A stretch of DNA of 64,000 nt from an uncultured Nitrososphaeraceae archaeon (GTDB lineage Archaea; Thermoproteota; Nitrososphaeria; Nitrososphaerales; Nitrososphaeraceae), in NCBI GenBank assembly GCA_963837175.1, contig CAWIMJ010000016.1, forward strand, positions 1 through 64,000, read 5' to 3'. The notes under the pieces are model-generated. The model was not told where the DNA came from. It did not search any database and was given only the letters and a program-made list of their open reading frames with translations. This document shows positions 1 to 64,000 of the stretch, piece after piece (the first letter of the stretch is position 1; the number at the start of each line of letters is the position of its first letter). The position numbers and the translations under genes are program-made.

Positions 1-180
1 AACAGCTAATGCAAAATATATAAGCGCTTACTTTTTCTTTTTACAACCAGCAAAGTCATCATGTCATAAACTGAAAGAACACAGGATCAAAAAACGGATA
101 TAGATAACGAATTACAGAAAAATAAAAAAACCAGATGCAATGAAAATGACAAGCTCAAAGTATTTTTGTAAACCAAAAGA

Positions 181-309
181 CAAATTGGATATACAGATCT
201 TAAAATCATTCGATCCCTTTCAAGAGATTGTAGAACATCCTATAGAGACATCGCTCCAGTTGTTGGGATAACTCCAAATGCTATCAAGGAAAGAATTCAT
301 TATATTTAG
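181..309 (+). pseudogene. Lrp/AsnC-type HTH fragment
   Basis: Manual translation DLKIIRSLSRDCRTSYRDIAPVVGITPNAIKERI, then a stop. Confidence 0.5.
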
Positions 310-698
310 AGACAAATGATCCTTCTAAGACTTTAAAAGAATTTGTTACTTCAGATCATCCATTGGCTGCAAAGTTTCGTGAATCTGCAAGGAAAGCATT
401 TGCGATAGAATTCTCAAGCGCTCCACCATTACTGAATGAGAATATAATTGATTGGAACCAGAGTATTTGAGTTTAATTATCCTGTCATTCTTAAAGCATT
501 AAGAGAGTTTGGCACGTAAATATAGCATTAACTGGTAATTAAGATTGTTGCTATGTACCTGAAGACTGCTGCGATGATCGCAATGGTTGAGCTAATAACT
601 AAGCAACATCGTTAACTAAAAAATGCAATGATAATAATGGAACTGCAAAAACAAAAGGGTAAAAATAGTGAGGAACAAGTAATAATAGTGAGGAACCA

Positions 699-1712
699 AT
701 GTTATCTTCTGTTATTCCATCAGTAAATGCAAAGTGGGAAGTTAAAGAAGTTGCTACTCCACAGGCTGGCACCAATCAAGTACTTATAAAAATTCATGCT
801 AGTGGCATATGCTACACAGATGTTCATATTACTAAAGGTGGGCTAGGAGTAAAGTTTCCACATACCATAGGCCATGAGCCTGCTGGAGAAATTATTGCTT
901 TAGGTGAAGGTGTAACTACACGAAAAGTTGGCGATAGAGTAGGAGTTCCTTGGGTACAATCAACATGCGGCAGATGTGAATGGTGCCAGCGTGGTAAATT
1001 GTTCTTCTGTCCAAACCAGATAGCAACTGGGATAAATATTGCAGGAAGTCATGCTGAATATATGGTTGCTTATGCAGATGCTACTCAATTACTACCAAAT
1101 GGATTGTCATATGATCAGGCTGCTCCTATATTCTGTGCCGGATATACTGTATATAGTGGATTGAGATTTGCTGATCCAAAGCCACATGAACGTGTTGCAG
1201 TAGTTGGCATAGGAGCACTAGGTCATCTTGGAATTCAATACTCTAAAGCTGCTGGTTTTGAAACAATTGCTGTCACACATTCAAAAGATAAGGAAGAGTT
1301 AGCATACAAACTTGGAGCCGATAGTGTTGTTGCAGATGGAAAAGGATTATTAGAAGATCAAGGACGTGGAGCAGATGTAATACTTGCTACAAGTAATTCT
1401 TACAAAGCAATAGTGGACTCGATTGATGGTCTTAGACCTGATGGACGCTTGATTCTGATGGGAGTATCAGCAACAAACGAACCTCTTACGCTTTCTCCAG
1501 AGTTAAATGTAGACTTCTTATTCAAACGTCACCGTATCATCGGTTCTACGCAAAATCATAGAGAGTATCTTTATGAGGCATTAGACTATGTTGCAAAAGG
1601 TAAGGTAAGAGTAATGACTGAAATATTTCCATTAGAAGAAATTAGCAATGCGTATGACAAAGTAGCTAATGGGAATATACGGTTTAAGGCAGTAATAGAG
1701 CCTATTAAATAA
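699..1712 (+). CDS. Zn-dependent alcohol dehydrogenase (MDR family)
   Basis: GICYTD, GHE, structural Zn motif CGRCEWC...C, and GIGALG Rossmann motif. Confidence 0.9.
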   Translation: MLSSVIPSVNAKWEVKEVATPQAGTNQVLIKIHASGICYTDVHITKGGLGVKFPHTIGHEPAGEIIALGEGVTTRKVGDRVGVPWVQSTCGRCEWCQRGKLFFCPNQIATGINIAGSHAEYMVAYADATQLLPNGLSYDQAAPIFCAGYTVYSGLRFADPKPHERVAVVGIGALGHLGIQYSKAAGFETIAVTHSKDKEELAYKLGADSVVADGKGLLEDQGRGADVILATSNSYKAIVDSIDGLRPDGRLILMGVSATNEPLTLSPELNVDFLFKRHRIIGSTQNHREYLYEALDYVAKGKVRVMTEIFPLEEISNAYDKVANGNIRFKAVIEPIK

Positions 1713-2046
1713 ATTGACTTACTATTATAGCAATAACTAGAATAGAATAAAAAGTAACCATTGTTGGATATGTGGGTCAAAGAATAATGTTGCTACTACT
1801 ACCTTTTACTCGATATTTTAATGGGCACTTTTTATTCATCGTATACAATTGACGAAGGTAGGAAAATCGTTAGAGTTTTGAAGAGATCTCGCTTTTGGTA
1901 ATATAATAGTATAGAACAGAGAAGCTATGCCAAAGATCTACTAACCAGGGCCTTCTCATACACAGCCTGTTAAACTGATTTAGGCAAACTCCAAGTTATT
2001 ATACATGCACAAATCATATATACTATAGTGGAAATCAAGATTTTCA

Positions 2047-3145
2047 ATGAGTAGTGAGAGAAACTCTGTAGTTAATTCATCACACTCTATAATAACAATT
2101 GCCGTTTTCATAGTTATAGCATCTAGCATCCCTGTAATTGGAATTGTTTCAAATCAGCATCAGATTACAATGGCACAGCAACAGGAGCAGCAACAATCAC
2201 AAGTTGTCAACCAAACATCTTCAGTTCTAAAACAGCAGACTAATTTGCTTGGAGTATCTTTTGATATTGATAATGTGACCTTTTCACATCATATGGCAAC
2301 CGTAAATGGTATTCAATTGCACTATGTTATTGGAGGACATGGCGATCCTATAGTTTTATTACACGGATGGCCAGAAACATGGCATGCATGGCATAAAGTA
2401 ATGCCAGCCTTAGCTAAGAACTATACTGTTATTGCACCTGATCTGCGAGGTCTCGGAGACTCTTCAAAACCACCTACTGGTTATGATGGTAAAACCGTAG
2501 CTGAGGATATATATCAACTAGTCACTCAGCTGGGATTCAAAACAATTTTCCTAGTGGGTCACGATTGGGGAACACAGGTAGCCTATTCTTATGCAGCCTG
2601 CACATCCTACGGGAGTAAAGAGGCTAGCAGTAATGGAATTAACGATTCCCGGTTTCGCACCTCCCGGAAGACCGCCGCTATGGTGGGGCATATTCCATCA
2701 AACACCCGATGTACCAGAAGCCCTTGTACAAGGAAAAGAGTTGATATATTTATCATGGTTCTTACACAATCTTGCGTATAATCCAGCAGCGATAACACAG
2801 GCAGATATCAACGAATACGTTAGCCATTATTCTGCTCCAGGCGGAATGCGTGCTGGATTTGAGTATTATCGGGCTTTTCCTCAGGATGCAATTCAAAATA
2901 TGAATTATTCTAAAACTAAGCTTACAATGCCAGTATTGGCGCTAGGAGGAGGATATATTCCAACATTCGGAGGTAATATTACTATGCCTACTATCATATA
3001 TGGGATGAAAATATTAGCTCAAAATGTTCAGGGTATTACAGTTCCAAATTCAGGTCATTTTATTCCAGAAGAGCAGCCAGTTTTTCTAGTAAAATCACTT
3101 AACAATTTCTTTAGTGGTAATTCTACTACGGAAACTAGTAAATAA
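2047..3145 (+). CDS. Membrane-anchored or secreted alpha/beta hydrolase (epoxide hydrolase-like), split by one +1 frameshift near 2597
   Basis: LLHGWP, DLRGLGDS and GHDWG in ORF 2047; GHFIPEE in ORF 2591. Removing one C in GCAGCCTGCA fuses the two ORFs. Confidence 0.8.
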
Positions 3146-3273
3146 GGCAGCTCATGGAAAGTACTCATGGGAATTGGGAGTGATAACTCATGACGGCTAC
3201 CAACTACTCAGCAGTCTCCTCTGGGTGTGATATATATGATGCAAGGATAGCGTTGACAGTTACAGTGGTAGCA

Positions 3274-3999
3274 TTAATTTTTTTGCAAAAGACGTTGTAT
3301 ATCAGGAGGAAACGCGTGATCGCCCCCAGAAATCTGGAACCATGTCGGAAGTTGTTTCCATGCCGGAGGACCAGATTTTTCAGCAAAAATTGATTGATTA
3401 ATTGGCTTCTGCACTACAGCCATGATATCAGCTTCAGCTGGATCAACATCTTGAGCAAAGGCTACTCGAACCATTTCCGGGTTTAGGTAGATAAATCCTC
3501 CACTATCGTAAACCAAAAGATCTTTCGGAAACTTTGTTAAGTTGATGAAATTCGACAGCGACTAACCCCCATCTGGAGCAAAGGCAGAAATGTAAACAAG
3601 ACCAGTGACGTTGGGATTATTATAAGCAGCATCTGTAATAACAAATCCACCATATGACTGTCCTACAAGAATTGTTGGTCCACCAACCAGCTCGACTGCA
3701 CGCTTAACAGCAGCAATATCATCAGACAGAAGAATGAAGAGACATTTGTACAGCGATAACTTTATGTCCTGCGTTCTCTAAAATAGGAATTACTTTGCTC
3801 ATGAAGAGCCATCAGCCGATGCTCCATGCACAAGAACAATATTAGTAGAGTTTGTTGTTGTCATCCCCTGTATTCCTTAATCTTGCGTTAATGTCTTGTT
3901 TTCTGAGCTAGCAGAGCCAGAATATGTAGGTAGTGCAAAACTTGCAACAAGCATCATACTCAGACCCAACAAAACTAAAAATTTTATCCTTTTAGACAA
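3274..3999 (-). pseudogene. Degraded alpha/beta hydrolase, paralog of 12537..13385
   Basis: Shares DSGGFIYLNPE, FAQDV and KSGPPAWKQLPTW with ORF 12537; upstream part broken by several frameshifts and stops. Confidence 0.8.
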
Positions 4000-4147
4000 T
4001 GCTACTCCATGATCTGCTGAGCTAATGGAATATAGTCTTTCATTCCTAGCGAGGCTTTGGGATTTATCATTTTGTTTTCGATATCCTTGACTACATTATT
4101 GTAACTATATAACTTGAAGGTTACAATTAGGATAGTATGATTACCAT

Positions 4148-4630
4148 TTGGTAACTCGCCAATTTAATAATAATGGTGTGTATTACATCAGTATGAATAC
4201 TAATGACACAATGTCGCAAGTAGAAATCAATAAGGAAATTATTCAACGCTACTTTGAAGCATACAATAACAAAAATGAAGCAATATTTGATGAAATAATA
4301 TCCCCAGATTACGTAGACCATGGCCAATCCGCTTATATGGGCTCTCCTGGAAGAGGGGTTGCTGGAGCAAAGAATGACCTTAAGAAATCTTTAGATAAAT
4401 TAGATGAATTCAATTACGTGGTAGAAGCAATGATTGCATCAGAAAATTATCCGGATCTTGTAGGCGCATATTGGAAAGGATCATTGACACCAAAATCGAC
4501 CTCTGACACTCAGCAAACTAATAAAATAATTAACTACAGAGGCGTAAGTATATACCGCATTCAGAATGGAAAAATGATAGAAACCTGGCATGTCGTTGAT
4601 GGTTTACCATCGATGAGATGGACAAGGTGA
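4148..4630 (+). CDS. SnoaL-like ester cyclase / NTF2-fold protein
   Basis: NKEIIQRYFEAYN...DYVDH and GVSIYRIQNGKMIETW; real start probably ATG 4193. Confidence 0.75.
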   Translation: MVTRQFNNNGVYYISMNTNDTMSQVEINKEIIQRYFEAYNNKNEAIFDEIISPDYVDHGQSAYMGSPGRGVAGAKNDLKKSLDKLDEFNYVVEAMIASENYPDLVGAYWKGSLTPKSTSDTQQTNKIINYRGVSIYRIQNGKMIETWHVVDGLPSMRWTR

Positions 4631-5016
4631 GCCAATATCCACAACCCATCGTGCTCTGGACAAAAGACCATACAGACGCACTATGTGATGACCATATCTC
4701 TTCCCAGTTAAAATGACAATTATTACAAACCCATGTAGCTGATTGTAAAATCTTGAAGAAATAAATATGATCAATTAATATATTACATGCCATTTGACCT
4801 TGTTTAAATGATGAATTAGGATCATTTGCATTTGGGCCTTATTAAGTACTTTACTGCTTTTATTAAACCAAGAACAAAAGCTAAAGCTAGGCATTGTGAT
4901 TTTCAAATCTTAAAGAAAATAAAAATGCATTAATAGAAATGAAAATCCATATTTACTTTTGCCATGATGTACATAAGTGTGATGAAAGACAGAAAGAACG
5001 GGGCGAAACTTAAACA

Positions 5017-6340
5017 ATGAGTCAACATAATATTAGTGCATTAGTGGTGGCGGCAATAACGGTACTATATGTTATCGTTGGTTTTACAATATATTTTAAC
5101 AACCCTGGTCTTAATAAGGCTTGGTCAGTACAACAAAAAGACAAAGACATGCTCGAACTTGGTGTTCATTCACCTGAATTTACGTTTGAAAAAAATCATA
5201 CCAATGTGAAGGCTGCTGTCCAAAGATTTGGGATAACTAATCCTGCAATAGCATCTACAACGATAGAAAATCATACCGTAACTATGAAAATCAATAAAAC
5301 TCAGTTCCAGCAAGTTAATGAGTCACAATACAAAAAGGCACCTGAATTTGCTCAAATAAGTGGCTACATCAATACACCTAATAATAATCCGCTAACGCTT
5401 TCATCTCTTAAAGGAAAAGTAGTGTTAGTATACATTTGGACATATACGTGCATTAACTCGATTCGTCCTATGCCGTACATTCACGATTGGAACCAAAAAT
5501 ATTCTAATAATGGTTTAGTCGTAGTTGGTGTTCATTCACCTGAATTTACGTTTGAAAAGAATTATACCAATGTGAAGGCTGCTGTCCAAAGATTTGGCAT
5601 AAGTTATCCTGTAATGCTGGATAGTGACCATGGAACTTGGGATGCTTATGGAAACCAGTATTGGCCTAGGTTTTACTTGATTGATACTCAAGGAAATATA
5701 AGATATGACCACATAGGTGAAGGAGGTTATGATCAAATAGAAAAAGCAATTCAGTCGCTGCTAGCAGAACGTGCTCGCTCTAATGGGTGCAAAAGAGATA
5801 AGCTTCAATACAAAACCTACTACAGTAATTAAACCAGGAAGTCTGCAATATGTAGATTTAAGACAGAGTACAACACCAGAAGTATACATAGGGTATGATA
5901 AAGCGAGAGCCCCGATCGGAAATCCTGAAGGCTTCAAACCAGATCAGACAGTTTCATACTCAATTCCACCTAATACAAATTTCAAACCTCACATAGCATA
6001 TCTTCAAGGCAATTGGAAAAATAACCCCGATAATATGCAATTACAAAGTGATACTGGGCGCATTGTTTTGACATATTATGCAAAATCTGTAAATATAATA
6101 GCAGGGGGAAAGGGTGGAGGAACTATTTTTAATGATGAAGGAGTAGGAGGAGCAGCTGCAGCATCAACAGCGAAGATACCGAACAAATCTCTAGGAGAGG
6201 ATCTATCACCTGACGGTAGTTTCAGAATTGACGGACAAAGGCTATATAATTTAGCTATACATAACAACTACGCTGTTCATAATATTGTAATTGATGTTAA
6301 AGGCAAAGGATTTCAATTCTATACGTTCACTTTCGGTTAG
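5017..6340 (+). CDS. DipZ-like membrane-anchored redoxin (CxxS variant), split by +1 frameshift near 5775
   Basis: SLKGKVVLV, WTYTCINS, GVHSPEF, YGNQYWP, HIGEGGY; DipZ-type C-terminal domain ending FTFG in ORF 5771. Confidence 0.8.
5159..5602 (+). repeat. 78-bp intragenic direct repeat (5159..5236 and 5525..5602)
   Basis: Both copies encode GVHSPEFTFEKNxTNVKAAVQRFGI, with 3 mismatches. Confidence 0.9.
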
Positions 6341-6592
6341 TCGGTAGATGGTTCGTGTATACATGTATAAGATGATTACTATGGTTAAGATCCTTATGTA
6401 AAGATTTGTTCCTAAATGAGTTGCTTATGTGATCAAAAAGCCTTCCGGAGTTGAATTGAATAATACTTGTTTTTCGGATCTGACCTTTCTGGCATTAGTT
6501 ACTTTTCAGCCTCACTCATCTAAAGCGCAGCCAAAACATATGGAAACAGTATCGTAGTACTTTCTTGGGCGTGAACCAGTTGTGGCCTCTTA

Positions 6593-6784
6593 GCTGAGCG
6601 ATTTATTTCAAGCTTAGTTGGGATTCATGGTCGTCAACATCCAGTTTCCACAGATGGAGGAGGTACTTGACTATCCACAGGCTTGTAGGTTCTTCTTGAG
6701 ATTGTCTCATCATCATATATCCATTCCTCTTATGAGAAAAGTATCATATAGAGAGAAAGAACAATTCAGTATATAAAAAATCGT
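6593..6784 (+). mobile_element. IS6-family DDE transposase relic
   Basis: Translation across frameshifts: AERFISSLVGIHGRQHPVSTDGGGT..YPQACRF..HSSYEKSII.ERTIQYIKNR. Confidence 0.7.
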
Positions 6785-6789
6785 ATTTC

Positions 6790-8061
6790 TTGTTTTGCTC
6801 CTTCTTCTTGATGGCTTGTATTTTGGTCTTAGGTTGTGTATTTGTTTATTTAGAAAATATCAATGATTATATAGTTTTCATTGTTATATTTTTACACTTA
6901 ATGATACATGGGACAAAAAAGCTGTTGATGATTTCAGGAACAATTCTAGTGATTTTGTTTGTATCATCTACTACTATTAACAGTTCAATACTGCCTATGT
7001 CAATTCAGACTCCAAAAGCCTTAGCTGCTGGAGATAAGGAAGATGAAGAGACAGCATATCTTAAGTTTGTATCCCAAACACTAAAAGAATCCGATAATAG
7101 TAGTAAAAATTCTACTACAGTCCAGATCCCCAATGCAGCAAAAGGACCAGCAATACCTGCAAAAGGTTACTTGGTTCAGGAAATACGTGACCATTTGTAT
7201 TGGGTTACTGATGGCTCCTATAATGCTATGTTTCTAGTAACAGACAAGGGTGTTGTAGCAGTTGATGCTCCTCCTTCTATTGGTAAAAACTATCTGAAAG
7301 CCATAGCAGAAGTGACAGACAAGCCAGTAACTTATGTAATTTACAGTCATGCTCATATAGATCATATTGGTGCTGCAGGAATATTCCCAAAGAATACTAC
7401 TTTTATAGCTCAACAAGAAACTGCAGCTGAGTTACAAAGAGCGAAAAGTGTAGCCAGAAATGCTTCCATGGTACCATCAATACCTACAGTCACTTTTTCC
7501 AAGAATTATACATTGCAGATTGGAAATCAGACCCTGAAGTTGGACTACTATGGCGTTAACCATCTACCTGGAAATATCTTCATCTATGCTCCAAAGCAAA
7601 AAGTGCTCATGCTAGTCGATATCATATTTCCTGGATGGATTCCATTTCCATATTTGGCAATAGCTAAAGATACCGCTGGCTTTATCAAAGCTCATGATAT
7701 AGCCTTAAACAACTATGACTTTGACACAATTGTTGCTGGGCATCTTACTAGGCTTGGAACCAGGGAAGATGCTGAGATTCAGAGGGAATTTGTATCGGAC
7801 TTGGAAAAGGCAGCAGCCAATGCAAATCAGAACGTTTCTTTTAGCGATATTGCAAACCAGATAGGAAGCTTTGATAATCCATGGCTGATCTTCTCAAGAT
7901 ATATTGATGTTATCAACAAGCAATGCGTAGATGAGATGTTACCAAAATGGCAAAGCAGGCTAGGAGGAGCAGAGATATTTATGTCAACTCACTGTTTTAC
8001 TATGACTGAGTCCGGAAGAGTCGATCCCACCGTACAAGCTCTTCTCCAAAGTGGCAGCTGA
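6790..8061 (+). CDS. Secreted metallo-beta-lactamase-fold hydrolase
   Basis: YSHAHIDH (HxHxDH) motif, VAGH, hydrophobic N-terminus; start probably near 6901. Confidence 0.85.
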   Translation: MFCSFFLMACILVLGCVFVYLENINDYIVFIVIFLHLMIHGTKKLLMISGTILVILFVSSTTINSSILPMSIQTPKALAAGDKEDEETAYLKFVSQTLKESDNSSKNSTTVQIPNAAKGPAIPAKGYLVQEIRDHLYWVTDGSYNAMFLVTDKGVVAVDAPPSIGKNYLKAIAEVTDKPVTYVIYSHAHIDHIGAAGIFPKNTTFIAQQETAAELQRAKSVARNASMVPSIPTVTFSKNYTLQIGNQTLKLDYYGVNHLPGNIFIYAPKQKVLMLVDIIFPGWIPFPYLAIAKDTAGFIKAHDIALNNYDFDTIVAGHLTRLGTREDAEIQREFVSDLEKAAANANQNVSFSDIANQIGSFDNPWLIFSRYIDVINKQCVDEMLPKWQSRLGGAEIFMSTHCFTMTESGRVDPTVQALLQSGS

Positions 8062-8458
8062 CCTGAGTTTTGATCTAAATTCCAAATCTTGAATTAAGAT
8101 CTATAGTCTTCAAGTTATGGTATAGGAATGTATCATCAACATAACATCATTTCCAATCCTCATTTGGTTCAAAAGATTGGACAATCGGATGTTCTGTTGA
8201 AGGGAAATGTTTAGTTACATATTTATTCTTTGACGAGTCAAAACATCCTAAGTAACAAGTTCTAATGGAAGGTTGTCCAAACATTGAGATGTAATAAAGG
8301 ATCAACGTCATGAAATGTAAAAGATGAGGAAAGAGAGGTTTTATATCTGATGAATCATTCAAAAATTGAAGAGTTTGAAATTGATCTATTGCTAAGAAAA
8401 ACATAAGTCAAGTATCAGATAAGATACAATTACATATGATCTATTATCTATTATTTAT

Positions 8459-8782
8459 TTATTTATTGAATTTACGATAAAGTGCTATTAGATTGTTGCA
8501 TCTTCTACATCTATATTCTCCTTTCTCAATAAGAATAACGTCTTCGCCTAGTTCTTCATTTGGATTTTCGTAATTTATTACTGGAGAACCAGCATATTCC
8601 TTTTCACATCTCTTACAATAATATTTTGAAAATCTATCTTCATTTAATCTTCCTACATTTCCTAGGAATATATGAGGAACTCCAAGACTTGCTTTGATTT
8701 CTTCTTGCTCTGTTAGTTTGGCTAAAGCATAGCCACCTGATCCTAATAATTTCTTTTCCTCTAAATCTTCGTTCTCACTCAC
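8459..8782 (-). CDS. Conserved thaumarchaeal Zn-binding protein
   Basis: CKRC and CRRC pairs; near-identical copy at 48245. Confidence 0.75.
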   Translation of the reverse strand: MSENEDLEEKKLLGSGGYALAKLTEQEEIKASLGVPHIFLGNVGRLNEDRFSKYYCKRCEKEYAGSPVINYENPNEELGEDVILIEKGEYRCRRCNNLIALYRKFNK

Positions 8783-8845
8783 ATATCCTATAGTGAATAG
8801 CTATAATTTTAATAATACACCAACATTATTTGACATTGCAACAAT

Positions 8846-9052
8846 CTAAGTGGATTCATTCTCATTCTTCTTCTTCTTCTTACTTTCTGCCATTCTAACA
8901 ACTATAATGACTTCATTTTTTCTTGCTTCTAATAACCAATCTAATTTATCACCTGCTTTTAATCCCCATTGCTTTACAATAAACATAGGAATAGTAGTAC
9001 GTAATGATGCTTTGTTTGGAGCGTTTAATGCTAATGTTGTTACCTCTCCCAT
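8846..9052 (-). CDS. AbrB/SpoVT/MazE-type DNA-binding protein
   Basis: SLRTTIPMFIVKQWGLKAGDKLDW swapped-hairpin signature. Confidence 0.8.
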   Translation of the reverse strand: MGEVTTLALNAPNKASLRTTIPMFIVKQWGLKAGDKLDWLLEARKNEVIIVVRMAESKKKKKNENEST

Positions 9053-9094
9053 ATAAAGTCTACAAGTAAATAATCATGTATTAAGTTTGTCTAC

Positions 9095-9130
9095 TGGTAT
9101 ACCACCACATTTATAGCTTATAGTATACCA
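9095..9130. promoter_or_regulatory. Putative operator: two GTATACCA boxes upstream of the AbrB-like gene
   Basis: TGGTATACCA (palindrome, 9095) and TAGTATACCA (9121); GTATACCA retained in copy 2 (48879, 48906). Confidence 0.45.
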
Positions 9131-9211
9131 TAAAGTAGGTATGAATAAAATACTTATTACTCAGAAAACAAGACATACCCAACCGTTAACTCTTAGAGGA
9201 CGCAAAATGTT

Positions 9212-9573
9212 ATGAGTTTTGACAATATCACTACATATGTGCTACTATGCGAGGCGCATTCTTTGTAGGTGTTCTAATTGGTTATGCTTTGAAGAAAGTG
9301 ATAAAGTTAGCAGCTGTAATAGTAGGTTTGTTCTTAGATGGATTAGCTTACCTACAACAACAGCAGATAGCTAGCATAAACTGGAATAAACTTCAGCAAG
9401 TATCTGAAGGTGCCATCACAACAGTATCAAATCTAACTATGCAGATTCCAAGTATTAGCAGTAATAATGATCTTCATGTTGCAACAGTCTCATCATTAGC
9501 AATGACAAGCTTTGGTATCCCATTAACTGGAAGTATGTCAGCTGAATTTACTCTTGGATTTATTAAAGGATGA
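9212..9573 (+). CDS. FUN14-like small membrane protein (5' frameshift)
   Basis: FFVGVLIGYALKKVIKLAAVIVGLF..GLAYLQ..INWNKL...GFIKG; ATG 9212 is out of frame with ORF 9247. Confidence 0.65.
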
Positions 9574-10112
9574 TGATAGGATGATGACAATAAGAAGTTA
9601 GCGGATTTCCTTGAACTCAGTATTTTACAAATGCTTGCAAATACAGCTAAACTCTATCATATATTACTGTGTGAATTTTCAAAGTCTCAATTATCTGTGA
9701 TAGTATAGTTGAAGAGTGAAGAAGAAGGTGGTAAGCGGCTTTCTATCATCATTATAAACAATATGTAAATGGCGAGTTTAATATCTATACAAAACGTACA
9801 GATGGTAATGTGATGATAGCTTTGAAAAGAACACTGCTACTTCTCAATAACCTTATCATATAGAAAATGAAAATAATTTCCTAATTGTAACATGAAATAC
9901 TAGCTTTTATCTAAGTATTCTTTTTGTATGTATATATTCATAATGCACATTTTCAAATAATGGCAATTAGTTAGTCTAATACAGATATAACATTCTGTAT
10001 TAGCGATTTTGATGTGACTATTCTTAACAGATTCAAAATGTAAGTGCAATACACTAAGAGTGAAATGTGGAAAGATGTAGGCGATGATTTATGAATAGCA
10101 ACTACACTGTAA

Positions 10113-11795
10113 ATGACAACTATGTCCAATACACGCAGAGGGCTCCCTCTAACCAGCTCTCGTATTGAGAAAATATTTCCGAAATTAACACCAGCTCAGA
10201 TTGATCGTATTGCAGCGCATGGACGTATACGTTCAGTACAGCCTGGTGAAGTGCTAATAGAGCAAGGAGACACATCGGTACCGTTCTTTGTTGTGATCAC
10301 AGGCGAAGTGGAGATTGTACGCCCCTTTGATGCCTATGAGACCCTTGTGACTGTCCATGGTTCTGGCGAATTCACAGGAGAGGTTAACATGCTCTCTGGT
10401 CGCCGGTCTTTGGTTCGGGCACGTGCTACTAAGCCAGGTAAAGTGATCGAACTGAATCATCAGCAAATGCTGACTTTAGTACAGACTGATGCTGAGCTCA
10501 GCGACATACTAATGAGGGCTTTCATCCTACGCAGAGTAGAGTTAATAGCTGCTGGTGTTGGAGACATTATCCTCATTGGGTCAACACATTCTGCCAGTAC
10601 CTTACGGATCAAAGAGTTTCTAATGCGCAATGGACACCCATACTCGTACATAGACCTAGAACGCGACTCTGATGTACAGAATATGTTGGATAATTTCAAA
10701 ATATCTGCCAGTGAAATACCTGTGTTGATCTGTCGAGGCCAATTGGCGCTTCGGAATCCCAGTAATCAACAAATCGCAGACTGCCTTGGCTTCAATGAAT
10801 CTGTAGACCAAACCCATGTGCGAGACCTCGTAGTCATCGGGGCTGGTCCCTCAGGACTGGCTGCCGCAGTATATGGTGCTTCAGAAGGACTAGATGTGCT
10901 GGTGCTGGAGACAAGTTCGCCTGGTGGCCAGGCCGGTTCAAGCTCAAAAATTGAAAATTACTTGGGATTTCCAACCGGTATAACTGGACAGGAACTCGCA
11001 GCTAGGGCGTACCTTCAAGCTCAAAAGTTCGGTGCACATATGCTCATTGCTAAGGCGACACAACTCATCTGCGATCGCAAACCGTACGTCATCGAGCTTG
11101 AGAATGGGGCTAGAATTTCTACTCGCACTGTTGTGATTGCCACAGGAGTACAATATCGAAAGCTACCATTGGAAAATCTGTCACGCTTTGAAGGTGCAGG
11201 CGTTTATTATGGTGCGACTTTTGTGGAAGCGCAGTTATGTGGAGGAGAGGAAGTAATTGTAGTTGGCGGAGGAAACTCAGCGGGCCAGGCTGCTGTATTT
11301 TTAGCACAGACTGCAAAGCGTGTATATATGCTAGTCAGGTCCGCCGGTTTGGCTGCTAGTATGTCGCGATACCTGATCCGTAGGATAGAGAATAGCCCTA
11401 CGATCACATTACGACCACAAACTGAGATTGTGGCCTTAGAAGGAGATAATCACCTCAATTCCGCTTATTGGTGTAACGGTAAAACAGGACAGACTGAGAA
11501 GCACGAAATAAGCCACATATTCGTCATGACAGGTGCCGATCCAAACACTCGTTGGCTCAATGGCTGCATGGCACTCGACTCTAAAGGCTTCATAAAGACA
11601 GACCCTGATCTCTTACCAGAAGATCTGGGCGCTGCAGGCTGGCCTCTTACGCGTCCACCATACTTGTTTGAAACCAGTTTGCCGGGGGTTTTCGCAGTGG
11701 GCGATGTGCGAGGCGGCAGCATCAAGCGTGTTGCGTCCGCGGTAGGCGAAGGATCAATTGCGATCTCATTTATTCATAAAGTACTCCAGGAATAG
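10113..11795 (+). CDS. cNMP-binding domain fused to a thioredoxin-reductase-like FAD oxidoreductase
   Basis: LIEQGD..GEFTGE cNMP-like domain; IGAGPSG, IENYLGFP, VGGGNSA, FAVGDVR; no CxxC; visibly GC-richer than its flanks. Confidence 0.85.
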   Translation: MTTMSNTRRGLPLTSSRIEKIFPKLTPAQIDRIAAHGRIRSVQPGEVLIEQGDTSVPFFVVITGEVEIVRPFDAYETLVTVHGSGEFTGEVNMLSGRRSLVRARATKPGKVIELNHQQMLTLVQTDAELSDILMRAFILRRVELIAAGVGDIILIGSTHSASTLRIKEFLMRNGHPYSYIDLERDSDVQNMLDNFKISASEIPVLICRGQLALRNPSNQQIADCLGFNESVDQTHVRDLVVIGAGPSGLAAAVYGASEGLDVLVLETSSPGGQAGSSSKIENYLGFPTGITGQELAARAYLQAQKFGAHMLIAKATQLICDRKPYVIELENGARISTRTVVIATGVQYRKLPLENLSRFEGAGVYYGATFVEAQLCGGEEVIVVGGGNSAGQAAVFLAQTAKRVYMLVRSAGLAASMSRYLIRRIENSPTITLRPQTEIVALEGDNHLNSAYWCNGKTGQTEKHEISHIFVMTGADPNTRWLNGCMALDSKGFIKTDPDLLPEDLGAAGWPLTRPPYLFETSLPGVFAVGDVRGGSIKRVASAVGEGSIAISFIHKVLQE

Positions 11796-12536
11796 GAAAC
11801 AGATCGAACCTGATTGAGATTGGATGAATGACTCTGAATCCTAAGGAAACTGTTAGAACACAAAAAGGAATGCCTACTTACTAACTGTATTTCCAGTAAG
11901 CCTCGGTAAATAGACTACATGCTTCAAAGACAAATTGTCAAATTCCTACATAAACAAATAGAATATCCAGTAGGTGCGAAAGATGTTATCACATGAATTC
12001 ATTCTTTAACCTGGATTTTGATTTTTGTCAATGTTACCACACAGAGGAATGTATCGCTATAGAGTTATGAAACTATTCATTGCATAATTATGACGACAAC
12101 TCAACTAAGGAGCAGAATCTAGTATTATGACAATTATTGAGAGTTTGGGTCGATAAAGATGGTACTAAGTGAGTAGTATAATTCATAAACACCACCACTA
12201 GCAGACCCGCCACGTACTCCTGGTGGTATAGGTGATCGTATGGGATTAGATATTATTGTCCCAGTAGAACTGCATTTTGCGCTGTCAGTACAACGAGGCT
12301 GTTGTGTTTGTTTATCAATTTCTTTGTATCCATACCGTTTATTCTAGCAATAAAGGCAATTACTTCTAATAATGTAGAGTTGTGTATGCGATTATGTACT
12401 TCTTTATCTTTTCAAACTGGACTTTTCCAATATTTAGCTTTATGCCATTACATATTCTAGATATAATCGGTCTCATAGACTAACTCACCACTTAGCAATG
12501 ACTTTTTTAATAATAAGTGTGTGAATTGAATCTGTA

Positions 12537-13385
12537 ATGCATTGTAACGATGAAATGTATAGAATAAGATCAAAACAAAAGGTCTTAATTTTATTGTGCC
12601 TAAGTATTGCAATCACCACTAGTCTTGCATCAACTATACATTTTGGGTTGGCTACTCCAGAGAATAAGACATTAATGCAATCTCAGGATATACAAAGTAT
12701 GTCAACAAACGCTACAAATATCGTATTAGTCCATGGAGGATTGGCTGATGGATCTTCATGGAGCAAGGAAATTCCTATTTTAGAGAACGCAGGACATCGT
12801 GTTATCGCTGTGCAACTTCCTCTCCACTCCCTAGCAGATGACGTTGCTACAGTAAAGCGTGCCATTGACCTAGTTGGCGGACCAACGATTCTTGTAGCAC
12901 ACTCTTATGGTGGAGAAGTAATAACGAACGCTGGTTACAATAATCCTAACGTTACTGGCCTTGTTTACATTGCCGCCCTTGCTCCAGATGAGGGCGAGTC
13001 ACTGTCTAGTTTCGTCGACACAGCAAAGTTCCTAAGAGATCTCTATCTTGTAGACAGTGGAGGGTTTATCTACTTAAACCCAGAAATTTTCAAAGAAAAT
13101 TTTGCTCAAGATGTTGGTTCTGCTGAGGCTCACCTTATGGCAATTGTACAGAAACCCTTTAATCAATCAATCTTTGACGAGAAATCTGGTCCTCCAGCAT
13201 GGAAGCAATTACCAACATGGTATCAAATTTCTGATGCCGATCGCATGATTCGTCCTGATGTTCAACATATGTTCGCAGAACGAATGAATGCCACAACTCT
13301 GTCACTTAACACTTCCCATGCATCATACGTGTCACATCCAAATGAGATCGCCGAATTAATCCTAAATGCAACAAAAGGAAAGTAA
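12537..13385 (+). CDS. Secreted alpha/beta hydrolase
   Basis: VLVHGG, AHSYGG nucleophile elbow, SHASY; signal peptide. Confidence 0.85.
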   Translation: MHCNDEMYRIRSKQKVLILLCLSIAITTSLASTIHFGLATPENKTLMQSQDIQSMSTNATNIVLVHGGLADGSSWSKEIPILENAGHRVIAVQLPLHSLADDVATVKRAIDLVGGPTILVAHSYGGEVITNAGYNNPNVTGLVYIAALAPDEGESLSSFVDTAKFLRDLYLVDSGGFIYLNPEIFKENFAQDVGSAEAHLMAIVQKPFNQSIFDEKSGPPAWKQLPTWYQISDADRMIRPDVQHMFAERMNATTLSLNTSHASYVSHPNEIAELILNATKGK

Positions 13386-14114
13386 ATGATGGCTTAATGG
13401 AAGAATATATCTTGTGTTTGGGATGAGATTATATCGACGTGCAATAAAACTCTGCGGTGAGGATCAATTTGATATGACTGGTCAGCTGGTAGTTCATGGT
13501 TGATTGCTAGAAGCAGCTACACATATATACACCCCATTTTTTCTATTTTATTAGGCTCTATTTACTTAACGATAAATATATATATACGTTACCATAAAAT
13601 GGTAACTGACATATTTCATCTCCTCGAAAGAAGTTATACTAATTGAGAGTGGACGTCCCTAATAGAACAGTTGTAATAGCCAAAATTAAAAATCTAATTT
13701 AATAAATTGTGATCAAGAAATAGAATATTTTATTAATGATTAGTATTTAAATTGCACCAGTACAGTTCTGTACTTGATTAAGCTACAATAACTAAATACA
13801 TAATTCGCTACGAAGTCGTAGAACTACAAGATATAATCTAAATTATAAGCATCTGACTAACTAACTTGGTTTATCTTATTTCTTGTCGTATATTTATTGT
13901 AGGATACTGATTTCGTTATCCTTTTTAGACTTTGAAGATAAATGCAAAATCGCTAATTCTTTCTAATCTATCTTTTAGTTAAGTGATGAAATTCATTCAG
14001 AGTAGTATTTTATTACCTAAAAATATTGTTAATAAATGTTCTAAATTACTAACCAAACCTAATATTCAAATTACTATAAATTGTACCATCATCATAATTA
14101 GCATAATTTTGGCT

Positions 14115-14202
14115 TTGACGAACTTGACGACCAACTTGACCGTCTTTATGACCAACTTGACGCAGAATAACTGCTGCCAAACGGAGAATAACTGCTGCCA
14201 AA
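14115..14202 (+). repeat. Iteron-like direct repeats with 21-bp period
   Basis: GACCAACTTGAC at 14129 and 14150; AGAATAACTGCTGCCAAA at 14164 and 14185; extra AACTTGAC at 14121. Confidence 0.8.
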
Positions 14203-14203
14203 A

Positions 14204-15385
14204 ATGAAGTATTTAAAAAGGATCAGCATAATAATCCTTTTTGAGAAACGTTATTTGAATAACAAGATTTCAGAAGAGATGAAGGATGAGGTGATTAGGC
14301 TATATCTTCAAGGTGAGAGTAGAAATGATATTGCCAGAACTTGTGGATTAGGCGAAGGTACAGTATCTAATATAGAAGATGAATGGAATCGTAGTTTGGG
14401 AATTCCTGATGTACAATCTCTAAGAGATCTAGCAGTTAATCTAAAGAGATGTGGAATAGATGCAGTTCAATGTGCCCAAGGATTAAGGACTTTGAATATT
14501 ATGAAGAAATTAGGCATTAATCAGAATCAAATTGAATCCTTTATGCGTGAAGTTTATCAATATTGTCAAGGAATCGGTTTGGTCCCCCAAGATATTGCAT
14601 CTAATTTGCAAGCACTAATCAATCTTTCAAAAGATATTCCTTTTTCAAAGATTCCAGAGCATATTGAAGAAAAGAAAAAGGAGAAAATACAGCTAGAGGA
14701 GGATATCAAAACCTTGAAAAAAAGAAAAGATGATTTGGAGATGGAGACATCACTATCAAAAGAGCTTCGTGATGCAGCTTTAGAGAAAGAAAGGACAACT
14801 GTTGCTGAACTCAAAGAATATTCGAATCTGAAGGCTGAACTAAGAAAATACGACATACTAATAGAAGATCTTCCAAAACTTGTTCAACTACTATATGGGA
14901 TAAGGCAGCATGGATATGATGTTGAGAAAGTATTGTCAGAATATTTAGATCTCTTATTTATCAAGGAAAATCGTGACATATTTTGTAGGCAGATTAGCGA
15001 AGTAAAAGATGAAAAAATGAGACTTCAAGATGAGCGTTATTTTCTTAAAGCAGAGATAAGCCGGCATAGTCAAAGACTTTATACTTATGATGAACTCGAA
15101 TCGATAGGAATTGGGATTAGAGAATTAAAAATTTTTTGTAATGCAATTAAGGAAATTGCAGCTGAAAATGGCATAAGTTACAGAGTTGCCATCGAACAGC
15201 TGTTTGGATATCTTCAGGAAGAATATGGCATAAAGATCAGACAACTACAACACATGCGACCATCAGTATCTTATTCATACAGAACAATTAATACCAAATC
15301 TAAGACGCCAGAAGAGGAAGAAGAAAGAAATAATCAATCAGACAATGATAATAATAATCATGATGGTGATATATATGATAGATAA
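14204..15385 (+). CDS. N-terminal HTH plus long coiled-coil protein
   Basis: VIRLYLQGESRNDIARTCGLGEGTVSNI HTH; K/E-rich heptads; acidic tail. Confidence 0.75.
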   Translation: MKYLKRISIIILFEKRYLNNKISEEMKDEVIRLYLQGESRNDIARTCGLGEGTVSNIEDEWNRSLGIPDVQSLRDLAVNLKRCGIDAVQCAQGLRTLNIMKKLGINQNQIESFMREVYQYCQGIGLVPQDIASNLQALINLSKDIPFSKIPEHIEEKKKEKIQLEEDIKTLKKRKDDLEMETSLSKELRDAALEKERTTVAELKEYSNLKAELRKYDILIEDLPKLVQLLYGIRQHGYDVEKVLSEYLDLLFIKENRDIFCRQISEVKDEKMRLQDERYFLKAEISRHSQRLYTYDELESIGIGIRELKIFCNAIKEIAAENGISYRVAIEQLFGYLQEEYGIKIRQLQHMRPSVSYSYRTINTKSKTPEEEEERNNQSDNDNNNHDGDIYDR

Positions 15386-15444
15386 GATGAATCTTCTAGT
15401 CTCATCTATAGCATTCTCAGCATCATCATCAACAGTAGTAATTG

Positions 15445-15516
15445 CTAGAGAACAGAATTTGTTTGATTAGGTAACGACATAATTTTGCTTATAGTAGTAT
15501 TTAGTTTGGTAGGCAA
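15445..15516 (-). pseudogene. 23-codon N-terminal relic of the same integrase family as 21251..21520
   Basis: MPTKLNTTISKIMSLPNQTNSVL* versus MPTKPTTTISKIASLPNPTNSAL. Confidence 0.65.
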
Positions 15517-15860
15517 TTACATTAAGCAGAGGCACTAGCCAGCGGCGTACCACCTATAAATAACCACTCGCAAGTGACCATAACTTCACAAGACATAGAA
15601 CCAGCTCACTTTAGCCATGAAACACCTATAGGGGATTGAGACGGCGGTAAGAGCTGTCTTATTTAATTTATTTTTATTTCTTCTACAACTTTTACCCTAT
15701 AGTATGTCAGATATATCATACTACCATGGTGCACTGAGATAGTCTGAATTCTGTCTAAATACTTAACTTCAGTCAAAGCGGCTGCAATCGAGAGATACAC
15801 TTTAGCATCAGAAATTTATTCATTATTTATTATTCATTATTTTCCTGTTATTTTTCTTCC

Positions 15861-16499
15861 TTGAAGAAGTTTATTATTATATATCTATGTGACTTAAAGT
15901 ATTTTCTTATGACAAGTGATCACCTCTATACATTAGCAAAAACAAACATGAGTATCGTTACTTTAGCAGTTCTTACTTCATTGATTATAATTTTTGGAGG
16001 TAGTGCTGTATATCTGACAGAGCATGGACATAAAGGTGCCAATATAACCAACTTAGGTGACGCCTTTTGGTGGGCTATATGTACAATCGCGACTGTAGGA
16101 TATGGCGACTACTATCCAGTTACGGCAGCTGGAAGAATAGTAGCAGTATTCGTTATGTTATCAGGAATAGGTATCTTTGCACTCCTAATAAGTACATTTG
16201 CGAAGAGAAGGTTGAAGCGAGCAGAGTCAAGGTTAAAGTCAAAGACTGAACTTCAACCCAGTTTATTAGGTCATGATACAAAGACCGCCATAAAAAGCAA
16301 AATCGAGGGAATAGAGAAGTTGACTGAAGAAGATTTTGACACACTCATTATTATGCTGAAAAGTCTACGTCTTACTTTACTTGAAGAGTCAAAGATCTCA
16401 TCCAAGTGCCCAACGTGCGGTATGGTTTATCACAACAAACCTAAATTTTGCAGCAACTGTGGTCTTGATTTCAGTGGATCTGCGATCGCAAAACCGTAA
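15861..16499 (+). CDS. Two-TM potassium channel with C-terminal zinc ribbon
   Basis: DAFWW..TIATVGYGD selectivity filter; CPTCG...FCSNCG. Confidence 0.9.
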   Translation: MKKFIIIYLCDLKYFLMTSDHLYTLAKTNMSIVTLAVLTSLIIIFGGSAVYLTEHGHKGANITNLGDAFWWAICTIATVGYGDYYPVTAAGRIVAVFVMLSGIGIFALLISTFAKRRLKRAESRLKSKTELQPSLLGHDTKTAIKSKIEGIEKLTEEDFDTLIIMLKSLRLTLLEESKISSKCPTCGMVYHNKPKFCSNCGLDFSGSAIAKP

Positions 16500-16539
16500 A
16501 TGAAGTGGATAAGTATGTAAGGATAGGTTATATATGTAC

Positions 16540-16861
16540 CGTCTAGGTTAACTAAACCTTGCTTTACCATATCAGCTAAAAGCGTTGTAGTAAATGTCTT
16601 TGTAATAGAAGCAGTATCAACGATCGTATTTCCATTTACTTTTGTAGTATTTGCTTTAGATATATTTCCATAGCCATATACTTGAGTACCATTTGAAGTA
16701 ATGATGCATACCACAATAGATGCGTCTGGTAAATACCTCTTCACATTGTTTAGCAACATTATTGATGACTCCTTTGCAGTAGTGAATTGAGAAGCAGTAG
16801 GTTGGGCTATCACACTATTGAGCATAATAGTAGAAAAACAACAAGACACTGATGATACCAT
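16540..16861 (-). pseudogene. Truncated serine hydrolase (beta-lactamase class C/PBP-like)
   Basis: ASITKTFTTTLLADMVKQGLVNLD (SxxK motif), then similarity is lost. Confidence 0.7.
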
Positions 16862-16874
16862 GTAGCCCCAATCT

Positions 16875-17230
16875 GTCAGAATGAATAGACTTTCTACCAG
16901 ATCTATTTTTTAATTGCTTGAAGAACCAGTAACACACGAGGATGATTCCTTCTCTTCGTAATGCATCATTAAACATTGTTTTATATTGGGTCCATTGGCT
17001 ATATCCATAACCAGTAATCTTTACTATCAAACTGGATTAATGTTTCATCTATAAATATTTCCTTAATCAGATAATTGTATATTCTAAAGTGGTGGTCAGC
17101 AACCTTCGCATTTGTTTGAACCCATTTCCATATATATACATGCGATCGTTTTATCATGATATATTCTAGTGAGTGATTTAAAAGTACATCTATAATTCCT
17201 AGAATTAAAATACATGTAAATACCATATGC
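16875..17230 (-). mobile_element. IS6-family transposase relic
   Basis: KRSHVYIWKWVQ, IFIDETL..DYWLWI and VCYWFFKQLKNRSGRKSI.SD across frames. Confidence 0.7.
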
Positions 17231-17532
17231 AATTATGGCTGGATTTGTTCTGTCGTATCTCAAGAATATACTACGGAACAGACTCAGCTATAGCTTTTAC
17301 AGAAAAGTTAAGAGCTCGACATTATACATAAAATAATATACAATGCAGGGAATTTTGATGCTAGTGCTCTTGATTTAGTTTGCATATTGTAGCAGCTGCT
17401 CATCTAATTTTTTATTTATGAATTTTTGTGATTTCTCGATGTATTACTAGTTTGTGCAAGCACTAAGGCTAAACTACTTAGGAGACTTTCAAAAGACTTT
17501 TAAATAATATCATTTTGTTCATATGAATATCT

Positions 17533-19515
17533 CTGACAGCTCCAAGTAACAATAATACATTATCGAAAATATACGAAAAAAGTAAGAAAGTCAAGGTAAC
17601 AATCCAAGGAAAGAAACTTGACAAAGCCAGAGGGCGAGCACTAGAAGACATAGAACAGTTTTGGGCAGAACAGGCCAAAAGAAATTTGATCTGGTCAAAA
17701 AAATGGAATAAAGTCCTAGATTGGGATTATCCTCCATTTGCAAAATGGTTTGTTGGTGGCAAATTAAATGCTTGTGTCAATTGTCTTGATAAGCATATCT
17801 ATTATCATCACAATGACTCCATAATAAAAAATAAGGCGGCCATTATTTGGGAAGGTGAAAGTGGGGAAACTAGGACACTTAGCTATTACCAGCTGTATCG
17901 TTCTGTTAACAAAATCTCTAATGCTTTAAAAAAACTGGGAGTCAAAAAAGGTGACTGCGTCACAATTTACCTTCCTCAGATCCCAGAGCTTCCTATAGCT
18001 ATGCTAGCATGTGCTAGAATTGGTGCAATACATAATGTTGTTTTCTCCGGCTTTAGCACTCTTGCATTATCCTACAGAGTAAATTGTTCGGCCTCTAAGA
18101 TTATTATAACAGCAGATGTTGGCATCAGAAGAGGAAAATTTGTAGATCTTAAAGGAATTGTAGATCGAGGACTTGATTCTATGCCTTCAATAAAACATGT
18201 GGTTGTGTTGAAAAGAACATCAAATACTATTGCCACCATGAGCTCAAAAGATGTTTGGTGGCATGATATAACTAAAGATACATCGTCATTCTGTGAACCA
18301 GAAATTGTAGATAGTATGCACCCTTTGTATATTCTTTTTACTTCTGGTACATCAGACACTCCAAAAGCTGTTTTACGCTCTACTGGTGGCTATCTTACAT
18401 ATGTTAGTGCAACAGCTAAGTGGATTTTCAATTTTAGTAATGACGATATTTATTTCTGTACCGGTGATATTGGATGGGTATTAGGGCATGATTATTTTGT
18501 CTATGCTCCACTCATGCATGGCGTTACTGAAATAATGTACGAAGGAGCCCCTGATTATCCAAAACCTGATAAATATTGGAGAATTATTGAAAACCATGGT
18601 GCTACAATTCTGTATACTACTCCTACCGCATTACGAATGTATATGAAGTTTGGAGACACTATTCCTAGCTCATTTGATTTATCTTCACTACGCTTATTAG
18701 GAACAGTAGGCGAGCCAATTAATCCAGAAGTATGGATGTGGTATTTTAAAACTATTGGAAAGGAAAACTGTCCTATCGTCGATACATGGGGTCAGACAGA
18801 AACAGGCGGAATTATGATAAGTGCATGTACTGGTATTGAGGAGACCATTCCTATGAAGCCTGGTTCTGCTACACATCCGTTACCTGGAGTAGATGCAGAT
18901 GTTGTTGATGAAAATGGTAAACATGTACTTCCAAACACAAAAGGGTATTTAGTAATTAGAAAACCTTGGCCTGGAATGTTAATAACACTCTGGCAGGATA
19001 ACGAGAAATATAGAAATACATATTGGAAAAAGTTTGAGAATGTCTATTATACAGGTGACTATGCAATTTTAGATAATGATGGATATTTCTGGTTGCTTGG
19101 AAGAGCAGATGAAATATTAAAGGTCTCGGGTCATAGATTTGGTACTGCTGAATTGGAGAGTGCATTTCTTGCGAACAAGGAGGTTGCAGAAGCCGGAGTA
19201 ACTATTAGACAAGATAACAATGAGAAAGGTGACATGGTAGTTGTCTTTCTGGTGTTAAAGACAGGATTTTCTGCGTCGGATTTACTTAGAACAAAAATTA
19301 TTGATAATATTCGTAGCACTATAGGTCCTGTAGCATCACATGACCAAATTTATTTCGTCGGTACACTACCAAAAACTAGGACTGGAAAGGTATTACATAG
19401 AATACTCAAATCTATAGTAAACGGCGATGAAGAAATTGGGGACATAACTACGCTTCAGGATTATGGATCTATAGAAGAATTAAGGCAAGCTTACAATCGT
19501 CATTTTAATATTTGA
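17533..19515 (+). CDS. acs: Acetyl-CoA-synthetase-like acyl-CoA ligase (AMP-forming)
   Basis: WFVGGKLNAC, FTSGT, VGEPINPE, YYTGD, GRAD, LPKTRTGK. The frame stays open upstream of 17686 (RALEDIEQFWAEQAK) to a CTG at 17533. Confidence 0.85.
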   Translation: MTAPSNNNTLSKIYEKSKKVKVTIQGKKLDKARGRALEDIEQFWAEQAKRNLIWSKKWNKVLDWDYPPFAKWFVGGKLNACVNCLDKHIYYHHNDSIIKNKAAIIWEGESGETRTLSYYQLYRSVNKISNALKKLGVKKGDCVTIYLPQIPELPIAMLACARIGAIHNVVFSGFSTLALSYRVNCSASKIIITADVGIRRGKFVDLKGIVDRGLDSMPSIKHVVVLKRTSNTIATMSSKDVWWHDITKDTSSFCEPEIVDSMHPLYILFTSGTSDTPKAVLRSTGGYLTYVSATAKWIFNFSNDDIYFCTGDIGWVLGHDYFVYAPLMHGVTEIMYEGAPDYPKPDKYWRIIENHGATILYTTPTALRMYMKFGDTIPSSFDLSSLRLLGTVGEPINPEVWMWYFKTIGKENCPIVDTWGQTETGGIMISACTGIEETIPMKPGSATHPLPGVDADVVDENGKHVLPNTKGYLVIRKPWPGMLITLWQDNEKYRNTYWKKFENVYYTGDYAILDNDGYFWLLGRADEILKVSGHRFGTAELESAFLANKEVAEAGVTIRQDNNEKGDMVVVFLVLKTGFSASDLLRTKIIDNIRSTIGPVASHDQIYFVGTLPKTRTGKVLHRILKSIVNGDEEIGDITTLQDYGSIEELRQAYNRHFNI

Positions 19516-19673
19516 AGCTTATAATAATAATTTCAGAATCAAAATTTTAATGGTTATAGAAAAAGAAACCTACCACTAGTTGATAAAGGACTCAAAGTAG
19601 CTATTATAGTATTATTACCTTATGCCATAAAAAGGAGACCTCTATATATATCTGGAGAGAAGAGATGTAGTTC

Positions 19674-20954
19674 ATGTCTTATTCGAATTTTTCACAAATG
19701 GCATTTAATATATCTACTCAACAAGAGTCATTCTTGAAACAAGTTGATAATACATGTAAGATAATACGCTCATATGAGGAAGAGTGTTATCTTCAAGAAA
19801 AGTTTAATGATAAAGTTATTTCTGAATTTGCGAAAATTGGAATGCTTGGCTGTCCGATTTCAAGAGAATACGGAGGTTTAGGTTATGATATTCTCAGCTA
19901 TGTTCTGGCTATTGAAAGAATAGGTCAAGAAGGAAGTTCAATGCGAACTTTCTTTTCAGCACATACCTCTCTAGCTCAAATGACTCTTCAAAGTTGGGCT
20001 ACTGAGGAGCAAAAAAAAGAGTATCTTCCAAAAACAACTACCGGGGATAGTATTATGGCATTTGCGCTTACCGAACCTGGAGCAGGTAGCGATCCTTCTT
20101 CTATGACTACAAAATTCGAAAGTACAGGTAGAGATCATTATATACTAAACGGTAAAAAGCATTGGGTAGGTAACGGTACATTTGCAGATATTATACTTGT
20201 TTTTGCAAAAGGAGTCAATACAAATAATAATGATAGTGGAAAAGTGTCTGCATTTATTGTAGACACAAATTCTTGTCCTGGTCTACGGGTACAAGAAATG
20301 AAGAATAAGCTAGGATTACTAACTGTTAAGAATGCAGAAATTTATTTTGAAAATTGTATTGTTTCCAAAAAAAACTTACTTGGACCTAAGGGTAAAGGGC
20401 TAAGTGTTGCATATAGTGGCTTAATAGATGGAAGACTTAGTGTTGCCGCTGGTGCATTAGGTGTAATGCAGGATTGTTTAGAGGAGTCCATCACATATTC
20501 AAAAAGGAGAGAGCAACATGGATCTGTATTAGCTAAGAAACAGTTGATACAAGAACATATTGCTATAATGGCTGTAAACATTGAAAGTTCTAAATGGCTT
20601 ATTTACCGTGCAGCAATAGCCAGCCAGAAGTTACATGATTACGTAGAACATTTCAAGGCTATAGAAGATGACTGGCTATCTAAATTAAACAATACTAACA
20701 AACAATACTCATCTCTCAGACAAGAGGCTGACAGATTAGCTGCTATTGCAAAGTTTCATGCAACTAATGCAGCATTTGACACGTCAAATAGAGCAGTGCA
20801 AATTTATGGCGCATCAGGATATAGAAAAACAACTAGAGTGGCACGACATTTCTTGGATTCAAGAGCAATTACCATCTACGAAGGAACAAATGAAATTCTG
20901 GAATTAAAGATAGCATCTATGATGCTTGGAAAAGGTTATACAGCTTATAAATAG
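19674..20954 (+). CDS. Acyl-CoA dehydrogenase
   Basis: FALTEPGAGSD, LNGKKHWVGN, AVQIYGASGY, IYEGTNEI. Confidence 0.9.
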   Translation: MSYSNFSQMAFNISTQQESFLKQVDNTCKIIRSYEEECYLQEKFNDKVISEFAKIGMLGCPISREYGGLGYDILSYVLAIERIGQEGSSMRTFFSAHTSLAQMTLQSWATEEQKKEYLPKTTTGDSIMAFALTEPGAGSDPSSMTTKFESTGRDHYILNGKKHWVGNGTFADIILVFAKGVNTNNNDSGKVSAFIVDTNSCPGLRVQEMKNKLGLLTVKNAEIYFENCIVSKKNLLGPKGKGLSVAYSGLIDGRLSVAAGALGVMQDCLEESITYSKRREQHGSVLAKKQLIQEHIAIMAVNIESSKWLIYRAAIASQKLHDYVEHFKAIEDDWLSKLNNTNKQYSSLRQEADRLAAIAKFHATNAAFDTSNRAVQIYGASGYRKTTRVARHFLDSRAITIYEGTNEILELKIASMMLGKGYTAYK

Positions 20955-21250
20955 TAAGTACATTCGATAATACGTTTTTTGATATCACATTCTTAATAAG
21001 ATAATTTGTTTAGATTTGTCATGTACAGGTACAAGAATACGTATCGCTAGGATTCTTTATTCGATCTTGATGAAAAGAAGGTTCCAAAAAATATCCCTAA
21101 ACAATCGGAACCCAAGATTTCTGATTTTGAGCATGATTTGAATGTTTTGTTCCGGAGATGCCGATGGATATACAACACAATATCGGATGAGTAGTGCCGG
21201 CTGCTGTAGTTCAAAGGTGTTTCTTCTGACTTTCTTCAAGTGCCTTCTGT

Positions 21251-21520
21251 TTAACCAGATAATTTAGCCAAGATGGCGGCATTTTTTATCTTAGTATCTA
21301 GAAAAGATGTTATCTGTTCTGTTACTTGAACGATGAAGAATGTTGTTCCTGTACCTAGGAAAGTAGCAAAGGCTATAATTGCTTTCAGATTGTTGTTCTG
21401 GTGACGTTCCGAGACGCCATTGTCTCTCATGTATTGATGAAACTCATTGATTAGAGCAGAATTTGTTGGGTTAGGTAATGATGCGATCTTGCTTATAGTA
21501 GTTGTCGGTTTAGTAGGCAA
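21251..21520 (-). pseudogene. N-terminal fragment of a tyrosine recombinase/integrase (family 2)
   Basis: LINEFHQYMRDNGVSERHQNNNLKAIIAFA resembles Nitrososphaeraceae integrase N-termini; no catalytic domain; starts about 70 bp from a tRNA-end copy. Confidence 0.65.
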
Positions 21521-21574
21521 TTATACAGATCCTCCTTTCAAGAGATTTACGGTATAATACCTGCCTGAAGTATT

Positions 21575-21615
21575 TGAACCCATGTATATAATGGCCCCAA
21601 GGGGGTTAGATTCCC
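21575..21615. repeat. att-like site: degenerate copy of the tRNA-Ile 3' end
   Basis: TGGCCCCAAGGGGGTTAGATTCCC (21592) versus TGGGCCCAAGGGGGTTTGAACCCC (52256), 20/24; preceded by TGAACCC-N11. Confidence 0.75.
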
Positions 21616-21788
21616 GTAGGTTAAGGGGCTCATTACCATTATCAGAGATTTATCTGGTTTGCAGGTTAAAAAGCGTTTTAGTCTATTGAACCATGCTGCT
21701 CTAGATCGATTATCCTTACGTCTATATACCCCTGCTATTTAATGAATGATACCCAATAGTTGATATCTTCGGATTCAAGATCGATTTT

Positions 21789-23084
21789 TTACCGTACCTC
21801 TTCATTGACCTCTCTTGCGGGCGATGTGAGCCATTCAAATAAATCCTGAAATACATATTCTTCCATTTGGCCATGTGAGGTTACCCATTGATTGGAGGGA
21901 ACGAATCCATGTCCAAGATCTGGATAGACAATAATTTGATGGTCAGGATGATTTACTTCTGTCAATCTTTGTTGCATTAGTAACGCTTGATTAAGAGGGG
22001 TTAGGCTATCATTTTCTCCTTCGAGTATAAGGATACTGGTATTTGAAGACACGTTACCTATCATACCGATGACGCTAGGCAGGGCAGAAAACGATTTTCC
22101 ATAACTAGGGCAGCCAGCAGCTATGCATTTGGCTGACAGCAGTGAGGCATTTGGAGATGTATCATTTTCATATGCCGTTACAAGTGCAGGCTTAAGCACA
22201 TCTTCAATGCTGATTAAATCATCATTCGTGTTGTTTTCTTGTTCAGGTAATGTACCGGTGCGATTATTATCAGTAACGTTGGTCTGGCTGAGAAGAAGTT
22301 GAGTTAGGTTTCCATCAACCAAAGTCTGAAAGATAGGGTCTTTTGATGCTTCTTCTACTGATAACTGTCCGGTATGAGCTTTGTCTAATATTTTTTCAGC
22401 ATAAAGAAGAGGTTTTGCAACTTCCTGGAAATATATAATATCAGTCCATTTTTCAGCTACTGGAGCCATTAGGACTATATTTCTGACTTTATTTGGGTTA
22501 TCTACTGCAACTCTTGGGGGTATGTTAGTACCTTCACTGTGTCCAATTAGTGTTGCCTTTTTAGTTGCATTGACTTCAGGCTGCTCCAATAGTACTGATA
22601 AAGCCGTCTCCGCATCCTGTTTCAGATTGTTGAATGTAAGATTCCCCCATGCATTACTATCTGATATCGTGAAGTTGGGTAGGAACATTGGCCCCACACC
22701 CCTCTTATCATATCTAAGTACAACATAGCCTCTCTCTGAGAGATACTCAGCCATATGAGAGTATGGAGAGGTCGATGGAAGTACCGAATAGGGACCAGCA
22801 CCCGGAAAGATAATTACGCCAGGGAATGGCCCCTCACCCACAGCGGGAATAGTTAGTTGGGCGTTAGTCTTCAATCCATTACCAAGATCAATTGTTAGAT
22901 TTCTATATTTCACTGTCTCTACATAGGGTTGAGCGTACACATCGTTAACAGCTGTGCGATGATCTAAAGTAGATTCACTGAGACTTGAAACCAACATAGC
23001 AAACAAAAATACTGCAATGATTGTTATTGATACATACAAAACGTCACGATTCTTCCTGTTGTAATCCGGATTGACTAAAGCCAC
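21789..23084 (-). CDS. Membrane-anchored alpha/beta hydrolase (serine aminopeptidase S33-like)
   Basis: RYDKRGVG, IGHSEG, GENDS, PDLGH catalytic triad motifs. Confidence 0.85.
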   Translation of the reverse strand: MALVNPDYNRKNRDVLYVSITIIAVFLFAMLVSSLSESTLDHRTAVNDVYAQPYVETVKYRNLTIDLGNGLKTNAQLTIPAVGEGPFPGVIIFPGAGPYSVLPSTSPYSHMAEYLSERGYVVLRYDKRGVGPMFLPNFTISDSNAWGNLTFNNLKQDAETALSVLLEQPEVNATKKATLIGHSEGTNIPPRVAVDNPNKVRNIVLMAPVAEKWTDIIYFQEVAKPLLYAEKILDKAHTGQLSVEEASKDPIFQTLVDGNLTQLLLSQTNVTDNNRTGTLPEQENNTNDDLISIEDVLKPALVTAYENDTSPNASLLSAKCIAAGCPSYGKSFSALPSVIGMIGNVSSNTSILILEGENDSLTPLNQALLMQQRLTEVNHPDHQIIVYPDLGHGFVPSNQWVTSHGQMEEYVFQDLFEWLTSPAREVNEEVR

Positions 23085-23157
23085 AGTCTTGCATAACTGG
23101 ATCGTAATATAGTTATTGCTATTGTTGGCTGACTTTCTGTGAAGATACTAAGTCTTT

Positions 23158-23185
23158 TGAACCCACTTTAAAGTGGGCCCAAGGG
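23158..23185. repeat. att-like site: exact 12-bp tRNA-Ile 3' end
   Basis: TGGGCCCAAGGG at 23174 is identical to 52256..52267; it overlaps the perfect palindrome CCCACTTTAAAGTGGG (23162..23177). Confidence 0.75.
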
Positions 23186-23486
23186 TCTCCGTGACGCTAT
23201 CGGTTCTATAATAGGATTCTAAATTAAACTGGTAAAGCTAGAATTAAAGGTTTTCTTCATATTATTTCATCATCAGAGGTCAGTTTTAGCAATATAATAA
23301 GAGATGCTTCTAATTTGGGTCATAATGCATATCATAAATAGGGCACTAATATGCAAATTTGTCTCATACGATTTCTGGAAAAGATCTCCTTTTGATGTCT
23401 TTTTGGTTACTATAGATTTTCGTGCTATTGACCGTCTACTCTTAATGCTTTTTGACGATAAGGTCAGTTCTGGGTTTTCATAGGTA

Positions 23487-23534
23487 TAAGGCCAGTGGTT
23501 TGTGAACCAAATTTGACTTTTATTTTGATCTCTG
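23487..23534. repeat. Degenerate member of the 48-bp site family
   Basis: TAAGGCC-AGTGGTT-TGTGAACC-AAATTTGACTT-TTATTTT-GATCTCTG aligns without gaps to 39383. Confidence 0.55.
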
Positions 23535-23713
23535 ATAGATTTCTATATTACTTCATTACATGTTTGTATAACTCATAGGCATTCAAGCATAACAATGGAT
23601 TGCCTTAGCTATAGTTTTACATTTTTATTTCTACACAAAAAATTAAAATGATTTAAAAATGCCTTTATCATCCAAAGGATTTTAGTTCTTCCGATTTAGC
23701 ATTATTAGATTTT

Positions 23714-24226
23714 TTAAAAATTGAAGATATTTCTGATGAAATATATACAAAGGTAATAATAAGGCCAATTAGAAACATAATAAAAGCAAAAAGCATCCGA
23801 ATTATACTTGAAATATGGAGACCACCATTGATGCATCAGCGGGATAATTACTCCTAAAAACGCAAATAACCCAAAAGAAATAAATCCGAATTTCAAATGT
23901 TTTGGATAGACGAGAGAATGTAATTCTTCATTATACAATGTTAATTGTTGATTTAAAAATTTTAATTTATTCTCTTTTTCTCCTAATTCTTTTAGTAGTT
24001 CATTAAAACTTTGTTGTTCCTCTAAAGATATATTAGCTTCTATTATTCTTGAACCTATATCTTGAGTTAAAGGAGACAGTGATACTGAGGTTGAAGAAAA
24101 TGTATTTTTCTTTAATCTATCTTCTCTGATTTTGTTTAATTCGCTTATTATTGAATCTGATTGCTGTTTTAATTTTTTCAAAAAGTTTTCTGAAGGTCTG
24201 CCCTGAAAAATCTCTTGATAATACAT
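23714..24226 (-). pseudogene. C-terminal part of an AT-rich coiled-coil/TM protein
   Basis: Coiled coil followed by hydrophobic helices; probable N-terminal part at 25575..25823. Confidence 0.45.
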
Positions 24227-24229
24227 CCT

Positions 24230-25219
24230 TTATTGTCCCACTAAAGGTTGTATGTCAAGAATCACCCACCTTGCTTGAATAGCTTTAACTGGATGATAAA
24301 ATACTAACATTTTTGTACCATTAATTCCTTCTATAGTAGACCCCGACTTTCCAGCTATCGCATTTTTGAAGCTTTGAAAATTAGCAAATGTTTCATTTTG
24401 ATTAATTGATTGTTTTTTATCTGAATCAGCTATTTTCTGACCATGCTGGTCAACATAGACGATACGGTCATTGTCAGTAAGATTGAGTGATTGGAGGGAT
24501 TTATTGAAAACATCTAGGTCCAGGCCACCATACCACACTCCTACTAAAGATGGGTTATTAGTATTATTATTTTCAGATGAATAAATTGGAACCGCCATAT
24601 TCGCTTGTGGAAGACCACAACAAGCAGCAATGATTACATTGCCAAGATATGTATTATGGGTACTAACAGCTCCTTTATAATAATCTCTAAAAGCAAAGTT
24701 TGTTTTAGTGAGGTTTAATTGACGATAATACGGCTCCTCCATATACATATCACCATTAGGCATGAGGAAAGCTATAACACGAAAGTCGTTATACTTTGAT
24801 AGAATGTCTTGTGCTACTTTTCTTTTTGCTAAATCAGTATCCTTGGGTATACCATGTAAAGTATTATTAATTGAACTAGCAAAAGATACCTTTCCTACTT
24901 CTGGTAACTTACTTGTTATTTCTAAAATTGCAGCTGATTTGTTAAGTCTATTCTCTAAATTATTAGCTAAAAGTTTTATATTTAGAATTTTACTGCCCAG
25001 GGTGGTGGCATTATTTGATGATAATGACGATGGTGACGATTGATTTTCCGATGATGCTATTGGGGTGGCTTGGATTGTCCTGTCAATGCCAGTCACATTA
25101 CTACTGAACGCATATGCTGCTTGGAATAACAATAGTGTTGAAGATGCTGCTGCTACTATTCCTACTAGAACCAGAACAAGGGCTACAGATTTCTCTGAAA
25201 GGTTTCTGTTTGAAGGCAT
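24230..25219 (-). CDS. Secreted stand-alone dCache-domain protein
   Basis: Signal peptide; MPNGDMY..NFAFRDYYKGA, MAVPIY, YVDQHGQKIADSD. Confidence 0.8.
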   Translation of the reverse strand: MPSNRNLSEKSVALVLVLVGIVAAASSTLLLFQAAYAFSSNVTGIDRTIQATPIASSENQSSPSSLSSNNATTLGSKILNIKLLANNLENRLNKSAAILEITSKLPEVGKVSFASSINNTLHGIPKDTDLAKRKVAQDILSKYNDFRVIAFLMPNGDMYMEEPYYRQLNLTKTNFAFRDYYKGAVSTHNTYLGNVIIAACCGLPQANMAVPIYSSENNNTNNPSLVGVWYGGLDLDVFNKSLQSLNLTDNDRIVYVDQHGQKIADSDKKQSINQNETFANFQSFKNAIAGKSGSTIEGINGTKMLVFYHPVKAIQARWVILDIQPLVGQ

Positions 25220-25574
25220 TATTCATCTTTAGCTAAAAAAGGAGCTAATAAAAAAGTATTGCCAACCGGTTTATTGAGACTGTTCCTTCTCCTTATATCC
25301 TTATCTACTACTGCTTCCACCGCTTTTTATAGTACCATTAGCTGCAAGATGTAATACTGGTCCATCAGCACTTCCCCAAGGCTAGGGACAGCATCTATGA
25401 TATAAAGTTAGATTCAATTAAAGAGGAAGAAGCAATGACTAGAGTAATAGCTTAGCGAGAACTAAAGCCTTTGTAATATTATTATTTTCTTATATAATAA
25501 TACTCAAGCGATTAAATCATCGTAAGTGTTTATATTTGGAAAAACTGGAAAATGGAATTTATCTTTAATAATTT

Positions 25575-25823
25575 CTACAAAATATTGTAGGAGTTGGTTT
25601 GCTTTTCTTCTTGTGTATTTTTTTCTAATTTTAAATTTTTGATATTTTCAGTTTCGAAAGATATTTCAGACTTTGAATAATTAATTTTATGTTCTATTCT
25701 ACTCTTGTCACCTGCAATTGTCAAAATTTTGGTGGTATAAAAACCTGCTAAAATGGCAACAAAAGTTGCGGCAGATTGAGTTAAAGATGACATCAAAGTT
25801 TCATCGGTAAGAAAGTTTGCCAA
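25575..25823 (-). pseudogene. N-terminal part of an AT-rich TM/coiled-coil protein
   Basis: TM helix SAATFVAILAGFYTTKIL then coiled coil; same low GC as 23714. Confidence 0.4.
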
Positions 25824-26110
25824 TGTTAACTAAAATTAAGTACTTTAATAAATTTTTTAATAATTTGATCTTTTTATAATCAATAAGTGTAAAATCATTT
25901 TTTCATATGGTGGTTGTGTAAAGTAGTTTTATACTGAAACAAATTTGGCCTAAAAGGGATTAAAGTAATACTTATTTTAGTGATATTATTTAAATTACTA
26001 ACAAACTAATTCTAAATAAAGATTTGAGAACATTTTACAATTTTTAGCAAAAAATATTTGTTTAGATAAGAAAAATGTAGGAATAAAAAATTATTCATTA
26101 TTATTCAAAA

Positions 26111-26196
26111 TGGGCCAGGTCGTTTGTGAACTGTTATCGACACAAATTTGCGGCCCAAGGGTTATGAATCAAATCTGATTTGATATATGGACCCAT
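26111..26196. repeat. Two overlapping 48-bp-family sites (26111..26158 and 26150..26196), tRNA-Ile-type core
   Basis: TGGGCCA-GGTCGTT-TGTGAACT-GTTATCGACAC-AAATTTG-CGGCCCAA, then GCGGCCC-AAGGGTT-ATGAATC-AAATCTGATTT-GATATAT-GGACCCAT. Confidence 0.7.
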
Positions 26197-26244
26197 TTAC
26201 TATATTCCGTTCTTAATAAACGCAAAGTTAGATGGGTATTGGTC

Positions 26245-26292
26245 CGGGTTCGGTGGGATGCAGGACAGATTTGACTCATTTTTTCCACCCAA
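26245..26292. repeat. 48-bp site, class 2 core
   Basis: CGGGTTC-GGTGGGA-TGCAGGAC-AGATTTGACTC-ATTTTTT-CCACCCAA. Confidence 0.85.
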
Positions 26293-26426
26293 CTTAATAG
26301 TCGATATGCAGGTTAGATGGGATGCAATATACTAATGCATTTAATCCAATATAGGATTTGAGCTCAAATATGATATTACCGAAAACTCTTATAGTAAGTT
26401 GATAGCATACACTAATGCGTTAGCAG

Positions 26427-27473
26427 ATGCATTACACAAAAAAATCAAAGGAAGCTCAACTTCACCATCTAATATCGTCCTTTATCTTGTTGTTTGTGTT
26501 GATTATTTCCTCTTCAATAGTAACTAATACCCACATTGTATATGGTCAAACAAATCAAACTATAGCGAAGAATGAAGACTTACTGAATATACAAGATATC
26601 CCAGCAAAAAAAGTCCATGTAGGAGATATCGATGTTGCGTACAAAATGTTTGGAAACGGTGACCCTATAATACTTTTCAGTGGCGCCTCTGATAATATGG
26701 ATGCCTGGGACCCATCCCTTCTAAAAGGTATTTCTTCAAATCACACAGTGATTGTGTTTGATCAACGTGGAATTGGAAACACAACAGTTGGTACCAATCC
26801 ATACACTCCTCAGCAACTAGCAAACGATACAGCTGGTTTGCTTGATGCTCTGAAAATACCAAAAGCAGATGTTATGGGATATTCTCTTGGATCATATTTA
26901 GCCCAACAGCTTACAATCATGTATCCAAATAAGGTTAACAGCCTTGTACTTGTTGCTTCATCATGTGGTGGAAAAAATCATACACCTAAACCACCTGAGT
27001 TTCTAGAATTGCAATCCGAAATTGTAAACAACTCTCTACATAATATTCCCATGACTCAGGAGGAAATAAAATCGCTTGTATCTGCCTCATTAGGATCAGG
27101 ATGGATCAAATTACATCCTGAATCTCTTGAAGGATTTGAAAACATTACAACATTCCAACAATTGAAGCCTGCTGTGAACCCTGAAATGGTGAATAATCAG
27201 AATAATGTAGGAAAGCATTGGGAGGACAATCCAAACTGGAGTGGTGCTTGTGATGAGCTTGCGAAATTGGATAAACCCACGTTGGTCATAACTGGAACAG
27301 ATGATAATTTCTACGAGCCACATGTCAATTCTTTAAAGATTGCAGAAAAGATTCCAGGAGCCTGGCTTGTACAGATCAAAGATGCTAGTCATGCAGTCCC
27401 GGATCAATATCCGGATGAAATTGGTAAGATATTAAATACATTTCTATCGACGACATCAACTCCACCTAGCTAA
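26427..27473 (+). CDS. Secreted alpha/beta hydrolase
   Basis: FDQRGIG, MGYSLG, ITGTDD, DASH; signal peptide. Confidence 0.85.
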   Translation: MHYTKKSKEAQLHHLISSFILLFVLIISSSIVTNTHIVYGQTNQTIAKNEDLLNIQDIPAKKVHVGDIDVAYKMFGNGDPIILFSGASDNMDAWDPSLLKGISSNHTVIVFDQRGIGNTTVGTNPYTPQQLANDTAGLLDALKIPKADVMGYSLGSYLAQQLTIMYPNKVNSLVLVASSCGGKNHTPKPPEFLELQSEIVNNSLHNIPMTQEEIKSLVSASLGSGWIKLHPESLEGFENITTFQQLKPAVNPEMVNNQNNVGKHWEDNPNWSGACDELAKLDKPTLVITGTDDNFYEPHVNSLKIAEKIPGAWLVQIKDASHAVPDQYPDEIGKILNTFLSTTSTPPS

Positions 27474-27597
27474 TGTAGGTATTATATTGGAATAAGCTTA
27501 TCCACTATATTCCCTGAGGTTAGGCACATAATGCCATAACAAGACATCAAAATTGGGTTCAATCAAAACTAAGGCTAGCGAAATGAGGTTCCTATAA

Positions 27598-27918
<321 letters not shown>

Positions 27919-27953
27919 GATGTAAAGGTATATTTCCCTTCGAACGGAGGAAA

Positions 27954-28553
27954 TTAGGCAAAGGAGCCGGTTTTGACTTCGCCCTCACGTTTGTAGTTAG
28001 CTACGATGACTCCCTGTGGTGATACTTTTGAATCAATAAGTTTCCAACCTGCGGGGATGGTGCCTTCGGTGAAAAGTTTCCTTCCTTTTCCGAGTGTGAT
28101 AGGAAAGATTTTGAGCCAGAGTTCGCCGACCAAATCATGTTTTAATAATGTCTGGATGAGATTGCCGCTGCCGTAAACCTGCAAGTCAGGACCATCTTGT
28201 TCTTTCAGCTTCTTAATTTCATTTGCAACATCTCCTTTTAAGAAGACAGAATTATTCCATTCATGTTTTGTAAGTGAGTTTGAGGCGACATATTTTGTTA
28301 CTGTGTTGATACCAGGCCATTTATCTTCATGTTTCGGCCAATATGAGGCAAATATTTCAAATGTCCTTCTTCCAAGCAGTAAGTCAAAAGGTTTAGTCAT
28401 TTGCTCCCCCATCACCCCGTTCATGAATTCATCAAAGTATGGTACGGTCCATCCACCGTATTCAAATCCACCTGAAGTGTCTTCCTCCGGTCCGCCTGGT
28501 GCCTGCATGACACCATCCAGGGATATAAATGTGAGAATAATAATCTTTCTCAT
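27954..28553 (-). CDS. Dihydrofolate reductase / RibD C-terminal family protein
   Basis: FISLDGVMQAPGGPEED, LLLGRRTFE, VYGSGNL, PITLGKG. Confidence 0.9.
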   Translation of the reverse strand: MRKIIILTFISLDGVMQAPGGPEEDTSGGFEYGGWTVPYFDEFMNGVMGEQMTKPFDLLLGRRTFEIFASYWPKHEDKWPGINTVTKYVASNSLTKHEWNNSVFLKGDVANEIKKLKEQDGPDLQVYGSGNLIQTLLKHDLVGELWLKIFPITLGKGRKLFTEGTIPAGWKLIDSKVSPQGVIVANYKREGEVKTGSFA

Positions 28554-29217
28554 ATTCTGTCTATACTAGCTAGGATTCTAAATTTTTTTCTCTGTTACAA
28601 GGATTTTCAATGCGTTTTTGATATTTGATAGCGATCTAATATCCCTTTTTGATGTAGGAATATTGCCTTTCTTAGTCAGAGCAATATTGAAAACTAGTTT
28701 AGCTATACGAGGTTCGGAATATGGTTGGTTCTCTTTTCTAGAAAAATTTCTATTTTATCTGAATATTTTGCACAGATACAAACTATGGATGCAAGAGATA
28801 CTCTAAAGTATACTATAGGTGTAGATGTTGTAGCTGAAATGTTAGATTTCATGCCAGCTGGTCGATAGTTGCTGCTGATGTTTGGTTGTTATTCTGTGCA
28901 CATATTGGACTGGCCGAAGGCCATATACCTGACAATACTCCTGTCAACAAGAACATTGTCATCATTGGAATGAACATTGAAATTATGTTCATATTCTGGG
29001 AAACAAGCATGTCCTATTTAAGTAAAAATGGGATATTCATTATGTAGTCCTTGGACCCTATTTCCATAAACCCATAGCCGTAGTATACATTTGCAGTATA
29101 TTCTTGGCGTTAGATGTATTCATTTTATACCAATTAGAAATTGTGGGATTAGTTCCCTGCATGTATAAGGGTCCTGTTAATTTCTATATTTAGTTTTTTT
29201 CTTTTACTAACGTTCTA

Positions 29218-29297
29218 TGGGTTGGTTAGAACTTAAGACAAATCTGACATCTATGCGGTGGGATGCGGGACAAATTTGACTCTATTTTGCCACCCAG
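29218..29297. repeat. 48-bp site (29250..29297, class 2) preceded by a truncated degenerate copy (29218..29250)
   Basis: GGTGGGA-TGCGGGAC-AAATTTGACTC-TATTTTG-CCACCCAG; upstream TGGGTTG-GTTAGAA-CTTAAGAC-AAATCTGACAT. Confidence 0.8.
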
Positions 29298-29394
29298 ATT
29301 ATATTTCATGAATCGATAATTTGGATATTGTGTGCATGCTGTGGCAATTTGGGCGTAAGTTGAGTAGTTTATTGATTTATTATTATTATTATTA

Positions 29395-29903
29395 TCATCT
29401 TCTAAGATAATCCTCTGGTCTTATAACCGCTATTAATTCTGCTCTGATATTGTTTTTTTCCTGTTTAAGATCAGACCATTTCTCTATCGGTAATTTCAAA
29501 TGAGCTAGAGCACATGCGGACATTGTTATATCTAATAAACCTGTAAATACTTCCATTGTTTCTTCGACTGCTGGGTTATGTCCTACAAATAATATACGCA
29601 CATATCTATCAGAAAGTCCTTCTATGATTTTCAAGTAGTCTTTTGGTTTAGCCTTATAAAGGGACTGTTCAAAAACAATATCTCCTTTATATTCACAACC
29701 CTCTGCCACAAGCTCTGTTGTAGTTTTAGCCCGTACTGCAGTTGAGCTTAAAATGAAATCTGGGATTAGATCTTTATCTCTGATTAGCTTTCCCATTTGT
29801 AATGCATCCTTCTTTGCAAGTTCATCTAATGGCCTTTCATGATCTGCTATGTTTGGGTCTTTCAAGCTAGATTTTGCATGACGAAGAATAAGTAGGGTTT
29901 CAA
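29395..29903 (-). CDS. sixA: SixA-like histidine phosphatase
   Basis: In-frame TLLILRHAKSS upstream of the called start; DHERPL, SSTAVRA, VGHNP; the likely TTG start appears shifted by 1 nt. Confidence 0.8.
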
Positions 29904-30664
29904 TTTTTTATTATATCAACTACATATGGCAGGTTTTTTATTGTATATCTGAGTCCCAATGTATGTGTGGCTGTTATTAGATTTCTTTTCATCTCTAATA
30001 GTATTCAACAATACATATTCTTCTTATCATATTATATTCTCTGAAGACAAATATTTCATCATTTTCATGTTCTGTTATTCTGAAGATGTGAAAATGCACC
30101 TTAGAAATCAACATCCATTAGCTTCTTTCATATGCTTGTTTTATAAGAGATAATGCATAGGGATTTCACTTTTTTCTTTAATAGTTATTTCAGTTTTACC
30201 GCTTGAGTAATGACCTATATCCTTAACGTCTCTTGCTTTCTTTAAAGGATCATCTACTTGGTCTATTTCGATATTAAGATATATGCCTTAAGCTTTGATT
30301 TTAGAAAAAGAAAACTCACAAAGGCTGATTCTTTATGTAATGTAATAATGAAACGGCTAAGAAGTAGAATTATTCGATTGTTTGGGACTGGTCATATGCT
30401 GATGCTGATGATGATGGTAAACATCAGAAATTGGAGTATCTAGTAAAGACAAAAGAAATGGTATCCATATATTGTATATGTATATACGCCACTCTGTGCG
30501 ATTATGCTATCTATTATATTTACAAGTACAAAAAAACATCGCAGAGCAATTGAACAAATAACAACAGAAAACACATCATAAAACTATAAATAACATATAT
30601 ATCATGTTCTTGTCATAAATGGTAGAATTTAGCAGTTGTTGCTGCTATAACAAGATTATTTATA

Positions 30665-31043
30665 ATGAGTTATGAAACCCCAATGAAAACGACCATTTCT
30701 CTTATATTGTTTTCACTTTTAACTATTACATTGCTGATATCTACTATAGTATTTTCTTCAGAAATAGGTATAGCTAATGCACAGGGATATTCTGTAATTG
30801 CTACTATACCTGTTGGTAATGATCCATTTGGAGTTACTATTAATCCAACTAATGGCTTGGTATATGTGGCCAATGCTGATTCTAATACATGTCTCTGTAA
30901 TAAATCCTGCAACTAACACAGTAGTTGCTACTATACCTGTTGGTGGTGGTCCAAATGGAGTTGCTATTAACCCAACTAATGGCTTGGTATATGTAACCAA
31001 TGATGATTCAAACACAGTCTCTGTAGTTTCTACAGTATCATAA
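30665..31043 (+). CDS. Secreted YVTN/YncE beta-propeller repeat protein (only two blades), +1 frameshift near 30890
   Basis: Two [19 protein letters not shown](A/T)N..SNTVSV repeats. Confidence 0.7.
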
Positions 31044-31529
31044 CCCCTACTACTACCACCAACTACTACTATACCAGGTTTAGATGCAGCAGCAAAAGCA
31101 GCTAATCAAACATGCAGAGAAAAAGCAGTTGATTAAAGTGCTATAGTAGTAATGATTTCTCAAAGCAGCATGGAAGTGATGATGATGATAGGGTAACAAG
31201 ACTTCCTGACTGGCAGTAGATATAGTGATAATAAAGAAGATGATGGTGTTATGACGTCATTAGAAAGTGTTGATGAGGAATTAAAAAGAGTGCAGCAAAT
31301 GCATCAGGTATGTCTATACAACCATAATAGATTGAGGATTGATCTTAATTTCGTAGCCGCATATATGAGATAACAACTTCATATATCTCTTGATACGTAT
31401 TGTTCTAGTTTAATCATTCATCCTTTGATAAATGCAATGGTGAATCCAGTTGACATACTACAGTTTAAGTGGATGGGCTTCAAGCGGTTTGCAATAGACT
31501 TATAATCAATACTCTTCCTTGGACCAATC

Positions 31530-31744
31530 CAATCGTTGAAAGAGAACTTATGGAAATATGACACAGGAAGCTGGTGGTCATATTATATGATCAGATGGAG
31601 AATTTGGCCTCCTCTGATTACCATACATTACATATTACTCAGTTGAAAAATCTATATGAAATCATCGGCGAACACATATTAAAAGAGTATAGCGATAGAT
31701 TTGAAAGATATAAGAGAAATGCACCGATAGAGACGACTTCTTAG
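31530..31744 (+). pseudogene. C-terminal relic resembling the D-glucuronyl C5-epimerase family
   Basis: LWKYDTGSWWSYY / LASSDYHTLHITQLKNLYEIIGEHILKEYSDRFERY across a frameshift. Confidence 0.55.
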
Positions 31745-31901
31745 AGATATCTTTAAGAATTGCTGCAATGATAACACAGGGCTATTGAATCCAGAATGCC
31801 ATCCAGCTTATCTATGAATCGGATCAACAGCTAAAATCTATTATGAGCTGTTCAATTTATAAAATAATATCTCCTAATAATAATTAACATGAGCTCATTT
31901 A

Positions 31902-33120
31902 TCAATCAGTAATATCGCCTTTACTTTTACCAAAACTTTCTGGCTCTTCTGTTCTGTACACGTCACTTTGATTAGGTAAGATTGAGAATTGAGAAGATAG
32001 AGGAGACGATAACACAGGATTTGAAGAAGAAGCGGCAGCAATAGTAGCTATAGCATTGTTTGTCGATACTTCAACAAGGTTTTGATAATTCTTTTCTGCC
32101 AAGTCTAATATCCTATCCTTATTGGTTTCAAGGTATTTGATAGCGTTATCGTTGTCATCGTTATCATTGTGTCTACGGTCGTTTACATTAGTAAGTGATA
32201 TTGTGTAAATAGAATTAACCATTTTTGGATTAGCTTTTAACGTCTGGAGTAGTGCTATAAAAGATACTGATATTACTTGTTTATTTTCTGATAAAACGGC
32301 TTTAACATTTTCTTTGACTATCTGCTTTCTTTGAAAAGCCTTCTTCATTATCATTGTTATTCAGAATATTAGCAATCAACTTTTCTATTCTATCCTTTTT
32401 GTCAATAAGCTCATGTAATTCTTGTTTTATTCTCTTGCATTCTTGTTCACAAGAGAATGCAGTTTTATCTAATATTGATATTTTATATTTCAAAGCTTCT
32501 ATATCATTTACCAAACGTTGTCTTGTGTGTTGTAGTTTTTCTACCTCTTCTTTTAGCTGGTTATAGAGACTTTCCATATAAGGAAGTTTATCGGCAGCAA
32601 TATCTACAGTATTCACCACTTTCTCTACACTCATTCCGCTTTCCGCTATTAGTTCTTTGTATAATTTCAAAAACGGTCCCAATTGGCCATTTGTCTCTTT
32701 GTATACGGAAATGAGTATATCCAATTGCTTTAGCTTGCAATATTCTATGAACAATTTGGTTGCCTCTGGCTCTCTCAGGCTGAGTTCAATGGCAACTTCC
32801 ACAGGTTTCTTACCTTTAGAAAAGAGTTTGTAGGCTTTGGAAGATATCTCTTCTTCCTGTTGCTGACGTTTATGTTTTTGTAGTCTGGCTTGTTCTTCCT
32901 TTACGATAGCGTGTATATCACGTGGTGAGATGTGCTCTATTTGCGCAATTTCAGCGTAAGATTTGTGCTGGTTGAAATATAGATCTATTACCCGTTTTCT
33001 TCTGTCTTCTGTTATCTGCAAATGTATTTCTAATAGTATAGTTAATCGATCCTTAAAAAGGGAACGATTCTGATACCTCTTGCTCTCACATACGATATCA
33101 AAATATTCCCTTATTATCAT
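31902..33120 (-). CDS. HTH plus coiled-coil protein, split by a frameshift near 32335
   Basis: RVIDLYFNQHKSYAEIAQIEHISPRDI and KKPVEVAIELSL HTHs; ORFs 32302 and 31902 overlap. Confidence 0.7.
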
Positions 33121-33805
33121 CTACTTTCTTCTTTATAGTAATGCTTCGTAAAGTACTAAAGATTGAGTGTTCTTGTGATTTTACAATAATAACATCCAAA
33201 ATCGGCTGAGACAGTAAAGCAAGCAACAATGAAAATTATATTAGAAATAGATAGATTCTCTCTATTCAAACCAGAATAGAAAATGGTTCTCTAAAAGTTA
33301 TTAATCGGGAAATTTCTCACATTTCACCATCCTCCACGCATAGGTCGGTCTAAATCCGTGATCACTTCTAATAAGATTATAATAATCACCATGCAATGAG
33401 AAGAAATGTACTTCCGCAGATGAAACATTTGAATTCTTTCTCAACCATAGATTAGATTCCTACTAATAACAATAAGAAATATTTTACTCATCCATCCATC
33501 CATCTAATACTATTCCCAAATGCCCAATGAAGAAATCGAATTGCTTAACCTTATGGCTGCAGAGACTAGCGCTATAAGGTTGTTTTATGTCTTTAATCTT
33601 CTGGAGAAATTAGTGTGTATGCTCAAAGAAAGACAATGCAAGATATATTGTTTGGATTAATAAGCGATTTTGTATCTGTCATTAACCTACTCGCATTCTT
33701 TAAATTCCAAAAGGATCTCCTTCTTATCTTGTTGCTTTGTGTCTCTAATACTAATCAGTATTGTTGTTGCATATAATAATAATATATACCTGAACTAATT
33801 GTTGC

Positions 33806-34141
33806 ATGACACACATAAATAGTAGCAAATCTGTCTATCTGTTACATTTGTCTCACTATATCTTACTCATAAATTGGACAGAGCAAGGCATTAACAAAAT
33901 TAAAGAATCTTCAGACCGTTTCAGTTCCTTTAAAGCATCGGTCGAAAAAGCAGGTGGAAAATTGATTGGAGGTTACTATACTTTCGGAGAATATGATGTG
34001 GTAATAATTATAGAAGCTCCAAATGATGAAGCAGTACTGTCTCTGATGCTCAAAGTTGGGTCAGCTGGAAATGTGAGAACCAAAACCTTGAAAGCATTTG
34101 TCGCTGAGGAAGGATTGAAGATTATAAAGGATCTTCCATAA
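33806..34141 (+). CDS. GYD domain protein
   Basis: NWTEQG, YYTFGEYDVV, GNVRTKTLKAF. Confidence 0.85.
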   Translation: MTHINSSKSVYLLHLSHYILLINWTEQGINKIKESSDRFSSFKASVEKAGGKLIGGYYTFGEYDVVIIIEAPNDEAVLSLMLKVGSAGNVRTKTLKAFVAEEGLKIIKDLP

Positions 34142-34232
34142 TCCATTGATTAACAGATAGATAAACGATTATCAGAGCGCATAAAACCATATTACCTAGA
34201 ATTAATAGTAGATTCTCATTCATATTGCCTAT

Positions 34233-34675
34233 GACGAGTACGATGTCTGGGTCTGACTTCATACGATAACCTTCTGTCACCGCTTGTACCTCATTTTGTT
34301 GTCCGACAGGAAAGTATGCCGCTTCATCTAACAATATAAATTTGACATTTGTATAACCTCTCAGGGTCTGTACGGTATGCGAAGGAAAAGCTTGTATTGT
34401 TGTATCTTTTATGTAAATTATAGGGCCTACTTGCTTGCATTCTACCGCAACTTTACCAGCGATAAGTAAATCATGTAACCTATCAATTAAATCCTCAGCT
34501 AAGTTAATTCTATGGCCGGTTACTATATGGAAATGTGATCCGTTATAATCATCATTTTTACTGCAAGATAGGCCATATACATAAGTATTAATTCAGTAAT
34601 ACCCAACCCTCTTGCTTTCTTGACAAATACGCTCTTATCATTATCCAGGGCATTGACTAACTGCATTTCATAATC
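34233..34675 (-). pseudogene. Terminase large subunit ATPase-domain relic
   Basis: Manual translation DYEMQL..VFVKKARGLGITE (Walker A-like)..AFPSH..LRGYTNVKFILLDEAAYF (Walker B); truncated at both ends. Confidence 0.7.
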
Positions 34676-34682
34676 AACTGCC

Positions 34683-36128
34683 TTATTCTACATGATGTTC
34701 ATAAATTAATTGATCATAGAACCTAACAGACTTTATGTTTACAAATTCAAACATCCCATATCTTGATAATTCTCTACCAAATCCACTATTCTTTACTCCT
34801 CCAAATGGGACACGAGGATCTGAAATTACTACATTATTCACAGTAACCATTCCTGATTGAACCATTGACGATAACCTTTCTGCCTTGTCTAAATCTTGGG
34901 TCCATATACTTGCTCCAAGGCCAAATTTAGAATCATTTGCAATTCTAATAGCTTCTTTTTCCTCATCAACTGTAATTATTGGAGCAACAGGACCAAATAC
35001 TTCTTCCTGTGCTATTTCCATATGAAGTAATACATTCTTAAGGACAGTTGGACGGAAGAAGTAACCTTTATTTTTTATTCTTTCCCCTCCTGTAAGAAGT
35101 TCTGCTCCTTCCTTCACAGTTCTCTTTACAATACCTTCCATGTTTTCTAAGCTTTTAGCGTTAACAACAGGTCCAATATCTGTATCATCTGATAGAGGGT
35201 CTCCTACTTTGAGTTTTTCAGTCTTTTGTACGAATTTTTCGGTAAATTCGTTTGCTACCTTCTTTACAACAATAAATCTCTTGGATGCTATACAGCTTTG
35301 TCCACAATTAATAAATCTACCTTTGACAGCACCAGTAGATGTTTTTTCAATATCTGCATCTTCACATACTATAAAAGGATCACTTCCACCTAATTCCAAA
35401 ACTGTCTTCTTTATTTGCGAAGTAGCTCTCTGTGCTACTTTAGCACCTACTGGAACACTTCCAGTAAAGGTTACTGCGCTGATGCCATCTGAATCTATAA
35501 GTGTCTCAGCGGCACTAGAATCTGCAACGAGTGTTTGGAAAACTCCTTGTGGCACTCCAGCTTTATCAAATGTTTTTTCAATTTCTATTCCACATTGCAT
35601 TGTAGCACTTGCAGGTTTCAATACAATAGTATTACCAACCATTAAAGAAGGAGCAGCAAATCTTAGTCCCTGCCAGTAAGGAAAATTCCATGGCATTATA
35701 CTAGCAATTACCCCAAGAGGTTCAAATGTTATGATACTTTTTCTTGCATCTGTATTAACGACTTCACCAGTAGCAAATATCTTTCCATGATCTGCATAAT
35801 ATTCTATTGTCCATGCACATTTCTCAACCTCAGACCTTGATTCTTTTATTGCTTTTCCCATTTCCAATGTAGCGGTTTTGGCTAGGTTTTCTTTGTTTTT
35901 TCTAAGTTCTTTAGCAAATGCATAGAGGAAATCTACACGCTTATCAATATCTTCTTTCCATTCTAAGAATGCATTTTTTGATTTCTTTACCGTATCGTTC
36001 AGTTGCTCTTTGCTAATTATTGTATACTCGTTAAGAACCTCTTCTGTGGCTGGGTTGATTGTCTTTAATTTTTTATCTGTAATTGCTGTTGTAGGTGCTG
36101 ATAATGAGTCTTTTACGTCATCCTTCAT
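34683..36128 (-). CDS. NAD(P)-dependent aldehyde dehydrogenase (succinate-semialdehyde dehydrogenase-like)
   Basis: IMPWNFP, FTGS, LELGGSDP, NCGQSC, EEVFGP, PFGGVKNSG. Confidence 0.9.
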   Translation of the reverse strand: MKDDVKDSLSAPTTAITDKKLKTINPATEEVLNEYTIISKEQLNDTVKKSKNAFLEWKEDIDKRVDFLYAFAKELRKNKENLAKTATLEMGKAIKESRSEVEKCAWTIEYYADHGKIFATGEVVNTDARKSIITFEPLGVIASIMPWNFPYWQGLRFAAPSLMVGNTIVLKPASATMQCGIEIEKTFDKAGVPQGVFQTLVADSSAAETLIDSDGISAVTFTGSVPVGAKVAQRATSQIKKTVLELGGSDPFIVCEDADIEKTSTGAVKGRFINCGQSCIASKRFIVVKKVANEFTEKFVQKTEKLKVGDPLSDDTDIGPVVNAKSLENMEGIVKRTVKEGAELLTGGERIKNKGYFFRPTVLKNVLLHMEIAQEEVFGPVAPIITVDEEKEAIRIANDSKFGLGASIWTQDLDKAERLSSMVQSGMVTVNNVVISDPRVPFGGVKNSGFGRELSRYGMFEFVNIKSVRFYDQLIYEHHVE

Positions 36129-36541
36129 GGATTTATCACTCCTCTGCCCGTGATTTTCCCATCTTTTAGTTTAGAGAGTGCTTCTCTAGCTTGATCAAGC
36201 TTAAACCTTTCTGAAACAACAGGTTTAATTATTCCTCTCTTTGCCAATGATACAAGCTCTACCCTTTCATTTTTACTAAATCCTTCTACTTGTTCACCGA
36301 AACTATCCACAATACCTGCAATCTCGTTTCCTAGGGTAAGAGGATATTTTACACCTCTGTCTATAGTTTTTAATTGTTGCCCACCTATACCTTCATAATA
36401 ACCTTTCCATACGTGAACATCGCTATGACATACACCGGAAGATTGAATCTTGACTAGAACCTGTGTACCTTTTGATGTAGGCGTTTGAAGTTCTTGTATT
36501 TGTAGAGGTTCATTCAATTTAACGATTCTAGCAGCCTTCAT
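36125..36541 (-). pseudogene. Zn-alcohol dehydrogenase with a large in-frame internal deletion
   Basis: N-terminus with GVCHSD joined directly to the C-terminal ELVSLAKRG..GRGVINP; Rossmann domain missing. Confidence 0.8.
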
Positions 36542-36776
36542 GCCAAATCTTACTGATGAAATGTACTATTTACGTGATTCTAATTGAGGTCAAGATCAAA
36601 ATGTATATAAGAATTCCAGCCTCCCAGCTAACTATATTCTCATCTTTGAAAATTATTATTATAAGCAGTGATTAGTTTAGTTATTGCTATTATTACTACT
36701 ATTCAAATGTACGATGGTGTGCTGCTTTGACATGTGATCTAAGAAATCTGCCAGCGGTCCTTTGATTTCTTTAACG

Positions 36777-37154
36777 TTATGTTTGAACAATACCATTTCC
36801 TCCGCTGCCAACTGCAGATACTCCTTTTCCTTCCTTTCTGCAATAGATATTTACCTTCCATCTTTCATCATCAATCTTTGGAAAGTCAGATCTATAGTGA
36901 CCACCTCTACTCTCTTGTCTCATCAATGCACTTCTTATTATGGCCCCACAAGCAATAAGTGATGATTCCACCTGGCAAGTCAATACAATATTTTTCAGAA
37001 TTATTATTATCGAAATTTCGAACTCTTTTATATCAATATTATCTTTATTAGAATAAAACTCATTCTTTAATTCTAAAATTCTTTTCAATCCACTTTGAAG
37101 CCTTGTCTGTTCTCTCACTATTCCTGCGTGATGTAAAAACTCCGTCGATGCCAT
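36777..37154 (-). pseudogene. C-terminal fragment of a succinate dehydrogenase/fumarate reductase flavoprotein-family gene
   Basis: AGIVR, SALMRQESRGGHYRSDFP. Confidence 0.75.
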
Positions 37155-37180
37155 AGGCGTAGATAATGTTCACCTGTTGT

Positions 37181-38110
37181 CTAACGTGTGACTGCTGCAG
37201 TGGAAAATACCTCCGGATGCGCAGTTACATACTCTCGAACTCTCATGCTTGGTTTTCCGGTTAACTTCTGCACGTCCGATGTCAACCGATCGTAGCGATT
37301 TTCCGCGATGAGCTTAGCCATAGTGGAAACGTGGTGAAAAACGTATTGAGGTAAATTGAGTGGCAATAATTCTTCCTTCAGCCACTTGTCGTATGGCGTG
37401 TCCACATATTTCACTGGGCGATTTAGTGCGATCGCGTATTCTTTTGCCATCTCATTCATGTCTTCCGATCGAGGACCAGTCAGTTCATAGACCTTCCCTC
37501 GGTGACCGGTGGGATCTTCCAAAATTGTGGTAACGACCCTTGCCACATCGCTAGCGGAAATTGGTGAAGTTCGCGCCGAGCTAAATGGAAATTTAATTGT
37601 CCCATCTTTGGCAATTGATGAGGCCGCCATGCTAGAGAAGAAAGGTTCCAGGAAGATCGTCGACCTCACATGTGCTACAGGCACTCCAGACCAGTTAAGA
37701 ACTTGCTCGCCGAGCCAATGTTGTTGCTGCTGAGGTGATTCGGTCATTTCAGTTAGACTCATCTGCGAAACTGTCATTTGTGAGATGTTTACGAGAATCT
37801 CGAAGTCGGGGATTTCTTTTGCTGCGGCTGCTGCAATAGCCGTAGCCTGAAGATATGGTGACGAGATACTCATGCCAAAATACATCCGCTTGCAACCGCG
37901 CAATGCTCTTACTACATCAGCACTATTTGTGAGGTCGGCGACGACAAGTTCGGCTCCCATTTCGCTCAACACTTGAGATCGTTCGTCGAGGCGGTGTACA
38001 AGCGCTCTGACTTGAAGATCGCGCTCCCGAAGAAGTTTGACGACACCTCGCCCTACGGAACCAACATTTCCGGCGGCTCCAGTAACAAGGATGGGTGTGT
38101 TGTTTGACAT
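37181..38110 (-). CDS. NmrA-like NAD(P)-binding protein
   Basis: ILVTGAAGNVG, DVARV, VYELTGP; visibly GC-richer. Confidence 0.85.
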   Translation of the reverse strand: MSNNTPILVTGAAGNVGSVGRGVVKLLRERDLQVRALVHRLDERSQVLSEMGAELVVADLTNSADVVRALRGCKRMYFGMSISSPYLQATAIAAAAAKEIPDFEILVNISQMTVSQMSLTEMTESPQQQQHWLGEQVLNWSGVPVAHVRSTIFLEPFFSSMAASSIAKDGTIKFPFSSARTSPISASDVARVVTTILEDPTGHRGKVYELTGPRSEDMNEMAKEYAIALNRPVKYVDTPYDKWLKEELLPLNLPQYVFHHVSTMAKLIAENRYDRLTSDVQKLTGKPSMRVREYVTAHPEVFSTAAVTR

Positions 38111-38164
38111 GGCTATTCCTCTAATGTGATTAGATATAAATATGAAAAGAGGTAGTAAATGCTC

Positions 38165-38652
38165 AGTAATTCCTTCTTTTGTTCTTCAACTGGAAGAGAT
38201 TGAATGTCTGCCTGTTAGTCCTCTGTATTTTCCTGTTACATTTACTCCTCCTGAACCCTCGGTATCATCTGATAATACTGCCTTTGATACCTCATCGAGC
38301 CTAAGAGTCCGATAAGCAAATTTGAAGATTGTATTTGCACCGTTGGTTTACCAAAAACATTATGGAGATCAATATGTGTCTGACTTCTAATATATGGAAT
38401 ACCAGCAGTGTTAAAGTCGATTATAGAATCTAAATTGTTTGCCATACACCTGTTGTGTAATACCACAAGGTCTGAATCAACCCCATCTAGGTATTTTTGA
38501 GTGTCTTCATGATATTTGGAAACACCAGTGGAATACCATCCAATTCAAAAGTCATATTTCATTAGTTCCTGATTAATACTTACCAAAAGTTCACATTCTG
38601 TATTGTCAGAATTTGAAAAGTCTGATATGTGAAGGACTTTACTGTTTCCTTG
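38165..38652 (-). pseudogene. Family B DNA polymerase 3'-5' exonuclease-domain relic
   Basis: KVLHISDF..ELL..IGWYSTG..DSDLVVLHNRC..HIDLHNVF / YRTLRLDEVSKAVL..GKY, with a stop and frameshifts. Confidence 0.6.
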
Positions 38653-38653
38653 G

Positions 38654-39340
38654 TTATTCACAAAGGCAGTTGCTGTAAGCTATCCAGTCTTGTAACGCTT
38701 GATAAGCTTCTGGTGAAATGTATGTGCAATATTGCTCTTCCTCTCCTACATAAACTAAAATCTTTGCAGCTATAATCTCGCTATTGTTATATATAGGCTG
38801 TATATGACCCCATTCTAAGATAACCCCATGCCCCAAGTCTTATTCCAGAAGATACCATAGTATATACAATTAGCTTTATTCTTCTGTCTGGATATTCTAC
38901 AATTTTACGTATTTCTTCAAGAGTAGGGGCGCGATCATCTGCCCATTTTCTTCCTTTTGGAAGACCAGGTGTTATTTTCTTCCAAGAGATAAGGATGTCG
39001 TTCATTTCTGTGAAAAGCTTTATGGCTTTAAAGTAGTTGCGTATAGTTGGCCCTGTGATTTCCTTTTTATAGGCTCGTTCCTTCTGAACTTGGATGAAAC
39101 TCATAACACTCTAAATACCCAATCATTATCATCATTTCTTCTCTCAACAAAGATTCGACAGCGCTATTCTGTGGTAGTACCTTCAATTCCAATAAAGGAG
39201 AAAAAAAGATTGAGTCTTGTCGTGTATCTATCTCTTGTTACTGGAGAATTCAGTGCATATAAAAATAATATATAGGGATCTGACGACAACGATGAGGATG
39301 AGGATAACGATGACGCTTCTATCAATTGTTTTATTTTCAC
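38654..39340 (-). pseudogene. Tyrosine integrase (family 1), interrupted and C-terminally truncated
   Basis: DPYILFLYALNSPVTRDRY..TIRNYFKAIKLF..DDRAPTLEEI..SSGIR; has a stop and frameshifts; no HxxR/Tyr region. Confidence 0.8.
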
Positions 39341-39382
39341 CTTATTATTTGTGGAACCGATTAAAAAGAAGTGATATCACAA

Positions 39383-39430
39383 TGGGCTCAAGGGTGTGTG
39401 AATCAAATTTGACTCAAATGTTGGGCCCAA
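39383..39430. repeat. 48-bp site with tRNA-Ile-type core; attP-like junction
   Basis: TGGGCTC-AAGGGTG-TGTGAATC-AAATTTGACTC-AAATGTT-GGGCCCAA; left flank GAACC..TGATATC matches the flank at 52228..52255. Confidence 0.85.
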
Positions 39431-39743
39431 ATGTGCTATTAACTCTTGGCGGATGATGATTGTCGCATTAGCGTAGTATTTGAGCCAAGACCATTACAAT
39501 GTTTATATCTTAGCCCATAATCTATCTGTGTCCTCTCCATTATTGGTCTTGTGCAGCTATATTATGCAGTACGTCTTAGAGTGTTCGTAATGATGGTACT
39601 GTTTCTTCTCTTTTTCCCTGCTTGAAGCGACCATCAATGTGCTTAATATATGCCAAAATCAAGGTGTAGTCCTTAATATATTGCGGATAACCTATCATCA
39701 TCTCTTGATAATAATAGATCCAGATACTACGATTTAGCTCCTA

Positions 39744-40526
39744 TTACTTCTTACCACCAAATAACTCTGAGACTTCTCCAGTTACATTACCTAAAACACT
39801 AGCCGTTTTGTTTACAAACGTCTGTGCTGCTTCTCCTGTATTATTAATAATTGATTTACCAGTTTGAGAAACATTAGCTCCAGCAGCCTGTGAAGCATTA
39901 TTTGGTACATTTTCTTCTGTCATATTGGTTGCTTTTTTTGGAGAAGATGATGTTGAAGGTTGTGACGTTGTTGTCATCATTTCTGCTTTTGCCTGTCCTT
40001 TGACAGTTGCTATATCTCCTTGTCCCATTTGAGTGCCTATAAGTTCTATAACTCTATCATCTTTACCGAAGTTAATTTGCAATTCTCTTGCTGTTTTGTT
40101 ATTCGACATTTCTTGAAAGTTAGTAATTTGTTTTGCATTAATATTAACTACAAACATACCATCCTTACCACCTGCAATTTTATAGTCTGTTAGATTTCTT
40201 GGTAAGATAATCATTAATTTTCCATCTTTCGTTGGAGCAATAGTCACAATGAGCTTTGCTGACTCTTTCTGTGCAACAGTACTCACAAGTTTAGCAGCAT
40301 CATCATTTGTAATATTGTATTTTATTGGATACATAATACCATTTATGGTGACGTTAGCAGTTTGAAATGTTGTATCATTAAGGTCTTGCTGTTGTTCTTG
40401 ACGTGTGGGTGGTGAACCTTGACTATAGGCTAACTGAAAAGTGGAGAAAGATAACGATGATATCGCCGCTATAATAGATAAAATCAAGAGAATAGGTATC
40501 ATACCAATTACCATTGTTGTGGCCAC
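39744..40526 (-). CDS. Secreted thaumarchaeal surface-type protein
   Basis: Signal peptide; YPIKYNIT..DGKLMIILPRNL..RELQINF..IELIGT domain; many N-x-S/T sequons. Confidence 0.6.
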   Translation of the reverse strand: MATTMVIGMIPILLILSIIAAISSLSFSTFQLAYSQGSPPTRQEQQQDLNDTTFQTANVTINGIMYPIKYNITNDDAAKLVSTVAQKESAKLIVTIAPTKDGKLMIILPRNLTDYKIAGGKDGMFVVNINAKQITNFQEMSNNKTARELQINFGKDDRVIELIGTQMGQGDIATVKGQAKAEMMTTTSQPSTSSSPKKATNMTEENVPNNASQAAGANVSQTGKSIINNTGEAAQTFVNKTASVLGNVTGEVSELFGGKK

Positions 40527-40736
40527 ACTTGTTGTTTTAGTAGTATTTATTGAATAGGTACTGTCTTTTCTTATTATGATTGACGATTCTTATTCCTTTT
40601 GCTAGCACATATAACCTACTTTTCTAAAGTATTTCAGGCTTACAGTTTTCATTACCATTTATTAATTAATTATTACTTTTGAGAATATCAGCAATTTAAG
40701 CCGATAATTAGACCCAAAATGTGCTGTTAACACTCT

Positions 40737-40963
40737 TTATGTGTCCGATGATTGTGGAAGTAACGTAAGCATTTGAGCCAAGACCCATTGCAGCGTTTCT
40801 ATCTCAGTCCACAGACTTTCTAGATATACTTTATTAGGAGACGGATGCATCTCTCCCTCTTCTTCTTTTGTATTATTCTATTATGTATTATCTCTTGTAG
40901 TGACCTTAACGGGACTAGTGTTGATGATTGTATTGACGATGATAGTGGTGATGATTCATTCAT
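40737..40963 (-). pseudogene. Small helical protein relic; paralogous pieces at about 39440..39600 (3' part) and 42520..42650 (5' part and upstream)
   Basis: MNESSPLSS..LESLWTEIETLQWVLAQM across one frameshift; DNA similarity 39421..39525 vs 40709..40815 and 40915..41045 vs 42515..42650. Confidence 0.55.
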
Positions 40964-41096
40964 ACAGAGTTCGATAATCTGCAGTCACTTACGATGTAAA
41001 ATAAGGTTTGAAGCACTAAAGAGACAGCGAGGGAGAGAAAGAGGAGAAAAAAAAGTTAGAGTAAATACAGATATTCTAACTCAGCTCAAAGATGAG

Positions 41097-41963
41097 CTAC
41101 AAGTTAGTCTTCTTCTTATTTACGAGCAGCTTTTGCTTTTCTTTTGGAAAGAGTAGGTGACTTATTCCCTTCTCTTCTGGCTGACCGTAAAGATCTGGAT
41201 GTAGGTAATAACCTCTTTCCTTAGCAGGCTTATCTTCCTCAACCTCAATCCTGTTAGAATTAGCCCAAGGATCCTTTCGTATACCTGTTACCTGCCATGA
41301 GACTTTCATACCTGATGCGCCTCCTGCAATCTTGAAGCGACTGTTGTTGTTGTTGTTCTTGTTTTTGCTGCTGCTTTTACTACTACTGTACTTTGTATTA
41401 GTATTAGTATCCATATCAGATATTTCCTCTGCAATATAGAGATTCGGCCCAGGAGCTCCTATAGCGGTAAGCTGATAGCGAAAATCCTTATTGAGTATAC
41501 CAAACCAATCTGGAAGATCTATCTCTGCTTTACCCTTGTTGTCTAACGCAACCACACCATCATAGACGTTCTTCATATCTGGTGACTCTACAAAGGAGTG
41601 GCAGAGGTATTTGTTAGCTGGATCAAGTGGGTGGTCTACCTTAAATGAACCTCCAGCTTTTTCAAGATTACCGGTTATTTTCACTTTCCCGTTTAGGACG
41701 GCAGCATAGTCAAAACTGCTATTGCAATACAAACCAGCGCTGTTGCCGCTCATGCCAACCACACCAAAGCCGTCGCGGCTGCCGCCAAGCACACCACCGC
41801 CCTTCTGGCTAATGCCATTCACACCAGCGCCTTCACTGCTCTTGCCATACACACCATCACCAAAGCTATCACTTTCGCCATACACACCATTGCCAGCGCC
41901 TTTACTGCTCGTGCCAGACACACCGTAACCTACGCCATCGTCAACTCCATCTACGTGTGACAT
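41097..41963 (-). CDS. Gly-rich repeat (GVxGxS) fibre-like protein with a globular C-terminal domain
   Basis: Repeated GVYG/GVNG/GVLG units, then GSFKVDHPLDPANKYL.HSFVESP..FRYQLTAIG. Confidence 0.6.
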   Translation of the reverse strand: MSHVDGVDDGVGYGVSGTSSKGAGNGVYGESDSFGDGVYGKSSEGAGVNGISQKGGGVLGGSRDGFGVVGMSGNSAGLYCNSSFDYAAVLNGKVKITGNLEKAGGSFKVDHPLDPANKYLCHSFVESPDMKNVYDGVVALDNKGKAEIDLPDWFGILNKDFRYQLTAIGAPGPNLYIAEEISDMDTNTNTKYSSSKSSSKNKNNNNNSRFKIAGGASGMKVSWQVTGIRKDPWANSNRIEVEEDKPAKERGYYLHPDLYGQPEEKGISHLLFPKEKQKLLVNKKKTNL

Positions 41964-42123
41964 ATCAGTAGTCCTCCTCTCCCAATAATAAACAGGGTTC
42001 TATGAGCCATGCACATGATTGATGTATAAGATCATTTGTACTTTTCATAGGCCCTAGCTATGAAAATGGACTATATAATATCATAATTTAACTGAAAATG
42101 ACTACCTGCTCAGCAATGAGTTT

Positions 42124-42519
42124 AACATCTATGTAGACTCTACAAATCTAGAAATCTGGGCGTCACTTCACTCAAAAGTGAATTGGAGAAAGATAGGATG
42201 AGCAGTACCTTAAAGAGAGTATGGCACATTGCAAGAAACATGCTTAGTTAGACGCAGAAAATAGAATGATAGTGGTAGTAGCAGTACCATTCTCTACAGA
42301 AGATGCACACAGATGTTGCAGGCATGCTAAATCTTCGTTATAAGATGAAAGTGATTTGATAGCTGCTCACTCAGCTAGATTCCATAAATTGGTAAGAGCA
42401 GACTACAACTAACACCAGTAGCAAATGAATACACATTAGACAAAGAACAAAGATCATTTGACGATATACTTGATGCTTTTAGATTAGCTTTGATATTCTA
42501 CAAGAGGACTAAGGAGTAG
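42124..42519 (+). pseudogene. Terminase large subunit C-terminal nuclease-domain relic
   Basis: NIYVDSTNLEIW..MIVVVAVPFSTE..HAK..PVANEYTLDKEQRSFDDILDAFRLALIFYK across frameshifts; terminal DDxxDA motif. Confidence 0.6.
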
Positions 42520-42974
42520 TTGTTGATTGTGTTGTTGATGGTGATGATGATTATGGTTCATTCATTCAGAGTTCGATAATGTGCTGTTACTTATCATACA
42601 AAATAAGATTTGAAGCATCAACAAGACAGTGAGGGAGAGAGCTAGAGAGAGAAGTGATGCTGCTGCAAAGTTATGTTGACTATATATTTACTGAATATTG
42701 AACAGAAAAGTCTACTACAAAAGCTATAGCCTATGTAGACAACATAGATTGTACATGCTCCTACAAAGAAGGCGAATTGTTATCAAAGCAGTAGGTAATC
42801 AAATAGATATAGAAGACATTGTAGGTTCAAAATATGCTGCTATAACCTTCCATTCTATAGCCTGGATTAGCATATCTATCAACGTTACCATATACAGGAC
42901 TGATACACCAACACAGAGCTGTCAAAGTAGCCATTTCATAATTGCGACTAAACTAAGGAGCAGCATCGAGGCTT

Positions 42975-43340
42975 ATGATCATTATTGAAAGTTTGGCACC
43001 AACTGCAGCAACTCTAGGAGGTGTCTTCTTTTTAGGTGTTCTAATTGGATATGCCTTGAAGAAAGCAATCAAATTGGTAGCTGTAATATTCGGATTATTT
43101 CTAGCTGGATTAGCATACCTACAATCTCAACAGATAGTTAACATAAACTAGAATAAACTTCAACAAATGTCTGAAGGTACTATCATAACTCTTTCAAATG
43201 CAATAACACAGATTCCAGGTATTAGCAGTAGTGTCGATAGCAGCCATGCTCCAACAGCTTCAGTAGCAATGACAAACTTTGGTATTTCTCTCACAGGTAG
43301 TATGTCAGCTGGATTTAGAATTGGATTTATTAAAGGATGA
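42975..43340 (+). pseudogene. FUN14-like membrane protein, paralog of 9212..9573, with an internal stop
   Basis: GGVFFLGVLIGYALKKAIKL; AAC TAG where the paralog has AAC TGG; ends GFIKG*. Confidence 0.75.
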
Positions 43341-43557
43341 TAGAAAGAGAGTATGAAAGAAGTATTTCTTTACCAATAAACTAAGAAATATTTTATTAGT
43401 CTTAACCTAATCTAGTTAGTATCTTATCCAATGTTCTAGTAGATGGTATGCTACGAAGACAAACCAAACTCAACAAAGCCTTAGATAAAGTCTCTCGCTT
43501 GCCAGGTTGGCTATAATTTTCTTTTTATTCCATGGTTATTGATTATTATTATCATTG

Positions 43558-43941
43558 TTATTTTGCATCTATTATACTCTTTAGTCTTTCTATCAATATT
43601 ACGTTTTGGATTGGCTTTTGAATATAGCAATTATCATCTAATGCTGGAGATAGTTCCTTTCTAAACTGCTCATAATCCATTTCACCTGCTGTCAGAAAAC
43701 AGACCTTAACTTTGTCATCTATCTTCTTTATTTGCTCATACAATTCAAAGCCATTCATATTTGGCATTCTGATATCAAGAACTAAGAGCATATACTTATC
43801 AGCTTCTACTTTAACACTCTCCAATGCTAACAAAGGATCAGTAAAGGAATCGACTTGGAATCCACTTTCTTCTAAAACCATCTTTATCGCTAAATTCACA
43901 TCAGACTCATCGTCTACTATCATAACTCTCTTGTTTATCAT
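43558..43941 (-). CDS. Single-domain response regulator
   Basis: IVDDE, LDIRMPNMNG, FLTA, IQKP. Confidence 0.9.
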   Translation of the reverse strand: MINKRVMIVDDESDVNLAIKMVLEESGFQVDSFTDPLLALESVKVEADKYMLLVLDIRMPNMNGFELYEQIKKIDDKVKVCFLTAGEMDYEQFRKELSPALDDNCYIQKPIQNVILIERLKSIIDAK

Positions 43942-44306
43942 TGGTTAACCATCGTCTTTACATTAAGTCGTTGATCGATAATTGGCAGAGTAACGTAAAA
44001 GGTATCTCCTTTTTCTCTATGAGTATTAATATTATTATTCTCGACCCAATTCTTGCCACTATGGAATTCAATTATGATTTTAACAATAAACAACAATCCT
44101 AATCCATTAGCTTGATAAGACTTTGAATTAAACTTTGAGAATAGTTGTGGCAATATTTCAGAGTCTATACCAGTACCTGTATCGTTTACTTTAACAGCAG
44201 CATGAGAATGTTTCTTTTCTGTGATAATAGTCATTGTACCTTCTCCTCCTTCTTCTTTAGCAAATTTCACAACATTACTTAATGGATTAGATATAACTTG
44301 AATCAA
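43938..44306 (-). pseudogene. Histidine kinase HATPase_c fragment
   Basis: QVISNPLSNVVKF, DTGTGID, GLGL; no HisKA or sensor domain; degenerate boxes. Confidence 0.7.
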
Positions 44307-44750
44307 CCAACTTCAATCTACTTTTATAAATACATCTTCCTCAGATTGGAATAATAATATGTCATTACTAGGGTTAAACTTTGTTCTTTGTTAATCATCA
44401 TGATTATAAACTCTGAAGTTACTTAACTACTTAGGTAAAGCCGACTTGTGATATGTTGACATATTTGTATATAATATGCAATGTTTATCTTTTATCATAT
44501 TTCATTGCCTTCACAGCCTTCATCATCATTGGACATGAAAAAGTAAACAAGACAAACAATCTATTGCCTAGAAATGCTACAGACACTCGAGATTCTAGGA
44601 ATTGTGAGAGTGCGAAAGAATATAAAAGATATCTGCAAGTCAATTCCTCTTCAGCATGAGAATTGAGCAGTATTACACTATATAGCTGAGCAAAATCTAC
44701 TATAAGATATAGGATATATCTTTCTATATATTATGTAATAATTATTATGT

Positions 44751-45029
44751 ATGAAAAAAGTCCGCCAGCAGTCTGTAATAGTATTGACTGCAGCAGCAGC
44801 CATTCTCATTTGGATATCGATAGTAGCAATGATAATACCTCAAATAGTATTTGCAAATAAGGACGAAGGAAATCCATCTTCATCAACTGATGATTGCAAA
44901 TCTGATCAACTACCTGCAAGTATAGACGGAAAGATAAGATGTATGGGACAAGGAGAATGTTACTCAGAAGACTTTGAGATTGATGGAAAAGAAGTAAAAC
45001 ATTGTAACTTTATGATGAGTAACCAATAG
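44751..45029 (+). CDS. Small secreted protein with four Cys
   Basis: Hydrophobic signal segment and short acidic mature part. Confidence 0.5.
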   Translation: MKKVRQQSVIVLTAAAAILIWISIVAMIIPQIVFANKDEGNPSSSTDDCKSDQLPASIDGKIRCMGQGECYSEDFEIDGKEVKHCNFMMSNQ

Positions 45030-45660
45030 ATAGATAGATAGCTAGAATAAATAACATAAATATATTGCTCAGACTGTAAAATGAATTGATTACGAAGCTG
45101 TTGTTGGTTTTGAGCTTTCTCTTGTTGTCATTTAATCAGATAATTTCTCACTCATCATTTAACTTTGGTAAAGCGAATTTGTTGTTTTAGATATTGGAAC
45201 AAATTATATAACACCTGTTAGATTTTGCTTCCCATATACCTAGTCCTACAGATATTCCAGTTATGGCTATACCTATGATTAAGAGTAGTTTTTGTTTTGA
45301 TTTGATATTATCTAGTTGATTTTGCATCGTTATCTTTCTGAAGCCGTAATTTATAAGATTATTGATAATTATGCTTTGTTGCATAATTCGGAAAAACAGT
45401 CGTTTCTAGATGGTTTCAGGATCAACTATGAATAGCTCAGAAGTGATATCTGTCATTTGATTAAAGTTTTTCAAACTTATTGACTAATATCAGATTCATG
45501 CAACAAAGCAGATAATTATAATCTCTAAAATACAGATTCCATAGAATTAGACAATTTATCATGCAATTTCATCTATCAATAGGAATTATTGGTAATTATT
45601 CCCATGTTATGACAGCCTAAATCAACTATATTGTCAAGTCGAAAAGCATTCATTATTCTC

Positions 45661-46494
45661 TTATTGAATATCCCAATAGATAGTTGTGTCTTCATTATTT
45701 GAAGGCGCTGGCTGTGGTTGGGATTCTTCTTTCGGTACAACCACCTTATCTTTTTCCTCTTCCTGCTGTTGCTCCCGAATAGATGGTGATGATGATGAAG
45801 TAGATGGAGATGGTGTTATTGAAACAGAAGGAGTTGTTGATTCTGGACTAGTAGTACTTGTTGTTGTAGTCACAGTTTTAGTATCATTATTATTATCTCC
45901 CTTTACAGGAGGCAATATAGAAGAAGATGAAACAGTTTCACTAACATTATTCTGTTGTTCTTCTTTTGCTGCTGACGTGGCCCTTTCAGAAGAAGAAGAT
46001 TCCATTATTCCAGTAACATCTAAACTATAATATGTTGTTAAATTGACAGTACCTCCGCCATCATTATTATTATTAAGACAAGATAATTTAGAAGTTAGAA
46101 TGTTTGTTCCGTTTGTAATAAGATGATAATTGTTAGTATATGTATAATTCCATCTAGAATAGTCATCTACTCCTCCAGGACCTGTTGCAACAGCTTTCTG
46201 AAATGGCTTTGTATTATTCCAATCAGCATATACTGTACAATCAGAAGTTACATTATCTGTAGATATTCCTGAAATGGTAAGCTGGCCAACTGGCACTTCA
46301 TCGGCAGCAGGTGATGTAATCTTTACGCCCATTATCGGTAACTGTTGTTGTTGTACTTGTGCTTGTACATATAAAGTACGATAATAATAATAATAATCTG
46401 GAAGAGCAAAATAAAGAAGGATTATTATTATTCCAAAAGTAAACAACAGTAGTTTAAGTTCTTTTATTAACTTGAGCTGGCTAGACCTTTTCAT
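45661..46494 (-). CDS. Secreted Ig-like domain protein with S/T-rich tail
   Basis: GVKITSP..LTISGISTDN..C.VYADWN..DYSRW..LTSKLSC; low-complexity tail. Confidence 0.65.
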   Translation of the reverse strand: MKRSSQLKLIKELKLLLFTFGIIIILLYFALPDYYYYYRTLYVQAQVQQQQLPIMGVKITSPAADEVPVGQLTISGISTDNVTSDCTVYADWNNTKPFQKAVATGPGGVDDYSRWNYTYTNNYHLITNGTNILTSKLSCLNNNNDGGGTVNLTTYYSLDVTGIMESSSSERATSAAKEEQQNNVSETVSSSSILPPVKGDNNNDTKTVTTTTSTTSPESTTPSVSITPSPSTSSSSPSIREQQQEEEKDKVVVPKEESQPQPAPSNNEDTTIYWDIQ

Positions 46495-46699
46495 GCTTTA
46501 TACTATAGCTCTCTATACAATATATCTAATAAGTGAAGATTCTATTGGTATGCAGCCAGCGAAATAATAACAGATCGTATACTCTTCAGCATTACCATAC
46601 TACCTATGAAGATTTAGCTGTAGGATGTGGTGGTAGTAGTGGTATTGGAATGTGAAATTTTAAAAGCTATGCAATATTATTTAAGGAAGATGTATTGAC

Positions 46700-47605
46700 T
46701 TGGTGGCTATTGATATAAGCCTTGAAAGAAATAAATATGCTGCTGGAGAAACAGTGAAAGGAATACTTACCATCTCTGAAGATAAGGAGTTTAAGGCACA
46801 AAGTCTTGAACTATCAGTTTCTGGAGAGGAGAGAATAATAGAAATAAGTGATGAAAAATCTTTTGAGACTAGAAGAATAACAGCCCAAGTATCTAATATT
46901 TTCTTCTCAAAAGACCTTTCACACTTTCTAAATTCAATAGGAACAAAGGTAAAAGATGATGATAATGATAATATGCTGCAAGTGCCGGGTGGTATTACAA
47001 AAGTCCCTTTTGAATTTACCATTCCAGATGATGCTCTAGAATCTTATGAAGGTAAATATGCAATGACAATTTACAAAATAGAGGCTGCAGCTAATATGCC
47101 AAGGAGACTAGATATAGGCAAAAGTTTGTCATTCAACGTCTTTAATCAGAAGAGAAAGAATATGAAGTTTGACAGGGCTATTATAGAGGAAATAAAAGAG
47201 AAAACAAATTCTGGTATAAGATTAGAGCTTGAAGGAGGAGATGACAAGAATAATACTTTCTCTCCGGGTGAAATTATAAGAGGAAAGATAATCATAGAAG
47301 ACTCTAAGATATCACCAAAGATAAGGAAGGCAGAGCTTATTTTAGGTGCTATAGAATTTGTTCAAGCTCAAAGAAAGAAGAAAAGAACTGAGATCTTTCC
47401 AAATTATAAAGAGAAAGTTAAAGGTAAAATTGAATGGAATAAAGATGATAATAGTAGTATTATTCAATTTGAGACGCATATTCCAAAAGATATAAGGCGA
47501 AGTTACCTTGGAAAGTATTCTGAATATTACTGGTTGCTTGAGGCAAAAGTCGATATACCATGGTCTGATGATTTGTCCGCCAGTACTATTATACAAATTG
47601 TTTGA
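46700..47605 (+). CDS. Arrestin-fold (SpoOM/alpha-arrestin-like) protein with two tandem domains
   Basis: Twice: (Y/F)..GE.(V/I).G.... FE..IP....SY.GKY....Y...A....P. Confidence 0.7.
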   Translation: MVAIDISLERNKYAAGETVKGILTISEDKEFKAQSLELSVSGEERIIEISDEKSFETRRITAQVSNIFFSKDLSHFLNSIGTKVKDDDNDNMLQVPGGITKVPFEFTIPDDALESYEGKYAMTIYKIEAAANMPRRLDIGKSLSFNVFNQKRKNMKFDRAIIEEIKEKTNSGIRLELEGGDDKNNTFSPGEIIRGKIIIEDSKISPKIRKAELILGAIEFVQAQRKKKRTEIFPNYKEKVKGKIEWNKDDNSSIIQFETHIPKDIRRSYLGKYSEYYWLLEAKVDIPWSDDLSASTIIQIV

Positions 47606-47946
47606 ATAAAGAGTAATAGTATTAGTGTGATCGGAAAATCCCTAAATTAACAATGGCCTATTGACGCCATCGTACTACTACTGAATTCAGATACTAATTG
47701 ATATGGTCCTGAATTCAATATCTTAGCAAAATGATTCAAAATATATATTTGATCATGTTGATCCAGACGAAGAGGATAATGAAATAATATATTCAATAAT
47801 TAATCGGCGAACACACAAATCCTACTTTATTTCTGAATGCTTTAGCTAGCATCTCAGTATCGTACTCTTAGGCCTTTATTCTAAGATTTAATTTAATAGT
47901 TCCTAAATAGTTGTTACTAGATGGAGAGTAGCTTGCATTTTATAAT

Positions 47947-47986
47947 GGATTCATATCTGCTTGAACCCTAGATATAAGTGGGTTCA
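47947..47986. repeat. Array of integrase-type half-sites
   Basis: GGATTCA-N8-TGAACCC-N11-GGGTTCA; same TGAACCC-N10/11-GG..CA layout as 21575 and 23158. Confidence 0.5.
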
Positions 47987-48244
47987 CATAATATTGGTTA
48001 ATTATATCGTTACCAATATGAAGTAACTTATTCTCACAAGGTGTATTTAATTCTTACATATAACATGATTCAATAGTATGTTCTATTAATAACCCAGTTC
48101 TCGTTACAGGTTTATTTCCAATTATTTGTGACTGTATTTATTGAAATAACGAAATCTGAAAAGTTTGAATTTATCTATTGATAGAAGGACGTAGGCTAAG
48201 TACCTGATAAAAAATACAATTAGAACACAAGATATTACTATCGT

Positions 48245-48568
48245 TTATTTATTGAATTTACGATAAATTGCTATTAGATTATTGCATCTTCTACATCTAT
48301 ATTCTCCTTTCTCAATAAGGATAATATCTTCGCCTAGTCTTTCATTTGGATTTTCATAACTTATTATTGGAGAACCAGCATATTCCTTTTCACATCTCTT
48401 ACAATAATATTTTGAAAATCTATCTTCATTTAATCTTCCTACATTTCCTAGGAATATATGAGGAACTCCAAGACTTGCTTTGATTTCTTCTTGTTCTGTT
48501 AGTTTTGCAAGAGCATAGCCACCTGATCCTAATAATTTCTTTTCCTCTAAATCTTCGTTCTTACTCAC
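48245..48568 (-). CDS. Conserved thaumarchaeal Zn-binding protein (copy 2)
   Basis: Near-identical to 8459..8782. Confidence 0.75.
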   Translation of the reverse strand: MSKNEDLEEKKLLGSGGYALAKLTEQEEIKASLGVPHIFLGNVGRLNEDRFSKYYCKRCEKEYAGSPIISYENPNERLGEDIILIEKGEYRCRRCNNLIAIYRKFNK

Positions 48569-48647
48569 ATATCCTATAGTGAATAGCTATAATTTTAATA
48601 ATACATCAACATTATTTGACATTGCAACAATCTAAGTGGATTCATTC

Positions 48648-48836
48648 TCACTTCTTCTTCTTCTTACTTTCTGCCATTCTAACCACTACAGTGATTTCAT
48701 TCTTTCTTGCTTCTAATGACCAATCTAATTTATCACCTGCTTTTAATCCCCATTGCTTTACAATAAACATAGGAATAGTAGTACGTAATGATGCTTTGTT
48801 TGGAGCATTTAATGCTAATGTTGTTGCCTCTCCCAT
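48648..48836 (-). CDS. AbrB/SpoVT/MazE-type DNA-binding protein (copy 2)
   Basis: Near-identical to 8846..9052. Confidence 0.8.
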   Translation of the reverse strand: MGEATTLALNAPNKASLRTTIPMFIVKQWGLKAGDKLDWSLEARKNEITVVVRMAESKKKKK

Positions 48837-49191
48837 ATAAAGTCTACAAGTAAATGATCATGTATTAAGTTTGTCTACCAGTATACCACCACATTTTATA
48901 ACTTATAGTATACCATAAAATAGGTATGAATAAAATAATAACTGTACTCGATAAAGAACAGGCACACACACAATACACAATACATTAACTCTTAGAAGGT
49001 GGTATAGACTTACGTCGATTATATGCTTTAATGACAAATTAAGAAAAGTTTAACTAAAAGGGACTTAATGTTAAAATATTGCTACCACAATTTACTGTGG
49101 CTGCATCCTGTCAGCAAAAAAGATTGGAAGTAGACCTCGTTATCAGACTAATAAGTATATCTCGAATAGAGCATCTTCTATAGTGTTACCA

Positions 49192-49543
49192 ATGCAAGAT
49201 GCTACTGATATTGATTGGGACAATGTTGATAGGGCTTGGGATCCAACTCCAAACCCTCCACCAAATGGGACATGTAAATGGAGACTTGATAAAAGTGGTC
49301 CTGAAAGCCAATGGAGGAATTACTGCCAGGGTTATACTTGGGAATATAGGGGGAATTGACAGGGGCAGTGTGCGCCGGTTTGGCATAACTAGCGAAGCAA
49401 GTTCAAGAACAGCATCCTGTTATTTCAAAAGTATGCGCAGATGTTCTTCAGGTACACCTTTAAATCCTACTTCATGCGGTCCATGCAACGATTGGGCATA
49501 CCCATGTTGCTTTGATAATGGTATTTGTAAAAAAAAGACCTAA
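49192..49543 (+). pseudogene. Possible Cys/Trp-rich small protein relic
   Basis: MQDATDIDWDNVDRAWDP..TCKW..YCQGYTWEY then stops; distal SCGPCNDWAYPCCFDNGIC in another frame. Confidence 0.3.
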
Positions 49544-49888
49544 GATTTTCATAAAAAAATGAATAAAAAATAGCTTGGAAATTAAAACCCAAGATCTTCA
49601 CAAAAGTAAAGCTAACTGCTATTCCATTTGATAAGATAGACTATTAGGATTACAACTGCAGTAGTTATGCCTGCAAGTAGTGAAAATATCTCTATTCTTT
49701 GTACAGAAACGAGATGATTGATCTGCGAATAAATTGTTGAAGTAGGTGTTATAAAAAAACAAAATATATGGGTTTTCCTAATTTGATATTTACGGCATCG
49801 TGTAAACCATTTATGAAACTCGAGCAAAGTTTACCACATAATACAAAACTTATATCTTTCATGATAGTGACTATGGATATACATAGAT

Positions 49889-50554
49889 ATGTCAGATTCA
49901 TTAAATCCGCGTGATCTGGGAGTTATTGTTAGAAACACACAGCCAGAGGACATTTCTAAAATAGTCAATTTGCAGATCGAATCATATCCGTATCTTTCTC
50001 CTTATGGAAATATATGGCGTTCAGAAGAGCTTGAAAGTCATCTTCGCATTTTTCCGCAAGGACAATTTGTTGCTGTTGAACCAGATGATACTATAGTCGG
50101 TTCTGCCAGTACTCTTATGGTGTCACTTAATCCTGAATATGCAGAACATACGTGGAAAGACATTACTGCAGACGGTTTATTTATAACTCATATTCCAAGC
50201 GGAGACAGTCTGTATTTAGCAGATATATCTACCCATCCAAAACACAGACATGAAGGTATCGGAGGCATGATTATTCACAGATGGAAGGAATTAGTTACGA
50301 AGTTAAATCTAAGGAGGATGATAGGAGGAGGAAGGTTATTTAACTACTGTGATCATGCAGTCAAGATGTCTCCATATGAATACGTTGGGAAAGTGATGAA
50401 AGGGGAATTAAAAGATCCTGTTCTCACATTCGAATTGAATATTGGGTTTAGATTTGTCAAAATACTCACAAATTACCTGGATGATGTCCGTTCTCTTAAT
50501 TACGCAGGTTTTATAGAATGGTTAAATCCAAATGCGCTCAAAGTCTCTAGCTAG
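49889..50554 (+). CDS. GNAT-family acetyltransferase
   Basis: FPQGQFVA, DISTHPKHRHEGIG acetyl-CoA motif, GGGRL, DPVLTFEL. Confidence 0.85.
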   Translation: MSDSLNPRDLGVIVRNTQPEDISKIVNLQIESYPYLSPYGNIWRSEELESHLRIFPQGQFVAVEPDDTIVGSASTLMVSLNPEYAEHTWKDITADGLFITHIPSGDSLYLADISTHPKHRHEGIGGMIIHRWKELVTKLNLRRMIGGGRLFNYCDHAVKMSPYEYVGKVMKGELKDPVLTFELNIGFRFVKILTNYLDDVRSLNYAGFIEWLNPNALKVSS

Positions 50555-50584
50555 CGGTTTATGGATTAAAATTGACGATATTTT

Positions 50585-50650
50585 AGGTCCCATACTCAAT
50601 CGTTTTATGAAGAATACAAATCAGGTAGTCGTTGGTCTGGGTTCGGTGGA
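50585..50650. repeat. Class 2 core with left arm homologous to 26190..26256
   Basis: TTGGTCTGGGTTCGGTGG vs TTGGTCCGGGTTCGGTGG; both preceded by CCCAT..CGTT..CAAA. Confidence 0.65.
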
Positions 50651-50724
50651 TTCGCTATCCTAGCACTCCTAATTTAGAACTCTTATTTCCTAGCTATAGT
50701 CAGGCCATAAAGCATATTTCTGCA

Positions 50725-51672
50725 TCAGCCAATTGCATAGAATATTCGCCAAATTATAAACCCTGTTACTACTATCAATACAATACCAATAATCAGTTTC
50801 AAACTTCCTTCACTGAATCTATTGGTATATTTCGCTCCCATGTATCCTCCAAGCATTGCAGCAGGACCCATTGTGATCATCATCAGAAAGTCAACATTTC
50901 CGTTAATTATATGTCCAACCAAACTAGATGCACCAGTTAAAGATGATACTGCTAAATTTGTTCCAATTGCTACTTTGGTTTCCATTTTTAAGACAGAAAT
51001 CATTGCAGGCAAACGTATACTTCCAATGATTAAGCCTACAAGTCCTCCAACGAATCCTATTCCAAATCCTATGAACGATTCAGTAAAAATAAATTGCTTG
51101 TTATAGACTCCTGAAATATTTGAAGAATTAGAAGGACTAGAACGAAGAGCACTACTAGGATCATGAATCAGATCCAAATTGTTGTTATCTTCTTTGTTGT
51201 TATTGCTTCTTCTCATCTCTTCGTCCTTTTTCTTTCTTGAACTCTTAATTAATACAAATGCTTCATACAAGACTATTATTGCTATAATACCAAGTAATAG
51301 AGTAACAGGAATGTATTTTGTGAAGACGGAACCAAAGAAACCGCCAGTAGAACCTGTGGCAGCCATAATTAAAAACGTTTGAAGAGAGATGTTTTTTTGT
51401 CGAAAATGTCTAATAGCAGCAGCAGCCGCTCCAAAAGTGCTTACTCCAATATTAGTCCCGGCAGCAACACTTACTGAAGAAGAAGAAGGAGAGGAAGGAG
51501 AGAATGAAGATTCAACTCCTAAAATGATAAATGCAAGTCGCAATACTCCAAGGACAAGTCCAACCATTCCGCCTACAAATCCAACTACAAAACCCAATAA
51601 AACAAGAATGATAGCAATAACTAAATCAATATTAATGGTCTGGAGAAGCTTATTCCCTAATAAAAGTTGCAC
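50725..51672 (-). CDS. TauE/SafE sulfite-exporter family membrane protein
   Basis: Duplicated GFVGG.VGL..G..R...A.GTN repeat halves. Confidence 0.85.
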   Translation of the reverse strand: MQLLLGNKLLQTINIDLVIAIILVLLGFVVGFVGGMVGLVLGVLRLAFIILGVESSFSPSSPSSSSVSVAAGTNIGVSTFGAAAAAIRHFRQKNISLQTFLIMAATGSTGGFFGSVFTKYIPVTLLLGIIAIIVLYEAFVLIKSSRKKKDEEMRRSNNNKEDNNNLDLIHDPSSALRSSPSNSSNISGVYNKQFIFTESFIGFGIGFVGGLVGLIIGSIRLPAMISVLKMETKVAIGTNLAVSSLTGASSLVGHIINGNVDFLMMITMGPAAMLGGYMGAKYTNRFSEGSLKLIIGIVLIVVTGFIIWRIFYAIG

Positions 51673-51678
51673 GTTTAC

Positions 51679-52203
51679 TTATACTATGATTTTGGAACAT
51701 GTAAATTCAAACGCGTTACCATATCTTATAATCGAAAGTCCAGTGCTACAAAGAGTACTGTTTGGCAGACAGCTTTTGAAAGAAGTTAACATCCTTTTGA
51801 TTTCTTCGATTGTAGGAGCACGATCATTTGCATATTTTCTTCCTTTAGGCATCCCACGTGTTATTTTATTCCAAGGAATATCGATGTCCATCTGTTTGCA
51901 GAATAATATTATAGGCCTGATATAATTTCTCAATGTAGAACCTGTTATTTCTTTTCGTTCTACTCTATTCTTATGAATTTGTAAGTATTTCAAGAGATTG
52001 TTGGCAAACCAGTTGATATCACTTTTTGCTTTTTCACCAAAGATGTTACAGCGATCTTCAATTGTGTCGTACCGCTCAATACCAATATAGTCAAAAAAAT
52101 AACCTAACCGCTGAAGATATTTTTCCCTGGTTATAGGGGATCTTATAGCTAAGGTGAATATCGAATAAGGACTTGAATTTAATTGAACCGGTTCTTCTAT
52201 CAT
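51679..52203 (-). pseudogene. Tyrosine integrase (family 1), N-terminal half only
   Basis: PYSIFTLAIRSPITREKY..TLRNYIRPIILF..NDRAPTIEEI; homologous to 38654..39340; similarity stops near 51790. Confidence 0.8.
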
Positions 52204-52255
52204 TCTTTGTTACCTTTTGTTATATTAGAACCCTAATTAAGGACTGATATCGGAT

Positions 52256-52329
52256 TGGGCCCAAGGGGGTTTGAACCCCTGGCCGACCGGTTATGAGCCG
52301 GTCGCTCTACCAGGCTGAGCTATGGGCCC
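52256..52329 (-). tRNA. tRNA-Ile2 (CAT anticodon)
   Basis: Cloverleaf GGGCCCA/TGGGCCC, GCTC/GAGC, ACCGG-CTCATAA-CCGGT, AGGGG-TTCAAAC-CCCCT; Ile-type acceptor stem. Confidence 0.9.
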
Positions 52330-52394
52330 ATGATCAAAAAGTCGATAATGGATAACGATATATAGGTTTTGAGATCGATATCAGTACATATTAC

Positions 52395-53061
52395 TTAGCA
52401 CTCTACATAATTTTTCTGGACAGAATCCAATAGTTTGTTCTGGGCTTCCAGTGAATTGATAGCAGCATTGAAAGTGAGTTCTTGTTTGTCTTCAGGAATA
52501 GTTTGTAAAACGCTTTTCCAAACTTCTGAATGTCTTAAATCTACCTCTTCATGGATTTCTAAATATTTGGTGGCATCGTTACTTTTCACACCGTAAAATT
52601 TATTCAAGCCATCAATTTTTGATCTACTAATCTTTGGCAATTCTTTTTCATATGCATACATAGCTGCCGACTGCCTCTTCCAGTGATAATTTGGTTAGTT
52701 GAGTTAATATAGAGACAGCATTATTTGTTTCATTCTGGCCTTTATAAGTAGTAAGCTCTTCCCTCTGGACGCCCATAGCAGTTGAGAACATTATCCATGG
52801 CTCTATGTGTTCATACTCTTCCTTTAGGTTCTGGCCAACATCTCTTTTTAATGAAGGATCGGTAACTCTATTAAGAATATTTTCTACAAACTTTGGTACG
52901 ACTTTTACCAATTGAAAATATTCCTTTGAATAACCTTGTAAATGATTAAAAGTAAGTTTTCCTTCAGACCACATTTGATAAAATCTATGTTTGAGCAAGC
53001 TACGCTTTTCAATTTCGTAATCGATCCTTTCTATAAGTGAATTTTTCAGCGAATTTTTCAT
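52395..53061 (-). CDS. PqqC/TenA/CADD-like heme-oxygenase-fold protein, +1 frameshift near 52667
   Basis: LLKHRFYQMWSEGKL, EEYEH, YAYE, K..GL..FYG, H..VD..H. Confidence 0.8.
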
Positions 53062-53308
53062 TCAACAAAAAATAGACTTTCACATAGAAAAACTTTGTGC
53101 AAAATGTTGCAAAATGTTTGATTGATTCTATCCGTGCTAGATTGATCGAATAAAATCTTATATTATTAAAAGACTCAGAGCCATTCGTAATATAAAAGCA
53201 GTCATTATATAGCTAATAGCATAATATTAAAAAGTCTTTTGGAGAAAAACTGCCGAAATATAATACACAAGAAAGGATTTTATGTGAAATGAAATCAAAA
53301 ATCTAAGT

Positions 53309-53413
53309 GCTCCGGTGGTGTAGTAGCTCGTGTATAAAAGACAGCTGCATAATCCGGTCAAGCATTGTGGCCTTTCGAGTCGCAGATCCCGGGTTCAAAT
53401 CCCGGCCGGAGCA
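53309..53413 (+). tRNA. tRNA-Glu(TTC) with a 29-nt intron at position 15/16 (53324..53352)
   Basis: Removing the intron gives GCTCCGG TG GTGT AGTCCGGTCAA GCAT T GTGGC CTTTCGA GTCGC AGATC CCGGG TTCAAAT CCCGG CCGGAGC A; BHB-like junctions. Confidence 0.85.
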
Positions 53414-53515
53414 TTGATATAAATGATTGAATCATTATTCCTGTGGTTTTGCATCCGTGTGGTAAAGCATTAATATGTTGAATATTTCAAGATAAGCACA
53501 GGCAAGAAATGATCT

Positions 53516-54388
53516 TTGAATAGAAGAAACCTGGAAACCAATCCTTTGTTAGAACAATTCAGCGGATATCTGTTAAAAATAGACGATGCCCTCAAGCGTG
53601 AATTAGATCTCTATTCATGGTCAGAATTTTATGCCCCGTTAAGATATGCATGCGATGGAGGTAAACGCGTTAGGCCCCTTATTCTTGTGCTTTCTGCTGA
53701 AAGCGTAATGAAAAGAACAACAGACTCGTTAAGGATTGGCGAAGATGTTCTTTTTGCTGCCTGTGCTATAGAACTTTTGCATACAGAATCTGTTATCCAT
53801 GATGATATTATTGATGAAGAGAATCTGAGACGCGGAAAGCCCTCATTTCATGTAAAGTATGGATACAACAACAGTATTTTGACTGCTGATTTTGTGTTAG
53901 GAATTATTCTCAGTATAGGTTCCAAGCTAAATAATTCGCGTGTAGCTGGCGAACTTTCTAATGCTGCAATAAAAATGAGCGAAGGTGAAATGATGGAAAT
54001 CAAATTGGCTGAAGATCTTAAAATCGGAGAGGATGATTATATTAAAGTTCTTGAGCAGAAAACTGCTTCTCTTTTTGAAGCATCTGCAAAGATAGGAGCA
54101 ATATTAGGTGGAGGAGAAGAGGATGAAATCCAAGCTATGGCTGCTTTTGGTAATTTGCTCGGAATAGCTTATCAAATTCATGATGATTTAATCGATTGGA
54201 ATAACGAAGACAGGCTCTTTAATATATTGGTAAAAAAGAATGAGCAATCAAAGGAATTTGTTGATCGAATGGAAAAGCTTTACCTATCTTATTCTTCTAA
54301 AGCCAAGAAGGAACTTCGTAAGATAAAAGATAGTACGCAAAAGAGCCACTTGGAGCATCTAACAGATTTAGCTTCGGTCCAATTTTGA
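53516..54388 (+). CDS. Polyprenyl diphosphate synthase (GGPP synthase family)
   Basis: GGKRVRP, IHDDIID..RRG, KTASLF, YQIHDDLID. Confidence 0.9.
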   Translation: MNRRNLETNPLLEQFSGYLLKIDDALKRELDLYSWSEFYAPLRYACDGGKRVRPLILVLSAESVMKRTTDSLRIGEDVLFAACAIELLHTESVIHDDIIDEENLRRGKPSFHVKYGYNNSILTADFVLGIILSIGSKLNNSRVAGELSNAAIKMSEGEMMEIKLAEDLKIGEDDYIKVLEQKTASLFEASAKIGAILGGGEEDEIQAMAAFGNLLGIAYQIHDDLIDWNNEDRLFNILVKKNEQSKEFVDRMEKLYLSYSSKAKKELRKIKDSTQKSHLEHLTDLASVQF

Positions 54389-55027
54389 AACTTTTATTTT
54401 TTTATTACTAAGAATACCTGAATATAAAATACGACGTCAAAACTTCCAAAAGGTTACTCGTAACTGCTATTGTTCAGACCAGTGCATAATTGTCTGATAT
54501 TATAATTGTTATTATTTACATGATTGTTTGCCGGCGGGTAGCAACGATAGTTGACATAGACCGATTATTATTATTATATTAAATGGTAGTTCAATTTATC
54601 TCCTCTTATGTTAGAAGAGAGATGCAGTATGTTATTATAAGAAAATTAAAATACGTTAAGGAAAGCTGATCCATAATAAACCAATAAATCAAATATCGTC
54701 GAAATGCTTGCAAAATTAGCTTTTGAAAAATGTTATTAAAATATTTATTATAATCAAATACATAATCAGAATCACATTAACAGAATAGATAAAAATGTTC
54801 ACTGATTTTTAGATACTTTATACACTCTAGTATAGTAATGACTCTTTCAATTTGAAATCCATCTAAAATATAACAAACAAGAAAAATCAGTCTAAAAGAA
54901 TAAAAAAAGAATCATAAAATACGTTACACAAAAAAGGCGAAAGAGGATTACGGGAATATCAAAATTCATAACAAAGGATAATTAACCGTGACAGGATTAT
55001 ATACTACATAAAAAAAAGAATTGAATA

Positions 55028-56548
55028 TCACGATGAATTACCAGCAATAGAAGAAGTGACATTTGCTAAATCAGGTACTGCTTGTGATGCAAAGTTGAGT
55101 ATAGGGGCATGCCAAATACCAAAACCTACCATAAAAACTATTGCAAAAATCAGTACTGCAACTATAGCCGTCGGCTCTCTGATCTTACTCATATCTGCCG
55201 CACTTTCCATGTACATCTTCCTAATTATCCATGCATAATACCCTAATGATAACGCGCTATTAAGAACCGCTGCTATAGCAAGATATGGCCCCCATGCCAC
55301 TATTGGTCCACTATTCATCGCAGCACTGAACAGAACCAATTTACTCCAGAAACCGTTAAGAGGTGGCACGCCAGCAAGAGCGAGAAGAGAGATAGTGAGG
55401 GCAATTGCAGTGATTGGCATTCTTCGTCCAAGTCCTTTGTAACTCTCTAAACTATAACTAGAAAGACCAACTACCACTGCTGCTGCGGCAATGAAACCGG
55501 AGGATTTCATTACCGCGTGATTAAGTATATGAAATAATGATCCAGCTAGGGCCTGATCAGAATACGGAGCAAGTGCTATACCCATCAAAATATAACCTGC
55601 CTGTGCAATACTTGAATAAGCAAGAATTCTGGGAACACTCTTTTGTATCAATGCTCCAAAGTTACCAATTGTCATAGTAAAAACTGCAAGTACGGCAAGG
55701 GTTATTGTCCAATCTGCATTCAATGCAAACATACCAAGCACTACCACGCGTAAACCTGCGGCAAAACCAGCCTTTTTAGTTCCTGCTGCAAGAAGTGCAC
55801 CAATTGTAGTTGGCGAACCCTCGTAAGCATCAGGCAACCACATATGGAATGGCACGAGCCCCATTTTAAATCCGAAACCTGCAAGAAACATAGCAATGGC
55901 GAGAAGACCTATGGGAATAAGATCTGCTTGTAAACTAGCCATTGCGTGAATAGCAGCACCAATATTTGTAGTGCCTGTGATACCATAGACCAGACCAATA
56001 GCAAAAACTAGAATTGCTGATGATAATGCGCCAAACATAAAGTATTTGATAGCTGCTTCATTTGAAACAGGATCGCGTTTCGAAAATGCAGCCAGTGCAT
56101 AAGTAGGTATAGACATCAACTCCCACGCAACAAGTAGCATTAGAAGATCAGTAGAATAACCAATAATTACCATGCCTATACTGGACAATAAGATAAGAGA
56201 ATAATACGCAGCAGGATTTGCTCTGCCTTTCATATAATTCCATGACGAAGCTGTTACCATAATGGAGACTATTAGCAACGAAATTGCAAAAAATGAACCA
56301 AACATATCATCGGCTAAAAGTCCTTCGCTAAACGCAACTGCAGGCATAACTTCTCCAGATAATATACGGAAAATTATTATTCCTATTACAACGATCAACG
56401 CACCAAAGGCGATACCGCTGTATAGTTTATTATTTGAGCCTCTTTCTCTTTTTAGAGCATCAATAACAGGGATTGCGAGTCCCACTGTCCCCAAAATTAT
56501 TATTACTATTGCTGGTGTTGAAAATAAATCTACCAATTGTTCTTTCAT
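55028..56548 (-). CDS. nuoN: NADH-quinone oxidoreductase subunit N
   Basis: EAAIKYF, FKMGLVPFHMWLPDAYEG, LAYSSIAQAGY. Confidence 0.92.
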   Translation of the reverse strand: MKEQLVDLFSTPAIVIIILGTVGLAIPVIDALKRERGSNNKLYSGIAFGALIVVIGIIIFRILSGEVMPAVAFSEGLLADDMFGSFFAISLLIVSIMVTASSWNYMKGRANPAAYYSLILLSSIGMVIIGYSTDLLMLLVAWELMSIPTYALAAFSKRDPVSNEAAIKYFMFGALSSAILVFAIGLVYGITGTTNIGAAIHAMASLQADLIPIGLLAIAMFLAGFGFKMGLVPFHMWLPDAYEGSPTTIGALLAAGTKKAGFAAGLRVVVLGMFALNADWTITLAVLAVFTMTIGNFGALIQKSVPRILAYSSIAQAGYILMGIALAPYSDQALAGSLFHILNHAVMKSSGFIAAAAVVVGLSSYSLESYKGLGRRMPITAIALTISLLALAGVPPLNGFWSKLVLFSAAMNSGPIVAWGPYLAIAAVLNSALSLGYYAWIIRKMYMESAADMSKIREPTAIVAVLIFAIVFMVGFGIWHAPILNFASQAVPDLANVTSSIAGNSS

Positions 56549-56554
56549 TGCCTC

Positions 56555-58639
56555 CTATAACAATAGTAGCATTATTACTACTATCATAATCCCTACACCA
56601 AAGACGAATAAGTATGTTTGAGTTATTCCAGTCTGTCCGGATTTTACTACCTTAGAAACGTATGTCATAGAGTATTGTAATGCAGGATTAATTCCATCAA
56701 TAACGACGCTCTCAAAGTATCGCCATATTATACGATAGATTGCAAGGGGTCCTATTACTCCTCCCCAATAAAGGGCACTATTTAGATACCATCTGTTGTA
56801 AAGGAATTTCCATATCGCCTTAGTAACTATATTTCTAGAGACAATCCCAGGATCTGCCTTCCTTGCAATATAGAAAATGAAACCTAATACAGCTCCTATT
56901 GTGAATGCTCCAATTGACGCAATAGCAGCTATAGGATTAAGGCCAAAGAATGTTTTCTCTCCTTTAGGCAATATTTGGATTTCTGATGTAGATGCTTCGC
57001 TTCTATGTTCTTGTTCTCCAATTCCAAAAGAATCCAATAGATAACCACCTAGCAAACTATGAATTTCAGCTTCAAAGACAAAGCCCACTACTCCTATAGA
57101 TATTGTTGCTATAGCAAGTATCGCAAACGGTATCCACAAACTTGCACTCACCTCATGGAGATGATGACCGCTTTGCTCTATTTCTTTAAGATGTTTACTT
57201 TCATTACCGAAAAATGACATACCTATCATTCTAAAAGTGTAAAATGCAGTCATTATTGCAACAATAACACCCACTGCAAAAAGTGGCCATGCATAAGTAT
57301 AGCCGGATTCCAATACTGCTGCAAATATTGCATCCTTGCTCCAAAAGCCAGACGTAACTAGAGGTGCTCCCGCTAATGACAAACTTGCAAGCAACATAAA
57401 GATGTAGGTCTTTTTCATGTGTTTTCGAAGGCCACCCATATCTGTCATAAATCTTGATCCTACAGTATGAAGTAGCGCACCTGCACCCATGAAAAGGGAG
57501 GCTTTAAACATGGCATGACTCATCAAATGGAAAAATCCTGCAGTATAACCATCTACAAAATTTGTTGATAATCCTGCAATCCCCAGACCCATCATCATAT
57601 AGCCTATCTGGGATCCAGTCGAATATGCAAGAACTTTTTTGATTTCTGGATTTACCAAAGCCTGACTTGCAAGCAAGAAAGCGGTTATGGCTCCAACCCA
57701 TGCAACAACTTCGAAGAATTGCGTCATACCAAAAGCAGCAAGAGCGAAGAATAACGGACCAATACGCGCAACTAAAAATACGCCTGCCTTAACCATAGTA
57801 GCAGCGTGAATTAATGCAGATACTGCTGTCGGACCAGTCATGGCCTCCAAAAGCCATTCGTTTAAAGGAAACTGTGCAGATTTTCCAACTGCACCTCCAA
57901 ATAGAAGCACAGCTGCAGGGACAAGTAAGTTCTGTTTAGCCATTTCTTGTGCCCATGTTTGGTCTGAGAGCAATTCTTTAAAGCCAAAAGTTCCAGCGTA
58001 TGTAAATATAAGAAACATACCAGCAAGCATCATTGTATCTCCAGCTCGAGTCATCAAAAAGGCCTTCATTCCTGCATGTGATGGAGAATACCACAAAGCA
58101 ATACCGCCAGCCTTATGACCTTCTTTGCCAACAAAGTCTTTCTTCTTGTCATAATACCAGAATCCGATCAAAGCATAAGATGCAAATCCCACGCCTTCCC
58201 ATCCAAAGAAGACCATAAGCAGGTTGTCTGATAACACAATAAGTTGCATCGATCCTATAAAAAATAACATAAAGAACCAATATCTTGTAAGGTCCTTGTC
58301 TCCATGCATATAGCCAGTAGAGTAGACAAAGATAAGAAATGAGATCCAAGCGACCAGGTTTGTCATGATCACGGAAAGTGGATCAGCCAATACTCCAGCT
58401 TTCAAATTGACAGAAGAAATCCAGGAAACCTGGCTGTGGATTTCTTGTCCTGCAAGTCCCATAGGAATCAAAGTTGTTGCCGAGATGGCACTTGCCAATG
58501 CGAAACCTACAGCAGCATAATTTGTCGCTTTATTACCTGCTCGTGCCACTCCAGCAATAATTGCCGCGCCTACAAAAGGTAGAATCCATACTAGCCAAAC
58601 GTTTATTCCAAATCCTTCAAATCCTAATGTTTCAACCAT
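56555..58639 (-). CDS. nuoL: NADH-quinone oxidoreductase subunit L
   Basis: GWEGVG, GKSAQFPL..WL.EAM.GPTAVSALIHAATMV.AGV. Confidence 0.92.
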   Translation of the reverse strand: MVETLGFEGFGINVWLVWILPFVGAAIIAGVARAGNKATNYAAVGFALASAISATTLIPMGLAGQEIHSQVSWISSVNLKAGVLADPLSVIMTNLVAWISFLIFVYSTGYMHGDKDLTRYWFFMLFFIGSMQLIVLSDNLLMVFFGWEGVGFASYALIGFWYYDKKKDFVGKEGHKAGGIALWYSPSHAGMKAFLMTRAGDTMMLAGMFLIFTYAGTFGFKELLSDQTWAQEMAKQNLLVPAAVLLFGGAVGKSAQFPLNEWLLEAMTGPTAVSALIHAATMVKAGVFLVARIGPLFFALAAFGMTQFFEVVAWVGAITAFLLASQALVNPEIKKVLAYSTGSQIGYMMMGLGIAGLSTNFVDGYTAGFFHLMSHAMFKASLFMGAGALLHTVGSRFMTDMGGLRKHMKKTYIFMLLASLSLAGAPLVTSGFWSKDAIFAAVLESGYTYAWPLFAVGVIVAIMTAFYTFRMIGMSFFGNESKHLKEIEQSGHHLHEVSASLWIPFAILAIATISIGVVGFVFEAEIHSLLGGYLLDSFGIGEQEHRSEASTSEIQILPKGEKTFFGLNPIAAIASIGAFTIGAVLGFIFYIARKADPGIVSRNIVTKAIWKFLYNRWYLNSALYWGGVIGPLAIYRIIWRYFESVVIDGINPALQYSMTYVSKVVKSGQTGITQTYLFVFGVGIMIVVIMLLLL

Positions 58640-58654
58640 TTTTGTCTCATCTGA

Positions 58655-60452
58655 TTATTTTAAATACACTCCTTCCGAAGCAATTGCAGTTTTTTCAAAC
58701 ATGCTAGCGCCATTATCATCATTAATATTTGTGTCGATACTTTCATGCCCTGCTTTTGGAATAGGTAATACTTCAGGAGTATCTGAAAAAATCCCTTGAA
58801 TGTATCCTGTTATAGGATTAAGGAATGGATCAGGATATACTCCGATAATCAGTGTAATAGCGGCAAGAACAGCCATTGTCACAGTGATATATCGACTTGA
58901 ATCTCTGACATGAACATGCTCTTCTGAAATCTTACCAAAGAACACACGTTTATACATCCATAGGATATAGGCAGAAGATAATACAGTAGCCAAGATACCA
59001 AATCCGAAGACTGTCACCCTTAAAGAATCCCAATGGTTAACACCTGTTTGCAAAACACCATTGAAAAGAATCCATTCTGCCATAAAACCACTAGTTGGTG
59101 GAATGCCAATGATAGTCAAAGCTCCTATCATTGTAATTACTGCGGTATACGGCATTTTGCCTGCTAATCCACCCAGCTTTGACATCCTTCTGGTTCCTGT
59201 TTGTAGAATAATAGATCCTGCCATCATGAAGAGTATGGCCTTCCCAAGTCCATGGGTAATATACATCATCGTTGCGCCAGTAATACCTAGGATACTTTCC
59301 GATCCAAGACCGAACAGAATATAACCCATCTGGCTGATACTTGAATATGCCAGAACCTTCTTGATATCGTCTTGCATCAATGCCATTGCTCCGCCATAAA
59401 TCATAGTAGCAAGTCCCCACAGGTTAATATAGAGACTGTATTCAGCATAGCTTCCCGTTAAAAGGTCAAGCCATAATCGAAGTAAGCCATAAGCTCCTAT
59501 TCCGATCATAGCAGGCGACAGCAGAGCTGAAACAGGAGTAGGAGCTTCTGCGTGCGCATAAGGAAGCCAGATATGCAGTAGGAATGCAGCCAATTTTACT
59601 CCAAGGCCAACTACAAGCGCAAAAATAATAATAGACATCCACTGTATTGGAATTTGTGACGCATTTGCTTTGATTGTATCAAAATCAAATCCTCCTGCAA
59701 AAAATCCCATCGCTAATAAGGCAAGTAGTAGAACTACAGCACCCACATGTGTCCAAAAGAAAAACATTAGAGCAATTCTTCGTCTTGCTCCATAACCATA
59801 GAATGCTATAAGAAAGAAGGAAGGAACAAGCATCAATTCAAAGAAGACATAAAATTGTATCAGGTTTGTTGCAAGGACTGTGCCAAACATACCCATAGAG
59901 AACGCCAAATAAAGTGCAAAATAAAGTCCCATCTGTGAATTCAAGTATCTTTTTGTGTCGACTGTTGATTCTACTTGAGATCCAAATTGCATTTTGGTTC
60001 TATTAGTATAAGGACTACTACTGCTTCCACCTTGGTCACCACCAATTCCTCCGCTAGCTCCCTTATTGCCTGAACCGGTGGAAGGTTGTTCGCCGCCAAC
60101 ATGATCACCTTCCATATCTTCCATGATTCTGTGCATCATATAGGGTTTAGAATAAAGTGCAAGTACAGGTACATAGTATGTATATTATCATAGCGAATGG
60201 TAAGCTAAGACCATCTAATCTAAGTCCGAAATTTCCAAATTGACTCCAAGGATAACTCTCAACATAAGCTGAATGACCACTTGTGAGTGTCATTGCAGGG
60301 ATAAATAGCAACCCAGTAGAAATAGCTAAAATTCCAAACGAAAACCAAGTCGTAATAGTGACGCCATATTTTTTGGCCAAAAAATAGGATACAGGTGACG
60401 ATAAAAGAGGCAGAAAGGTTGCTGCTAAAAGAAAATACGATGACTCTACCAT
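58655..60452 (-). CDS. nuoM: NADH-quinone oxidoreductase subunit M, +1 frameshift near 60168 (probably a sequence error)
   Basis: FYVFFE, HIWLPYAHAEAPTP; removing one base joins ILCTVLALYSKPYMMHR. Confidence 0.88.
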
Positions 60453-60460
60453 TTTGTATT

Positions 60461-60763
60461 CTATCCTCGCATACTCCTAAATTCTTCAACATCTATCTCT
60501 TTGTATAGCCTATATGCTATGATGATAATACCGAGTCCGACGGCTACCTCTGCTGCGGCAATAGCAATAGAAAAAAGAGCAAATACTTGGCCTTGGGCAT
60601 TCGGTAAATTCCTTGAAAAAGCAATCAAGTTTAGGTTTGCCGCATTGGCAATTATTTCGATCGAAAAGAGCATTCGGATAGCATTACGTTTGACAACTAG
60701 CCCGTAGATACCTATTGCTACCAGTACCAGAGATACTATAAGAAAGTCAATAAGTTGGCTCAT
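60461..60763 (-). CDS. nuoK: NADH-quinone oxidoreductase subunit K
   Basis: RNAIRMLFSIE, GQVF, AAAEVAVGL. Confidence 0.92.
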   Translation of the reverse strand: MSQLIDFLIVSLVLVAIGIYGLVVKRNAIRMLFSIEIIANAANLNLIAFSRNLPNAQGQVFALFSIAIAAAEVAVGLGIIIIAYRLYKEIDVEEFRSMRG

Positions 60764-61271
60764 TTTGTTGTTCCATATCCTCCCTGCGTGCTAACGCTAG
60801 CGCTCCTATTACAGATCCAGCTAATGTTAAAGCTAATACTATCAATGCCGGTGCATAATAAGTAACCATCTGTTTACCTATTGTCGTAAAATCAATAGCA
60901 GGTCGTTGAAGATTACCAAAGCTTGGGTCATTGATACCAGATAAAAGCAAAAGAGATCCTATACCGCCAATAAAAATTAGCATAAAAATAATGCCAGCTA
61001 ATTTTCTGCCTTTATCCTCTGTTGTGCTAAAGAGAGCCTGAGTTCTAACGAGCATAACTGTAAAAATAACTAGTACAGCTACTGCACCTACATAGACAGT
61101 AATCTGAAACATTGCCACAAAAGGAGAATCTAAAATAAGAAAGAAGCCTGCGATGCCCAACATAGAAATGGCTAGCGCAATTGCACCATAGACCAGCTCA
61201 CGACTCTCCAGTGCGACTATTGCAGAACCAATAGTCATTACAGATACTGCAATGAATATAGGATCAGCCAT
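60747..61271 (-). CDS. nuoJ: NADH-quinone oxidoreductase subunit J
   Basis: QITVYVGAVAVLVIFTVML; start MADP. Confidence 0.9.
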   Translation of the reverse strand: MADPIFIAVSVMTIGSAIVALESRELVYGAIALAISMLGIAGFFLILDSPFVAMFQITVYVGAVAVLVIFTVMLVRTQALFSTTEDKGRKLAGIIFMLIFIGGIGSLLLLSGINDPSFGNLQRPAIDFTTIGKQMVTYYAPALIVLALTLAGSVIGALALARREDMEQQNEPTY

Positions 61272-61788
61272 GCGTAGCACCCATCTCATCAATTTTTATT
61301 TCGACATCTCCATCATATTTTGGCTTGACTGCCAATTGTGCTGGAGTATATATCAAATGTTCTTTGGTAAAAGAAGACAGTTCGTAATCATTTGTCATAA
61401 ATAAAGCATAGAATGGACATGCATCAACACATAAACCACAAAATACACATTTGCCAAAGTCAATCTGTGGCATAATAGATTTCTTATTGTGTTTCCACTG
61501 TTCATTTACTTTTACCATACCAATAGCTTCTGCAATACCTTCACATGCAATTGCACATAGCTGACATCCTGTACATTTATCATGAAAAAGTATATGTCTA
61601 CCACGTGTTCCTGCAATACCAACTCCACGTTTTGGATCAAACTGATATCCATCTCCAACAAACTTGAGCTTTTGTTCCGGATATCGGAAAGTAAATCTTT
61701 TGAGTATGAGATGCTTTGAACCTGATTCTATTGCTTTAATAAATCCACTTGCTGATGATGAATTAAAGTTCGGAGAGGAAAAAATCAT
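61264..61788 (-). CDS. nuoI: NADH-quinone oxidoreductase subunit I
   Basis: Two CxxCxxCxxxC 4Fe-4S motifs; ATG overlaps the nuoH stop. Confidence 0.9.
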   Translation of the reverse strand: MIFSSPNFNSSSASGFIKAIESGSKHLILKRFTFRYPEQKLKFVGDGYQFDPKRGVGIAGTRGRHILFHDKCTGCQLCAIACEGIAEAIGMVKVNEQWKHNKKSIMPQIDFGKCVFCGLCVDACPFYALFMTNDYELSSFTKEHLIYTPAQLAVKPKYDGDVEIKIDEMGATHG

Positions 61789-63051
61789 TGTGTCAATACT
61801 CCACCTGGTCCTAAGACTCCGCCATAAATCAGTGCTAGTGCTATAAAGGCATTTATGAATGTCAAGACTATAAGTTTGTACCAACCAGTGTGAAGCAAGA
61901 TATCTATTCTAATACGTGGATTTATGCCTCGTGGAAGTAATATTAGCATGATCATTCCAAATGTCTTTAATGTAAACCAAAAAATTGCATTGACTGTCGT
62001 AGGATTATAAATTTGTACGCCTGTATATCCTGGAATGATTTCTTTTGGAAATATCTGAGGCCCTGCCCATCCGCCAAGGAATAATATTACAAAAAGTGCA
62101 GCCAGAACATAGAGTTTGAGGTAGGTTCCAAGCTGAATTAGCCCATAAATCATACCTGATGTTTCAGTAAGCCAGCCTGCCACAATTTCGGATTCTGCTT
62201 CGGGTAAGTCAAATGGAATCCTTTCAAGCTCAGCTAAAGAAGAAATATAGAATACAAATGCACTGATCGGAAGGAATAAAATAAACCAAAACGGCTGTTG
62301 AGCGAGTGCAATATCTGTGAGATTAAGAGAACCAGCAAGAATAACAACAGAAAGAGCCGAAAGAATGAATGGAATTTCGAAAGCTATCATTTGATGTAAT
62401 GCTCTTATTCCGCCAATGAATGGATATTTGCTATTACTAGCCCACGAAAAAAGTAATGCAATTAGAGGAAAAAATCCCAATATTGCAAATACTGCAAGAA
62501 GACCTACATCTAGATCTGCGGCTACCCAACCTGGAGCCACAGGCACCAAGGCCGCTAGTGCTGCCAGCTGTTGCAACAAACGCAATAGGAGCTAGCCAGA
62601 AAATCGGTTTGTCAGCTTCTGAAGGAACTATAATCTCTTTTGAAATAAGTTTCAGTCCATCAGCAGCTAATTGTAGAATTCCTTCAATTTTACCAGCATA
62701 AAGTGGACCAACTCTCAACTGCATCTTTGCTAGGAATTTACGCTCAATGAAAATTGTAGCAGCTGCAAGTAAAGCTGCAAATGTAAATCCAGGAAATACT
62801 GCAATTCTGAATATGTCAGTATGAATCAAAAACTTGATGATCGGCAGAGTACGTGTAGGATCCACTACCATTGATAGAAATAAGTATGGTGTAAGAACTT
62901 CTCCATTGACAGGCGGAAGTGGTACATAAAATAATATGATAAAAATAATCGGTAAGCCCACCAGCGCAACGATAATCAGAATCCAAAAAATCAGCCAAAT
63001 AAGGCTACCAACAAAATTACCGAAACGAAAGTCTTTTGGAGCTGTTGCCAC
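61785..63051 (-). CDS. nuoH: NADH-quinone oxidoreductase subunit H, +1 frameshift near 62564 (probably a sequence error)
   Basis: ERKFLAKMQLRVGP, ADGLKL..KE, SNSKY, RIPFDLPEAESE. Confidence 0.88.
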
Positions 63052-63053
63052 TT

Positions 63054-64000
63054 CTATCTATCAGCCTCCACTGGCCAGTAATTTAATGCCCAATAAATAG
63101 AGGGCATGTCTGCCAATTTTGCTCCTATTAGTAAATGAGGTAATGCTAGAATGTTTCTAAAAGAGCCAACAGATATCTTAACTCTATAAGGTTTTGGAGT
63201 TCCATCACTTACAATATAATATCCAAGAGCGCCCCTTCCTGATTCAACCCTCCTATAAGCTTCGCCTGGAAGCCCCTTAGGGTTAGGCTGCAACTTTGCT
63301 CGAACTTCTCCAGAATCAGGCATCTTATCTAGCAGCTGTCTCATAATATGACATGATTCTTTCATATCCAATAATGGAACATAAGCTCTTGCGAATGAAT
63401 CGCATGTTTTCATATATTGGACTTTAAAATCGATTTCATTGTATACATCGTATGGTTCAGCTTTCCGGACATCGAATGGGATTCCAGAAGCCCGTAGCAC
63501 AGAACCTGTAACGCCTAGTTTAATTGCATCTTCCTTTGTCAAGATTCCAACTCCCTCTGTCCTCTGTCGTAATAATGGGTTATTGTAAAATATGTCCTCA
63601 TATTCCTTTAACCGTTTCTCAAAATATGCAATGTTTCTTAGGCACCTATCCTTAAAGCCATTTGGTACATCATTTCTGACGCCTCCGGGTATGTTGAATG
63701 CATGAGTTACCCTTGCACCAGTCAGTGCATCCAATAAATCAATAAATAATTCCCTGTCGCCTGTTGGCCACATAAACATAGTAGAATGGCCAAGAAAGAT
63801 TCCATAGATTGCAAGCCAATATAGTGTATATACTTGACGGTTAAGCTCTGATGCAATGGCTCTAATGAACTGCCCTCGTCTAGGGACTTGAATCCCCACT
63901 AGTTCTTCTACTGCTAGACTATACGAATATGTAATATTATTAGAATCATGAATAACAGGACGCTCAAGATGAGGTATATTTTGAATGAAATTACGGTACT
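63054..64000 (-). CDS. nuoD: NADH-quinone oxidoreductase subunit D (5' end beyond the window)
   Basis: SELNR, TGARV, GSVLRASG, VESGRG, EADR terminus. Confidence 0.9.
   Translation of the reverse strand, partial: YRNFIQNIPHLERPVIHDSNNITYSYSLAVEELVGIQVPRRGQFIRAIASELNRQVYTLYWLAIYGIFLGHSTMFMWPTGDRELFIDLLDALTGARVTHAFNIPGGVRNDVPNGFKDRCLRNIAYFEKRLKEYEDIFYNNPLLRQRTEGVGILTKEDAIKLGVTGSVLRASGIPFDVRKAEPYDVYNEIDFKVQYMKTCDSFARAYVPLLDMKESCHIMRQLLDKMPDSGEVRAKLQPNPKGLPGEAYRRVESGRGALGYYIVSDGTPKPYRVKISVGSFRNILALPHLLIGAKLADMPSIYWALNYWPVEADR

What the first reader, a model, noticed from the sequence alone, without database searches (positions are those of the whole stretch)
23487..39430. Candidate new system: dispersed 48-bp tRNA-derived recombination sites punctuating a gene-cassette array
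Seen: at least 8 same-orientation intergenic sites (23487, 26111, 26150, 26245, 27638, 29218 partial, 29250, 39383). They align almost without gaps as YGGGYYC-N7-N8-AAATTTGACTC-N7-..CCCA. Between 21.6 and 29.3 kb these and the tRNA cores delimit segments of about 1.4-2.6 kb with one or two unrelated genes of differing base composition. The left arm mimics a tRNA acceptor/T-arm, which reads as a tyrosine-recombinase core GGGYYCA-N8-TGAACCC. Inference: an integron-like capture platform in which a tRNA end serves as the primary site and small cassettes are moved by tRNA-targeting integrases rather than IntI. I cannot confirm novelty without searches.
Basis: partly seen in the sequence, partly recalled or inferred. 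Interest (0 to 1): 0.85.

Follow-up and report, generated by a model that had tools for sequence, protein, structure and literature searches.

The report
tRNA-derived integrase sites punctuating gene modules
The repeated 47-base sites are attachment sites of tRNA-targeting integrases, copied from tRNA 3' ends, and in this soil archaeon and its relatives they mark the points where small blocks of accessory genes are gained, lost and reshuffled.

Summary
The sites are real. All eight lie where stated and in one orientation, but they fall into four classes. Read on the minus strand, each is an element-derived arm (motif GAGTCAA[A/T]T) followed by a copy of a tRNA 3' end. Sites 39383 and 26150 copy tRNA-Met, as do remnants at 23178 and 21594. 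Sites 26245, 27638 and 29250 copy tRNA-Lys(CTT), 26111 copies tRNA-Val(GAC), and 23487 copies a fourth tRNA.

Window 21.2-52.3 kb is an island anchored on tRNA-Met (52255-52330). It was built by serial integration and carries integrase debris.

The Lys-type site has 61 copies in this genome, and 28 of 30 adjacent pairs are co-oriented. It has 31-66 copies in each of five genomes of the genus. It was found in 40 of 61 genomes of the family and in none of 73 genomes from other families.

Segments between sites are 0.5-26 kb (median 3.7 kb), mostly lack an integrase and hold ordinary accessory genes. Their order differs between congeners exactly at the sites.

This is not an integron: there is no IntI, no attC signature and no uniform gene orientation. 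Independent movement of circular cassettes is not shown.

Verdict: a new variant of tRNA-targeted accretion arrays that behaves partly like an integron.

The parts
52255..52330 (-). tRNA-Met(CAT), the live anchor (attL side) of the island. Homology to four congeners begins exactly at its 3' end.
51682..52209 (-). N-terminal fragment of a family-B tyrosine integrase, starting 46 nt after the tRNA. The rest is replaced by a TauE gene (50725-51672).
39383..39430 (-). Met-type site: element arm plus a copy of the tRNA-Met T-loop to 3' end (17 of 20). It is the junction between two family-B elements.
38675..39280 (-). Family-B integrase pseudogene fragments (ORF 38787-39104), directly downstream of site 39383 in tRNA sense.
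31902..33120 (-). Element backbone gene (HTH plus coiled coil) in two overlapping frames. It is 56-62% identical to an ORF of the tRNA-Arg element on G005:C15.
29218..29296 (-). Lys-type site (29250-29296), cut after ..CCACCG, followed by a degenerate tandem copy (29218-29249).
27685..29249 (.). 1.6-kb module: RibD_C gene (27954-28553, -) and an AAA-lid gene fragment (27646-27918, +) that abuts the next site. Missing in G005 exactly from site to site.
27638..27684 (-). Lys-type site.
26292..27637 (.). 1.3-kb module with one alpha/beta hydrolase gene (26427-27473, +). It is flanked by Lys-type sites in G004 as well, with other neighbours there.
26245..26291 (-). Lys-type site.
26150..26195 (-). 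Met-type site, the distal end of the element that starts at 39383.
26111..26149 (-). Val-type site. It matches tRNA-Val(GAC) of C17 and its downstream flank at 16 of 17.
23487..23530 (-). Site of a fourth class. Its best match is the 3' end of the unassigned tRNA at C7:53034 (16 of 19).
23156..23190 (-). Remnant of the tRNA-Met 3' end (12 of 12) with an 8-nt-spaced imperfect inverted repeat.
21515..21650 (-). Fossil of the tRNA-Met 3' end (15 of 16) plus the arm of a family-A element. By eye it resembles the sequence behind the live tRNA-Met of G005:C8.
21251..21520 (-). N-terminal fragment of a family-A integrase, 51% identical over 81 aa to the 473-aa frame on C54.

Best explanation
The sites are attachment sites of tyrosine-recombinase integrative elements that target tRNA genes.

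Anatomy. On the tRNA-sense strand each site has two parts. The first is about 25 nt from the element: a short inverted-repeat arm, an A/T hexamer and the motif GAGTCAA[A/T]T. The second is about 22 nt copied from the T-loop to the 3' end of one tRNA.

How arrays form. Integration at a tRNA gene, or at a site copy already present, leaves a site on both sides of the insert. Repeated integration therefore builds co-oriented arrays, with the newest element next to the tRNA. Window 21.2-52.3 kb is such an array on tRNA-Met, with fossils of Met-, Lys-, Val- and a fourth-type site.

The abundant class. The Lys(CTT)-derived site now delimits many small segments that lack an integrase. These are remnants or non-autonomous modules. 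They are gained, lost and reordered by recombination between site copies.

Shown: site anatomy, tRNA origin, anchoring on tRNAs, co-orientation, and rearrangement breakpoints at the sites.

Inferred: that the roughly 380-aa family-B integrases do the recombination, that exchange lies in or next to ..CCACCG.., and that modules can be moved in trans.
For: tRNA origin and anchoring:
- Each site's best tRNA match is one specific gene, and the next-best tRNA scores far lower (15 against 9 for the Lys type).
- In the closed genome G007, tRNA-Lys(CTT) is followed by six co-oriented Lys-type sites over 42 kb.
- Family-B integrase genes or fragments lie directly behind tRNA-Lys, -Met, -Val, -Ile and one unassigned tRNA in G000, and behind tRNA-Arg in G005 as an intact 383-aa ORF.
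- PHROGs calls these proteins integrase, E 2.5e-11 and 8.6e-9.

Accretion at tRNA-Met:
- The tRNA-Met flank is conserved at 82-84% in four congeners, starting at the tRNA 3' end.
- G005 has a family-A integrase there, and G002 a family-B one 83% identical to the window's.
- The window keeps the G005-type junction as a fossil at 21.5 kb.

Behaviour of the Lys-type sites:
- 28 of 30 adjacent pairs are co-oriented, and 4 of those 28 segments hold an integrase-like hit.
- Homology between the flanks of different copies stops or starts within about 25 nt of the site centre in most of the 80 pairs listed.
- The single site of G005:C15 equals the left side of 29250 joined to the right flank of 27638.
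- In G004:C329 a C22 segment is joined to a C29 segment at one site.
- 9 of 31 internal homology ends in six relatives' contigs fall within 100 nt of a site. By my arithmetic about 3 would be expected.
Against: - No family-B integrase in G000 is clearly intact. The one behind tRNA-Lys(CTT) is in two frames, and the G007 array holds none.
- Lys-type sites lie inside islands anchored on other tRNAs, and inside a tRNA-Arg element whose own attR is at G005:C15:22185. Simple tandem integration at tRNA-Lys does not explain this.
- A module indel or swap at 47-nt direct repeats can also arise by homologous recombination.
- Near-identical contig pairs in G000 inflate the counts.
- The integrases score below Pfam's cut-off for PF00589: 21.5 and 24.3 bits against 27.1.
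Confidence: 0.6

Rival explanations
1. Active cassette system. The integrase-less one- or two-gene modules excise as circles carrying one Lys-type site and reinsert at any other copy. They are moved in trans by family-B integrases. This would be a functional analogue of integron cassettes without IntI or attC.
For: - 9 of 28 co-oriented segments are under 2 kb and 21 are under 5 kb. 24 of 28 have no integrase-like hit.
- The same modules occur with different neighbours on both sides in different congeners.
- The site is kept over a whole family, in 40 of 61 genomes.
- Site copies sit inside larger elements of other tRNA specificity.
Against: - No circle or empty-site junction was seen. Only assembled contigs were available, and their joints had 22-nt sides.
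- Genes face both ways and gene debris abuts sites.
- The site between G000 and G005 is no better conserved than its flanks: 3 mismatches against about 93% flank identity.
- No intact integrase was found in G000.
Confidence: 0.3
2. Passive fossils only. The sites are dead ends of decayed large elements, and all rearrangement at them is ordinary homologous recombination between 47-nt repeats or differential decay.
For: - Integrase pseudogenes and gene fragments are common in the islands.
- Degenerate copies exist, with E values up to 0.008.
- Several window sites are clearly ends of 12-13 kb elements.
Against: - It needs many independent internal deletions that each spare both flanking sites.
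- Two copies (29250 and C22:11473) are cut at the same point after ..CCACCG. U1-flank copies share a 3' variant while differing in the arm. Both suggest a preferred exchange point.
Confidence: 0.25
3. The repeat is a regulatory or structured-RNA element (promoter, terminator or small RNA), not a recombination site.
For: - An outer 5-bp inverted repeat is paired in 91.9% of cells.
- Sites are intergenic, often about 115-190 nt from a gene end.
Against: - There is no fixed distance or orientation to genes.
- There is one compensatory change, not above shuffles: 133 of 500 shuffles reach it.
- No Rfam family matches.
- This reading explains neither the tRNA identity, the anchoring on tRNA-Lys, nor the flank reassortment.
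Confidence: 0.04
4. The repeat is the end of a transposon or a miniature inverted-repeat element.
For: - It has sharp outer boundaries and a short terminal inverted repeat.
- One copy abuts a truncated AAA-lid gene fragment.
Against: - 28 of 30 neighbours are co-oriented.
- I noticed no repeated second end or target duplication in the printed flanks, though this was not searched for.
- No transposase gene family turned up among the clustered neighbouring ORFs, most of which were not scanned against Pfam.
Confidence: 0.03

Closest known systems
tRNA-targeting integrated elements of Thaumarchaeota and other archaea, including tandem arrays at one site (PMC6563490, passages read; PMC8371274, passages read)
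   Same: A tyrosine recombinase, recombination with the 3' part of a tRNA gene, direct repeats flanking the element, re-use of the same site to form arrays, and integrase loss after integration.
   Different: - Reported thaumarchaeal att sites are mostly under 26 bp (median 17). Here a 47-nt site is conserved across a family.
- One site class has 31-66 copies per genome, spread over islands at several other tRNAs.
- It delimits integrase-less segments as small as 0.5-1.6 kb.
- I saw no description of this in the passages read. Supplementary tables were closed and may list such elements.
Integrons, including archaeal ones (PMC9668308, passages read)
   Same: Co-oriented arrays of short recombination sites separate small accessory-gene units. 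Spacing is often under 4 kb, many arrays lack the integrase nearby, and gene order is shuffled at the sites.
   Different: - There is no IntI (best 28.4 bits against a cut-off of 265).
- The site has no R-box (GTTRRRY) signature and derives from a tRNA end.
- There is no attI or common promoter.
- Genes face both ways, and the arrays are anchored on tRNA genes.
Accretion and cis-mobilisable elements (CIMEs) of streptococcal integrative conjugative elements (recalled; no call, no paper read here)
   Same: att-flanked, integrase-less segments sit in tandem with integrase-bearing elements at a tRNA or gene 3' end, and are thought to be moved with or by the neighbour's integrase.
   Different: That system is bacterial, with few units per locus. 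Here there are dozens of units per genome, at many loci, with heterologous att classes mixed in one island.
Integrase-mediated 'gene capture' in Sulfolobus chromosomes (She et al. 2001; seen only as a title in the reference list of PMC8371274)
   Same: The idea that integrated elements whose integrase is lost become fixed and add genes next to tRNA genes.
   Different: Those integrases split their own gene on integration. Here the integrase ORF starts 46-90 nt behind the tRNA and is whole in G005.

Membership tests
Integron | Integron integrase IntI with its specific extra domain | tested here: not met
   TIGR02249 searched in the whole genome. Best hit 28.4 bits against a cut-off of 265.
Integron | attC sites with R''/L''-L'/R' boxes and the GTTRRRY core | tested here: not met
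   Read from alignment A1: neither end of the site fits GTTRRRY or RYYYAAC. IntegronFinder itself could not be run.
Integron | Cassettes with ORFs generally in one orientation behind a common promoter and attI | tested here: not met
   The hydrolase gene is antisense and RibD_C sense relative to the sites. Histidine kinases are sense. No attI or intI is adjacent.
Integron | Clusters of at least two sites less than 4 kb apart | tested here: met
   15 of 28 co-oriented neighbour distances are under 4 kb.
tRNA-targeting tyrosine-recombinase integrative element | Tyrosine recombinase gene | tested here: met
   PHROGs integrase, E 2.5e-11 and 8.6e-9. PF00589 scores 21.5 and 24.3 bits, below the cut-off. 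R, HxxR, H and Y are readable in the 381-aa ORF (my reading).
tRNA-targeting tyrosine-recombinase integrative element | att core identical to the 3' part of a tRNA gene | tested here: met
   15 of 15 for tRNA-Lys(CTT), 17 of 20 for tRNA-Met, 16 of 17 for tRNA-Val.
tRNA-targeting tyrosine-recombinase integrative element | Integrase next to the tRNA, with a direct repeat of the tRNA end at the far side | tested here: met
   In G005:C15: tRNA-Arg at 754-828, integrase at 896-2047, repeat at 22185-22206. In the window: tRNA-Met, integrase fragment, site 39383.
tRNA-targeting tyrosine-recombinase integrative element | Integration and excision activity | not testable with these tools
   Only assembled contigs of public runs were available.
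SSV-type (suicidal) integrase element | attP inside the integrase ORF, so the gene is split on integration | tested here: not met
   Whole 383-aa ORF with its own start 68 nt behind tRNA-Arg. The window's fragment starts with its own Met 46 nt behind tRNA-Met.
Miniature inverted-repeat element or transposon end | Paired ends, target duplication, orientation independent of neighbours | tested here: not met
   28 of 30 neighbours are co-oriented. Flanks differ on both sides; no duplication was noticed by eye, and none was searched for.

The most novel reading that the evidence does not exclude
The tRNA-Lys(CTT)-derived 47-nt site works like an attC. Single-gene, integrase-less modules excise as circles and reinsert at any of the dozens of site copies. 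They are moved in trans by a divergent family of roughly 380-aa tyrosine recombinases. This would be an IntI-independent cassette system, confined to one family of soil ammonia-oxidising archaea. It would turn over accessory genes such as histidine kinases and hydrolases, and would ride inside larger tRNA-targeting elements.
Probability: 0.3. Interest if true: 0.85.

Novelty: new variant of a known kind. Interest (0 to 1): 0.6.

Why it matters
Soil ammonia-oxidising archaea of this family have large genomes with expanded accessory gene families, and how they acquire and shuffle genes is poorly known.

A conserved 47-nt recombination site with dozens of copies per genome, bounding the units that differ between congeners, gives a concrete and testable route for that gene flux. 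It also gives a sequence model for finding the islands in fragmented metagenome bins. The repeats may also contribute to breaks in these assemblies: many sites lie near contig ends.

If the small modules are moved in trans, this would be a second, independently evolved cassette-type system, derived from a tRNA end.

Tried and rejected
- Public reads. All 24 runs listed are kept as assembled contigs. Four were laid on 21000-40500. The only joints between sites had 22-nt sides, which is repeat cross-matching, and one 'goes back' joint (32779 to 21529) is unrelated to sites. This says nothing about circles or deletions.
- Covariation of the outer inverted repeat. One compensatory change, not above shuffles, so no case for a folded structure.
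- Rfam scans at gathering and E-value thresholds. Only tRNA-Met; weak snoRNA-like hits lie inside genes.
- Strict IUPAC pattern of the Lys-type site in IMG/VR viral contigs: 0 matches. No free element carrying the site was found. One pattern only, exact matching.
- Left boundary of the island. The acyl-CoA dehydrogenase at 19674-20954 has no match in the six congeners searched at E 1e-30, and the synthetase matches only at 72-74%. The left end is therefore not fixed.
- A reading as a split SSV-type integrase (fragments at 21.3 and 38.8 kb) was dropped. The two pieces belong to different integrase families.
- Earlier notes of this scan: nothing on record.
- IntegronFinder could not be run.


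Full report
THE OBSERVATION

The window holds one tRNA gene, tRNA-Met(CAT) at 52255-52330 on the minus strand. ARAGORN and Rfam find none in 19-42 kb.

A repeat search returns a clean three-copy family of 47 nt at 26245, 27638 and 29250 (100/83/79% identity). It also pairs 23497 with 39393 and 26165 with 39399.

The central 11-mer alone is only modestly enriched: 7 matches with up to 1 mismatch against a mean of 2.85, and 2 of 100 shuffles reach 7. A profile of the whole site finds the three copies at E 7.5e-17 to 3.2e-15.

The segments between them have GC from 0.30 to 0.40.

WHAT THE SITES ARE

Read on the minus strand, which is the strand of tRNA-Met, each site ends in a copy of a tRNA 3' end. 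I scored every site against all 37 tRNAs that ARAGORN finds in the genome.

| Site(s) | Best tRNA match | Score |
|---|---|---|
| 26245, 27638, 29250 (consensus) | tRNA-Lys(CTT), C7:3527-3621 | 15 of 15 (next best tRNA 9) |
| 39383 | the window's tRNA-Met | 17 of 20 |
| 26150 | tRNA-Met | 10 of 10 |
| remnant 23178 | tRNA-Met | 12 of 12 |
| remnant 21594 | tRNA-Met | 15 of 16 |
| 26111 | tRNA-Val(GAC) of C17, with its downstream flank | 16 of 17 |
| 23487 | unassigned tRNA at C7:53034 | 16 of 19 |

Upstream of the tRNA-derived part, all classes share an element-derived arm with the motif GAGTCAA[A/T]T. The Lys and Met classes also have a short outer arm complementary to part of the tRNA-derived end.

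In the 32-copy alignment the conserved block runs for about 47 nt, from ..TGGGTGG.. to ..GAACCCG. Flanks are unrelated on both sides.

THE WINDOW'S ISLAND

In tRNA sense the order is as follows:
- tRNA-Met.
- A family-B integrase N-terminal fragment starting 46 nt later (51682-52209). Its remainder is replaced by a TauE gene.
- About 12 kb of accessory genes and debris.
- The Met-type site 39383.
- A second family-B integrase pseudogene (38675-39280).
- About 9 kb that includes an element backbone gene shared with a tRNA-Arg element of G005 and gene fragments.
- Three Lys-type sites separating a RibD_C module and a hydrolase module.
- A Met-type and a Val-type site at 26111-26195.
- Further segments, ending with a fossil tRNA-Met end at 21594 followed by a family-A integrase fragment (21251-21520).

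Three results show this is accretion at tRNA-Met:
- The tRNA's other flank is conserved at 82-84% in four of six congeners, and that homology begins exactly at the tRNA 3' end.
- G002 has a family-B integrase there, 83% identical to the window's. G005 has a family-A integrase there.
- The sequence behind G005's live tRNA-Met closely resembles, by eye, the window's fossil at 21515-21600.

The oldest insert has been pushed 31 kb away by later ones. The left end of the island is not fixed.

THE ABUNDANT LYS-TYPE CLASS

In the 3.81-Mb genome the profile finds 61 copies at E up to 0.01, on 31 of 58 contigs. Of 30 adjacent pairs on one contig, 28 are co-oriented. One exception is 138 kb apart, the other 3 kb.

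The 28 co-oriented distances run from 457 to 26167 nt, with a median of 3658. Nine are under 2 kb and 21 under 5 kb. Four segments contain an integrase-like hit. Several contig pairs are near-duplicates, so these counts are somewhat inflated.

Genes next to the sites are ordinary accessory genes. A histidine kinase family is the commonest, ending about 115 nt before the site. Others, as I read the printed cluster sequences, include alpha/beta hydrolases, a methyltransferase, response regulators, repeat proteins and transporters. Only the window's own ORFs were scanned against Pfam. Genes occur in both orientations.

A sequence-only model was run over three sets of genomes:
- The five genomes of the genus searched have 31-66 matches each.
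- Across the family, 40 of 61 genomes in 13 of 18 genera have a match.
- In the order-wide sample of 81 genomes, all four with a match (G000 included) belong to this family. None of the 73 genomes from 19 other families has one.

ANCHORING AND ENZYMES

In the closed genome G007, which belongs to another genus, tRNA-Lys(CTT) at 2091279-2091368 is followed by six co-oriented Lys-type sites up to 2133219. Two of them carry the tRNA's own downstream flank.

In G000, family-B integrase genes or fragments lie directly behind tRNA-Lys(CTT), tRNA-Met, tRNA-Val, tRNA-Ile and the unassigned tRNA. None is clearly whole. The one behind tRNA-Lys is in two frames.

Whole ORFs of 383 and 381 aa exist in G005. 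PHROGs calls them integrase. Pfam's PF00589 scores them just under its cut-off. There is no integron integrase.

The integrase behind tRNA-Lys is 55-67% identical to those lying between Lys-type sites in G005, but only 42% identical to the one behind tRNA-Arg. That fits classes of differing specificity.

REARRANGEMENT AT THE SITES

Within G000, homology between the flanks of different copies usually covers one side only. It ends or begins within about 25 nt of the site centre.

Between genomes:
- G005:C15 has a single site at 16116-16171. Its left part and flank match window site 29250, and its right flank matches window site 27638. The 1.6-kb RibD_C module plus one site is therefore an indel from site to site.
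- In G004:C178 the hydrolase module again lies between two Lys-type sites, but its neighbours differ from those in G000.
- In G004:C329 one site joins a segment that G000 has on C22 to one it has on C29.
- Array segments of C32 and C22 recur in five congeners as separate pieces of 0.15-2 kb, several of which end at the sites.
- Over six relatives' contigs, 9 of 31 internal homology ends lie within 100 nt of a site. By my arithmetic about 3 would be expected.

Two hints place the exchange point near ..CCACCG..:
- Copies at 29250 and C22:11473 are cut at the same point there.
- Copies sharing one downstream flank family share a 3' variant while differing in the arm.

WHAT REMAINS UNEXPLAINED

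Lys-type sites occur in islands anchored on tRNA-Met, -Val, -Ala and -Arg. In G005:C15 they lie inside an element whose own tRNA-Arg repeat is at 22185. Tandem integration at tRNA-Lys alone does not give this.

Three routes are possible, none tested:
- Elements carrying an intact Lys-type site enter by homologous recombination with related resident elements.
- Related integrases cross-react through the shared arm.
- Small site-bearing modules are inserted in trans.

COMPARISON AND VERDICT

The kind is known. tRNA-targeted tyrosine-recombinase elements, their tandem arrays and integrase loss are described for archaea, including Thaumarchaeota (PMC6563490 and PMC8371274, passages read).

Compared with the passages I read, the following looks new:
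- A 47-nt site conserved across a family. Reported thaumarchaeal att sites have a median length of 17 bp.
- Its amplification to dozens of copies per genome, across islands at several tRNAs.
- Its role as the boundary of small integrase-less modules that are reshuffled between congeners.

Supplementary tables were closed and may list related elements.

It fails the defining tests of an integron (PMC9668308, passages read), though it resembles one in layout.

Public-run data were contigs only and could not show circles. I rate it a new variant of a known kind. There is about a 30% chance that the small modules form a genuine trans-mobilised cassette system.

Noticed in passing
L006 (G004:C178) 2194-2292; G000 copies e.g. 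C8:7751-7842, C28:5287-5364, C33:5219-5294: A second short dispersed repeat of about 75-95 nt is inserted into a Lys-type site in G004. It has at least 10 copies at 82-92% identity in G000, so it may be a miniature transposable element.
   Followed up: no
window 46700-47605 (+): A 301-aa ORF with Arrestin_N (E 1.6e-18) and Arrestin_C (E 7e-8) Pfam matches lies inside the tRNA-Met island. This is an arrestin/Spo0M-like fold protein in an archaeon.
   Followed up: no
window 30665-31043 (+): Two overlapping short ORFs with a 127-nt tandem duplication (86% identity). They are fragments of a 344-aa repeat protein that is whole at C9 (about 16.5-17.6 kb). More gene debris in the island.
   Followed up: partly
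window 36125-36541, 36777-37154, 27646-27918: Truncated pieces of an alcohol dehydrogenase, of a fumarate-reductase flavoprotein C-terminal domain, and of an AAA+ lid domain. The last begins exactly at the outer edge of site 27638.
   Followed up: partly
G000 contig pairs C18/C9, C30/C31, C26/C27/C35, C28/C40, C10/C11, C45/C51, C23/C35: Stretches of 1-6 kb at 97-99.7% identity around sites on different contigs. These are either recent segmental duplications or unresolved strain variants in the assembly, and they inflate copy counts.
   Followed up: no
G000:C7:53034-53130 (-): ARAGORN reports a tRNA with a four-base anticodon (caat) and no amino acid, directly followed by a family-B integrase with in-frame stops. 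It is probably an intron-bearing tRNA that was mis-parsed.
   Followed up: no
G005:C17 2408-10126 and 39315-47164: A direct duplication about 37 kb apart, seen because both copies match the same G000 pieces in the same order. Both include Lys-type sites.
   Followed up: no
window 26208-27509: In four soil or rhizosphere runs, summed contig depth over the hydrolase gene is 40-490 against 1-12 in the three bins to its right and 3-8 in the bin to its left. The gene family is far more abundant in those communities than its neighbours here.
   Followed up: no
G000:C2:28642-29859 (-) and tRNA-Ala(CGC) 29810-29885 (-): The open frame of a 406-aa family-A/C integrase (PF00589, 63 bits) runs into the adjacent tRNA-Ala gene. 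An identical tRNA-Ala 3' end lies at C16:165501-165576, with a Lys-type site 2.2 kb downstream.
   Followed up: no
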